Positions 1-64,000 of a stretch of DNA of 64,000 bases are shown here, one piece after another. Below the pieces are notes generated by a model. It saw only the letters and a program-made list of their open reading frames with translations. It was not told the DNA's origin and did not search any database. The stretch lies in NCBI GenBank assembly GCA_038087875.1, contig CM075989.1, positions 2,232,001 to 2,296,000 of the forward strand, written 5' to 3'. Positions within the stretch are counted from its first letter, which is position 1. The number at the start of each line of letters is the position of its first letter. A program made the position numbers and the translations under genes. The DNA is from Malacoraja senta. Taxonomy: Eukaryota.

Positions 1-560
1 AGCTGTGTGGAATGAGCTTCCAGTGGAAGTGGCGGAGGCAGGTTCATTTTTATCATTTAAAAATAAATTAGATATGTATATGGACGGGAAAGGAATGGAG
101 GGTTATGGTCTGAGTGCAGGTAGATGGGACTAGGTGAGAGTAAGTGTTCGGCATGGACTAGAAGGGCCGAGATGGCCTGTTTCCGTGCTGTAATTGTTAT
201 ATGGTTATATGGACAGGCTAGATGCAGGAAAAAATGTTCCCCATGTTGGTGGAGTCCAGAACCAGGGCGCACAGTTTAAGAATCAGGGGTAGGTCATTTA
301 GGACTGAGATGAAGAAAAACGTTCTCACCCAGAGAGTTGTGAATCTGTGGAATTCTCTGCCGCAGAAGGCAGTGGAGTCCAATTCACTGGATGTATTCAA
401 GAGAGAGTTCGATATAGCTCTTGTGGCTAACGGAATCAAGGGATACGGGGAGAAAGCAGGAGTAGGATACAGATTTTGGATGATCAGCCATGATCATATT
501 GAATGGTGGTGCTGGCTTGAAAGGCTGAATGGCCTACTCTTGCACTTATTTTCTGTTTCT
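1..560 (+). mobile_element. Two tandem CR1 3' ends
   Basis: VWNELPVEV-type end with (gttatatg)n tail to ~212, then a QRVVNLWNSLP-type end with 3' UTR. Confidence 0.8.
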
Positions 561-671
561 TTCTTTCTAATTTCTGAAGGAGGCTATTAGAATTGATGCA
601 TTAAAACAGAGGATCTATTTCTATCCTGTGGATATTTTTTAAACATAAATGTATCAGTACAAGCATGGCGT

Positions 672-1133
672 TATGGAGTAATATAGTTTAAACAGGCCTT
701 TGGCCCAACCTGTCCATGCTGGGCCCATTTGCCAGCATTTGGCCCATATCCCTCTAAACATTTCCTATCCATGTATCTGTCCAAATGTCTTTTAAATGTT
801 GTTGTAGTACCTGCCTCAACTAACTCCTCTGGGAGTTTGTTCCATTTACCCACTGCTCTCTGTGTGAAGACATTTCCCCTCAAGTCTCTTTTAAATCTTT
901 CCCCTCTCACATGAAACCTACGTCTACTATTTCTTGATCCCCCTTCCCTGGGTAAAAGACTCTGTATATTCACCTGAACTATGCCTCTCATAATTCCTCT
1001 CCGTAAAGACACCACTTGGTCTCCTGCACTCCAGGCAATGAAGTCTTAGCCCGCCTCTTAACTTTTCTCCGCAGCTCAGGTATTCAAATCCCAGCCACAT
1101 TTTTGTAAATCTTCATTGCACTCTTTCCCACTT
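672..1133 (-). mobile_element. Old CR1 3' fragment; continues at ~3212-3260 and ~4040-4340 after nested insertions
   Basis: RGNVFTQRAVGKWNKLPEE motif; collinear continuation beyond the L1 TSD. Confidence 0.7.
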
Positions 1134-3196
1134 TTATTTTTTTATTTTTTATTTTATTTATTAGAAGTACATTACATTACAACCAATTACACTAGTACTC
1201 ATCACATATATCTTATTACAATTAATGTACTCCGTTTATTTTCTATACTAATAGAGGGAAAGGATAAAATTGAGAGAAAGAAGAAAGTGAAGGAAAAAAG
1301 TGAAGGTGGAAAAAACGTGGAAAAAAAAAAGAAAGACAAATACCCTATAAGAAAGAAATTAAACACAAAAGGAAAGAGTTAAGAAATAGACCCTAAAAAA
1401 GAAGAAAAAAAGAGAAAGAGGAAAAAGAGAAAAACAGATACTTTTTTGTAAGCATCACGCAAATGGGACATACCAACTCTCCAGTTGCACCCTATACTTG
1501 TAATAATTCTATAAATGCAGACCACGTCAGGTGGAAGTGATCTGGTTTACCTGCCAGGAGGAGTCTTATCTCTTCTAGGTGTAATGTTTCGAACTTATTT
1601 GAAATCCACATGATTATAGTTGGTATTGGAGCGTTTTTCCAGAATTTTAGGATTAACTTTTTTCCAGTTATTAACCCATAGTCTATTAATTTCTTTTGGA
1701 ACACATTTAGTTCAGGACTATCTTCCGTTGTTCCGAAGATAATCCATTCTGCTATTGGTATCAGTTTAGTTTTAAATAATTTTGTAAAGATTTCAAAAAT
1801 TTCAATCCAAAATTTTTGAATTTTTGTACAGAAAACAAATGAGTGCGCTATAGTAGCTTCTTGAGATTGACATTTATCACAAATGGATGATACATTTGGG
1901 AATATTTTATTGATTTTAGTTTTAGAATAATATAATCTATGTAAAATTTTAAATTGTATTAAAGTGTGTCTTACATTAATCGAACATTTATACACGTTTA
2001 ATAAATATTCATTCCACCTTTCCTTTGAAATTTTAATAGCTAATTCTTGTTCCCAGTCTCTTCTAATACCTTCCGTAGATGGTATTTCTACATTTAAAAT
2101 AATATTATACAAATATGATATTAAGTTTGCTGATTCAGCTTTTATCTGCATTGCTTCATCCAGTACATCTGTTGAGGTATTATGATGATCTTTTGTATAT
2201 TTTTTCAAATAGTCACATATTTGAAAATATTTAAAATATTGATTATTTCCGAGTTTATATTTTATTTGTAATTGTTGGAATGATAGTAATTTTCCAGTTT
2301 CGTACAAGTCACCGAACGTTTTAATTCCTAGTCTATCCCATTGTATGAAAGATTTGTCTGTAATAGAGGGATTGAATGAAGGGTTATGAATTATGGGAGA
2401 TAAAAGCGATAAATTTCTTAATTTTAAATTTTGTTTTATTTGTTTCCAAGTTCTGATTGTACTATGTATAATTGGGTTTTTGTTATAATTTATGTTATTC
2501 AGATTCATTGGAGAGAGAAGGATCGCTCCAATGTTTCCAGGTGAGCAGTCCTCTCTCTCCATTACAATCCAGTCCACTTGCTGGGCAGAGTTGTCCATCA
2601 GTTGAATCATATTTTTAATATTTACTGACCAATAGTAATACATGAAGTTAGGGAGTGCTAAGCCCCCTAATACTTTAGCTTTGTTCAAGTGTGTTCTTTG
2701 TATTCTATGTGATTTATAGTCCCATATAAAATTCGTAATGTCCGAATCCAGTTTTTTTTTAAACTTCTTTGGTAGGTATATAGGAATCGATTGAAATAGG
2801 TATAAAATTTGTGGTAAAAAGATCATTTTTATTGCATTTATTCGGCCTATTAAAGACATCGGGAGCGTTTTCCAAAATTTAATTAGTGTATTTAATTTAT
2901 TAAGTAAGGGCTCAAAATTTGCTTTAAACATGCCTTGATATGTTCTAGTGATTTCGATTCCCAAGTATTTAAATTTTTCTGTAGCTATTTTAAAAGGGAA
3001 TTTTAAAAGATGTGTTGAGTCTTTCGGTTTTATTGACATAATTTCACTTTTATTCCAGTTTATTCTATATCCAGAAAAGGATCCAAAATCCTCAATTTAG
3101 TTTAATATATTTGGTATAGTAATTTGAGGTTTTGTAATGTACAGTAATATATCATCCGCGTATAAAGATATTTTATTATTTGAATATTTAGTATTA
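1134..3196 (-). mobile_element. 5'-truncated L1-clade LINE, young, inserted in an older CR1
   Basis: ORF2 C-terminus with YADD (~3150), FKYLGI, GGLALPN and C-x2-C...H-x3-C knuckle; one in-frame stop at 3097-3099; A-rich tail; 15-bp TSD cactctttcccactt at 1119-1133 and 3197-3211. Confidence 0.92.
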
Positions 3197-3344
3197 CACT
3201 CTTTCCCACTTAATGGCATCTTTCCTATAGTGGGGTGACCAAAACTAAACACAATACTGTTAGATAGACGCAAAATGCTGCAGTAACTCAGCGGGACAGG
3301 CAGCATCTCTGGATAGAACGAATGGGTGACGTTTTGGGTCATTC

Positions 3345-3950
3345 TTTGTAGTTGTATAGGGCTCTGGAAAGACCACATCTGGAGTATTGTGTACAGTTTT
3401 GGTCCTATTTTGAGGAAGGACATCCTTGTGATTGAGGCAGTGCAGCGTAGGTTCACGAGATTGATCCCTGGGATGGTGGGACTGTCATATGAGCAAAGAT
3501 TGAAAAGACTAGGCTTGTATTCACTGGCGTTTAGAAGGATGAGGGGAGATCTTATAGAAACATATAAAATTATAAAAGGACTGGACAAGCTAGATGCAGA
3601 AAAAATGTTCCCAATGTTGGCCGAGTCCAGATCATGGGGCCACAGTCTTAGAATAAAGGGGAGGCCATTTAAGACTGAGGTGAGAAAAAACTTTTTCACC
3701 CAGAGAGTTGTGAATTTGTGGAATTCCCTGCCACAGAGGGCAGTGGAGGCCAAATCACTGGATGGATTTAAGAGAGAGTTAGATAGAGCTCTAGGGGCTA
3801 GTGGAATCAAGGGATATGGGGAGAAGGCAGACATGGGTTAATGATTGGGGACGATCAGCCATGATCACAATGAATGGCGGTGCTGGCTCGAAGGGCCGAA
3901 TGGCCTCATGGCCTCCTCCTGCACCTATTTTCTATGTTTCTATGTTTCTA
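3345..3950 (+). mobile_element. CR1 3' fragment nested in a Penelope-derived palindrome
   Basis: ORF 3326-3841 (VQRRFTRLIPG...WNSLP); (ttctatgt)n tail; PLE arms at 3262-3340 and 3951-4037. Confidence 0.85.
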
Positions 3951-6900
3951 TCCAGAGATGCTGCCTGTCCCGCTGAGTTACTCCAGCATTTTGCGTCTAT
4001 CTTCGGTTTAAACCAGCATCTGCAGTTCCTTCCTACAACAATACTGCAAGTGTGGCCTCACCAACATCTTGAACAATTGCAACATAATGTACCGCTTCTT
4101 GTCCTCAGTGCTCTGACAAACGCAGAACAATGTGCTAAACACCGTCTTCACCACCCTATCCACTGTGATGGATGCCACTTTCAAGGTGCTGTGTATTTGT
4201 AGACCTAAGTCCCTCTGCTCTACAACGTGTCCCAGGACCCTGCCGTAAACTGCGAACGTCCTACGCTGTTTTGACTTTCCAAAGTGCAGTATCTCACACT
4301 TTTCTCAATTCTAAGCCATTTGCTATTCCTCAGCTATCAAACAGCTATCATTCAGATTCAGAAAAGACATTCAGATCCATTTAAAAACTGTCAGCAAATA
4401 CAAAATATAGAACACAGAACAGCACATGTATTGCACATGGCCATGCTGAACATAGATGTCAAGTTAAACCAATCTCCTCTGTCGCATGTCATCCATATAC
4501 CTCCATTTCCTGTATATCCTATATAAGCCTATTTGAAAGAAATAATCAAAAAATGAAAAAGTTAAGTTAACTAAAAAGCAAAAAAAATTAAAAACATTCC
4601 ATTCACGCTAAATATTTTCCAAAGTAATTTACTTCCCCTTGCTTCTTAATTGTATGTCCCAGAACTCCACAGTGGGTGGCACAGTGGTAGAGTTGCTTCC
4701 TTACAGCACCAGAAACCCGGATTCCATCCTGACTACGGGTGCTGTCTGTACGGAGTTTGTACGTTCTCCCTGTGACTATGTGGGTTTTCTCCGAGATCTC
4801 CGGTTTCCTCCCACACTCCAAAGGCGTACAGGTTGGTATGTTTATTGGCCTGGTATAATGGTGTGTGTAGGATAGTGCTAGTGTAGCGGGGTGATCACTG
4901 GTCGGCATGGACTCGGTGGGCCGAAGGGCCTGTTTCTGTGCTGTATCTTGATACTAAACTAAACTAAATCACTAGCGTCGGACTCGGTGACAGATCGGAC
5001 CTGACCTAGGGTGTGAGGTGAATCCCTAGTTAAAGCTGAGGGATTCCTGCAACACTCTCTCACACACGGCTCTCAGAATATGTCTGTGATTTGAATTGCT
5101 GAATGCCAGTGTCTCTGAGTGAAATCATCGACAGAATACAGCATGATCTGATTCACGTGATCCTGAATCTTTAAATAAAGCTGCAGGAACCATTCCCCAT
5201 GTACACTGAGAAGGGGAGTGTGATTGAGCACTGGTGCGTGCAGGTGGAAGGGGAACATAACCTTGTCCGTGGGCAGCAGTGGGAGCTGATGGAACCGTCT
5301 GCACTGAATATGAAGTGGGCAAGGCACAGGTCAGCTTTTGTGAACAAAACAAAACCAAGTGCCCCGTCCCACAGCACTGACTTGCATCCGGCAGCAGGAA
5401 TAAAAGACTGCAAGCTGTATTTACCCTCCAACCAGTTTAATCATTCTGCCCAGTTACAAATCTCTGCCTTTCTCCTCATTGTTATGTGGTTCAGAACTTC
5501 ATTGTGATTCATAACCTTCCTTGTCACAGCTTTCTGCTACATCTCGTGGGACACTCTTTAGTTCAGTTTAGAGATATAGTGGGGAAACAGGCCATTCGGC
5601 CCACCGAGTCTGGGCTGGCCAGCGATCCCCGTACCCTAACGGCGGCATGGTGGTGCAGCGTTAGAGCTACTACCTTATAGCACTTGCAGCGCAGGAGACC
5701 CAGGTTCGATCCTGACTACGGGTGCTGTCTGTGCGGAGTTTGTACGTTCTCCCCGTGAGCGCGTGGGTTTGCTCCGAGATCTTCGATTTCCTCCCTCACT
5801 CCAATGACGTACAGGTTTGTAGGTTAATTGGCTTGGTATAAATGTAAATTGTCCCAAGTGAGTGTAGGATAGTGTTAGTGTGTGGCGATTGTTAGTCAGC
5901 GTAGACTCGGTGGGCCGAAGGGCCTGTTTCACCGCTGCATCTCTAAACTAAAAACCGAACTGACACTATCCTCTGCAGTAGGGACTATTTACAATTTACA
6001 TTTTTTACCTGAGCCAATTAACCTGCAAACTTGCATGGCTTTGGAATGTGGGCGAGACCAGAGCACCTGAAAAAAACCCACGCAAGTCACGGGGAGAACG
6101 TACAAACTCCGTACCGACAGCACCCGCAGTCAGGATCGAACCCGGGTCTCTGTGAGGCAGCAACTCTACCGCTGTGCCACCATGCCGCCCACTCTTTATT
6201 GCAGGAGACAGTTCTCCAATAAGGCAACATTCATTCTGCCTCTTGACAACTCCTGTCCACTCAGGAAGATAGATGTTGTTGGTACTTTGCACCCTTAGCG
6301 TCCCAGGGTTGTCACCCACGGGACAAGTAAAATAGAGGAAACTACACCATGAGATGGTACACACCCTGCCGTGTGTTCACATCAATGGACATTATTGATT
6401 TTAGCAGCGACAATGTAACTGGCCAAGAGAACAGGAATCTTTTGCAAACCAGACAATGCATTGTATCGAAGATAGACACAAAATGCTGGAGAAACTCGGG
6501 TCAGGCAGCATCTCTGAAGAAAAAGAATAGATGATGTTTCGGGTCGAGACCCTTCTTCAGACAGAGGGGAGGGGAATTAGAGGCATGAAAAGGCACAGAA
6601 CCAAAATCAAAGCCAGCACCATTGATCCAGGAGAGGTGGAGCCCACAATGGTCCATTGTTGGCTGTGGAGGAGGTGATAACGATGGGATATGAACAGTGA
6701 AACTAGCAGGTTGACAAGGGAGTGGGACGGACGGAGAAAGAGGTAATGCAAGCGTTGCTTGAAATGAGAGATATTTAGGTTTAATAGATGTTTGGTGATC
6801 TGAACTGGAAATGAGTAACAAATCACAGAGAAAGGACATTTTTAATGAAGAGTGTTACAGACTCTGGTCCAATATAAATGCAAAATCAAACAGTCACACT

Positions 6901-9816
6901 GTTGTCCCTTCACACTCTAATGTCCAGCAGAAGAATGCACAGTTCCCCCTTTTTTTAAATAATAACATTACTCAGTTTTTGTTGTAATTAATTCACACCA
7001 TATTTGTTCCTGTCCCAGGAGTTGGGTTTAAATTGTCATTGTTGTTAAACATTTAGTTTGTAACACAAATTAAAATATCCTCCAAGTTTAGTGCCAGGAC
7101 AAAGTGAATTCACCATCTTCAAATATTGTTACTAATCGCAAATTTGTGTAGAAACCAAGAACTGCAGGCGTTGGTTAATACACAAAAGGACACCCAAGGC
7201 TGCCGGAAGGGAGAGTGGACGCTGGCGCGTTTTAGCAGCCGCTGCTCTCTCTTTCATATTGTGTTTTTGATTTTTGTTTTCGGATTGAATTCTGTCTTTA
7301 ATTTTTGTACTGGTGATGTCTTTACTATTTATTTCATTCCGCTTACATGTTTTTACACTATTTGTTAAATTTTGTAAGGTGTCCTTGAGACTCTTGAAAG
7401 GCGCCCATAAATAAAATGTATTATTATTATTATTGTCCTGCTAGTTTCACAGTTTGTATCTCTTCCACAGCCAACATTGGACCATTGTGGGCTCCACCTT
7501 TCGCGGGTCATCGGTGTTGGCTCTGATTTGTTCCGAACCTTTTCATATCTCTCGTTTCCCTGTCCCCTGACTCTCAGTCTGAAGAAAGGTCTCGACTTGA
7601 AACGTCACCTATTTCTTTTCTCCAGAGATGTAGGTCTGGCAGAATTGATGTGTAACTGTTTCCTTGCTCTCACAAGCCCGTGTCTCAGACTGAAGCAACA
7701 ACTACCACCCCCATGGAGCAGAGCCGGCATCCCCATCTGCCTTTGTAGCATGGGCTACAATCAATCACAGTGGCACCCTATGTCCAATCCTAACTCAGTT
7801 CTGCAGTTGCTGATCTACATGTGAATGATTTAATGATCTATTCCCTTCCTTCCCTGCTCCAAAGATTCACCAGGCCAATATTCCAACGCACAGAAGGTCA
7901 ACAAGTTCTTCTTCCCATCATCCTGCATGTGGATGCTCCAGATCTGTCCATGAAGGGAAATGTGTAGGGAGGAACTGCAGATGCTGGTTTACACTGAAGA
8001 TGGAGTAACTCAGCGGGACAGGCAGCATCTCTGGAGAGATGGAATGGGTAATGGTTCGGGTTGCGACCCTTCTTCAGAAAGACGAAGGGAAAAAGCGTCA
8101 CCCATTCCTTCTCAACAGAGATGTTGCCTGACCCGCTGAGTTACTCCAGCATTTTGTGTTTATGAATATAAAAAACGATGTTTTTATATGAACCCATGAC
8201 ATCTCAATCCCCATTTTACACTTAATGGGCTCTCGTTAACAGCAATGGTGTGACCCCCTCACCCTGCTACTCCGTTATTGCTGATTATGCAGCCTTTTTG
8301 TGTTCAAATTCCAAGTTTGCAACATCTCAGATTCCTAAATCTCCGTTAGAGAAAGAATCCTGATGCTGATACCATTTTTGAATATTTCCCTATTTCCTTT
8401 TCTTGCATGGAAGGTTTTCGACAATGTTCTGTAATTTCTTCATCTTCTGTTACCTGGATTGCTTCCTTGTTGCGATCTTGTCCAGTTCTGCTGCATGCCC
8501 AGCAATTAGCTCTCGTTGAGCTCCAGTACCCACTTCGCTTGTTTCTGTTTCAACCTCTTTACTCCCGAATGTCTTTGAAGACCCAACTTGACAATCGATC
8601 CCATCCAGTCAAGACTTTGTTCCATGTCTTCAGCTTCTCAAACTTCATTCCAGACTTCAGCCTTCCATCAAATAATGCAAAGGCACAGTACAAAGAAGGG
8701 ACCCTAATCAAAATGTCATCTGTACATCGTCCTCCACAGATGCTGCCTGACTCACCAAGTATTCCAGCACTTTTTTATTGCTAAATGCACAACTGCCAGG
8801 CATCCAATCTCTGGCAAATGCTGTTGGTTCCTGCACACACACACACACTAGGGACAATTTACAAAATGTACCAAAGCCAATTAACCTACAAGCCTGTACG
8901 TCATTGGAGTGTGGGAGGAAACCGGAGCACCCGGAGAAAACCCACGCAGGTCATGGGGAGAACGTACAAACTCCGTACAGACAGCACCCATAGTCAGGAT
9001 TGAACCTGGGTCTCTGGCGCTGTGAGGCAGCAACTCTACTGCTGCACCACTGTGACGCCCTCTTAAAGGCGGTGTGTACAAACTGCCAATGACCCACACT
9101 GACTGGGCATTGCTTGTTCATTGAGCTGAATGTTTGCCCTGACAATGAAGCTGGGTTTTCCACCAAGACTGCCGCTGTTTGGTCTTGAGGCCTGTGCCTG
9201 GTGAAGTGGGTCCCACCACAGCACCGAGTGCGTTGCTCAGGACCCGCACAGCCCCGTTTGCCTGCTCTACTCATGCCGGTGTCAAACCCAGAACTTTACC
9301 AATGAGAGTTCACTAGCCTGAACAAAGGGTCGCACGGTAGCGCAGCAGTAGAGTTAATGCCTTTACAGCGCCAGAGACCTGGGTTCGATCCTGACTACGG
9401 GTGCTGTCTGTACGGAGTTTGTACGTTCTCCCCGATACCAGGGTGGGTTTTCTCCGAGAACTTTGGTTTCACACTTCAGGATCACACAGACCAGACTGCC
9501 CACCATTGACTCCATCTACACTCCACGCTGCCTCGGAAAAGGGCAACCATAATCAAAGACTTATCCCAACCCGGTCATTCCTTCTTCTCCCTGCCCCCGT
9601 CGGGCAAAAGAAACGGAAGTCTGAAAGCGCGCACCACCAGCCTCAGGAACAGCCTCTTACCCTCTGTTATCAGGCTTCTGAACAGTCCTTCCATAAGCTA
9701 GTGTACTGTCCGATTCACCTCTACCCCTTGTAGACATTGGACTATGTGCATGGAACTGATGTGCTACAATGCTGAGAATAATATTCTGCACTCGGCATCT
9801 TCTCATTATTCTACCC

Positions 9817-11708
9817 CGTGTGTGGACGTGGTGTCGAAGGACGAGAAGCCGAAGCAAAGAAGTGGAAGCCAAATAACTGTAAGCGTACGAAGATGAAATG
9901 CCAACTAACCAAAAGGGTGGGACTCCTAAATGCAAACTAACCAAAAGGGTGGGACTCCCAAATGCAAACTAACCAAAAGGCTACTCTGCCGAAATGCCAT
10001 CTAACTGAAAGGCTGCGTCGCCTACAAGCCAACTCACAGAATGGCCGCTCAGCCGATAAGTCAAATAACGGACATGACGTCGCCGGGGGGGGCTGGACTT
10101 GTCAGCGATTGGTCCAGACCCCCACGTCCATCACATCATTGGCCGGTGGAGACGGGAGGGTGGGGATCATTTTCCCACACAAGCCATAGGTGACTGGGCA
10201 CTCTGAACCCGAGCACCAAGTTATAAGCAGTCCATGTGAAAGGACAGCACCTACCAACAATGAAGGCACTATGAAACCAGCTGCCTGCCGCAAGCCCTTC
10301 CCACAGGATGGCGTTTTAACAGCATTAAAAATCAAAAAAGAGTTACATTGATTTAAAAACCAAAATGTTCCATGTATCAATAGTTCTTACATTCGGGAAC
10401 CTGGTTAATTAAGTGGTGGGATTATTGCCCTGTCCTAACTATGCATTTGCTTTAGCCGGTGGTAACATCCATTCCATCCCTCCCTCACAAAGATGTGAGA
10501 TTTCATTAAGAGCACACTTGGATAAATAGATGCAAACGGCATGTAAAGCGTCTCTTCCATGCGCGCAATACATGAAGCCGATGAAATGAGACAACTGTCA
10601 CACCAAAGATAGACACAAAATACTGGAGAGTCTCAGTGGGACAGGCAGCATCTCGGGAGAGAAGGAATGGGTGGCGTTTCTGGTCGAGACCATTCAGACT
10701 CAGTCTTCAGGACTGAAGAATAGTCTTGACCCGAAACATCACCCATTCCTTCTGTCCAGAGATGCTGCCTGTTCCGCTGAGTTACTCCATCTTCGGTTAA
10801 AACAGTTTACAGATTATCTGGTGTTTTGTGCCTGGGAGCTTGTTGTGTGCGTTACGCAGGCAACCAGACGGTAATAGATAAATCGTTCTTCTTGTTGTCC
10901 GGGGGGGGGGGGGGAGTGGGAGGAGCTAAAATTGTTCATAGTCATGCACACTTGTCATCGGCCCGCCAGGGAATTTGTGTCCCCTCCCCCATGTTTTAAA
11001 AGCGATTTACAATGGCTGCCAATGCCCTGAGCCTTCTGTCCCCACGGCCGGGGTGGGTGTGAATCTGGATGGGGGGAGGGACCAGCCTGTCCCACACCTC
11101 TGCTCCACCCGGCACTGCCAACACACAGCCCATCACAGTGCGGCCACACGGGGGAGACGAGGCGGGGGGCGGCCGTCGCCGTGGGAGAGTGGGGGCTGTC
11201 CCGAGGGATGCGCTCCTTCGGCTGCTTACAACTTGGTGCTCGGGTTCAGAGTGCCCAGTCACCTATGGCTTGTGTGGGAAAATGACCCCCACCCTCCCGT
11301 CTCCATCGGCCAGTGATGTGATGGACGTGGGGGTCTGGACCAATCGCTGACAAGTCCCACCCCCCCCCCCCCCCCACGGTGATGTCATGTCCGTTATTTG
11401 ACTTTTCGACAGAGCAGCCATTCAGATAGTTGGCTTGTAGGCAACGCAGCCTTTCGGTGAGTCGGCGTTTTGGCAGAGCGGCCTTTCGGTGAGTTTGTTT
11501 TTAGGTGACGCAGCCTTTCGGTTAGTTGGCTAAAGGCAACCCTCCCTTTCGGTTAGTTTGCATTTAGGCGTCCCTCCCTTTCGGTTAGTTGGCGTTTCGG
11601 CTTCGTGCGCTTTCGGTTATTTGGCGTTTCAGCTTCTTTTCCGTTCGGTTATTTGGCTTCCACTTCTTTTCTTCGGCTTCCCGTCCTTCGACTCCACGTC
11701 CGGGTGCC
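9817..11708. mobile_element. Foldback, MULE-like non-autonomous DNA transposon
   Basis: ~400-480-bp inverted arms (9824-10230 / 11222-11701) with internal tandem subrepeats; 9-bp TSD attctaccc / attccaccc; interrupts a Rex/Babar-like 3' UTR. Confidence 0.75.
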
Positions 11709-12769
11709 ATTCCACCCATTGTATTTGAGTTTCGGTTTCTTGTATTTATGTGTAATATTATTGGATCTATTTGGATAGCTTGCAGAACTAAGCTTTTCAC
11801 TGCACCTCTACATAGCTGCAATCCTGACGCTAGTTCTCTCTGTACACCTGTGGGAAATGTCACTCGACTTTGGATAACTTGCCAACAGCAACCAAAATAA
11901 CACTTTGGAAAACCCAGCAATTATGTTATCTTCCAGAAGAGAAAGTAATTCCAATAATCCAGAGAATGCCAATTACCACAAGCTCCTAATCTAATTCTCA
12001 TCCCATAATTTTCCATTTGCCTCCTTGGGCTGAGATACTACTGTGCCGGGATTGGAAAGGCTCCTCACAGTCCGGGCCAGCAATGAGACTCAGAGTTACA
12101 CAATTCCTCGTGTCCACAGTCCCATCACGACATCACAAAGCAATTTAGATTTAACTCGCCAAAACAGCAGTGAGTACAACATGGAACACAAGGCAGATAT
12201 ATTCCAGAGCCTGAAAATGGCACCTTGTGTATATTTTCAATTTTTGTATCAATTAATCAAGAATATTAATGTACCGCAGGTAGAACATTAAATAATGCAA
12301 TGCTCAGCCTGGAGACTTCTTCAAGAGCAGTATGGGTCCCGGAGGTGGGTACTCTGCTGTCCTGCCACGTTCAGCTGTGAATGGTGATGGACAATTAAAC
12401 AGCTAATGAGAGATGAGCTTCCAAGAACAGTCACATTCAAACAGCGGCAGAGCCCAGCGCGGGAGTGCCAAGACAATGTTGAAACTATCTCCAGCCAGGA
12501 GGTAATGAAATGGATGATCCACCTGAAGTCCCCACCATCGCAGAAGCTCGTCTTCTGCCAATTCCAGGAGCTTGAAGTGTTACGAACGGCTGAGAGCGCT
12601 GGATCTAACTAGAGTAAAGGGCCCAGACAATGTCTTGGCTGTCATGCTGAAGACCTGGCTCCAGGAGAAGTGGCACCTTCAGCCAAGGAGCTCCAGTGCA
12701 CCTGTAACACTAGCTCCAACCCAACAGTGTGGCAAATATTGATTTGATTAGAATGGAGGTTTAGTTTAG

Positions 12770-12936
12770 ATAGACACAAAATGCTGGAGTAACTCAGCGG
12801 GACAGGCAGCATCTCTGGAGAGAAGGTTGAAGGAATCAACCCATTCCTACTCTCCAGAGAAGCTGCCTGTCCCGCTGAGTTACTCCAGCATTTTGTGTCT
12901 ATCTTCGGTTTAAACCAGCATCTGCAGTTCCTTCCT
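12770..12936. mobile_element. Short Penelope-derived palindromic insertion
   Basis: Inverted arms (gatagacacaaaatgctggagtaactcagcggg...); 17-bp TSD atggaggtttagtttag at 12753-12769 and 12937-12953. Confidence 0.8.
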
Positions 12937-13434
12937 ATGGAGGTTTAGTTTAGCTTAGTTTAGAGGTACAGTGGGAAAACAGGCCCTTCGGCCCACCGAG
13001 TCCGTACCAACCAGTGATCCCCACACACTAGCACCATCCAACACACATGAAGGACAATTTACAATTTTACTGAAGCCAATTAACCAACAAACCTGTACGT
13101 CTTTGGAGTGTGTGTGGAAACCGGAACACCCGGAGAAAACCCACATGGTCACGGGGAGATCGTGCAAACTCCGTACAGACAGCACCCGTAGTCAGGATCG
13201 AACCCGGGTCGCTGGTGATGTAAGGCAGCAACATTACTGCTGCACCGCCATGCGCCAAAGGCCAGAGCATGAAGTAGGAATCCAGCTAATTACAGCCCAA
13301 CCAGTCTCTCACACATCCGCAAAAGAATGGAAATGGCCGCTGATGTTTCCATGGAGTGTCACTTATTTATTGGAAACAACACTGAGGTTCAGATCTTTTT
13401 ATTCCCTCAAACTTCACAAGTTTACAATTGATAG

Positions 13435-13772
13435 TAGCAGAATTTGGCCATTCGGCCCATCAAGTCTACTCTGCCATCATGGCTGATCTATCTCTCCCTC
13501 CTAACCCCATTCTCCTGCCTTCTCCTCATAATCCCCGACACCATACTAATCAAGAATCTATCTATCTCTGCCTTAAAAATATCCCTAGACAGCCTCCACA
13601 GCTGTCTGTGGCAATGAATTCCACAGATTCACCACCCTCTGACTAAAGAAATTCCTCCTCATCTCCTTTCTAAAGGAACATCCTTTAATTCGGATGCTGT
13701 GGCCTCTGGTCCTAGAATTTTCCACTAGTGGAAACATCCTCTCCACATCCTCTGTACCCACGCCTTTCATTA
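13435..13772 (-). mobile_element. CR1 3' fragment
   Basis: RNFFSQRVVNLWNSLP on the minus strand. Confidence 0.75.
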
Positions 13773-14257
13773 TTGGGTACCTGAGTGACTGTCTACGAGA
13801 GGAAAGGTGGTATTTGAACGTGTAACATCAAGGAGCTTTGGTGCAGGACAAAGGAATCAGACCTTGCTCAATAAGATGGTCCCTGGGTATTGGAGGGCAA
13901 TCATCTCACATCCAGGGTTTCACATGGCCACATGATGTCTCAGGGCCTCGTTCAGTGTGTTCATTGTGATAATAGAGGGTCACATATCCGCCAATTTCTC
14001 ACGAACAAGAACAGTTCATCTGTTCTTGTGATGCAAGTGGAGAACATAAGGCACACATAAATCTCAGACTGGCAATCAGTTCCCCAATCCTTGGGGAACA
14101 AGGAAAACAGAGGAAACAGAAGGATGGCTTTTGAACAAACAATTGCTCCGCCTCTCATCTCTTTCATTCTTTGGAAGTTTTTTCGACGGTTTTTTGAGAC
14201 TTGCACAAAATCGCCGACTGCAACGCAAAGCAGAATAAAACAAAGAAAAATGGGAAA

Positions 14258-15057
14258 ATGCAGTATAATATAGACGAATGTGAGGTTATGCACTTTGGCA
14301 GCAAAAACAAGGTGGCAGATTATTATCTCAATGGGGTTAGGTTAGGTAAGGGGGAGGTGCAGCGAGACCTGGGCGTCCTTGTACACCAGTCACTGAAAGT
14401 TGGCGTGCAGGTACAGCAGGCAGTGAAGAAAGCTAATGGAATGTTGGCCTTCATAACAAGAGGATTTCAGTATAGGGCTCTGGTGAGACCACATCTGGAG
14501 TATTGTGTACAGTTTTGGTCTCCTAATTTAAGGAAGGACATCCTTGTGATTGAGGCAGTGCATCATAGGTTCACGAGATTGATCCCTGGGATGGCGGGAC
14601 TGTCATATGAGGAAAGATTGAAAGGACTAGGCTTGTATTCACTGGAGTTTAGAAGGATGAGGGGGAATCTTGTAGAAACATATAAAATTATAAAAGGACT
14701 GGACAAGCTAGATGCAAAAAATGTTCCCAATGTTGGGCGAGTCCAGAACCAGGGGCCACAGACATAGAATAAAGGGGAGGCCATTTAAGACTGAGGTGAG
14801 AAAAAATGTTTTCACCCAGAGAGTTGTGAATTTGTGGAATTCCCTGCCACAGAGGGCAGTGGAGGCCAAGTCACTGGATGGATTTAAGAGAGAGTTAGAT
14901 AGAGCTCTAGGGGCTAGTGGGGTCAAGGGATATGGGGAGAAGGCAGGCACAGGTTATTTATTAGGGACTATCTGCCATGATCACAATGAATGGCGGTGCT
15001 GGCTCGAAGGGCCGAATGGCCTCCTCCTGCACCTATTTTCTATGTTTCTATGTTTCT
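14258..15057 (+). mobile_element. CR1 3' fragment
   Basis: CEVMHFG, RDLGV, RPHLEYCVQFW and WNSLP motifs; 3' tail. Confidence 0.88.
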
Positions 15058-15349
15058 AAAATGAATGTCATGGTAGTTGCTGGGGAACCAGGCTGTCGGT
15101 GGGGCCTGGGTTGGGAGATTCATGTGGATGAAACCGTGACCTGTCCAGACTCAGAAAGGCACAGAGAAACAAGAAAACTGAAAGGGGAAGACCATGATGC
15201 GCCCAGCTTCACTCCCTCCTGACCATCCCACAACCTTGAATCGTGGGACGCTTCTGACATTACCTATATTTTAAGATTTAAATATGACTCCTGTTTACAG
15301 AGACACAAACATGACCAAATGGATCCTCATCAGGATTTTGTGACCAAAC

Positions 15350-16780
15350 GCAAGATCTTATAGAGGTGTATAAAGTCATGAGAGAGGTAGATGCACAATG
15401 TGTAGGAAGGAACTGCAGACGCTGGTTGAAACCAAAGATAGACACAATCAGCTGGAGTAACTCAGCGGGACAGGCAGCATCTCTGGAGGGAAGGAATGGG
15501 TGACGTTTCAGAATGTAGATGCACAGAGTCTCTTGCCAGAGTAGGTGAATCGAGGACCAGAGCACATAGGTTTAAGGTGAAGGGGGAAAGATTGAATAGA
15601 AATCTCAGGGGTAACTTTTTCACACAAAGGGTGGTGGGTGTGTGGAACAAGCTGCCAGAGGAGGTAGTTGAGGCTGGGACTATGCCAATGTTTAAGAAAC
15701 AGGTACATGGATAGGACAGGTTTGGAGGGATATGGGCCAAACGCGGGCAAGTGGAACTAGTGTAGCTGGGACACATTGGCTGGTGTGGGCAAGTTGGGCT
15801 GAAGGGCCTGTTTCCATAATGTATGACTCTATGAATGGACTAACTCCACTGACAAACATAGGTCTGCTGCAACAGGCGATGTATTCTGTATCACCAGGAC
15901 AATCTCTTCACTGACACAGTCAGATACGCAGAACATTCAACAACACAGCACAGGTAGAGACCCTTCAGCCCACAATATCCTCCCTGACCATGACGCCAAT
16001 TTAACCATCCCTTTGTGCCAGCACATAGTTATGTCCTTCAATATCCCAGGCCTGTTCAAATGACTGTCTGTTTAAATGGCTCTTAAATGTGGATATCGTA
16101 TCTGCTGCCCAGGCAGTGTATTCCAGGCACCAACTGTTCTCTGTGTAAAAAATATATAAACCTCCTTTAAACTTTGCTCCTTTAATCTTAAAGCAATGCC
16201 CTCTCCTGTTTAACACTTCCACTCTGATAGAAAGACGTTGATGACCAACCCTGTCACTGCCTCTCCTAACTTTGTAGACATCCATCAGCTCATTCCTCAA
16301 TCTCCAGTGTGCCATTGTTAATAAAAACAAGTTTGTGCAGCCTCCCCTTGCAGCTAAAACTCCCTCATCCAGGCAACACCCGGTGAACGTCCTCACCCTC
16401 TCCAAAGCCACATAATCATTCCTAGTTACTGGCAGAAATAGGACTACATACAACCCTCCAAATGTGGCCCAGCCAAAGTTGTATCCATCACTCCACCACT
16501 GCACCAGTGTGCTGGCCCAACCTTCTTCCTAGGGTGGAAATATCAAAGACTAGCTTTAAGGAGAGCGGGCAAAGGGGATGTACGGAGCACGTCTTTCAGA
16601 TTTAGGGTGGTGGGTGCCTGGAACTCATTGCCAGGATTGGTGGTGGAGGCTGATCCCATAGTGGCATTTAGATAGGTACATGGATATCGAGAGATATGTA
16701 ACTCTTTTGGCATCAAGTTCGCACAGACATTGTGGGCCGAAGGGCCTGTTCCTGTGTTGTGCTATTCTAGGTTCTATGTT
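15350..16780. mobile_element. Cluster of CR1 3' fragments (15350-15832 +, ~15950-16500 -, ~16525-16780 +)
   Basis: RGNFFTQRVVGVWNKLPEE and decayed equivalents; gggccgaagggcctgtt 3' stem. Confidence 0.7.
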
Positions 16781-17086
16781 CAGCAGGTGGGAGCGGTGGC
16801 ACAGCGGTAGAGTTGCTGCCTCACAGCGGCAGAGACCCGGGTTCCATCCTGGCTACGGGTGCTGTCTGTGTGGAGTTTGGACGTTCTTCCCGTGACCTGC
16901 GTGGGTTTCCTCTGAGATCGTTAGTTTCCTCCCACACTCCAAAGACGTACTTGGTTACTAGGTGAATTGGCTTGGTGATAAATGTAAAATTGTCCCTAGT
17001 TTGTGTAGCGTAGTGTTCGTGTGCGGGGATCGCTGGTCGGTGTGGACCCAGTGGGCCAAAGGGCCTGTTTCCATGCTGTATCTCTA

Positions 17087-17460
17087 TAACCATATAACCA
17101 TATAACCATAACAGCACGGAAACAGGCCATCTCGGCCCTTCAAGTCCGTGCCGAACATTTTTTTTAATTTTTTTTTATTTTTTTTTAATTAAAAATATAT
17201 ACTTCCCCCTAGTCCCATCTACCTGCACTCAGACCATAACCCTCCATTCCTTTCCCGTCCATATACCCATCCAATCTATTTTTAAAGGATAACATCGAAC
17301 ATGCCTCCACCACTTCCACTGGAAGCTCATTCCACACAGCTACCACTCTCTGAGTAAAGAAGTTCCCCCTAATGTTCCCCCTAAACGTCTGTCCCTTAAT
17401 TCTCAAGTCATGTCCCCTTGTTTGAATCTTCCCTACTCTCAATGGGAAAAGCTTATCCAC
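17087..17460 (-). mobile_element. CR1 3' fragment (same subfamily as 1-212)
   Basis: ORF 17209-17460; (ataaccat)n tail on + strand. Confidence 0.8.
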
Positions 17461-18521
17461 TTCTAAACTAAACTAAAGTCCTGGGCACCATCCACACTGC
17501 AACCTACCTAGGATAAGATACCTAGACATCCAACACGCCTGTGATTACTGACACACACCGACTTCTACATAAGCAGTGCCATTACCTGAGATGTGCTGTA
17601 CACCATGTCCCTTTGACAGATCCATGGTGTTACAGAAAACCTATATCTAAGATTTATCTCTCCACTTTCCCCATCTAGATTTGCAATGAATCATCTGTGC
17701 TTGATGTGTACGGCTGCACCTCTAACAGTTGCGAGACATTTATAAAAGATTTTATTCCAATTTAGGAAGTTGTATCGTTTTCATCTAACATAATTCACTT
17801 AAAAATAAGTAACATTGCCTGCTAGTGATCTGATGGTCTCTGCTCATGAATGAACTCACATCTACAATGCAACAATAATCTTTTTCTAGTTTTTTTCCAG
17901 CTTTTGAGAAAATATATCAACACAATGGTTCAGCGGTAAAGTCGCTGCCTCACAACACCAGAGACCTGGGTTTGATCCTGATCTCGGATGCTGTCTGTGT
18001 GGAGTTTGCACGTTCTCCCTGTGACTGCATGGGTATTGTCCATGTGCTCCAGTTTCCTCCCACACTCCAAAGATGTGCGGGTTTAGGTTAGAAACACAAC
18101 GCGGAAACAGGCCGATTAATTGACAAACCAGTACGTGTTGGAGTGTGGGAGGAAACTGGAGCACCCGGAGAAAACCCACACAGGTCACGGGGAGAACATG
18201 CAAACTCCGTACAGACAGCACCCGTAATCAGTATTGAACCTGGATCTCTGGCGCTGTAAGGAAGCAACTCTTCCACTGTGCGACTGGGCTGCACCGTGCA
18301 ACCCTTTAATAGACAATAGACCATTTAGGTTAATTGGCTTCTGAAAATTGCCCCTAGTGTGGAGGATAGAATGTGTGTAGGGGTGACCGATGGTCGGTGT
18401 GGACTCTGTAGGCTGAATGTTGTATTTCTAAACTAAACTAAACTTAAATACCTACTCTGTGCACATCACCTGACCTATAGCATGTCTCCAGCAAATCTCA
18501 AAACAAGCCAACAAACAGCAT

Positions 18522-18820
18522 CGAGTCTCTTGCTCAGAGTACGGGAATCGAGAACCAGATGACATAGGTTTAAGGGGAAGGGGAAAGATTTAATAGGAAT
18601 CTGAGAGGGTGGTGGGTGTATGGAACAAGTTGTCGGAGGAGGTAGTTGGTGAGCTGGGACTATTGCAACATTTAAGAAACACTTAGACAGGTACATGGAC
18701 AGGACAGGTTTGGAGGAACATGGGCCAGAGGCAGGCAGGTGGGACTGGTGGTGATGGCACATGTTGGTCAGTGTGGGCAAGTAGGGTTGAAGGGCCTGTT
18801 TCCACGCTGTATGACTATGA
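18522..18820 (+). mobile_element. CR1 3' fragment
   Basis: Similar to 15520-15832. Confidence 0.7.
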
Positions 18821-20238
18821 TTGTATCATTTAAAAAAAGAGAACTGAGCTCCAATGTACAAACCTCAGTTCTGTAAACTCCGTGGACTCGTCACGGAGTC
18901 TGGTCAGTCCACGCTACCCAGAGGACTGCTCTGAATCAGGTCACGTGTGGCTGTAATCAGAGCTGAGGGCAGACTCCGGAGCCTGTGGTTTGATGCATTG
19001 CATCCTGTCAAGCATGCTAATGAAGTTCAGCACACAGCCTGGTAATCAGATCATCCCTGAATACACCAAATACTGAGGAATTCCCTTCATAATCCCACAT
19101 TATTTTGACAATCTCATTAGTTTCAGTTTGGATAATTGCTCATGGCATGGCGGAAATTGATTTTAATTATTCTGCCTCGAGAAATGAAAGGATTTTCACA
19201 CTTAAATTATTAAAGAATCAGCACTACTATGCTTAATTTGCAATTTCTATCAGCGATTTACACTTAAATCCATTGCAAGTCTGCGCTGAGCCCACTTCCG
19301 AATCATTTTCCTTTGGTGGAGCCAGGGATCTCTGTAACCCTCGCCAACTAACACAGACCCTTAACAACTTAATTATTTCCCTGTAAAGAAAAGATCCCTG
19401 AAGGAATAGTAAGTAGAGCAACGTGATAATGATGGATTGTAGGAAGGAACTGCAGATGCTGGTTTAAACCAAAGATAGACACAAAATGCTGGAGTAACTC
19501 AACGGGACAGGCAGCATCTCTGGAGAGAAGGAATGGGTGATGTTTCGGGACGAGACTCTTCTCCAGTCTATTGACTGTTGACTTAGACAATACATGATTA
19601 CAATAAAGCCATTTACAATGCACTGCTACATAATAAGGGAATAACATTTCCTGCTGGGTAAAGCCAGTAAAGTCCGATCAAAGATTGTCCGTGGGTCCCC
19701 GTTGAGGTAGATAGTAGCTCAGGACTGTTCTCTAGTTGTGGTAGGATGATTCAGTGGCCCGATTACACCTGGGACAAATTCCCTGAATCTGGAGATGTGC
19801 GTTTCACACTAACGTGAATAGGTGACGTTTGGGTCAGGACTCTCCTTCCGACTGATTGTAGTAGGGGAGAGACAACCAGAAGAAAGGTGAGGGTGGGACA
19901 AATCCTGGTAAATTGTCAGCAATTTTGGGCACCATGTCTGAGGAAGGATGTGCTGGAACTGGAGAGTGTCGAGAAGAGGTTTGCAAGAATGATCCCAGGA
20001 ACGAGTGGGTTAACATATGATGGACGTCTGACAGCATTGGGCCTGTACTAGAAATAAAAAACTGGGAAAAGAATTATGAAGCCAGAGGAAGAAGGGTCTC
20101 CACCCGAAACATTGCCTATTTCCTTCACTCCATAGATGCTGCCTCACCCGCTGAGTTTCTCCAGCATTTTTGTCTACCTATGAAGCCAGAGGAAGTAATA
20201 TAGGTGGAAGGGAAAAGGGGAAAGGGAAAAGGGGGAAT

Positions 20239-20438
20239 NNNNNNNNNNNNNNNNNNNNNNNNNNNNNNNNNNNNNNNNNNNNNNNNNNNNNNNNNNNNNN
20301 NNNNNNNNNNNNNNNNNNNNNNNNNNNNNNNNNNNNNNNNNNNNNNNNNNNNNNNNNNNNNNNNNNNNNNNNNNNNNNNNNNNNNNNNNNNNNNNNNNNN
20401 NNNNNNNNNNNNNNNNNNNNNNNNNNNNNNNNNNNNNN
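20239..20438. other. Assembly gap (200 N)
   Basis: N run. Confidence 1.
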
Positions 20439-20969
20439 GCTTCTGACCAGTCCTTCCATAAACTACAGTGCTATGTGATTCACCTCTACCCCACTGCAGA
20501 CATTAGAGTTTGTGTCTGAACTGATACGCTACAATACTGAGAACTATATTCTGCACTCTGATTCTCCCCTTTGTTCTATCGATTGTACTTGAGTTGGATT
20601 GATTGTAGACAGCACATGTTCATTATTATCTGGTTTGATTGGATGGCATGCAAAAGAGGACATTTTGCCATACCCAGTGACAACAATAAACATGAGCCTA
20701 AACCCTTCCCCACAAAGTAAACGTCACTTCTGGTCACTGCAGAACTCCTTCCCAGCGGAAATGCTCTGATTGTAACTCCATCGATCATTGAAGCATACAG
20801 GAGACCATTCTTCCCCTTTGGGTCTGTGCTGGCACTCCTAATTTGGCCCACTCCCTGTCCTTCCTGCACATCCATACAAAGCTCAATGATCAATGATACA
20901 TTATTGTCACATACACTGAGGTACAGTGAAGCTTTACCGTTCCATTATAAGCTCATGTTCATCATTTGT

Positions 20970-21345
20970 CGGAGCAGAATTAGGCCATTCAGCCCTTCAA
21001 GTCTACCCCGCCATTCAATCATGGCTGATCTATCTTCCCCTCCTAACCCCATTCTCCTGCCTTCTCCCCATAACCCATGACACCCGTATTAATCAAGAAT
21101 CGATCTATTTCTGCCTTAAATATGTCCATTGACTTTACCTCAGCCCCATTCTCCCCATAACCTCTGACACCCGCACGAATCAAGAAAGGGCCCACTAGGG
21201 CCAACCTATCTAAAACCTCTCCATACAGAGCCTCTACATGTTTCTTAAACGTTGCGATAGTCCCTGCCTCAACTACCGCCTCCAGCAGCCCGTTCCATAC
21301 ACCCAGCACTCTTTGTGTGAAAAGGTTACCCCTCAGGTTCCTATT
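20970..21345 (-). mobile_element. CR1 3' fragments
   Basis: RGNLFTQRVLGVWNGL and [10 protein letters not shown] motifs. Confidence 0.7.
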
Positions 21346-21454
21346 GTTCACACACAGGAGTGGCCAATCTCGCCCCCACCCCCCCCCCCCCCTCCATACT
21401 GAGTGTGTTGCAGGTTGACTCGGTGTAACGTCGTGCGGTGGTCCCCGTACTTAC

Positions 21455-21596
21455 AGTGAACGTGCAGGAGCACCGAGGCATTCGTCATCCCCACCACGTT
21501 CTCCGCGATGCACGTCAGAAGCTTGCCGTTGTCCTCTGGGTCGATGTTAAATAGGGTCAGGTTCACAGCAGAGACGGTGGTCAGGTTGTTGTTGGT
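21455..21596 (-). CDS. NTRK3: NTRK3/TrkC-like exon, second half of Ig-like domain 1 (TNNNLTTVSAVNLTLFNIDPEDNGKLLTCIAENVVGMTNASVLLHVH)
   Basis: 142-bp exon with a long CT-rich tract, ccag acceptor and gtaagt donor. LTCIAENVVGMxNASV is TrkC-like rather than TrkA/B-like. Confidence 0.92.
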
Positions 21597-22019
21597 CTGG
21601 CACACAGGGAGAGAGGGAAGGGGGGAGAGAGAGAGGGAGAGAGAGAGAATTCCTGACTGACCTCACAAAGAGAGAGGAGGAAGAACAATGGCGGACCCGG
21701 CTGGGGGGGAGGAAGGACAATGGTCAATGGGGTGGGAGGGGAGAACAGGGGACAATGGGGACCTGGCGTGGGGGGAGGGGGAACAAAAGAGGGAGCCGGC
21801 GTGCACCTTTGCAGCGCCATAGGTGGCCGCTGTTTGTATACATCGGGTATGCAAGCAGAGAATTTCACTGTGACAATAAAGTTTCCCATTCAATTCCATT
21901 CCAAAGCAAACACTGAAAGGCCTGAACATCTCGGTGATCCAGGGATATTTAATGAACGCCAGATCTTGGCAGAAGATGCTCTGAGTGGAGTTCCTTCATT
22001 CTTCAGAAATTTGCCTCAA

Positions 22020-22360
22020 ATAGAGTCATGGTCATAGAATGATACAGTCTGGAAACAGGCCCTTCGGCCCAACTTGCCCGCACCCACCGGCCAACATGTC
22101 CATCTACACTAGTTCCACTCGCCTGCATTTAGCCAATATCACTCTAAACCTGTCCTATCCATGTACCTGTCTAAATGTTTCTTAAACACTCCGATAGTAC
22201 AAGCCTCAACTACCTCCTCCGGCAGCTCGTTCCATACACCCGCCACCCTTTGCGTGAAAAGTTCCACTCAGGTTCCCATTAAATTTTCCCATCTTAAGCC
22301 CATGTCCTCTGGTTCTCAATTTTCCCTACTCTGGGCAAGATATTCTGTGTGTCTACCCGA
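22020..22360 (-). mobile_element. CR1 3' fragment
   Basis: Reverse complement of the 15520-15832-type end. Confidence 0.7.
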
Positions 22361-24224
22361 TTGTTACGCTAAATGCAAATAAAATATTCATATGTTTTTG
22401 CCCAGTACAGCAGTCACTTGGTTAATGCGACGTTGATGAGATCTTCTATGAACAATCATGCTTTGAAAGATCCAGGTTTATGTCTCAGTAGTCGACATGA
22501 ACATACATCATTCCCGGCCACCTCAGCCCTTCCTTTCTAGATGTCATTCTTATCCTCACAGCCACCAGAGGCCCAGCGTGGTTTCAATTCTGGAGATACA
22601 ACTCTGCAGATGCTGGTATCTTGAACAAAACACAAAGTGCTGGAACAAATCAACGGGTCAGGCAGCATCTGAGGAGGGAATGGACAGGTGATGTTTTAGG
22701 TCTGGCCCCCATCATCAGACACAGGGAGAAGAAGAAGGGCCCTGTCTTGAAACATTGCCTGTCCATTCCTCCCCAGATGCTGCCTGACCCACTGAGTAAC
22801 TCCAGCACTTTCTATCTTGCTCATGGTTCCTTTTCTGATTAGTTTTCTCTATCTTTTCCTGATACATATCCCCCTCATATCTGTCAATTTTTACATCCAT
22901 TAGAAGAAGAATCTCTGGAATTTGGTCCATGATGTAAATTTCTGATAGAGTCATAGAATCCCACAGCACAGAAACAGGCACTTTGGACCAACTGATCCAT
23001 GCCGACCAAGATCCTCATCTAATCCAATCTTATTTGCCTGCATTTGGCCCATATCTATCTAAAATGTCCCATCCATGTACTTGTTAAATGGTGTTATTGT
23101 ACCTGCCTCAACTGCCTCCTTTGGCAGCTCATTCCATATCCTCACCACCCTCTGTGTGATATTGGAAAGAAAAATGCTTTCTTAGATGGAGAATAATGGT
23201 CAGTATTCACTACAACTGAGACACACTGCAAATGTTGCCAGGATTTACCATCTTACCTATTCCGTCAGGAATATACTACATGAACCTCTTGTTAATTAGC
23301 AGTCAGATACCCTGACATTGAATGTATCTCTTGCCAAGCTGGGCTCAATTTAATGCTCCAGCTGATAAAGACTGAGGTTAGATCACTGTAAGTCATGTTG
23401 TCACTTGCGGGCGGAGCACCAAGGCAAATTCCTTGTATGTGAATACTTGGCCAATAAAATTATTCATTCATTCATTTATATATACCCACAGTGGCGTAGC
23501 GGCAGAGCTCCTTACAGCTCCAGAGACCCAGGTTCAATCCTGACTACAGTTGCTGTCTGTACGGAGTTTGTACGTTCCCCCCGTGACTGTGTGGGTTTTC
23601 TCTGAGATCTTCGGTTTCCTCCCACATTCCAAAGACGTACAGGTTTGCAGGTTAATAGTAAGATTAAACAAGAACTTACCAGTTTGAAGTTTGATCTTAA
23701 TTTTATGAGGAGTTACGATGAGTGATTACGTGAAGAACCCCGCCAGTTCGCATGCGCGTCAATCTTCAAAGCAGCGGTGTGAAATCACAGGTAACAGTAA
23801 TTGAAGTAACATAGTAAGATTATAAAACTAGAACTACCAGATGACCTTTGTGATACGAGGGTTGGGAGCGGTGGGCACGTAATCGCTCATCGTAACTCCT
23901 CATAAAATAAAGATCAAACTTCAAACTGGTAAGTTCTCGTTTAATCTAACTATTTTACTTCGGAGTCACGTGAGTGATTCCGTAAAGATTTCAAAACTCT
24001 GTGATTTCATGTCATAGATACGAATCCACGCGTCTCACTGCATCAGTTGACCCAGGATGAGTGAATAATAAACAATGCAATGAAACATGGCATAGATTTG
24101 AACATGTTGATGCTTTAATTAACAAACAAAAAAACAATAGCGACCCCTCTCCCAGGGGGAAGCTAGGAAACAGAACCTAAAATGGAATGGGCGAATACCC
24201 CCGGTCTAGTAAGAGGTTTAAATT

Positions 24225-25110
24225 AGAACCTCAGAAAAGTCAGTTCATTTGACCATCCTGCGGCCGCGAGGATATGGTCGAGAGGGACGTCCAGTGCCCT
24301 TGCTGCTGATGTTGATGCCGCCCTGGTGGAGTGAGATTTAAAAATGTGAGTGTCTTATGCTGCTTTTTGTGAATGATAAATAACGCTACCTCCAAGCCTC
24401 TGAGGCTCTTGGTGACCTTGGTTTATTCCTGTAAGTGCGTAACTAGACACAACCGCAAATCTGAGGGGTATGCCGTAAAAATAAGCTTGAACCCTGACAC
24501 CCCTGGTCTGCTCTGCTTAATTAAATCATAAATGTAAAACGTTATGTTATTTCCAGATGACACCATCCTGTCCAGTAGCAGCTTCTGCAACGTCTGGACC
24601 CGTTGCGATGAAACCAGCGCCATGAGCATGACCAACTTTAGAGTGACTTTGGGTAAAGACAGGGATGTGGCTGGAGCCCACTGGCGAAGCAGCGTAAATA
24701 CCACGCTCACATCCCAGATTTCCGAGTACCTGGGCCTGGGGGGATTAGAGTTAAAAATACCCTTCATGAACCGGGATATTAAAGGGTGAGATCCAACAGA
24801 GTGTTGTTGTGACCCCAGCCATAAGTTCGATGATAAGGCACTCCTGGCACTATTGATGGCACTATAGCTTAACCCCTCATCAAAATATAGCGTTGAAAGA
24901 AATTCCAACACATCTGAGATGCGTGTCGTGTGATATGCTATGTTCCCCCATAAGCAAAACACCCCCCATTTCTTGACATGAGAGATGTACTGTTTTTTGG
25001 TACTATCCCTCCAGGCCGCAGTGATCACATCCACGGTACGATCGGATAGTCTGAGCCCCAGGTATGGCCTCCTCAAAATCTGCAAATCAATACGGTCATG
25101 TAATGGATGT
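24225..25110 (-). pseudogene. DIRS copy A tyrosine recombinase, disrupted
   Basis: ORF 24423-25163 (GLSYSAINSARSALS, PRYSEIWDV). Downstream HSTRAA...AAGWSN segment at ~24240-24340; the codon aligned with the Tyr of copy B (FQHFY) reads TAA. Confidence 0.85.
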
Positions 25111-25169
25111 TTCTCCCCAGTTACAGGGTGCACCAGTAGGTTACTGCGTTTAGGGACAGTCATAAGAGG

Positions 25170-26990
25170 CTATGTTATTATTCCCAAAATGAGTGGGAAC
25201 CATGGCTGTGTAGGCCAGTCGGGTACGACCAAAACTCCTGAGGCAGAGTCCTGCTTGATTTTGAGCAAGCACCGACTGATGAGGCAAAATGGGGGAAGTG
25301 CATATAAATACATTCCACCCCAGTGTAGCGAGAATGCATCTCCCGCTACTGCCCCAGAGTCTGGTTCCCATGAGACATACTTCGGTAACTGGTGATTGAG
25401 TCTGGATGCAAACAAATCGATATCTGGCATCCCATACCGAACAACAATATCATTAAATACATCATGATTCAACATCCATTCTGTGTTGTCATTGAATTTT
25501 TTTGACGTGGTGTCCGCCTCCATTTTGAATCTACCTGGCAGGTAGATAGCTGAAACCCAAATGTTTCTTGTAATACACCAGTGCCAAATAAGGTTAGCCA
25601 ATTTATCACAAGATACCGACTTGATTCCACCCATGTGATTAACATATGCCACTGCCGTAGTGTTGTCAATCTGAAGCTGAACATGCAAGTAATGCATACT
25701 AGTACAATAAGCCTTAAGGCCATAGAATGCTCCCAACAGTTCTAAATAGTTAATACCATGTGATTGAAGAATAAATGCCTCATGCATATTCCATCTGCCT
25801 CCGCAGCTAGAGATGGTATCAGTAGCACCCCATCCTAGAGCACTAACTTCAGTCTGTAAAACAACTGAAGGTTTCTCAATCAGAATTTTACTGGAACAAC
25901 GCCAAATGTTCGCTATCCACCACTGTAATTCAGCAATGGCTTCAACTGGTAACTGCATGGCCTATCAAAGTGACCTGTATGTATTTTGAGTGCCTGCTCC
26001 TTTGCACGTTGTAAATTTTGATAATGCAAAGGTCCAAATTGTGCAGCTGGAAAAGCAGCCACTAATTTGCCAATTATGCTAGCCACATGTCGAATTGAAA
26101 GTTGCTGCTCCACCACGAGCTCGTTACAGCCTTCAATTAATTCTAACCTCTTGCCCTTGGGCAGAGTCATAGACATGTGAGTTGAGTTAATGGTGAATCC
26201 CAAATAATCAATAACTCTAATTGGTATCAATTTGGATTTAACTGGATGTATGAGAAACCCCAATCTCTCAAACATGTTTAGCAGCAGAAACAGATAATTC
26301 AGCTGCTTTCGGAGTCTTCCCTATGATTAAGATATCATCCAAATAAGCCATTACAATATGACTCTGAGCCCGGAGTAGCCCCAACACTGGTTTTAACAGT
26401 TTTGTAAATAATCTAGGGGCCGAGGTTAACCCATTAGGCAATGCTTTAAATTGCCATAATTGCCTCATCCAGCTAAACTTCAAATATCTCCGATAATCTT
26501 CATGAATGGGTACTGAATAATAAGCATCTTTAAGATCTATACATGCCATATAACATCCTCTGGAAATCAGTTGTTTGGCAGTAACAAAGGTTTCCATTTT
26601 GAAATGTTTATACTGCACAAAGGGGTTAAGGCTTGTCAAGTCAAGGATGATTCGACATCCCCCATCCTTCTTTTGCCTAGGAAAAATATTAGACACGAAT
26701 TGGTGAGATTGATGAAATGATTTCTCAATTACCCCTTTTTTGTAAACTTTTCAATTTCAGCTTGTACATCCAAATTCTCTTGTTGTGAAAAAAACAATGT
26801 CCGGCTTGGGGTATGCTGTGTGGGTGGACGCAAATTGGGAAGGAATTCAATTCGGAACCCTTGTATACTGTGCAGTATAAACGAATCTGATGTTATCCAA
26901 TACCATTCATTCAAAAACAAGTGTAATCTCCCCCCAATTTGTAACTGATCCACACATAATATGTTCCGAAAAGAACCAGACCCACCTACC
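25170..26990 (-). pseudogene. DIRS copy A RT / RNase H / Dam-like methyltransferase ORF, frameshifted
   Basis: RT motifs IDLKDAY, LPNGLTSAPRLFTK and YLDD; RNaseH INYLELLG and DNTTAVAYVN; MT-like DLFASRLN ... YALPP ... VVPDWPTQPW. Confidence 0.88.
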
Positions 26991-28205
26991 TCCATGGGAA
27001 CCGGTGGATATTTCTGCCCCTGGGTTTTGGGGGGAAAGGACATGTTCGCCCGTGCCACTGTTGGAGTGTGCCAACTGCGCATATTTGTGAATGGCCGGCT
27101 TGGTCCTTGGTCTGAACCAGTTTCAGCGAACCGTTTGTAGGGGTGCTGCCGCCGAAGCGAAGTTTTGCTAGTCGCCGGGGCTCTGATGAGTCCGACCGTT
27201 CTGGCCTCGTCGTCCAGCTCCTTGACTCTTTTTGAGAGATCTTCACCGAACAACAGATTGAATAGGTTGAATATTGCTGGATTTGTACAGAGCCGCGAAC
27301 TTGGGGTTGATAGTAGGGCGGATGGCACTCTTTCTCAGGCAATTTATTTCAAAATGTGCATTGCACATTAGGCCCAGGGCATCCTGCTGTACATCAGACA
27401 GGGGCCCTCCATCCACCGACCTGCCGAAAGCTGTGATGCCCGAGGCGAGCAACTTCAGTATCCTCTGGAGCTTCACCGCCTGAGCTCTGATACCTACGCC
27501 CATGTGACCCCAGATGGCGTAGTTAACAGTTGGCACTTTGAGCAGGACACAGTTAGCAGGAGTCTCATATTTTTTGGACGTTTCCTCCATAGTGTGCTCT
27601 TGAAGCTGGTGTGAGGCCAGGTAATTTATACTCGCGGCCAAATCTTCACCCAGAGATTCCCCTGTTTCGGTCGGGATTGCAAATCTTGATGCCATGACTG
27701 GCACCTCTGGCTTGTGCCCTTCATGCCTTGGGGTATGCTCCATGGCTATACCCACAGACTCGGAGTCAGAACAAAACTGACCCCGCATGCTCTCCTCCTC
27801 CGAGAGGGAGACATTAAGCAGCCCTGATACAGGTGCCGCTGACGCGTGCGCCCGAGGAGACCCGCGCTGACACAACTCCTCCTGTTAGAGTGTATCTTGG
27901 TGGAGCATCCTCTCCATCAGGAGCTCCATCCTGGACAAAAGTCCAAAGACGCTATCCCTTGTAGGAGGGGAACCCTCCTGGCCCGACTCATCCAAGTCAA
28001 CGGGCCTTGCAGACTTCTTTGTGGCTTTCCGCCCCAATGGTGCAGCCACGGTGATCTCAGGAGGCACCAAGTCTGAAGTCACTGGCCGTGCCGCCAGCGA
28101 CTCGGAAGGTGAGATAGACGGCCGCCCGCTACCCGCACTCCTGCGGTCTTCCATAGCTGCTCTCCCGGCGGCTCGCCTTGACTTCACCTTAGATGCTTTC
28201 TCCAT
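26729..28205 (-). pseudogene. DIRS copy A ORF1 (gag-like), frameshifted
   Basis: ORF pieces 27885-28205, 27243-27875 and 26986-27342/26729-27328. LFGEDLSKRVKEL and PANCxLLKVPTVN motifs are shared with copy B ORF1. Confidence 0.7.
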
Positions 28206-29150
28206 CGACTCGAACTTGCTCCTGTAACAAGAATTACCGACCCAAGAAAACGACCTCCGACTAAGTTTTAAACACTTAACTGAGGGTTTTAAAACTTACC
28301 GCTGGAGGAGCACCGCGCCTGCCAGCCAGTCGTTGCGCAATACGTCAGGCGTAAATGACGCGCATGCGGACTGGCGGGGCTGTTCACGGAATCACTCACG
28401 TGACTCCGAAGTAAAATTGGCTTGGTATGAATGTAAAATTGTCCCCAGTGTGTGATGGATAGCGTTAGTGTGCGGGGATCGCTGGTCGGTGCGGACGGTG
28501 GGCCGAAGGGCCTGCTACCACACTAAACCAAAACAAAACTAAAGTATAAAATGTAAAATAAAATAGAAAATGCTGAAAATACTCAACAGGTTAGAAAACA
28601 CCTGTGGAGTGAGAAGTAGAACTAGGAGTTCAGATTGATGATCCTCGTCCAAACCTGCTAATAATGGCAATGTATCTTTGAAGATATATTGACTTGAAAG
28701 TCGCAATCTTTCAGATGAGGAATCCTAATGAAAAAAACATTAAAATGCTGGAAATTCGCAAGTGCTGAGTATTTGTAGCATTTTCTAGTTTTAGTTCATG
28801 CCGTCAGGATCTGCAGAACTTTCTTTAAGTTTTAATATAGTTTAGTTTAGAGATACGGTGCGGGAAACACGGCCTTCGGCCCACTGGGTTTGTGGGTTAA
28901 TTAGCCCAAATGTGTAGGGAGCAGATGAGAAAGTGGAACAATGTAGACCTAGGGCAAACGGGTGATCGATGGTCATCATGGACTCGGTGGGCCAAAGGGC
29001 CTGTGTCAATGCTATATCTCTAAACTGAACTAAATTAAACTAAACTAAACAAAACTTAACTAAACTAAATTGAACTAAACTAAACTAAACTAACCTAATA
29101 TGACAATGACCAGACTAGCTTTCATGTTTAGGTATTAGGACAGAGAGAAA

Positions 29151-32100
29151 AATAGTAAGATTAAACGAGAATTTACCTAAGTTTGAAGTTTGATCTTTAT
29201 TTTATGAGGAGTTACGTAGGTGATTACCTGAAGAACCCCGCCAGTGCGCCTGCGCGTCAATCTTCAAAGCAGCGGTGTGAAATCACAAAAAACAACAACC
29301 GAAGTAATATAGTCTCATAATAAAACGAGTAATACAAGAACTTCCATCTGACCTTTATGATAGAGGGTAGGGTCGTGGTGGGCACGTAATCACCTACGTA
29401 ACTCCTCATAAATTAAAGATCAAACTTCAAACTTAGGTAAGTTCTTGTTTAATCTTACTATTTTACTTCGGAGTCACGTGAGTGACCACGTGAAGATTTT
29501 AAAGCTTTGTGATTTCATGCCGTGGATCAATCCCGGCTTCTCACTGCAGAGATGAGATTGACTCGGAACGAGAATAATCAATCATGCATTCATAATAACA
29601 TTTGTACCACAAATGCAGTAATTCATTTCAATAATGAAATGAACCAGATCCCCTTTAAACCAGAGGAATTTACACAGAACTTAAAATAGTTTCTGCAAAC
29701 AACCCCGCATTAACAATAGGCCGATGGTAAAAATGTTGAAACATCAACTCATTGGACCACCCGGCGGCTGCGAGGATATGGTCGACGGGGACGACTTTTG
29801 TCCTGGCCGGCGACGTTTCTGCTGCCCTAGTCGAGTGAGATGTAAAAACATAAGTGTTAATACCAGCAGCTGTTAAGTCTTCTTTTATCCACCTGGAAAT
29901 AGTTTGTATTGAAACTCTCTTGTGTGGTTTATTGTGTGTGATCAACAACCCAGTTTCCGTATTCTCAAATTCTTTGTGACCTCAATGTATTGTAATAAAT
30001 ATGTCTTAATACAGAGACATGGATCATTTGGATATGCTGCTAGCATAATTTTAAATCCTGTCACACCTGGCCTAATTTACTTTAGTAGGTCATAGATATA
30101 GAATGTAACCTTGTCTTCAGTTACTTCCATACTGTCTATTTGTAATTTTCCAAGTGTTTGCACTCGTTGTGCTGTCACTCATGCCATAAGCATGAATACT
30201 TTCATACTGAGCTTGACCAAAGGTAAAGACACACTTGATGACCATTCACGAAGTAGTTTCAGTACCACACTTACATCCCAGATTGTCACGTACCTAGGTT
30301 TCGGTGGTTTGAATTAAAGATTCCTTTCATTAGTCTGGAAACAATTGGGTGTGACCCAAATGAGTTTCTTTCTGAATCCAGAACCAAATATGAGGACAAT
30401 GCACTTCTGGCTGAATTAATTGCACTACAACTCAGACCTTCATCATAATAAAGTTTTGACAGAGATTCTAAACATTTGAAATATCTGCAGTACTTTATTG
30501 CACATTCTTTTGTACACAGAACTCTTCCCATTTCTTAATATAAGAAAGGTACTGTTTTTGAGTGCTCTTCCTCCAGGCTGCCGTAAGCATGTCCACAGTA
30601 TGCTCAGACAGTCCTCGTCCCAGAAAAGGCATTCGTAAAACCTGCAAATCAACAAATCCAAACGATCATATAATGGATGTTGTTCCCCTGTACAGGGTGC
30701 AGCAATAAATTACTCTTTTTTGGGACTTTCATCAACATGTGTGTTGTTAATTCTAATATCAACGGATACCATGGCTGTGTAGGCCAATCTGGTACTACCA
30801 ATACCCTTGAAGCAGCATCTTGCCTGATTTTAAGCAAACATTGGCTTATGAGGCAGAAAGGTGTAAATATATATGAAAACATACCACCCCAATGTAGCAA
30901 GAAAGCATCAATCGCCACTGCTCCTGGATCTGGTTTCCATGAGACATATCTCGATAGCTGATGATTCAAGTCGATGTCGGGCATTCCGAATCTGATTACT
31001 ATATCATTGAATACCTCTTGATTCAACATCCATTCTTTATTATCATGGAACTTTTCGTGACCTGGTGTCTGCTATCGTGTTCATTCTACCTGGTAGATAG
31101 ATAGCTGAAATCCAAATGTTCTTTTCAATACACCAAGACCAAAGTTGATTTAACCATTTTGTCACATGACACCGACTTAATTCCACCCATATCATTAATA
31201 TAGGCAACTACTTGTGTTTATTAATTTGAACTTGAACCTTCCTTTTAGTTGTGTTAGAACCATAAGCTTGGAGTCCATAGAAAGCTCCTAAAAGCTCCAA
31301 ATAGGTAATTCCCCATGTCTGCAGTAACACTAACTTTTCCTGATTCCATCTGCATCTGCAGCTCCATGTTAAGTCAGTTGCACCCCATCCTAGTGCACTG
31401 GCATCAGTTTGTATTATCATGGAAGGTTGTTCAATCAGCACTTTGCCTGAACTGCTTGAGACATGTAGAATCCACCACTGCAGCTTAGAAACAGCATTTG
31501 TTGTTACTTGCATGGTTCTATCATAATGACCGGCATTTACTCTCAGTGCCTTGTCTTTGATCCTCTGCTGCTGTTGATAATGTAATGGTCCATACTGGAC
31601 TGCTGGGAATCTGCTAATTTTCCCAGTACTCGAGCCACCTGTCTGATTAGAGGTTTTTGCTCGTTTAACAAATTACTGCAATCTTTAATCAACTCCACCA
31701 TTTTTTAACTGGGCAAAGTAAATTGCATTTGGGCTAAATCAATTGTGAACCCCAAATAATCAATCGAGGTACATGTTTTTAACCTTGATTTCTTTGGATG
31801 AATTTAGAAACCCCCAAACTTTCAAAAGTTTGATTTTATTACTGCAACCGATGCTTCTGTTGACTGTTTTGTCCTTCCTATAATCAGGACATCATCCAGG
31901 TATGCCATTAGTACATGCACCTGGCTCTCAGCAACCCCAGAATTGATTTAAACAATTTTATGAATATTCTGGGAGGGAACGTTAACCCATCAGGCAGAGC
32001 TTTGAACTGCCCTAATTGGTTCATCCATGTAAATTTAAGATACTTCATATCTTGCAAGTGAACAGACACTGAACAAAAGGATTCAGACTTGTCAAGTCTA

Positions 32101-33787
32101 TAATAATCCTACATCCTCCATCCTTTTTTGATCGAGGGAATATATTTGACCCAAATTCTTGATTCTTGAATAACACCTTTTATATATAGGGTTTTGAAGC
32201 GCAACTTGAACCTCCATTACTTCGCAAAGTGGAGAGTTCTGCTAGGAACATGCTGGACAGGCAAATCATAATTTGGATTCAATTCAATTCGAAATCCTTG
32301 TATATTATTCAGAATTACCACATCTGAAGTAATCTTCTTCCAATGTTTATAGAAGAGACGTAATCTGCCTCCAACTTTTGGACTTAATCCAGTTAGTATG
32401 TACCCCTGACAACCAGGTCCACCTACCTCTTGAGTCATTTGAGTATTCTGAGATCCCTGGATTCTCCCGGAAGCACCACCACTGGTCCTTACTCCCGCTG
32501 CAGGCCGCCAGCTACGTCCCTGCGTTGATGAGCGACTTGGTCCTGGTCTAGGGTCCGTATGACGTCTGAAAGGATACTTCCTCTTTACAGACTTTGCAAC
32601 CATTGATGTTTTTATCAATCCTGTTCTCGCTTCATCTTCCAACTCTTTAATACGTCTCCCGAGATCCTCTCCAAAGAGTAAGTTGGGTAATTGTATATTA
32701 CTTGGTTTGTAGAGTGCTGCGAATTTCGGATTCATAGTAGGCCGTATAGCACTTTCCTCAGATAATTGATCTCGAAGTGGGTGCTGCATAGCAACCCCAG
32801 TGCTTCCTGATGCAACTTCGTCATCTCTTGGCTGTTACCTGCTATTCTGGTAAAAGCAGTTATTCCAGAACCCAGCAGCTTTAATATTCTCTGCAACTGA
32901 TTCCAGATAATTTGGTTCACTGCTGCTGCTTTCAGCAACCCACAGTTACTTGGGGTCTTCTGCTTTCTTGCAGTCTCATCCATTTCCTGCTGTTCCAGCT
33001 GATGGTAAACCAAGTAATTTATTAAGGAGGCCAGTTCTTCTCCTAATGGCTCTCCTGACCCTGACGGGGCAGCGAATCCTACTGCCAGGGGTGGAACATC
33101 TGGCAGCTGCCGTTCATCGCCTTGTACAGCCTCACCGTCAGAGTCGGGGTCTGAAATCTCATAACCCGTGGCACGCTCCTCATTCCTGAGGGTGCATTCC
33201 ATCAGCCCTGAGCCAGGTGCTGTTAAGCTGCTTCCTGCAGCTTGGATTACAGTACACTGCTTCCTGAGTGAACTTTGCTCCAACAGCCTATGAAAAAGGC
33301 TTTCTATTTGGGCAATATGCTCGAAAGCAGTATCTAGCCCTGGAGCTACTTCCATTGCCTGGGACTCCCTCCGTGGGCCGTTGGGATTTAAACTTTGTCT
33401 TTTGCCCGACAGGCGCTGACTGTGTTTTCACCAGCCCCAGGTCCACAGTCGCTATGCTCACCGCTGGCGACTGTACCGGGGTTTAGAGGCGGTTGGTCTC
33501 TAACCGCAGACTCCCGACTTTCCCGACTTCTGTCGGCTGTGTCGCTCGCCTCTTCCCCCTGTCCGTTTTTTCCATGGCGTCTGTGGAAAAAATCCCCATA
33601 GACCCACAGTAAACGGACCTGGAAAACATGAAAAAAGTTTCTACTTACCTTGTAGTTGAAAAACTACAAATCCACTGGAGGAGCTCTGCTCCTCACGTCC
33701 GTTTGCGTCAAGGCGTCTGACGTAATGACGCGCAGGCGCACTGGCGGGGTTCTTCACGTAGTCACTCACGTGACTCCGAAGTAAAAT
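29151..33787 (-). mobile_element. DIRS1-type retrotransposon, copy B (related subfamily, more decayed)
   Basis: ITRs ~29220-29259 / 33726-33765; ICR 29383-~29496. Fragments of gag (32217-33575), RT, RNaseH (QTDASALGWG), MT (30649-31029) and YR. Confidence 0.92.
29670..30640 (-). pseudogene. DIRS copy B tyrosine recombinase, fragmented
   Basis: C-terminal ORF 29670-29948 keeps HSTR...GWS...FQHFY (H-x-x-R, W, Y). Upstream fragments 30286-30531 and 30443-30661 are frameshifted. Confidence 0.85.
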
Positions 33788-33813
33788 AGTGGTCAGGACA
33801 ATGGTATATAGGT

Positions 33814-33953
33814 GTTTAAGAAGGAACTGCAGATGCTGGAAAATCGAAGGTCGACAAATGTGCTGGGGAAACTCAGTGGGTGCAGCAGCATCTATGGAGC
33901 GAAGGAAATAGGCGTTGCCTATTATGAGTTTCTCCAGCACATTTGTCTACCTT
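33814..33953. mobile_element. Short Penelope-derived palindromic insertion
   Basis: 15-bp TSD caatggtatataggt at 33799-33813 and 33954-33968. Confidence 0.8.
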
Positions 33954-35858
33954 CAATGGTATATAGGTTCTCTCTGAAATAGTACCACAGAAACATTAAT
34001 TTCCAGTTCAATGGGCAGCCTTTCTTTGAAACCTAATCTGAAAGGCTAATGCAGAAAATGCAGCCGGGTGTGTCCTTTCTGAAGCACTGTGGAATATCTT
34101 GCTATGTAATTGTGTTATATGAACGTTATATTTGAATTTGTTGTGAATGAAGTCAAGGTTGGTATGTGGCAGACAACAGCTCAGGGAACAGAGCAGTGAT
34201 GCCAGGACCACAAGACTTTAGATTAGTTTAGTTTAAAGATACAATGTGGAAACAGGCCATTCGGCCCACCGACCAGCGCTGCCCGCACATTAACACTACC
34301 CTACACACACTAGGGACAATTTTGCATTCATATCAAGCTAATTAACCTACAAACCTGCACGTCTTTGCCGTTACTCTCGGGATCAAATTAGGGATATGTT
34401 CATATCGCACACTCATGCATCAGTGTGAGTCCAACTCCAATCTGTAATCAGCCTGGCACAATATTCACTGCTGTCGGCAGCACAGTCATCACTGAGCCTT
34501 TAGCTCCCATTTTGATAAGGTGCCAATCAACGATGGAGCAGAGAAACAACAGATGTCTCAGAAGAAGCAGATGAGGACTTGGTATTGACCATCTGACGGG
34601 ACATCAACAGGTGTTAACTTGATGGAGAAAGAACAATACAAAGAGTAGCAGTGTCACTTGTCTCCATGTTTAAGAAGGAACTGCAGATGCTGGAAAATCG
34701 AAGGTAGACAAAAATGCTGGAGAAACTCAGCGGGTGAGGCAGCATCTCTGGAGCGAAGGAAATAGGCAATGTTTCGGGCCGAGTTTCGGGCCGAAGTTTA
34801 ACCAAGTTTCCTGTAATCTTTGTCCAAATTGTTTTGAGCATTTTCCATGGACGTCAATGGCTAAAGACAGGATGAATGTCAGTTGACGTACCCACTGCCT
34901 GACATTTTCCTCTTGACAGTGTTACTTGCTCTTAGAGCTCACACCTGAATGTTGGCTAGGTCTTGGCTCTACCATGTACACACAGTGTCATTGATTTGAG
35001 GAGTTGCAGGTGGCATTCAATCAAGTGCACTCTTTTGAACTAGCCTTGTTTGGAAGGCCATAAGTTCATAGGGCATGTGAGCAGAATTAGCCCATTCATA
35101 CCATCGTCTACTCTGCCATTCAATCATGGCTGATCTATCTTTCCCTCTCAACCCCATTCTCCTGCCTTCTCCCCATAACCATTGACCTCCATACTAAAAT
35201 ACTCAATACATCCACCACAGCCTTCTGTGGCAATGAGTTACACAGATTCACCACCTGATTAAAGAAATTCCTCCTCATCTCCTTTACAAAGTATTCCGAG
35301 GATGTGCCCTCTGGTCCTTGTCATTGATGACGCAGGTGAAGAGTTGGTCCTAAGACACTATGTTGAAACGCTCCTGAAGTGATCTTTGGAGCTGGAAATA
35401 ATGGTCATCTTATTGAGTAGGGAGCACCTGATGCCATTGAGGGTGAGACCTGTCCACACCTGATCTATATCCCTCTCAAGCCTGTCAAAATGTCTTTAAA
35501 TGCTGTTATTATAACTGCAACTGTACATCCCGACTTCTGTAATCAATTACATGACTGATGCAAGCTTATTTGCCAAAAGCCTTCTTCACCACTCTATCTA
35601 CCGGTGATACCACGTTCAGGCATGCACCTATACTCTGAGACACCTCTGTCCCACAACAATCCCCAGGACCCTATCATTCACAGTGAAGGTGTTGCTCTAG
35701 TTTAACTTTCCTAAAGGCAACACCAAAACCTATCTGAATAAAACTCCATTTGCCATTCCTCAGCCCGCTTGCCCAGCTGATCCACATCCCATTGAGATTC
35801 ATGATACGCCTCTTCACTCTCTACAGTACCATCTACTTTGGTGTCATCTGCAAACTTA

Positions 35859-36557
35859 AGGGCCTGTCCCACTTACGTGTCCTTGTCACGCAAATTACGC
35901 GACCTCGTGGTCGCGTTGAGGCGCACGGGAATCGTATGGCCGCACGGGGCTGGTCCCACTGAGAAGCGCGGAGGGGTATGTAGTTGTGCGCGACATCGCG
36001 CGGGGCTCCGATATTTTTGTAGCGAACGAAATCTTCGTGCGTAACTGACGGCCTGTCGCGTAACTGACGGCCAAAGTGGGACAGGCCCAAGCCCCTGGCG
36101 CGATGCAACATCTCACCTGCAACAGCAGCAGAAGCAGGCAAACGATAGCCGAGCTCGGCCTGGGGCTCACGGCCGTTGCTGTCCATATCCGCCCCCACTT
36201 CTACTCCCAGAGTGGGGCCAAGAAAATTGAAGACGGACACAAAATGCAGGAGTAACTCAGCGGGACCGGCAGCATCTCTGGAGGGAAGCAATGGGTGACG
36301 TTTCGGGTCGAGACCCTTCTTTCAGACTGAAGAAGAGTCTCGACACGAAACGTCACCCATTCCTTCTCTCCAGAGATGCTGCCGGTCCCGCTGAGTTACT
36401 CCGGCATTTTGTGTCCATCTTCAAATGACGTCACACGCTCCAGACGGCTGTGCGGTCGAATGAAGTCGCGCGCGACCTTTGCGGGACCGTTGCGGTTCAA
36501 CGCGACCACGAGGTCGCGTAATTTGCGTGCCAAGGACACATAAGTGGGACAGGCCCT
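35859..36557. mobile_element. PIF/Harbinger-type MITE
   Basis: ~60-bp TIR starting agggcctgtcccactta; TTA TSD; interrupts a CR1 RT segment (GMMSKFADDT, minus strand). Confidence 0.85.
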
Positions 36558-37034
36558 TTACTCATCATGCCTTATGCATTCTGATCCAAATCGTTCATTA
36601 AAAACCACAAACAGCAATGGGCCAACACCGATTCCTAAAGAATACCATTAGTCACAGGCCTCCAGCCTGAAAAACAACCTTCCACCAACACTCTCTGTTT
36701 CCTACCTTGAAGCCAATTCATTTTTAATATGAGATATATGGAGTGTTGCGTATCTCCATGCCTCTGCAATTACCAATCCCCTGCCTGAAAACCACTCCGC
36801 CATCAATTCTGATATTCTGGACTGCCGGTGGAATAGGATGCAGTTAAAGCTGAAGCACAAGAACAATAGATGCTGGAATCTTGCAAGAACACAAAGCACT
36901 TCAGGATCCCAGCACGTCAGGCAAATCCACTTTCCTCGGTCATCGTTGCCTTTTGCATATCTTTCATTCATCTGTTCCATGTACTTGCTATATTTCTCAT
37001 TTCCCTCTCCCCTGACTCCCCTCTTTCCTCTCCC

Positions 37035-37572
37035 CTAATTTGAGGAAGGATACCCTTGTGATTGAGGCAATGCAGCGTAGGTTCACGAGATTGATCCCTG
37101 GGATGGCAGGACTGTCATATGAGGAAAGATTGAAAAGACTAGGCTTGTATTCACTGGAGTTTAGAAGGATGAGGGGGATCTTATAGAAACATATGAAATT
37201 ATAAAAGGACTGGACAAGCTAGATGCAAGAAAAATGTTCCCAATGTTGGGCGAGTCCAGAACCAGGGGCCACAGTCTTACAATAAAGGGGAGGTCATTTA
37301 AGACTGAGGTGAGAAAAAATGTTTTCACCCCGAGAGTTGTGAAATTGTGGAATTCCCTGCCACAGACGGCAGTGGCGGCCAAATCACTGGATGGATTTAA
37401 GAGAGTTAGATAGAGCTCCAGAGGTTAGTGGAATCAAGGGATATGGGGAGAAGGCAGGCACGGGTTACTGATTGGGGACGATCAGACATGATCACAATGA
37501 ATGGCGGTGCTGGCTCGAAGGGCTGAATGGCCTCCTCCTGCACCTATTTTCTATGTTACTATGTTTCTATGA
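37035..37572 (+). mobile_element. CR1 3' fragment
   Basis: Nearly identical to 14525-15057. Confidence 0.85.
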
Positions 37573-37907
37573 CTCTCAGTCTAAAGATGGGTCTCAACCT
37601 GAAACGTCACCTAATCAATTTCTCCTAAGATGCTGCCTGACCCGCTGAGTTCCTCCAGGTTTTTGTGTCTATCTTGTGTAAACCAGCCTCCGCAGTTGTT
37701 TCCTATACATCTCAGTAGGACATGGATAGATGATGTTTTGGGTCAGGATAACTTCTTCAGATTAAAGATTGTCCAGAAAATTGACCATAAAATAAGATTC
37801 AGGAGGCAGTCTGTGACAGGATGTCCCCTTGACTAGAAGACAAACGCAAAGTGCTGGAGTAACTCAACGGGTCAGGCAGCTTCTGACGCTAATCATGAGA
37901 TGCTTCA

Positions 37908-38815
37908 TGGAAACATAGTAACGAAGAAAGTAGGTGCAGGAGTAGGCCATTTGGCCCTTTGAGCCAGCACCACCATTCAATATGATCATGGCTGATAATC
38001 CAGAATCAGTACCCTGTTCCTGCTTTTTCCCCACATCCCTTGATTCCAATAGCCCTAAGAGCTAAATCTAACTCTCTCTTGAAAACATCCAGTGGATTGG
38101 CCTCCACTGCCTTCTGTGGCAGAGAATCCCACAGATTCACAACTCTCTGGGTGACAAAGTGTTTCCTCATCTCCCTCCTAAATGGCCTACCCCTTATTCT
38201 CAAACTGTGACCCCTGGTTCTGGACTCTCCCAACATCGGGAACGTTTTTCCTGCATCTAGCCTGTCCAATCCCTTAAGGGCCTGTCCCATTGTACGAGCT
38301 AATTCTAGAGTTCTCCCGAGTTTCCCCTGATTCAAACTCGGAGAATTACAGTAATAGCCGCTCGTAGGTACTCGGGGCTCTCGTGGACATTTTTCAACAT
38401 GTTGAAAAATCTTCACGAGTACCTGCCGTTAGCGTTACGAGCCGCTAAGAGACGTCCCGAGCTCCGACGTACCCACTACGTACATTCTACGTGCTTACCA
38501 CGAGTTTGATTTTTTTAAAACTCGAGAGAGCTCTTGAATTAACTCGTACAGTGGGACAGGTGGGAATTTTATATGTTTCTATAAGATCCCCTCTCATCCG
38601 TCTAAATTCCAGTGAATACAAGCCCGGTCGACCCATTCTTTCATCATATGTCAGTCCTGCCATCCTGGGAATTAACCTGGTGAACCTAAGCTGCACTCCC
38701 TCAATAGCAAGAATGTCCCTCCTCAAATTAGGAGACTGCACACAATACTCCAGGTGCGGTCTCACCAGGGCCCTGTACAACTTCAGTAGGACCTCCTTGC
38801 TCCTATACTCAAATC
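37908..38815 (-). mobile_element. CR1 3' fragment interrupted by a MITE
   Basis: ORFs 38487-38780 and 38006-38416 are collinear around the 38277-38560 insert. Confidence 0.85.
38277..38560. mobile_element. PIF/Harbinger-type MITE (right end damaged)
   Basis: agggcctgtcccattgtacgag ... ctcgtacagtgggacagg, preceded by TTA. Confidence 0.75.
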
Positions 38816-40361
38816 TTCCTGACCTGCTGAGTTACTCCAGCACTTTGTGTTTATCTTCAGTATAAACCAGCATCTGCAGTTCCTCCGTACACATGTGCCG
38901 TGACTAGTCTGTGGTCAGCTTTACTAATATATAAACCAGTCCCCAAATGTTTGGAGGCTTTGAAGCCATTTAGGCTGGGAGCAACATTGATTTGTTTCTA
39001 GGCTATTGCTGGGTGGTCTGCCCTTTTAAAATGTTAATGTTTCCATTCAGTGGCTTTGATGCAACTAAATGGCTTCTTCAGCTATTTTAAAGGGCAGTTA
39101 GAAATCGCCCACATTGTTTTGCATTTAGCTTTATGCTGTAGACCACCCTCATGGGCAGTTTAACGCAGTTTTGGGAATTACTTATCTGCCCTCCCCCTAC
39201 TGACAATGTTTGTTGATAAATGAGGGGTAACAAAGTGGAAATAAATGCGTCCGCTTTCACCTGAAGGCGATCTCGCCCCACGGAGGAATAGGACACTGAG
39301 TGAGGAAGAGCACTCATTAATTGGACTGAAGATAGACACAAAAAGCTGGAGTAACTCAGCGGGTCAGGCAGCATCTCTGGAGAAAAGGAATAGGTGACGT
39401 TTCGGGTCGAAACCCTTCTTTGGACTGGTCACCTATTCCTTTATCTCCAGAGATGCTGCCTGAGCCACTGAATTACTCCGGCATTTTGTGTCTATGTTTG
39501 GTATCGACCAGCATCGACAGTTGGGACTGGGAATTCTGCTGGAGGTAAGGCTCAGTTCGTGGGAAGAAATTCATTTTCAGTCATGGGAAAAGGAAACAAG
39601 GGATATAGGACAAATGAATGAAGGATTTGCAGAAAACAAAGATGATCAAGGAAAGATGGAGTCCACCATTAATTAGACGGTTCGGTTTGGATGTAATCGC
39701 GTGGTGGGCCTGGTGTTCACCATACATGTTTGTAAATCACCTCTAATGAAGCAAAGTCTCAGTTAGAGAATATGTGGAGAGTATGTTTATTATTTATTAG
39801 GAAAAAATATATTAATTATGTTAACAAGACGTAATTTATATGGGCAGATTGGGTTAATTAACATGCAGGATGTTCTTTCATTCAAAGGCAAACTCATTAC
39901 TGACTAATCTAAAAATAAAAAGCTGGCTCAGATCTCAACAGTGCCTGGGCAAAGCTGTGTCCCGAGGGATGCTCACAGCTTGATGTCAAGAGCATTCACC
40001 TGACCCTTTCTCCACACGATCGCTCATTAATTGTCTGAGCAACTATTGAGCCCTGTGCTGGGATACAGCATTGAATGCACTGTTACAAGTGTTACAAGTC
40101 TGAAGAACGGTCTCGACCTGAAACGTCACCCATCCCTTCTCTCCAGGGATGTTGCCTGTCCCCGCTGAGTTACTCCAGCTTTTTGTGTCTACCAACAAGT
40201 GTTACAATGCAGATTCCCATTCTTCAGACTGGGTAGGGATATGGGAAACGAGAGATACAGATGATGTGGAGAGATGAAGCACAATGAATGAACGATATGC
40301 AAAAAAGTAACGATGATAAAGGAAACAGGCCATTGTTCGCTGTTTGTAGGGTGAAAACGAG

Positions 40362-41243
40362 GGATTGGACAGGCTTGATGCAGGAAAAATGTTCCCGATG
40401 TTGGGAGAGTCCAGAACCAGGGGTCACGATTTAAGAATAAAGCGGTAGGCCATTTAGGACTGAGATGAGGGAAACCCTTTTCACCCTGAGAGTTGTGAAT
40501 CAGCGCCTCTACTTCCTGAGAAGATTACGGAGAGTCGGTTTGTCAAGGAGGACTCTCTCTAACTTCTACAGGTGCACAGTAGAGAGCATGCTGACCGGTT
40601 GCATCATGGCTTGGTTCGGCAACTTGAGCGCCCTGGAGAGGAAAAGACTACAAAAAGTAGTAAACACTGCCCAGTCCATCACCGGCTCTGACCTCCCCAC
40701 CATCGAGGGGATCTATCACAGTCGCTGCCTCAAAAAGGCTGGCAGTATCATCAAGGACCCACACCATCCTGGCCACACACTCATCTCCCTACTACCTTCA
40801 GGTAGAAGGTACAGGAGCCTGAAGACTGCAACGACCAGGTTCAGGAATAGCTACTTCCCCACAGCCATCATGCTATTAAACCTGGCTCGGACATAACACT
40901 GAACACTATATATTTATAGAATGCCTTGTAGTCAATGCCTACTATGTTCTGTTGTCCTGAAACAAAGCAAGAATTTCATTGTCCTATCAGGGACACATGA
41001 CAATAAACTCACTTGAACTTGAATCTGTGGAAAGTCAGTGGAGGCCAGTTTGCTGGATGTTTTCAAGAGAGAGTTACAGTAGATTTAGCTCTTAGGACTA
41101 ACGAAATCAAGGGATATAGGGAGAAAGCAGGAGCAGGGTACTGGTGTAGGATGATCAGCCATGATCATATTGAATGGTGGTGCTGGCTTGAAGGGCTGAA
41201 TGGCCTACTCCTGCACCTATTTTCCATGTTTCTATGTTTCTAT
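40362..41243 (+). mobile_element. CR1 3' fragment interrupted by a Rex1/Babar fragment
   Basis: gttgtgaatc|tgtgg split at ~40500 / ~41025. Confidence 0.8.
40501..41020 (+). mobile_element. Rex1/Babar-like LINE 3' end
   Basis: QRLYFLRRLRR...FYRCTVESMLTGCI...RFRNSYFP; aataaa plus (acttga)n tail. Related pieces at 46597-47010, 62950-63368, 9480-9816/11717-11810, 20439-20690 and 43440-43720. Confidence 0.75.
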
Positions 41244-42019
41244 CACATGTGACATGTCACAGTGAAATTCATTGTTTTACACACCATACACAAGGCATGT
41301 AAAGAGTCGCCACATACAGGATGTCAACACAGTTACAGTCCCCAATAGTCCCTCTGTCTATAGAACAGTACAGCACAGGAACAGGCCCTTCGGCCCACAA
41401 TGGCCATGCTGAATATGAAATCAGATTAAACTAATCTCCTCCTCCTGCAGGTGAACCACATCCCTCCATTCCCTGCATATCCGTGTGCCTAGAGTTCCAT
41501 GTGATTTGAGAATATCCAAACCTGCGTTTGAGTTGTTTTTCTTGCTGAGGTTATTAGTCAGGTGCTGGTGACTTTTTTTGACGTAAGTAGAATAACTGGA
41601 AATGTGAAAGTGAACCTGGGGTCAGGATCCAAGGAATGAAACCTGTGCTTCAGCTCGAGGCCCTAAAGTGGGTCTCATTATACAGGTTCTCAAATAGCAC
41701 AAACTGGTTCATTAAAGGCATGCTTCCTCTGGGTGTAAATGATGCTGTACTTTCATGTAGACTCAGAGCTGTTACGTTGACAGAAAGAGTTGTTGCGTGC
41801 TCTCTGATGGCAGAAGTGAGAGCCAGTTGCGACCTTTGCTACTCGTTGGATATGTCCAATAAAGGGAACGTACTTGATACTCTGCATTCCCAGAGTCAGG
41901 AAGAACACGAGAGAAATCGAGATTGCTTGTTTGGTTGAGTTTAGTTTGGAGATACAGAGCGGAAACAGACCCTCTGGCCCACCGAGTCCGCACTGACCAG
42001 TGATCCCCACACACACTAA

Positions 42020-42408
42020 AGACCCTGTCCCACTTAGGAGACCTAAACAGCAACCTCTGGTGACCTTGCCCGCCACCCAAAAAATAATCAAGGTCGAGGT
42101 GACCTGCAACCTCCTACCACCTCCCAGGCATATGTTCAAAACCTTCATCGTCTATGAAGAAACCGGCTTCGACTAGACCTGCGACAACAAAATAATCGAT
42201 TTTAAAAACGGCAACCTATTTTTAGTCGAGGCCGGTTTTAAACATGACGAAAAAATAGCAGCAACCTAGATGAAGCCTCGACCACGTGGAAACCACTTTC
42301 GACCATTACGGAGAGTGACCAAAACCTCCGGTGACCTCATGGAAACCTTGGGTGGCGGGCAAGGTCACCAGAGGTTGCTGATTAGGTCTCCTAAGTGGGA
42401 CAGGGGCT
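42020..42408. mobile_element. PIF/Harbinger-type MITE inside a SINE
   Basis: ~60-bp TIR agaccctgtcccacttaggagacc...; TAA/TTA flanks. Confidence 0.85.
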
Positions 42409-45400
42409 TTACACTACCCTACACACACTAATGGCAAAGTTGCAATTATACAAACCCAATTAACCTACAAACCTGTACCTCTTTGGAGGGTGGGAGGAAA
42501 CCTGAGCACCTGGAGAAAACCCACGTGGTCACGGGTAGAACGTACAAACTCCGTACAGACAGTACCCGTGGTCAGGATCGAACTTGGGTCTCTACGGCTG
42601 GAAGGCAGCAACTCTATCGCTGCGCCACCCACAGTGCCTGTATTATGTATTTAAATGCCAGAATGAACATTTATTGACTACAAATTGATACCCAATACTG
42701 ATCACTTCTTGGGACTTGACAGATGGGACTCAGGCGCTGCACCACATCCACTGGGCTTTTCCCCAGAATGACCAGTGATGGTGGAAACTCCACTGGGAAC
42801 TTCTCAGAAAGGTTGTGCTGCTTGTGCAGCAGATGCAATTGATGTGCAAAATAAGATGCATTTCTCTCCAAGCATCGCTCCTTTGAGCAAAGTGGTCTTT
42901 ATTCTGGGATCCAACCATCATTCACCACGCCTGGCATGTTGGAAGCACTGCACCAGACCCGAGAGCCACGAAGATAAATTCTGCTTACGATGAACCTTCT
43001 TACCCCTTTACCTGTGATAGACACTCTCACCACTGGCCTCCTGCCCCTGAGCCCAATCCCTCCCTATGCCCCTGGTAGTGCTGCTGCCTCACACCGTCCG
43101 AGACCTGGGCTCGATCCTGACCTCCAGTGCTGTCTGTGTGGAGTTTGAATGAATAAATTATACTTTATTTGCACGTTGCATGTTGCACGTTCTCCCTCTG
43201 ACCACGTGGGCTTCCTCCTGGTGCTCAGTTTCCCCGCACTTCCCAAAGACACGCGGGTTTGAGGGATGATTGGCCTCTGTAAATTGCCCCCTTGTGTGTA
43301 GGGAGTGGATGACATGGAACTAGTGTGAACGAGCATGGACTCAGTGGGCCGAAGGGCCTGTTTCCATTCTGTATCTCCAAACCTATAACTAACGCCCCCA
43401 CCCCCCTCCCATCTGACAAAGTGTGGCCTTAGCCCTCCACACCTCCAGATTCAGGGACTGCTTCTTCCCAGCTGTTATCAGGCAGCTGAATCATCCTACC
43501 ACAACCAGAGAGCAGTGCTGAACTACTATCTACCTCATTGGTGACCCTCGGACTACCCTTGATCGGACTTTGCTGGCTTTACCTTGCACTAAACGTTATT
43601 CCCTTATCATGTAGATGGCTCAATTGTAATCATGTATTGTCTTTCTGCTGACTGGATGGCACGCAACAAAGAGCTTTTCACTGTACCTCAGTACTCAGGA
43701 CAAGAAACTAAACGGAACTATAATACCTTGGAGCTTGGGTGCTACTGAAACTCTGCAGTAGCAAGTCCAAAATGATCCTTCATGCTGCAAGCAATAATCA
43801 TACAGTGTGCCATCAGGGAATGCTGGATCCTCCAGTCAAGAGGATTTATCCCTAACAAACAAAATCTAACGGTAACCACGGCCTAATTATCTCCCTACCT
43901 TAATTGGCAATGCTCATTTACAAGCTCAGTTTACATGCATTGTGGGACATTAAACACTGCCCGTTTAGTAAGGAGACAGCATACAGTCTGTGCAGCCTAT
44001 AAACCAATGCAGCCTTAAACTTCACTGAGATTCTGCTATATCTTGACAAAATGAAAAACAAAATGAAGCTGCATTTCCACATTCACCTTGCAACCTGCTG
44101 GAGATTGCTCTAAAGGCACGGCCGGGCCTGTGTTCATTTGCTGGTTTGTGGGACTGTGCTATGTAAAATTAATTAGAAATCACCCTCAAAAGTGTTTAAA
44201 TCCTAAAAGTAAGTTATTGGTTATGTAACACTTTGCCATGAAGTTCAAAATGTATGGAGATATGCTGTATGTAACATACTAGATACATACTAGATACAGA
44301 TTCTAGAGATGTGTCCGAACAGTGAGCCAGAATGTTGAAACAAGGAACTGCAAATACTGGTTTACACCAAAGGACACAAAGGGCCAGGCAGCATTTCTGG
44401 AGAACATGGATAGGTGACGTTCCGGGGCGAGACCCTTCTTCAGATTAATCATAGTGGGGGGGGGGGTGGGGAGGGGGGGGGGGAGAAAGTGGGAGAGAGG
44501 AGATGCAGGACAGCATGGTTTCCACAATTAAAATTGTCCATCAGAAAAGTCCCGACCTGAAATGTCACCAGGCTATCCATGTTCTCCAGAGATACTAACT
44601 GGCCCACTGAGTTACTCCAACAATTTATATCCAAAACAGTTGGATGTCTGAACACAGACAAGTCTCGGGCTGAAGTCACCCGGCATCCGTATCCGCACAC
44701 TTTATGATTAGATAGACACAAACTGCTGGAGTAACTCACACCGACGAAGGGACTCTACCAAAACATCACCCATTCCTTCTCTCCAAGGATGCTGCCTTCC
44801 CCACTGAATTACTGCAGCAATTTGTGTCTGTCTTCGGTGTGAAACAGCATCTGCAGTTCCTTCCTACACTTTTAGTTTAGTTTAGAGATTCTCTCTCTCA
44901 CCTGCTGGTATTCAGGATGGCTGTGGAGACCTGATCTGGCAGCAACTAATTTAACAAAGGCTTTGTCCCACTGCTCAGGATGCCCACATTAACACGCCAT
45001 GCTGCCTAGCTGCACATTGAAGCTTTGGGGAGCTTTCAACTGGAGTTGAATAAAACCCGCACAGGAAGGTCAGCACCAAATGTGAAATGAGCCCAGATAC
45101 TGAACACATGGCAAGGCAGCGAGCGCGTGGAGTGACTGCGCACCAGGCTCTATAATATCCCTACACACCAACTTCACACAGTACCAATGATCAAAACAAT
45201 TAGGCAGAGGATGGCATCTGCAATTTATTAAAGCATCGGATTGCAATCGTAAAATTGCCTTGATTTAATTATTTTTGTAAAGGTCAGGCAATGAGGATTA
45301 GACTCACAGTGTGATTGCAACGAGAAAAGAAGTAAATGAATTGTGAGGACGACGGCATTCATCTTAATCCTCCTCTCCGCACTCCTGCTGCTCACCCCAA

Positions 45401-45448
45401 CAGGCAGATAATGTCATCTCTCGTGTCTGCCCGCTTAATGCTAGTAAA

Positions 45449-45648
45449 NNNNNNNNNNNNNNNNNNNNNNNNNNNNNNNNNNNNNNNNNNNNNNNNNNNN
45501 NNNNNNNNNNNNNNNNNNNNNNNNNNNNNNNNNNNNNNNNNNNNNNNNNNNNNNNNNNNNNNNNNNNNNNNNNNNNNNNNNNNNNNNNNNNNNNNNNNNN
45601 NNNNNNNNNNNNNNNNNNNNNNNNNNNNNNNNNNNNNNNNNNNNNNNN
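45449..45648. other. Assembly gap (200 N)
   Basis: N run. Confidence 1.
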
Positions 45649-47834
45649 CTACACTGTAAATTGTAAACTGTGTTCATATTATATTCATAACCCATTGTGC
45701 CATTGCTAGCCTTTTGAAGGAGATATCAATTACTCTCAATCCCTTCCTTTCAATGTATGAATTGAACAATTCCTTCCCCATTGCCACCAATTCCTTTAAA
45801 TCTTCACTCGTTCAATAACAGATTAAGAGTAAAGTACAAACTGCTGGAGGAACTCAATGGGTCAGGCAGCATCTGTGGGGGGAAATGGAAAAACATAGAA
45901 CATAGAACAGGAACAAGCCCTTTGGCTCACAATATTCGCACTTGAGGTTGAACTAATTTCATCTGCCTGCATATGATCCTTATCCCTTAATTCCCTGCAT
46001 ATCCACGTGCCTCTTCAGTTACTACTGTATGTGTCCACCATCACCCCTAGCCACACATTCCATGCACCCCACCTCTCTGTGTGTAAAAATACTTGCCCTG
46101 GACATCTCCTTCAAGCTTTTCCCATTCACATTCAAGCTATGACTTCCAATCTTTGACATTTCTTCTCTGGGATGATGGTTCTGTCTACCCTATCTATGTC
46201 TCACATCATTTTATGTATCTCTAGCAGGTCTCCCTTCAGCCTTAGGCACTCCAGAAAAAAAAAAACCAACTTTGCGTTATCCTTGCATGAGTGCAAAGAC
46301 ACTTGGACAGATTCATGGATAGGAAAAGTTTTGAGGGATATGGTCATCATGGACAAGTTAGACAAAGGGTTTGTTTCCATGCTGTGTGACCCGATCATTC
46401 TCCTTGTATTTAATACTTTCTAATCCAGACAGCATTCAGATAAACCTTTTCTGCACCCTCTCCAAAGCCTCCACATCCTTCCTGTAATAGAGACCAACCT
46501 TTCAACGCTTTAACATATCAGAGCTCCTTGAGGTTCAGCCTCTTGAGCATAGTCAAAGGTAACCCCCCCACTGACAGCCACACCTTCACCTAGGAATGCC
46601 CTGGAGTGAAGAAGACTACAAAAAGTGGTGAACACTGCCCAGTCCATCACTGGTTCTGACCTCCCCACCATCGAAGGGATTTACCGGAGTCGCTGCCTCA
46701 AAAAGGCAGCCAGCATCATCAGAGACCCACACCACCCTGACCACACACTCATTTCACCCCTGCCATCGGGATGAAGGTACAGGAGCCTAAAAACTGTAAT
46801 GTCTAGGTTCAAGAACAGCTTCTTCCCTGCAGCCATTTGGCTATTAAACATAACAACCTCAAATAAGCTCTGAACTACATAGGCTATGTTCTCTCTAGTT
46901 TATGATATTGTTTACAGTGTACTATGTTTCCATCTTCTGTTGTGCTGCTGCAAGTAAGAATCTCATTGTTCTATCTGGGACGTTTGACAATAAAACATTC
47001 TTGTCTCTTGCTCTGTCATGCTGCCTGGTGTTGGAATCTGCTCCCTACACCTCCATGGAGCTGGATCTTTTCTCTCCACTCCTTTAGGACTCAGTCATGC
47101 CTCCAAACAACTGTTTAAATGCATCTTTTTTGTTACAGTGCTCCTGTGACCATGGAATGATTCTCCGTTACAAGTGCTATAACAACGCGCATTTTCCTTC
47201 TCGAATACTTAGTACTAACCAATATCACGATGAACCTGTTGACTTGCAAACATCAGACAAAAATAGATAAAAGTGCCTGCAGATAAAAAGCAGCAGAAGA
47301 ATTTAGATGAGTTGCACAAATCAGTTATGCAAATATTGTCGACGACTTTTAATTTAAAGGTGCTCAATTAGAATTATTCAACAATCCAAATTGAAAACCG
47401 CAAAGAACAAAATTGCTCCGTGATAGTTCTTTTAAAGTTCTTAATTTCAACTTGGGGTTGATTTAAATTTTCCTGGTGTGACAAACGACTTTGGAATTTG
47501 GAGTTGGGCCAATTATCAGCAGGGATCTGTTAGATTCAACTCCTTGGCCTTCTGAGTTCTATGACCTTCTCAGAGAGCTAGTTAAATGCATTACAGAAAA
47601 GCCTACACAGACCTGACACTGCACCGCACTGCGATGTACCAGGCCAGTGATCCAACACTGGGCCAGCTAACACACTGCTCACTGGAGCAGAACAGATGGG
47701 CAGTAGGAAGATCGGGAGCCCAGAGGGTCCGTTGATCTTTGTGGTGGGGCTGTTAAACTTCCTTGTGACTAAAATGCATTTATGATGATTCGTGTAACCG
47801 CTGATTATGGGCAATAATGGGATAATCTGTGGAA

Positions 47835-48465
47835 CGCCGTTGGTTGAGGTGAGATAGAAATATAGAAGCATAACGTATAGAAGTTGGGAGGTCATGTTGC
47901 AGTTGTATAAGACGTTGGTGAGGTCGCATTTAGAGTATTGTGTTCAGTTCTGGGCACCATGTTATAGGAAATATGTTGTCAAGCTGGAAAGGGTGCAGAG
48001 AAGATGTTGCCACGACTCGAGGGCCTAAGCTACAAGGAGAGGATGAGCAGGCTACAACTCTATTCCTTGGAGCACAGGAGGATGAGGGGTGATCTTATTG
48101 AGGTGTAAAAATCATGAGAGGAATAGATCGGGTAAATGCACAGAATCTCATGCCCAGAGTAGTTGAATCGAGGACCAGAGGACAGGTTCAAGGTGAAGGG
48201 GAAATGATTTAATAGGAATCTGAGGGGTACGTTTTTTGACACAAAGGTTGGTGGGTGTATGGAACAAGCTGCCAGAGGAGGTAGTTGAGGCTGGGACTAT
48301 CCCAATGTTTAAGGAACAGTTAGACAGGTACATGGATAGGACAGGCTTGGAGGGATATGGACCAAGCGCAGGCAAGTGGGACTAGTGTAGCTGGGACATG
48401 TTGGCCATTGTGGGCAAGTTGGGCTGTAGGGCCTGTTTCCACACTGTATCACTCTATGACTATAT
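47835..48465 (+). mobile_element. CR1 3' fragment
   Basis: Decayed LYKTLVRxHLEYCVQFW through the 3' tail. Confidence 0.8.
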
Positions 48466-49776
48466 AAAACGATGAGAAGCATAGATAGGGTAGACAGTCA
48501 GAACCTTTTTTCCCAGGGGGGAAATGGCAAACACTCAGGGGGCAGAGCTTTAAGGTAAGAGGAGCAGACGTTAAAAGAGATGATTAGTTTGTTTACACAG
48601 ATGGTGGTGGGTGCCTAGTGGTGGTGGAGGCTGTTAAAGTAATGGTCTTTCTGCTTTTAAATAGGTACATGGAAATGCAGGGATTGGAGGGATATGGATC
48701 ACTTGCAGGCAGAGGAATAGTTTCTCATGGCATCATGTATGATGCAGAGATTGTGAGTCCAAGGACATGTTCCTGGGCCACACAGTTCTTTGTTCTAAAA
48801 ACAGATTAGCTGGTCGTTTTCACACTGGTGTTTGTCAGTCCTTGCAAACTAACCACAGGTTTCATACACGTGACTGCACTTCTACACTGGACCAGATTAA
48901 AACTGATCAGAGACATCACTGCAAGAGGCTCCGTAAAAAGGCATGTCATAAGATCAGAAGTGATAGGAGTAGAATCAGGCCATTCGGCCCATCAAGTCTA
49001 CTCCGCCATTCAATCATGGCTGATCTATCTCTCCCTCCTAACTCCCTTCTCCCCATAACCTCTGACACCCCATACTAATGAATAATCTATCTCTCTCTGC
49101 CTTAATTATATCCACAGCCTTCTGTGGCAAAGAATTCCACAGATTCACCACCTCCTGACTAAAGAGTCTTTCCTTACCTGGTTCAAATGTCAGCATTTTG
49201 TATGGGTGATGCAGCCACCCAGCCCTGCCCATGGCCGAGCCCCCAAGGCTAAAATAAAGAGAGTGAGGACCCATTTGGGCTCTGCCTCATTCTCAGTCCG
49301 TCAGTGATGAAAATAGGAACATTTCAAATACTTTGGATTATACCGTCCAGAATCTAATTTAATTTGTTCATGTGTGGGCAAAGGGCCTGTTCCTGTGTGT
49401 ATTGTTCTGTGTTTGAATGACTGAATGAAAAGACAGCATTGAAACTGGCCCTTCGACTCGCCAAATCCACACTGACTCTCGATTATCCGTTTGAACTAGT
49501 TCTGTATTATCCCATTTTCTCATCCAGTCCTGACACACTAGGGGCAATTTATAGATGACAAATAACATACAAACATACAATGTCCTGGGGATGTAGGAGG
49601 AAACCGGAGCACCCGGAGGAAACCCACGCCGTCACAGGGAGAACATGTAAACTCCATACAGACAGCACCGGAGGTCAGCTCCCTGGCACTGTGAGACAAC
49701 AGCTGCATCACCGTGCCCCATGTCTATTAGCCAAACGAGAAGCAGACCTTTGTGTTAATGTTAATGAAAGAAATAA

Positions 49777-50083
49777 GGGCGGCACGGTGGCGCAGCGGTA
49801 GAGTTGCTGTCTTACAGCGCCAGAGACCCGGGTTCAATCCTGACTACGGGTGCTGTCTGTATGCAGTTTATACGTTCTACCCGTGACCACGTGGGCTTTC
49901 TCCGAGATCTCCGGTTTCCTCCCACACTCCAAAGACGTACAGGTTTGTAGCTTAATTGGCTTGGTATAAATGTCAAATTGGCCCTAGTGTGTGTAGGACA
50001 GTGTTAGTGTGCGGGGATCGCTGGTCGGTGCGGACTCGGTGGGCCGAAGGGCCTGCTTCCGCGCTGTATGTCTAAACTAAACT
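49777..50083 (+). mobile_element. tRNA-derived V-SINE (HE1-like), representative full copy
   Basis: A box tggcgcagcgg, B box ggttcaatcc, V-core gtttatacgttctacccgtg, CR1-like tail gggccgaagggcctg and (ctaaa)n. Other copies at approx. 4675-4967+, 5640-5955+, 5960-6188-, 8836-9060-, 9327-9470+, 12955-13255-, 16787-17090+, 17920-18445 (nested pair), 34220-34365-, 41935-42630-, 43068-43385+, 49430-49720-, 56220-56550-, 58155-58390+ and 60160-60443-. Confidence 0.85.
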
Positions 50084-50211
50084 ACAGTACAACAGTCAGC
50101 GCCCGTGGTTAACCAGCTGACGACTGGAATCATCGTTGTTGAATCAAAGCTAAAGCCGCTGCATAAACGTGGCTGGGATTGAGTCTGGTTTCTGCGCTCA
50201 GGAATACGCAC

Positions 50212-50366
50212 CGCACTGCGTGACGTTCATGTGGGAGAGGAGGATGTTGGTCGTCTCCGTCCGGCAGTAGAGCTGCTGATGCCCCAGCTGTGCTTCACCC
50301 GCATCCTGCCACAGCTGGATCCAGCGGATGTCACAGCTGCAGTTGAACAAGTTCCTCACCAAAACC
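50212..50366 (-). CDS. NTRK3: NTRK3/TrkC-like exon, LRR C-terminal cysteine cluster (VLVRNLFNCSCDIRWIQLWQDAGEAQLGHQQLYCRTETTNILLSHMNVTQC)
   Basis: 155-bp exon with ttctcctccag acceptor and gtgcgt donor, phase 2 to phase 1. FNCSCDIRWxQLWQ and LYC...MNxxQC motifs are characteristic of TrkC. Confidence 0.92.
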
Positions 50367-50567
50367 CTGGAGGAGAAGCAAGCAGCGGTCAGAGATTGAT
50401 CACATCTCCATACCTGTTCCATTACGTTCACTCGACCCCAGTCTGCCCTGCATCTGGAAGGAGGATTAGAGGAAAGAATAACCTTCTTCCACATTTCAAG
50501 GTCAAGTCAATGGATATTTTTAAGGTGGAGATTGAGAGATTCTTGATTAGTACAGGTTTAGGGAGTT

Positions 50568-53500
50568 AGGAGGGGAGTTAAAGAGAAGGACAGCAAAGGT
50601 AACAATCTCGGGATTACTGCCTGTGCCACGCGACAGTGAGAGTAGGAATGGAGCGAGGTGGAGGATAAATGCGTGGCTGAAGGACTGGTGCAGAGGGCAG
50701 GGATTCAAATTTCTGGATCATTGGGACCTCTTTTGTGGAAGGTTCGACCTGTACAAAAAGGATGGGTTGCACTTGAACCTGAGGGGGACCAATATCCTGG
50801 CAGGGAGATCTGCAAAGGCTACTGGGGAGACTTTAAACTAGAATGGTTGGGGGGAGGGACTCAAATAGAGAATGCTATTAGACAGTGTGTGAGGCAGGAG
50901 GCAGAGAAGGAAAGCACTCAGACCCAACATGTAGGGGGGAAAGAAGAAAACAATAATAAACAGAGAATAAGAGGTGGTGGGGTTCTTAAATGGGTGAGCA
51001 GAGAAACAGAGGGGTGTAAAATGCGGGCGGAAGCAATAGGTAGCAAGGTGAAAAGTAAAAGTGGCAGGCAGACAAATCCAGGGCAAAAATCAAAAAGAGC
51101 CACTTTTCAACATAATTGTATAAGGGGTAAGAGCGTTGTAAAAACAAGCCTGAAGGCTTTGTGTCTCAATGCAAGGAGCATTCGTAATAAGGTGGATGAG
51201 TTGAACGTGCAGATAGCAATTAATGATTATGATATAGTTGGGATCACGGAGACATGGCTCCAGGGTGACCAAGGCTGGGAGCTGAACATCCAGGGATATT
51301 CAATATTCAGGAGGGATAGTGAGAAAGGAAAAGGTGGTGGGGTAGTGTTGCTGGTTAGAGAGGAGATTAACACAGTGGAAAGGAAGGACATTAGCTTGGA
51401 GGATGTGGAATCGGTATGGGTAGAGCTGCGAAACACTAAGGGGCAGAAAACGCTGGTGGGTGTTGTGTACAGGCCACCTAGCAGTAGTAGTGAAGTTGGG
51501 GATGGCATCAAACAGGAAATTAGAAATGCGTGCAACAAAGGCAAAACAGTTATAATGGGTGACTTCAATCTACATATAGATTGGGTGAATCAAATTGGCA
51601 GGGGTGCTGAGGAAGAGGATTTCTTGGAATGTATGCGGGATAGTTATCTAAACCAACATGTAGAGGAACCAACAAGAGAGCAGGCTATTCTAGACTGGGT
51701 ATTGAGTAATGAGGAAGGGTTAGTTAGCAGACTTGTTGTGCGTGCCCCCTTGGGCAAGAGTGACCATAATATGGTTGAGTTCTTCATTAGGATGGAGAGT
51801 GACATTGTTAATTCAGAAACAACGGTTCTCAACTTAAAGAAAGGTAGCTTTGAGGGTATGAGACGTGAATTGGCCAAGATTGACTGGCAATTAGTTCTAA
51901 AAGGGTTGACGGTGGATATGCAATGGAAGGCATTTAAAGACTGCATGGATGAACTACAAAAATTGTTCATCCCAGTTTGGCAAAAGAATAAATCAGGGAA
52001 GGTAGTGCATCCGTGGATAACAAGGGAAATCAGGGATAGTATCAAAGCAAAAGATGATGCGTACAAATTAGCCAGAAAAAGCAGCATACCAGAGGACTGG
52101 GAGAAATTCAGAGACCAGCAGAGGAGGACATAGGGCTTAATTAGGAAAGGGAAAATAGATTATGAAAGGAAACTGGCAGAGAACATAAAAACTGACGGCA
52201 AAAGTTTTTATAGATATGTGAAGAGAAAGAGATTAGTTAAAACAAATGTAGGTCCCTTGCAGTCAGAAACAGGTGAATTGATCATGGGGAACAAGGATAT
52301 GGCGGACCAATTGAATAACTACTTTGGTTCCGTCTTCACTAAGGAAGACATAAATAATCTGCCGGAAATAGCAGGGGGCAAAGGAGATGGAGGAACTGAG
52401 TGAAATCCAGGTTAGTCGGGAAGTGGTGTTGGGTAAATTGAATGGATTAAAGGCCGATAAATCACCAGGGCCAGATAGGCTGCATCCCAGAGTACTTAAG
52501 GAAGTAGCTCGAGAAATAGTGGATGCATTAGTGCTAATTTTTCAAAACTCTTTAAATTCTGGAGTAGTTCCTGAGGATTGGAGGGTAGCAAAGGTTTTTT
52601 TTTTTTTTTTTTTTTTTAATTTTTATTTATTAGAAGTACATTACATCACAGCCACATACATTAATACTCGTCATTTATATCTTCTTACAATTAATGTACT
52701 CCCTTTATTTTTTTTTTTACGCTAAAGAAAGAAAAGATTGAAAGAGAGAAGAAAGTGAAGGAAAAAGTGCAAGTGTAGAAAAGTGTAGAAAATGTAACAA
52801 CAAACAAAAAAAAACAAAAGGACGAGGACCCTATGAAAGCGAAATTAAAGACAAAAAAAAAAAGGAGTTAAGAAATAGGCCCTAAGAAAAGAAAAGAGAG
52901 AGAGAAAAAAAGAAAAACAAATGTTTTTTTTTTTGAGCATCACGTAAATAGGACATACCAACTCTTCAACTATCATCCCCCCTTACCCGACCTCAATTTT
53001 TTATTTTTTTAAAGTACTTTTGCACCCTATGTTTGTAATAATTCTATAAATGCAGACCACCGATTAGGAAATGGGGAGATGCAGCGAGACCTGGGTGTCA
53101 TGGTACACCAGTCATTGAAAGTAGGCATGCAGGTGCAGCAGGCAGTGAAGAAAGCGAATGGTATGTTGGCCTTCATAGCAAGAGGATTTGAGTATAGGAG
53201 CAGGGAGGTTCTACTGCAGTTGTACAGGGTCTTGGTGAGACCACACCTGGAGTATAGCGTACAGTTTTGGTCTCCAAATCTGAGGAAGGACATTATAGCC
53301 ATAGAGGGAGTGCAGAGAAGGTTCACCAGTCTGATTCCTGGGATGTCAGGACTTTCATATGAAGAAAGACTGGATAGACTTGGCTTATACTCGCTAGAAT
53401 TTAGGAGATTGAGAGGGGATCTTATAGAAACGTACAAAATTCTTATGGGGTTGGACAGGCTAGATGCAGGAAGATTGTTCCCGATGTTGGGGAAGTCCAG

Positions 53501-53812
53501 GACAAGGGGTCACAGCTTAAGGATAAGGGTGAAATCCTTTAAGACCGAGATGAGGAAAAACGTTTTCACACAGAGAGTGGTGAATCTCTGGAACTCTCTG
53601 CCACAGAGGGTAGTTGAGGCCAGTTCATTGGCTATATTTAAGAGGGAGTTAGATGTGGCCCTTGTGGCTAAGGGGATCAGGGGGTATGGAGAGAAGGCAG
53701 GTACGGGATACTGAGTTGGATGATCAGCCATGATCATATTGAATGGCGGTGCAGGCTCGAAGGGCCGAATGGCCTACTCCTGCACCTATTTTCTATGTAT
53801 CTATTCTATGTA
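50568..53812 (+). mobile_element. CR1-clade LINE (HER1-like): ORF1 esterase end, ORF2 APE endonuclease, RT start and 3' end; interrupted by L1
   Basis: DGLHLN SGNH-esterase motif (50623-50841); APE motifs NARSIRNK, GITETW, YRPP, GDFN, SDH; KSPGPD; C-terminal RPHLEY...QRVVNLWNSLP; (ttctatgt)n tail. Confidence 0.92.
52594..53060 (-). mobile_element. 3' fragment of the same L1 family, inserted in CR1
   Basis: Poly(T) on + strand, 3' UTR similar to 1134-1490, and terminal codons WSAFIELLQT matching WSAFIELLQV. Confidence 0.88.
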
Positions 53813-53863
53813 TCAATGTCAGGGGTTATGGGGAGAAGGCAGGAGAATGGGGTTGAGAGGGAA

Positions 53864-53936
53864 CAGGCACGGAAATCATTATCAAAATATGGAGGGGACC
53901 GGGGGACAGGGGGGACACAATATCTCGGCGGCCACG

Positions 53937-54027
<91 letters not shown>

Positions 54028-54828
54028 ACGCACGCATACGCACACGCACACGCACACGCACACGCACACGCACACGCACACGCACATGCGCACGCACACG
54101 CGCACGCACACGCGCATGCACACGCGCACACGCGCGCGTGGCTTCGGAGGCTCAATCCAGCGCTAAATGCAGCTCAACTCTGCCTGTCTCGCCGAGTTAA
54201 CCTACAGCCCTGCCTGGACTGATGGGACACCAGCGCTGCTTCTCCGCGCTGGCTGTAAACCTGGGCCATATTTCCCGCAAGTCCAGGCAGGGCTGTAGGT
54301 TAACGGGAAGGGGCTGGCAGAGTTGAGCTGGGTTTAGCGTTGCTTCTCTGCGTTGGCTTTGGGCCTGGGGACACCACTTCTGTCTGACTCCCGACGTCTC
54401 TGGCCACCCCCGGGTGTGGGGGGGGGGCACTCGGGTGAGAATGGGGATGGTCCAGTGGTGGTTCGGCAGCGATTGTAGAGCCGGGATGGATCCTGGCTGT
54501 GGATGAGGAGCAGGTATGTGTCCAGGGCTGCCGAGAGTGTTTTGGCACATCTCCCTCCTCCAATCACCGTGCTCTATCCTCAGTCCCACCCAGCCCACTT
54601 CAGCCTCTGACCGACACCTCCCTCCTCCAATGATTGCACTGAATCATCATGTCCCGCCCCCATTGCCTGCTGACCGATGTCTCTCTCGTCCAATAAGCGC
54701 CCTCGATCAGCAGTCCCACCCCCACTGTCTCACGGAAAGCGGAGATTTCACCGGGTTTTATAATCCGGATTACAAAAAATGGGGGGGATTGTGTCTCCCC
54801 TGGCCCCCCCCCAGGATATCCGCCCCTG
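53864..54828. mobile_element. hAT-type non-autonomous DNA transposon
   Basis: TIR caggcacggaaatc / gatatccgcccctg; perfect 8-bp TSD agagggaa (53856-63, 54829-36); interrupts a CR1 3' end. Confidence 0.85.
53938..54138. repeat. Compound (TA)n(CA)n(CACACG)n microsatellite within the hAT element
   Basis: Directly visible. Confidence 0.95.
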
Positions 54829-54954
54829 AGAGGGAAAGATAGATCAGCAATAATTGAATGGTGGAGTAAAATTAATGGGTTGAATGGCCTAATTCTGGTC
54901 CTATCACCTAAGAACTTACATTTTCGTCACATAGAAAGAGGCTATCCCATAAAG

Positions 54955-55080
54955 TCACCTGAAATTAGAGAAGTCAATGTTCATACCACTGGGGTGTAAA
55001 CTACACAAGCAAAATATGAGGTGCTGTTCCTCCAATTTGCGCTGGGCCTCACTCTGACAATGGAGGAAGCCCAGGACAGA
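54955..55080 (-). mobile_element. Penelope-like GIY-YIG C-terminal fragment
   Basis: Reverse complement encodes VLGFLHCQSEAQRKLEEQHLIFCLCSLHPSGMNIDF. Confidence 0.75.
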
Positions 55081-55084
55081 CAGG

Positions 55085-55865
55085 GAGAGGCTGTAAGAAT
55101 TGCATTGTTTTCTCTCGAACCTGTAGAGTGTAGAGTTTGAAGGAAAACCTGATAGAAGAGTATAAAATCATGAGAGGCACGGATAGAGTGGACATTCAGA
55201 GCCTTTTTTCCTGGATGGTAATATCAAAGACTGGAGAGCATAGCTCTGTGAAAGGGACAAAGTTTAAAGGAGATGTGCGGGATAAGTTTTTTTAGACAGA
55301 TGGCGCTGAGTGCCAGGACCATGCTGCCAGGGGTGGTGGTGGAGGCAGATGCAATATTGGTGTTTAAGAGGCTTTTAGATGCACTCCTGGATGTGCAGGA
55401 GGGCATGGATGGAAATTGATCATGTGGAGGAAATGGAGATTAGTTGACCTTGGCATCATTTTCAACACAGACAGTGTGGGCTGAAGGGCCTGTTCTGTGC
55501 TCCACTGTTCTATGTTCATATGTGATAGGAGCAGAATTGGGCCATTTGGCCCATCTAGGCTACTCCACCATTCAGTCATGGCTGATCTATCTCTCCCTCC
55601 TAACCCCATTCTCCTGCCTTCTCCCCATAACCCTTACACCCTAACTAATCAAGAATCTATCTATCTATGACTTAAAAATATCCATTGACTTGGCCTCCAT
55701 AGCCTTCCGTGAAATGAAATCCACAGATTCACCACCCTCTGACTAAAGAAATTCCTCCTCATCTCCTTCCTAAAGGAACGTCCTTTAATTCTAAGGCTGT
55801 GCCCTCTGGTCCTAGACTCTCCCGCGAGTGGAAACATCCTCTCCACATCCAAGCCTTTCACTGTT
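55085..55865. mobile_element. Tail-to-tail CR1 3' fragments (55085-55515 +, 55520-55865 -)
   Basis: CR1 3' motifs on both strands. Confidence 0.7.
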
Positions 55866-56924
55866 CGTTGTTGTTCTAATTCTAGACGAAATTCTAGAAG
55901 AACACCCCAGTTGGGATGGTGAACAAGGAATGTTGTTTTCTCATCATTTGCCTCGTCCCACATCTTTCCCAGACACGTGTACCTCTCACAGGCCCAGCGA
56001 CTTCCCCCTGGTCCCCCCCCCCCACACACACACACATTAGGCCCCATTACAGAAGCTAATTATTCAACCAACACATTTGTGAGATGTGAGAGGAAACTGG
56101 AGCGCCTGGGGAAAGCCCACATGGTCCCAAGTGGAACATGCAAACTCCACACAGATGGTGATTGATGCCAGAATTGAGCCTGATTGGCTGGATCTGTGCC
56201 AGCCAATCCGGCACAGTTCTGTTTAGTTTAGTTTAGTTCAGTTTAGAGATACACTGTGGAAACAGGCCCTTCAGCCCACCGAGTCTGCGCTGACCAGCGA
56301 TCCCCACACATTAACACAAGCCTACACACACTATGGACAATTTACACTTATACCAAGTATACAAACCCAAGCCAATTAACCTACAAATCAGCACGTATTT
56401 GGAGTGTGGGAGGAAACCTGCAGAAAACCCTTGTGGTCACGGGGAGAACGTACAACCTCCACACAGAAGCACCCGTTGACAAGGTCGAACCCGGGTCTCT
56501 GGCGCTGCAAGCGCTGTAAGGCAGCAACTCTACCGCTGCACCACTGTGCCACTGAGCCGCTTATATAATGGCGGATTTAGCCCAGTGACATCTCAACGCC
56601 AGATACAAGCAAAGCCACAGAGGGAGCTCAAAAAGGTAAAGAATGCAATTTTGCACTGGAGCCCTACACAACTGACACTCGTGTAAGTCAGGAGAAGTAA
56701 ACCTTCATCACAAAGCAGCTCTTGAAACGCCCAGGGTCATTAACGTACCCTCCACAACATTTGCCAACGCCAATATCTGAAGCAGTAGCTGTGCAAATGG
56801 TCAAGAGGTTGGCTGGGGACCCTGTCAAGAGAAAGTTTGATCGATTGAAAGACACAGCATGAAAACTGGCACTTTGGCCCACCGTGTCCATGCCATCAAT
56901 TCTACCAGGAAGCCAATAACAGGA

Positions 56925-58145
56925 TAGACAGTGAGTGGATGTTGTTTACTTGGATCTTTTGATAGAAGGCCTTTGATAAGGTGCCGTACGTGAGGCTGCT
57001 GAACAAGAAGAGAACCGGTGGTATTAGAGGGAAGATACTAGCATAGATATAAGGCAAAGAGTGGCAATAAAGAGGGTTTTTTGTGTGGCTGCCAGTGATT
57101 AGTGGTGTTCCACAGGGGTCGGTGCTGGGGCCGCTACTCTTCACGTTGCATATCGATGAATTGGATACGGGAATTGATGGCTTTGTGGCCAAGTTTGTGG
57201 ATCGTACGGAGATTGATGGAGGGGCAGGTAGTGTAGAGAAAGCAGGGACCCTGCAGAAGGACTTGGACAGGTTGGGAGAGTGGGCAAAATAAGTGGCAGA
57301 TGGAATACAGCGTAGCAAAGTGTGCAGTCATGCACTTTGGTGTTGAAGTAAAGGCATAGACTATTTATTAAATGGGGAGAGGATTCTGAAATTAGATGTA
57401 CAAAGGGACTTGGGAGTGCTGGTGCAGCATTCCTAAAAGGTTAATTTGCAGATTGAATCGGTAGTAAGGAAAGCAAATGCAATGTTGTCATTCATTCGAA
57501 AGGACTAGAGTATAAAAACAGGGATGTAATGCTAAGGCTTTATAAGGCACTGGACAGACCGCATTTAGAATATAGTGAGCGGTGTTGGGCCCCATATCTG
57601 AGGAAGGATGCGCTGGCATTGAAGAGGCCCCAGAATTGCTTTACGAGAATGATTCCAGGAATAATTAGGTTAATATATGATGAGCGTTTGACGGCACAGG
57701 GCTTGTAGTCGCTGGAGTTTAGAAGGATGAGGGGGGAACCTCATTGAAAGTTATCGAATAGTGAAAGGCCTGGGCAGAGTGAATGTGGGACGGATGTATC
57801 TTCTAGTGGGAGAGTCAAGGACCAGAGGGTGCAGCCTCAGAATAAAAGGACTACCTTTAGAAAGGTGATAGACAATAGATAATAGACAATAGGTTCGGGA
57901 TCATGGTTGATCACCCATAATCAGTACCCCGTTCCTGCCTTCACCTATATCCCTTGACTCCACTATCTTTAAGAGCTCTATCTAACTCTCTCTTAAAAGC
58001 ATCTGTTTAATTCATTGCCAGAGACGGCTGTGGAGGCCAAGTCATTGGGTATTTTTAAAGCTGTGATTGGCAGGTTCTTGATTAGGAACAATGTCAAAGG
58101 TTATGGGGGAAAAGCAGGAGAATAGGGTTGAGAGGGAAAGGTCGA
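56925..58145 (+). mobile_element. Decayed CR1 RT and 3' region
   Basis: DFxKAFDKVP, SGVPQGSVLGPLLF and KFVD motifs with many stops. Confidence 0.85.
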
Positions 58146-59098
58146 ATGGCAGAGATGCGGGTTCAATCCTATCCTGCTGCTTAGGTTCCTCTCATGTTCC
58201 AAAGACCTGCAGTTTGCAAAGTTAATTGGTTGCTGTAAGTTGCACCTTGAGTGCGGATGAGTGGTAGAATTTGTGGAAAGTCAATGAAAGTGTGGAGAGA
58301 ATAAAAATGGGATTATTGTAGGATTAGTGTACAGGGGTGGTTGGTGGTCAGTGTGGACTCAGGCCAAACGGGCGATGTATGTGCTATCTGCCTATGTCCG
58401 TGATGACCACTGTCCACGCTGGGAACACCGTGCCGCGTTTATCGCAAATATAGACACAAAGTGCTGGAGCAACTCAGCGTGTCAGGCAGCATCTCTGGAG
58501 GAAAAGAATGGGTCTTGATTCGAGTCAGGACCGTCGCCTATTATTTTTCCGTACAGAGATGCTGCCTGAACCGCCGAGTTACTCCAGTTACTTTGGTCGT
58601 AACCAGCAACTGCAGTTTTTTGTGTCTCCTTTCTGTTCATCACAGTTTCACTTCCAACTGTTTCACGGGGTTTCAACACCAGCTTTGTGGAATGTTTCAG
58701 CATTCAAGAATATTAAAGGGAGTGACATAAACAGATCAACATCACTGGATTGTAATAATAAATAAACAGGAATTGGTATTGGTGTTAGGAAGAGAATATC
58801 AGAACATTAGTCTGAGAATCAAAGGACTTTCCTTTAGGAAGGAAATGAGGAGGAATTTCTTCAGTCAGAGGGTGGTGAATCTGTGGAAATCATTGCCACA
58901 GACAGCTGTGGAGGCCAAGTCAGTGGGTATTTTTAAGGCAGAGATTCATGATTAAGACGTGTCAGGGGTTATGGGGAGAAGTCAGGAGAATGGGGTTGGG
59001 AGGGAAAGATAGATCAGTCATGATTGAAAGGTGGAATAGACTTGATGGGCCGAATGGCCTAATTCTGCTCCTATCACTTATGAACTTATGAAGAATTA

Positions 59099-59525
<427 letters not shown>

Positions 59526-59530
59526 CTTAC

Positions 59531-59599
59531 AGCTGAGAGAGACGAAGAGTCCTGAAGGGCTGCCAAGACAAGCTGGTGAGGCGATTGCCCGAGAGATTG
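59531..59599 (-). CDS. NTRK3: NTRK3/TrkC-like exon, leucine-rich repeat (NLSGNRLTSLSWQPFRTLRLSQL)
   Basis: 69-bp exon with tttgcag acceptor and gtaagt donor. Peptide resembles TrkC NLSSNRLTTLSWQLFQTLSLREL. Ends in phase 2 (ct), joining g of the next exon to give Leu. Confidence 0.9.
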
Positions 59600-59693
59600 C
59601 TGCAAATTCAAGAAGAAAGGAAAAACATTGTTACTGACTTTCAGTCGACTGTCTTTGATGGACTAATGTCAGAAACTAATATCTTTTCAGAGG

Positions 59694-59838
59694 ATAGACA
59701 CAAAATGCTGGAGTAACTTAGCGGGACAGGCATCATCTCTGGAGAGAAGGAATGGGTGACGTTTCAGGTCGAGACCCTTCTTCAGACTGACAGTTTTTGT
59801 GTCTAAGGTTTAAACCAGCACCTGCAGTTCCTTCCTAC
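59694..59838. mobile_element. Short Penelope-derived insertion with minus-strand hammerhead-like core
   Basis: 15-bp TSD atatcttttcagagg at 59679-59693 and 59839-59853. Confidence 0.8.
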
Positions 59839-60471
59839 ATATCTTTTCAGAGGCATCAGCTGAATATGCCATCAGTCATTATATTAACACTTTGACAATA
59901 CTTACACATTAACAATCAGAAGAACCTCGCTTTGTTCAACTCGTTCATTGGAGTTAGATTAGAATACTTTTGTCCTCTTTATTAGCAGAGATCCCATCCC
60001 CAGAAGATGCCCAGCTATGTCCAAAGGTGCGAGACCTTTGTTTAATTTTTTTTAATTAATTACGGGTGAACAGGTATAGGAAGCAAAGGTGAAAATATTC
60101 AAAACATGTAGCCTGGCACCAAAGGACCAGCCAGTCCGGTGAATAGAATTATCAACATTAACTTTAGACTTTAGAGATGCAGCATTGAAACAGGCCCTTC
60201 GGCCCACCAAGTCCATGCTGACCAGCGACCCCCCCGTATACTAGCACTGCACTCGAGGGACAATTTACAATTTACAGAAGCCACTCAGCCTACAAATCTG
60301 TGCGTCTTTGGAGTGTGGTAAGAAACTAAATCCACTGGAGAAACCCCACGCGGGTCACAGGGAGAACATACAAACACCATACAGACAACACCCATCGTCA
60401 GGATCGAACCCGGGTCTATGGCGCTGTAAGGTAGCAACTCTACAGTCGGACCCTAATGTCTGCCAACATGT

Positions 60472-60510
60472 CAGTCTGATGAAGGGTCTCGACCCGAAAC
60501 GTCACCCATT
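60472..60510 (+). ncRNA. Minimal hammerhead ribozyme-like motif in a PLE-derived repeat
   Basis: CTGATGA (60476-82), A, stem II GGGTC-TC-GACCC, GAAAC, GTC. Helix I is only ~2 bp. Confidence 0.55.
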
Positions 60511-61739
60511 CCTTTTCTCCAGAGATGCTGCCTGACCCGCTGAGTTACTCCAGCATTTTGTGTCTATCTTTTCTAACTTGACTTCTTTGGTGAGGTGCAG
60601 ATAGACAGACACCATCTCTGCTAGCGGAGTGGTTGAAAGAAGGGAATAGTGTGCAGAGGGAGGCTGTGCCGCCTGTGGCCAGGGTTTACAGTGGTGGGCA
60701 GCTGAATGTCCCGGCACAGGCAGTCAGCAGATGGCCAACCCACAGGAATGACTTCAGATCTGAAGCCTGACTCCTCGAGTCACAGTGTGCGAGGTGTCCG
60801 AGGGCTACTAGACCCCAACCCATCCACACAGCTCTTGTGATGTTTCTGGTCGACACCTTCCTTCAGACGGAGACTCTCAACTGCAGATGCTGGTTTACAC
60901 CGAAGTTGGACACAACAAGCTGGAGTGACAGGCAGCATCTCTGGAGTTAAGAATGGGTGACGTTTTGGGTCGAGACCCTTCTTCTAAAGGGCCTGTCCAG
61001 CTGAGATACTCCAGCTTTTTGTGTCTATCTTCAGTGTAAATCAGCATCTGCAGTTTTTTCCTAAACACAGCTTTAGTTCTCCACAAAGTGGGGACAATAA
61101 CAAATATGCAGAGCTCAGGCAACATTTGAGGAGAAGACTTTTTAAGTGGTTTTGCAATTGCTCAGCTTAAGTTGAAGAGACCCCTGCCTGATCTTTCACC
61201 TTTCTCTGTAGACAGGCGTATCCTCCAGACCAGAGCGGACGCCGGAAGGGTCTCGAACTGAAACGTCACCCATTCCTTCTCTCCATAGATGCTGCCTCAC
61301 CCGCTGAGTTACTCTAGCATTTTGTGTTAGCTCTCTGTCCTGCTCTGTTTACACAGTCTTTACTGCTCTTTCATTGCTTTGAGAGAGATCTGTAATGATG
61401 ATAAAGTGCTCAGGGACCTTCACTTCACACAAACCCTGGATCAGAAGCGATTGAAGCTGCAAAATAGGTTCAAGTGAGAGCACCTCAAGGAACAGCGGGT
61501 GTCTCATCAGAAGCCAATAGTTTGTACTTTTCTTTTATATATATGTATCCAATTGTTTCCACTGTTGCTGATAAATAACGCATACTGGTTATTGATGCCA
61601 GCACCGGGCTCCCTCACATACAAACACATCAGATTGCAGAGAACACTTATATTCAAAGTGAATTAAAAACCTCTTTGCTTCCCCGAAGCTTTCTTTCAAC
61701 ATTGGACAGTTGTCAGAACATACATTGCCAAAGCAATCC

Positions 61740-62217
61740 CGTCAGCTGATGTCAGCTGATCTACATCGGTGAGACCAAGCGTAGGCTTGGCGATCGTTTC
61801 GCCGAACACCTCCGCTCGGTCCGCATTAACCAACCTGATCTCCCGGTGGCCCAGCATTTCAACTCCCCCTCCCATTCCGAATCCAACCTTTCTGTCCTCG
61901 GCCTCCTCCATGGCCAGAGTGAGCACCACCGGAAATTGGAAGAGCAGCTCCTCATATTCCGCTTGGGCAGTCTGCACCCTAGCGGCATAAACAATGACCT
62001 CCAATTTCCGGTAGCCTTTGCTGTCTCCTCCCCTTCTCAGCTCTCCCTCAGCCCTCGGGCTCCTCCTCTTCCTTTTCTCTCCTTTCTTCTCTCCACCCCC
62101 CCCCCCATTCCACCCCACATCAGTCTGAAGAAGGGTTTCGGCCCGAAACGTTGCCTATTTCCTTTGCTCCATAGATGCTGCTGCACCCGCTGAGTTTCTC
62201 CAGCACTTTTGTCTACC
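61740..62217 (+). mobile_element. Penelope-like element 3' portion: GIY-YIG endonuclease C-terminus plus pseudo-LTR
   Basis: YIGETKRRLGDRFAEH...VAQHFNSPSH...RKLEEQLLIFRLGSLHPSGIN, followed by a pyrimidine tract and the repeat unit found throughout the window. Confidence 0.88.
62121..62158 (+). ncRNA. Minimal hammerhead ribozyme-like motif downstream of GIY-YIG ORF
   Basis: CTGAAGA-A-GGGT-TTCG-GCCC-GAAAC-GTT; stem II variant with a UUCG loop. Confidence 0.55.
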
Positions 62218-62446
62218 CGTCCATTGGCCCCCACCTTGAGATAGTGCCCCTACTGGTCACCCAGGGACTAGCTGGCCTTATTGGTTGATTGAATTGATTG
62301 ATTGAAAGATACAGAATGGAAACAGACGTACGGCCAATCGATAACCTGTTCACTGTTTGAAGAAGGGTCTTGACCCGGACCGTCACCTCCTCTCCAGAGA
62401 TTCTGCCTGATCCGCTGTTACTCCAGCATTTTGTGTCTATGTTTCG

Positions 62447-62834
62447 CAGCGCTTCCACACCTCAACATTTTTTTTTTTCCTGAAATAGAATTCCAAATTA
62501 CCTGGAATTTGATAGTATTTCCTGGCCCGGTAAGTTTCCCCAACTGCGCACGCGCGTATATCGGGCCCACTGCGTACATGCGGGGGATCGGCGTCCCTAC
62601 CGCATCACCGGCACCGTTTGAATTGTAACGTGGCTGACGGGCCTCCCCCAACTGCGCACGTCGTAAATATACAGGTACATACTTTTTCCCGCAAATCATC
62701 CCGCGGGCCTGATTGGACCCTTTGGCGTCTCCCTGCGCATGCGCAGTGGGCCCGGATTTCATTTCCCGAAAATTACCCGAAGGCAACCAGAATTTCCCGA
62801 ATTTCAGGTAATTTCCTTCAAAGTGGAAACACTG
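62447..62834. mobile_element. Putative hAT-type MITE
   Basis: cagcgcttccac / gtggaaacactg termini; degenerate 8-bp TSD atgtttcg / atctttag. Confidence 0.55.
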
Positions 62835-63369
62835 ATCTTTAGTTCTATGTTAACACTTTCTCATCCACTCTTTACACACTGCAGGCAATTTTCAGAGGCC
62901 AATTAACCTACAAACCCGCACGACTTTGTGATGTTGACCTGCGGAAGCGAGGGCGTTCCTACCCTACCCTCATCAACACAGCTGTTGTAGAGATAGTCAA
63001 CGGATTCAAGTTCTTGCGCATCCACATCTCCAGCCATCTAACCAGGTCCCTTCACACTGATGCAGTGATCAAGAAAGTGCATCAGCATTCTTACAGCATA
63101 TTTACAACATATTTAGATGGCTGAGGAGATTCGGCATGTCGATGAAGATTCTCTCGAACTTCAACGTTGTGCCAGAAAGAAAGTATACTGATGGGATGTA
63201 TCTTAGCCTGGTATGCCAACTGCTCTGCTCTTGTCCAAGAGTTTGGTGTACCTGCAGAAAGTGGTGAACACAGCCCGCTCCATCGCAGGCTCCTCACTTC
63301 ATCCCATGCCTGCCACCCCGGCCATTCCCTTTCTCTCTTCTACCTCCTGGGAGAATATACAGGCTTTAA

Positions 63370-64000
63370 TGGGCCTGCCCCACTTAGGTGACTTTTTACT
63401 CGACTGCAGGAGACTTTACCGTCGCCACATGGTCGCCACATGTTCGCGGGTAGTTGCCGGGGATTTGCCTTCATGGCCGTGAGGATTTCCCACATTCTGG
63501 GAACTGGTCGTGGCCTCATTACGGTCGCCGAGAATTTTTCAACATGTTGAAAAATTAGCGGCGACTAGAATGAAGTCGCCATGGAGATTAGCGAGAATTC
63601 TCGAGCCGTAGGTGGCTCGAGTGGGGTTACCAGGAGGTCGAAGGTTCTCGGAAGCTCTCGTAGGTTGCTGACCGGTGAACTTCATTGGCTCATTGGGGGG
63701 AAAAAAGGTAAGCAGTAGTTTTCAGAACCAAGGAACGACCAGTAATGTTAAATGTCCGCCGAACTTCACAGCCGTGTATTTCTGGCTTCTTAAAAGTTGT
63801 CTCTACTCCTTCTCCCTTCCTTCTCCCGCCTTCTCCCCCCTCTCCTGTCCTCTTTTAAAGGACTTACTGTACACTGTGCTTTAGCCGTCTTAATTACAAC
63901 GCCAACCTTCCTGTTCATCGCGGTGTGTGTCTGTATCACCTTGGCTTTGCACGTTGGGAATTTTTAAACAGCGCTCCCCCGCTGGCCCCAGCCTTTGCGA
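63370..64000. mobile_element. Left part of a PIF/Harbinger-type non-autonomous element (runs off window)
   Basis: taa|tgggcctgccccacttagg terminus; internal ttttcaacatgttgaaaa palindrome is shared with the 38277 MITE. Confidence 0.6.

What the first reader, a model, noticed from the sequence alone, without database searches (positions are those of the whole stretch)
60472..60510. Dispersed minimal hammerhead-ribozyme cores carried by a Penelope-derived repeat family
Seen: the motif CTGA(A/T)GA-A-[stem II]-GAAAC-GTH recurs on both strands, with intact or decayed copies at about 6535-, 7578+, 10713+, 36297-/36327+, 39396-, 40100+, 44415-, 59757-, 60476+, 60958-, 62125+ and 62358+. Stem II differs between subfamilies but keeps its pairing (GGGTC-TC-GACCC vs GGGT-TTCG-GCCC). 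The 62125 copy directly follows a GIY-YIG ORF. Established: Penelope-like elements carry minimal type I hammerheads with a palindromic helix III (here ACGT) that work as dimers. Inference: minus-strand copies would be transcribed in NTRK3 pre-mRNA. Caveat: helix I is only ~2 bp here, so activity is uncertain.
Basis: partly seen in the sequence, partly recalled or inferred. Interest (0 to 1): 0.7.

Follow-up and report, generated by a model that had tools for sequence, protein, structure and literature searches.

The report
Penelope-element hammerhead relics in skate intron
The repeated motif is the known miniature self-cutting RNA (hammerhead) that Penelope-like jumping genes carry in their end-pieces, here scattered densely and mostly decayed through introns of a skate-like TrkC gene, so it is real but ordinary.

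Summary
All 13 listed sites are pieces of one ~130-nt repeat (45 pieces, 6.3% of the window). Only 4 keep core, helix II, palindrome and helix I (7579+, 59785-, 60476+, 62125+; none in 200 shuffles). The repeat is the 3' pseudo-LTR of a Penelope/Poseidon retrotransposon: one copy follows a GIY-YIG remnant by 110 nt, 12 of 15 adjacent pairs are head-to-head, 6 of 30 insertions have 13-19-nt target duplications, and 3' ends fall in two groups, like the PLE 'tail'. The motif fits the 2014 min-HHR consensus (PMC4209133). Corrections: helix II is 4 bp plus tetraloop; the focal copy is antisense to the Trk transcript, and only 59785- is intact and sense. Nothing here shows activity: no covariation, no robust excess core conservation and CpG erosion of G12, helix I populated under 2% in models. 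Best reading: retrotransposition debris carrying a dimer- or protein-dependent ribozyme that mattered, if at all, in the master element. The scan noted the same kind in six windows of shark-like genomes. Only the density stands out.

The parts
60472..60572 (+). Focal solo pseudo-LTR cassette (short 3' end, no tail); antisense to the Trk transcript
   Evidence: 3% from the majority of copies; a contig of a second organism (run X2, record 18) runs from 60541 into the unique flank, suggesting a shared, fixed insertion
60474..60475 (+). Helix I 5' strand (2 nt), pairs with 60504-60505
   Evidence: pair probability at most 0.018
60476..60483 (+). Hammerhead core C3-A9 plus the extra nucleotide between 9 and 10.1
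   Evidence: consensus in PMC4209133 Fig. S3
60484..60495 (+). Helix II, 4 bp with tetraloop, G10.1-C11.1 closing pair
60496..60503 (+). G12-A15.1, palindrome 60499-60502 (dimer helix III), C17; predicted cut after 60503
61750..62014 (+). C-terminal half of a Penelope/Poseidon GIY-YIG endonuclease, 5'-truncated, frameshift near 62000, stop at 62012-62014
   Evidence: 65% identity over 84 aa to RT-EN protein P0004
62013..62120 (+). Pyrimidine-rich spacer (85% C+T) between endonuclease stop and hammerhead
62121..62217 (+). Second-subfamily cassette with intact hammerhead (C3 at 62125, UUCG loop, GUU triplet, U-G first pair of helix I)
   Evidence: the same subfamily features are encoded in independent records P0027 and P0028
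59687..59789 (-). Only intact copy in sense to the Trk pre-mRNA (C3 at 59785, G-U at 10.1/11.1); predicted cut about 155-160 nt upstream of the exon that starts at 59600
59795..59837 (+). Inverted tail piece, head-to-head partner of the 59785 copy; the unit is flanked by a 15-nt target-site duplication
7575..7630 (+). Fourth descriptor-positive copy (weak helix II); shares about 115 nt of upstream sequence with the 6563- copy
36225..36424 (.). Head-to-head pair joined at the palindrome at the 5' border of the core; folds as one long hairpin; neither hammerhead intact
   Evidence: (-82 kcal/mol, z -9.5)
40097..40202 (+). Near-intact copy (10.1 pair broken) with 13-nt target-site duplication
6463..6563 (-). 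Copy with intact core and helix II but palindrome lost by a CpG change
39325..39522 (.). Head-to-head pair, core decayed
10595..10791 (.). Head-to-head pair, both hammerheads decayed
44342..44866 (.). Cluster of four pieces (two head-to-head pairs), decayed
60879..61063 (.). Head-to-head pair, 5' core missing
62355..62448 (+). Decayed copy (three core substitutions)
54958..55083 (-). Second endonuclease C-terminal remnant, with no cassette after it
59529..59600 (-). TrkC-like LRR exon with AG/GT boundaries
50213..50362 (-). TrkC-like LRR C-terminal exon
21456..21599 (-). TrkC-like first Ig domain exon (second half)

Best explanation
The motif is the minimal type I hammerhead (min-HHR) in the pseudo-LTR of a Penelope/Poseidon retrotransposon of a skate-like cartilaginous fish. 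The element's reverse transcriptase-endonuclease nicks the target and starts cDNA synthesis at one of two sites about 90 and 120 nt downstream of helix II (inferred from the two groups of 3' ends and from the anole element). It usually stops or folds back near the 5' border of the hammerhead, leaving 100-130-nt solo or head-to-head cassettes (shown as a pattern; cause inferred). The hammerhead is copied as a passenger on uncut RNA. In the master element it is probably a weak ribozyme that needs a second copy (palindromic helix III) and/or the element's protein (established for relatives, not tested here). Dispersed copies then decay, fastest at CpG sites that include G12 and the palindrome, and most likely do not cut host RNA at a rate that matters.
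For: Endonuclease remnant 110 nt upstream of the 62125 copy, 65% identical to RT-EN protein P0004 with a C-terminal GIY-YIG domain. Same order (RT-EN, about 130 nt, hammerhead) in metagenome locus L020. Predicted zebra-shark protein P0005 runs on from the endonuclease into a peptide that the hammerhead frame would encode. 12 head-to-head, 2 tail-to-tail and 1 direct junction among 15; 13-19-nt target duplications at 6 of 30 units against 1 of 292 random sites. 3' ends: 20 of 45 at model columns 96-110, 17 of 45 at 121-129, matching the 30-40-bp optional tail that marks two RT start sites in PAc. 28 of 45 pieces reach column 10 or less, about 3 of 45 (by eye) begin near the cut site. Motif fits the published consensus including the extra nucleotide, G10.1-C11.1 and palindrome; 2-bp helix I occurs in D. 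virilis, Culex and Oikopleura rows. Only 4 of 28 core-reaching pieces are intact; G12 is A in 6 of 27 and 16.2 is A in 9 of 27. No covariation. Helix I probability at most 0.018; palindrome duplex -1.7 kcal/mol. Relatives: monomers inactive and dimers weak; PAc hammerhead cuts only with protein and is dispensable for insertion in vitro; 8 of 9 Xenopus dimers did not cut.
Against: No full-length element is in the window, so the link of the main subfamily to an RT is by homology with the 62125 subfamily. With trimmed alignments the non-CpG core is better kept than the downstream part (17/253 vs 167/1355, p 0.0095), which could reflect selection; the signal goes when alignments are extended (37/278, p 0.69) and one downstream 7-nt block is as well kept (10/183). 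Folding models ignore tertiary contacts, Mg2+ and proteins. A protein search did not place the cassette at the start of an RT ORF (2 hits among 7 candidates, neither an RT), unlike PAc. Inactivity of the copies is inferred, not measured.
Confidence: 0.85

Rival explanations
1. A fraction of the dispersed intact copies do cut host RNA, in trans-dimers between abundant copies or when the element's protein binds the cassette, so sense intronic copies such as 59785- nick pre-mRNAs (here 155-160 nt upstream of a TrkC-like exon).
For: 59785- keeps every core base and lies sense in a Trk intron. PAc's hammerhead is switched on by the element's protein. Density is high (45 pieces in 63.6 kb), which raises the chance of partners. 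One Xenopus dimer of nine cut very well.
Against: No depletion or enrichment of sense copies (22 minus vs 23 plus; intact 1 vs 3, too few to test). In models the core of 59785- is paired to the downstream pyrimidine tract (mean unpaired probability 0.11-0.17) and helix II is not formed. One direct-orientation neighbour among 15 junctions, so no cis dimers. No read ends at the PAc cut site in anole RNA-seq.
Confidence: 0.08
2. The cassette is an independent non-autonomous element (SINE-like or retrozyme-like) that is itself transcribed and re-mobilised by the PLE enzyme, rather than the 5'-truncated end of full elements.
For: 44 of 45 pieces have no endonuclease sequence upstream; 5' ends pile up at the hammerhead border; summed contig depth over cassette bins exceeds that over endonuclease bins about 4- to 40-fold for the two best copies (not a copy number). 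pLTRs alone can be mobilised in trans; animal retrozymes derive from pLTRs.
Against: No tandem arrays and no shared internal body: only one pair of copies shares non-cassette, non-LINE upstream sequence adjoining the core (6563-/7575+, about 115 nt). Severe 5' truncation with inversion is the normal PLE pattern. This rival changes the route of spread, not the nature of the motif.
Confidence: 0.2
3. The motif is conserved for something other than catalysis (for example a splice or RT-recognition signal) and in this lineage, with helix I down to 2 bp, it no longer cuts even in the master element.
For: Helix I is at the short end: 32 of 63 distinct metagenome contexts have 3 bp or more. HHR mutants do not affect PAc insertion in vitro. 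A pyrimidine tract and CAG precede the core, where the D. virilis intron ends.
Against: Both subfamilies keep all core bases and a 2-bp helix I (U-A or U-G, G-C). The extended D. virilis motif, also with a 2-bp helix I, cut weakly in vitro.
Confidence: 0.2
4. Chance resemblance to a hammerhead.
For: Rfam gave no hammerhead match at E up to 1; the hammerhead fold is not the predicted minimum.
Against: 0 of 200 shuffles give a descriptor hit; the motif sits where PLE hammerheads sit and fits features of the published consensus that were not in its descriptor.
Confidence: 0.01

Closest known systems
Minimal hammerheads (min-HHR) in pLTRs of metazoan Penelope-like elements (Cervera and de la Pena 2014, PMC4209133)
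   Same: Type I order, CUGANGA plus one extra nucleotide, G10.1-C11.1, GAAA followed by a 4-nt palindrome with no loop III, pyrimidine-rich 5' flank, position 3' of the endonuclease, mostly solo dispersed copies, some close pairs on opposite strands.
   Different: Helix II is 4 bp (short for the class), helix I only 2 bp, 3' flank pyrimidine-rich rather than AU-rich; no cartilaginous fish among the 56 rows of Fig. S3; density in this window (63 intact per Mb, 95% interval 17-161) would exceed the 4,000-9,000 per genome reported for coelacanth and Xenopus if it holds genome-wide.
Poseidon element PAc of Anolis carolinensis (Frangieh et al. 2024, PMC11167929)
   Same: C-terminal GIY-YIG, hammerhead in the pLTR, two 3' end points with the far one about 115-120 nt after the start of stem II, copies made from uncut RNA.
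   Different: In PAc the ORF begins at stem II; here that could not be shown. PAc was assayed; this one was not.
Non-LTR retrozymes of animals (bioRxiv 10.64898/2026.07.22.740005)
   Same: Non-coding, pLTR-derived, type I hammerhead; reported from one chondrichthyan.
   Different: Retrozymes are head-to-tail tandem units; here copies are solo or head-to-head (1 direct junction of 15).
Drosophila virilis Penelope HHR (in PMC4209133)
   Same: 2-bp helix I; possible 3' splice site at the 5' end of helix I.
   Different: D. virilis has a 6-bp bulged helix II and a longer palindrome; its intron is demonstrated, the one here is only suggested by sequence.

Membership tests
PLE minimal hammerhead (min-HHR) | Core CUGANGA ... 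GAAA ... NUH in type I order | tested here: met
   4 copies pass the descriptor, 0 of 200 shuffles
PLE minimal hammerhead (min-HHR) | Extra nucleotide between 9 and 10.1 and G10.1-C11.1 pair | tested here: met
   A in 25 of 28 pieces; G10.1 in 23 of 28; C11.1 in 17 and U in 9 of 28
PLE minimal hammerhead (min-HHR) | Palindromic 15.1-16.1, no loop III | tested here: met
   Present in all 4 intact copies; G16.2 changed to A in 9 of 27 pieces
PLE minimal hammerhead (min-HHR) | Helix I of 2-5 bp | tested here: met
   2 bp, the lower limit of the published set; not predicted to form unaided
PLE minimal hammerhead (min-HHR) | Covariation in helices within a genome's families | tested here: inconclusive
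   20 of 45 pieces aligned; covariation score 0.114 vs 0.111 shuffled, 193/500; copies too related and decayed
PLE minimal hammerhead (min-HHR) | Self-cleavage as dimer or with protein | not testable with these tools
   No assay; only contigs were available
Penelope/Poseidon EN+ retrotransposon | C-terminal GIY-YIG endonuclease after RT | tested here: met
   Remnant 65% identical to the C-terminus of P0004, which has RVT_1 then GIY-YIG; no RT in the window itself
Penelope/Poseidon EN+ retrotransposon | pLTR with hammerhead 3' of the endonuclease | tested here: met
   110 nt after the stop
Penelope/Poseidon EN+ retrotransposon | 5' truncation, head-to-head inverted pLTRs, optional 30-40-bp tail, variable target duplication | tested here: met
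Penelope/Poseidon EN+ retrotransposon | RT phylogeny in the Penelope/Poseidon clade; no Zn-finger linker of Neptune/Nematis | not tested
   No RT in the window and no tree built; the clade name rests on domain order and on recalled family traits
Penelope/Poseidon EN+ retrotransposon | pLTR includes the first codons of the ORF | tested here: inconclusive
   40-aa query found 2 non-RT proteins among 7 candidates
Non-LTR retrozyme | Two or more head-to-tail units each with a complete hammerhead | tested here: not met
   1 direct junction of 15, not between two intact hammerheads
Canonical type I hammerhead (Rfam families) | Score against Rfam hammerhead models; helix I about 6 bp with loop contacts | tested here: not met
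   No hammerhead among 10 matches at E up to 1; helix I 2 bp

The most novel reading that the evidence does not exclude
Skates and rays carry tens to hundreds of thousands of intact minimal hammerheads (36,000-343,000 if this window's density holds over 2.13 Gb), more than reported for other vertebrates, and the sense intronic ones become live when the Penelope protein or a partner copy binds, cutting host pre-mRNAs such as this TrkC-like transcript whenever the element is expressed.
Probability: 0.06. Interest if true: 0.75.

Novelty: new member of a known kind. Interest (0 to 1): 0.2.

Why it matters
As found, it extends a 2014 class to skates and shows how it decays (CpG loss at G12 and the palindrome). 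The open question of the field, what PLE hammerheads do in vivo, is not answered here, but a genome with this many copies of graded age would be good material: strand bias in introns, 5'-end positions and cyclic-phosphate sequencing could test activity with real statistical power. If dispersed copies were cut in a protein-dependent way, a retrotransposon protein would act as a transcriptome-wide ribozyme switch.

Tried and rejected
Rfam scan: no hammerhead family among 10 matches at E up to 1; the rest are low-complexity or chance. Whole genome not held, so no genome-wide count. Viral-contig scan: 0 matches. Metagenome-contig scan: 122 loci, none matching the cassette beyond the hammerhead itself (3 weak hits); used only as a comparison set. 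Sequencing runs: no RNA holder listed; the four runs laid (4 of 24 listed) are contigs, which cannot show RNA ends, and table 6 was empty. Summed depth (5.4e7 over 60473-60569 vs about 23-40 on unique flanks in X1) is not a copy number by the tool's own caution; I use it only as agreeing with a very abundant family. RNAalifold: no structure on the 20-copy hammerhead alignment; on 14 longer copies 3 pairs of helix II and a 4-bp downstream helix, with no compensatory change. An alternative fold pairing the core and helix II 5' strand with the downstream pyrimidine tract appears in single-copy models, but z-scores are not significant and it is not in the consensus; rejected as a conserved switch. 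Idea that the cassette is the ORF start: not shown. Idea that the cut site defines copy 5' ends, as with R2 ribozymes (recalled): rejected, about 3 of 45. Splicing from the endonuclease stop to the core or to the downstream AG: no such joint among the 15 shown, 9,938 joints not shown, so untested. Upstream Trk exon in 59601-64000 and the first-half Ig exon in 21600-50200: not found. Lunse et al. 2017 not held. Literature searches listed no paper devoted to hammerheads in cartilaginous fish; most subscription papers and the bioRxiv supplements were not visible, and the 2026 preprint's tables on its one chondrichthyan may bear on copy number. Earlier-findings look-ups by sequence and by place were empty.

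Full report
Observation. The focal motif is at the stated place: core at 60476-60482, an extra A, a 4-bp helix II with a tetraloop (60484-60495), GAAA, the ACGT palindrome (60499-60502) and C17 at 60503, with two base pairs of helix I. A descriptor demanding all of these finds 4 copies in the window (7579+, 59785-, 60476+, 62125+) and none in 200 dinucleotide shuffles; a looser pattern finds 5 against 0.17 expected. A profile search finds 45 pieces covering 3,981 of 63,600 non-N bases, 23 on plus and 22 on minus. Rfam has no hammerhead match; I take that as the models needing longer helices (inference).

What the repeat is. It is a cassette of about 130 nt that begins 4 nt before the core. The copy at 62125 follows, after a 108-nt stretch of 85% pyrimidines, a truncated and frameshifted ORF whose closest named relatives are predicted proteins of skates, sharks and rays (84% to a Leucoraja erinacea protein). 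It is 65% identical over 84 aa to the C-terminus of P0004, which has RVT_1 followed by GIY-YIG. The organism is therefore taken to be a skate-like cartilaginous fish (inference). The same order, RT-EN then a hammerhead about 130 nt after the stop, is in metagenome locus L020 (52% over 451 aa to P0004), and zebra-shark protein P0005 reads on into a peptide consistent with the hammerhead frame (protein only, bases not seen). [quoted passage not shown] 3' ends form two groups, 20 of 45 at model columns 96-110 and 17 of 45 at 121-129, with 8 shorter. The model ends at 129, but two independent records stop matching at that point too. Inverted 5'-truncated pLTRs and an optional 30-40-bp tail are described PLE traits (passages of 10.1101/2021.04.23.441226; passages of PMC3846280). 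In the anole element PAc the tail lies between two RT start sites, one 111-118 nt after the start of stem II (PMC11167929, parts 1-2 of 4 read); the far end here is at about the same distance. 28 of 45 pieces reach column 10 or less, and only about 3 of 45 begin near the cut site (by eye), so the templates were mostly not cut at the hammerhead. Several head-to-head junctions lie at the TCAG-N-CTGA palindrome at the 5' border of the core, in line with the self-priming proposed in PMC3846280 (inference).

Match to the known motif. Cervera and de la Pena (PMC4209133; parts 1-2 of 4 of the text and parts 1-2 of 3 of the supplement read) defined the min-HHR of metazoan PLEs with the same core, extra nucleotide, G10.1-C11.1 pair and palindrome, found mostly as solo motifs from truncated elements, some as close pairs on opposite strands. 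Three rows of their Fig. S3 species set (D. virilis, Culex, Oikopleura; also two other Drosophila) have a 2-bp helix I; none of the 56 rows is a cartilaginous fish. In my metagenome set (122 loci, selected by a core pattern; 96 of 123 matches with helix II of 4 bp or more; 63 distinct helix-I contexts) 32 of 63 have 3 bp or more against 3 of 63 in a shifted control, and 14 have 2 bp. So helix I is real in the class and short here. Two subfamilies are present: the common one (CUCG loop, GUC triplet, U-A first pair) and the endonuclease-linked one (UUCG loop, GUU triplet, U-G first pair), the latter confirmed at protein level in two other records.

Host gene. Three minus-strand exons of a Trk receptor map at 59529-59600, 50213-50362 and 21456-21599; the best solved-structure match is the NT-3 receptor (E 5.5e-13, against 0.006 for the NGF receptor). 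Whether this is NTRK3 or a close paralogue was not settled. Exons for the N-terminal part were not found in 59601-64000, so the cassette cluster there lies in an intron or around an undetected exon. The focal copy, 62125 and 7579 are antisense to this transcript. Only 59785- is intact and sense; its cut site would be 155-160 nt upstream of the LRR exon.

Activity. Nothing here shows it. In 20 aligned copies 80% of cells pair (78.6% shuffled, 60/500) and the covariation score is 0.114 against 0.111 (193/500), although slid controls pair far less (9-51%). Non-CpG core positions differ in 17/253 cells against 167/1355 downstream (p 0.0095) when alignments are trimmed, a comparison biased toward the core because it lies at the trimmed end; with ungapped extension it is 37/278 (p 0.69), the untrimmed 3' half gives 9/130 vs 201/1629 (p 0.068), and a downstream 7-nt block is as well kept (10/183). 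CpG positions of the core differ in 17/81: G12 is A in 6 of 27 and 16.2 is A in 9 of 27. Modelled helix I probability is at most 0.018 in five copies and three context lengths; helix II of the focal copy falls from 0.75 in 40 nt to 0.05 in 140 nt; the palindrome duplex is worth -1.7 kcal/mol. Head-to-head pairs fold into long hairpins that bury both cores. Published assays agree: monomers inactive and dimers weak, PAc's hammerhead cuts only with protein, is dispensable for insertion, and shows no RNA-seq ends at the site, and 1 of 9 Xenopus dimers cut (bioRxiv 10.64898/2026.07.22.740005, parts 1-3 of 5 read). Lunse et al. 2017, on dimer cleavage, I know only from its title and a review's passages (PMC6765202).

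Abundance. Four intact copies in 63.6 kb is 63 per Mb (95% interval 17-161); over the 2.13 Gb estimated for little skate (passage of PMC10115646; not necessarily this species) that is 36,000-343,000, and about 1.1-2.0 million pieces. This is an extrapolation from one repeat-rich window. Contig depth in run X1, which matches unique flanks with 0-1 differences, is of order 1e7 over the best cassette copies and 1e6 over the endonuclease against 23-40 on unique flanks; the tool warns that this is no copy number. The 2014 paper called 4,000 (coelacanth) and 9,000 (Xenopus) remarkable, with a different descriptor.

Mechanism, shown and inferred. Shown: motif, PLE linkage, insertion anatomy, decay pattern, strand relative to the host gene. 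Established for relatives: internal RT start at the tail, weak dimer- or protein-dependent cleavage. Inferred: that the cassette is the minimal cis unit for the RT-endonuclease, that copying ends or folds back at the 5' border of the hammerhead, and that dispersed copies are practically inert.

Novelty. A new member of a class described in 2014. Seven literature searches listed no paper devoted to this family in cartilaginous fish, but the 2026 preprint includes one chondrichthyan with PLEs and retrozymes (its supplements were closed), and six earlier notes of this scan report the same kind in shark-like genomes (unchecked notes, not support). Interest 0.2.

Noticed in passing
window 24423-28295 (-) and 29670-33427 (-): Two decayed tyrosine-recombinase (DIRS-like, name recalled) retroelements: RT, a Dam-like methyltransferase match and integrase matches.
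   Followed up: partly
window 59086-59525: About 440 nt of CA/TG repeat that begins a few bases after the donor site of the Trk LRR exon; on the sense strand it is a long UG tract beside a 5' splice site, a type of sequence known (from recall) to bind splicing regulators.
   Followed up: no
window 45449-45648 and 20239-20438: Two 200-N assembly gaps; the Trk exon for the first half of Ig domain 1, expected between 50213 and 21599, was not found and may lie in the first of these.
   Followed up: partly
12 head-to-head pairs, e.g. window 36225-36424: Each forms a long double-stranded hairpin on either strand (-82 kcal/mol, z -9.5 for one), so the Trk pre-mRNA would hold many possible ADAR or Dicer substrates, like inverted Alu pairs (analogy recalled).
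   Followed up: no
cassette columns 36-55, e.g. window 59735-59755 (-): A pyrimidine tract ending in AG just after the cut site looks like a 3' splice site in all subfamilies; in the sense copy it lies about 135 nt upstream of the true Trk acceptor. A predicted Leucoraja protein (P0028) has the cassette in mid-sequence, by exonisation or model error.
   Followed up: partly
window 62009-62123 (+) and 54958 (-): A possible donor at the endonuclease stop in both remnants and a pyrimidine tract plus CAG just before the core suggest an intron ending at helix I, as in D. virilis Penelope. Untested.
   Followed up: partly
window 60170-60440: A tRNA-derived SINE-like repeat (HE1-like by recall) lies just upstream of the focal copy and is also very deep in contigs.
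   Followed up: no
window 3946+, 37578+, 37885-: Three cassettes directly follow the 3' microsatellite tail of a LINE (shared upstream 370-450 nt): insertion preference or co-mobilisation.
   Followed up: no
window 50646-52133 (+), 1492-3096 (-), 40441-40893 (+): LINE fragments: an AP-endonuclease ORF, an RT C-terminal ORF with zf-RVT, and a piece that matches Pfam ALKBH8_N, probably a repeat-derived match.
   Followed up: no
L020:7-1530 and L019 (same contig): Near-complete PLE with RT-EN ORF and hammerheads at both sides, 4-bp helix I, in a metagenome contig; a cleaner test case for activity than the skate copies.
   Followed up: partly
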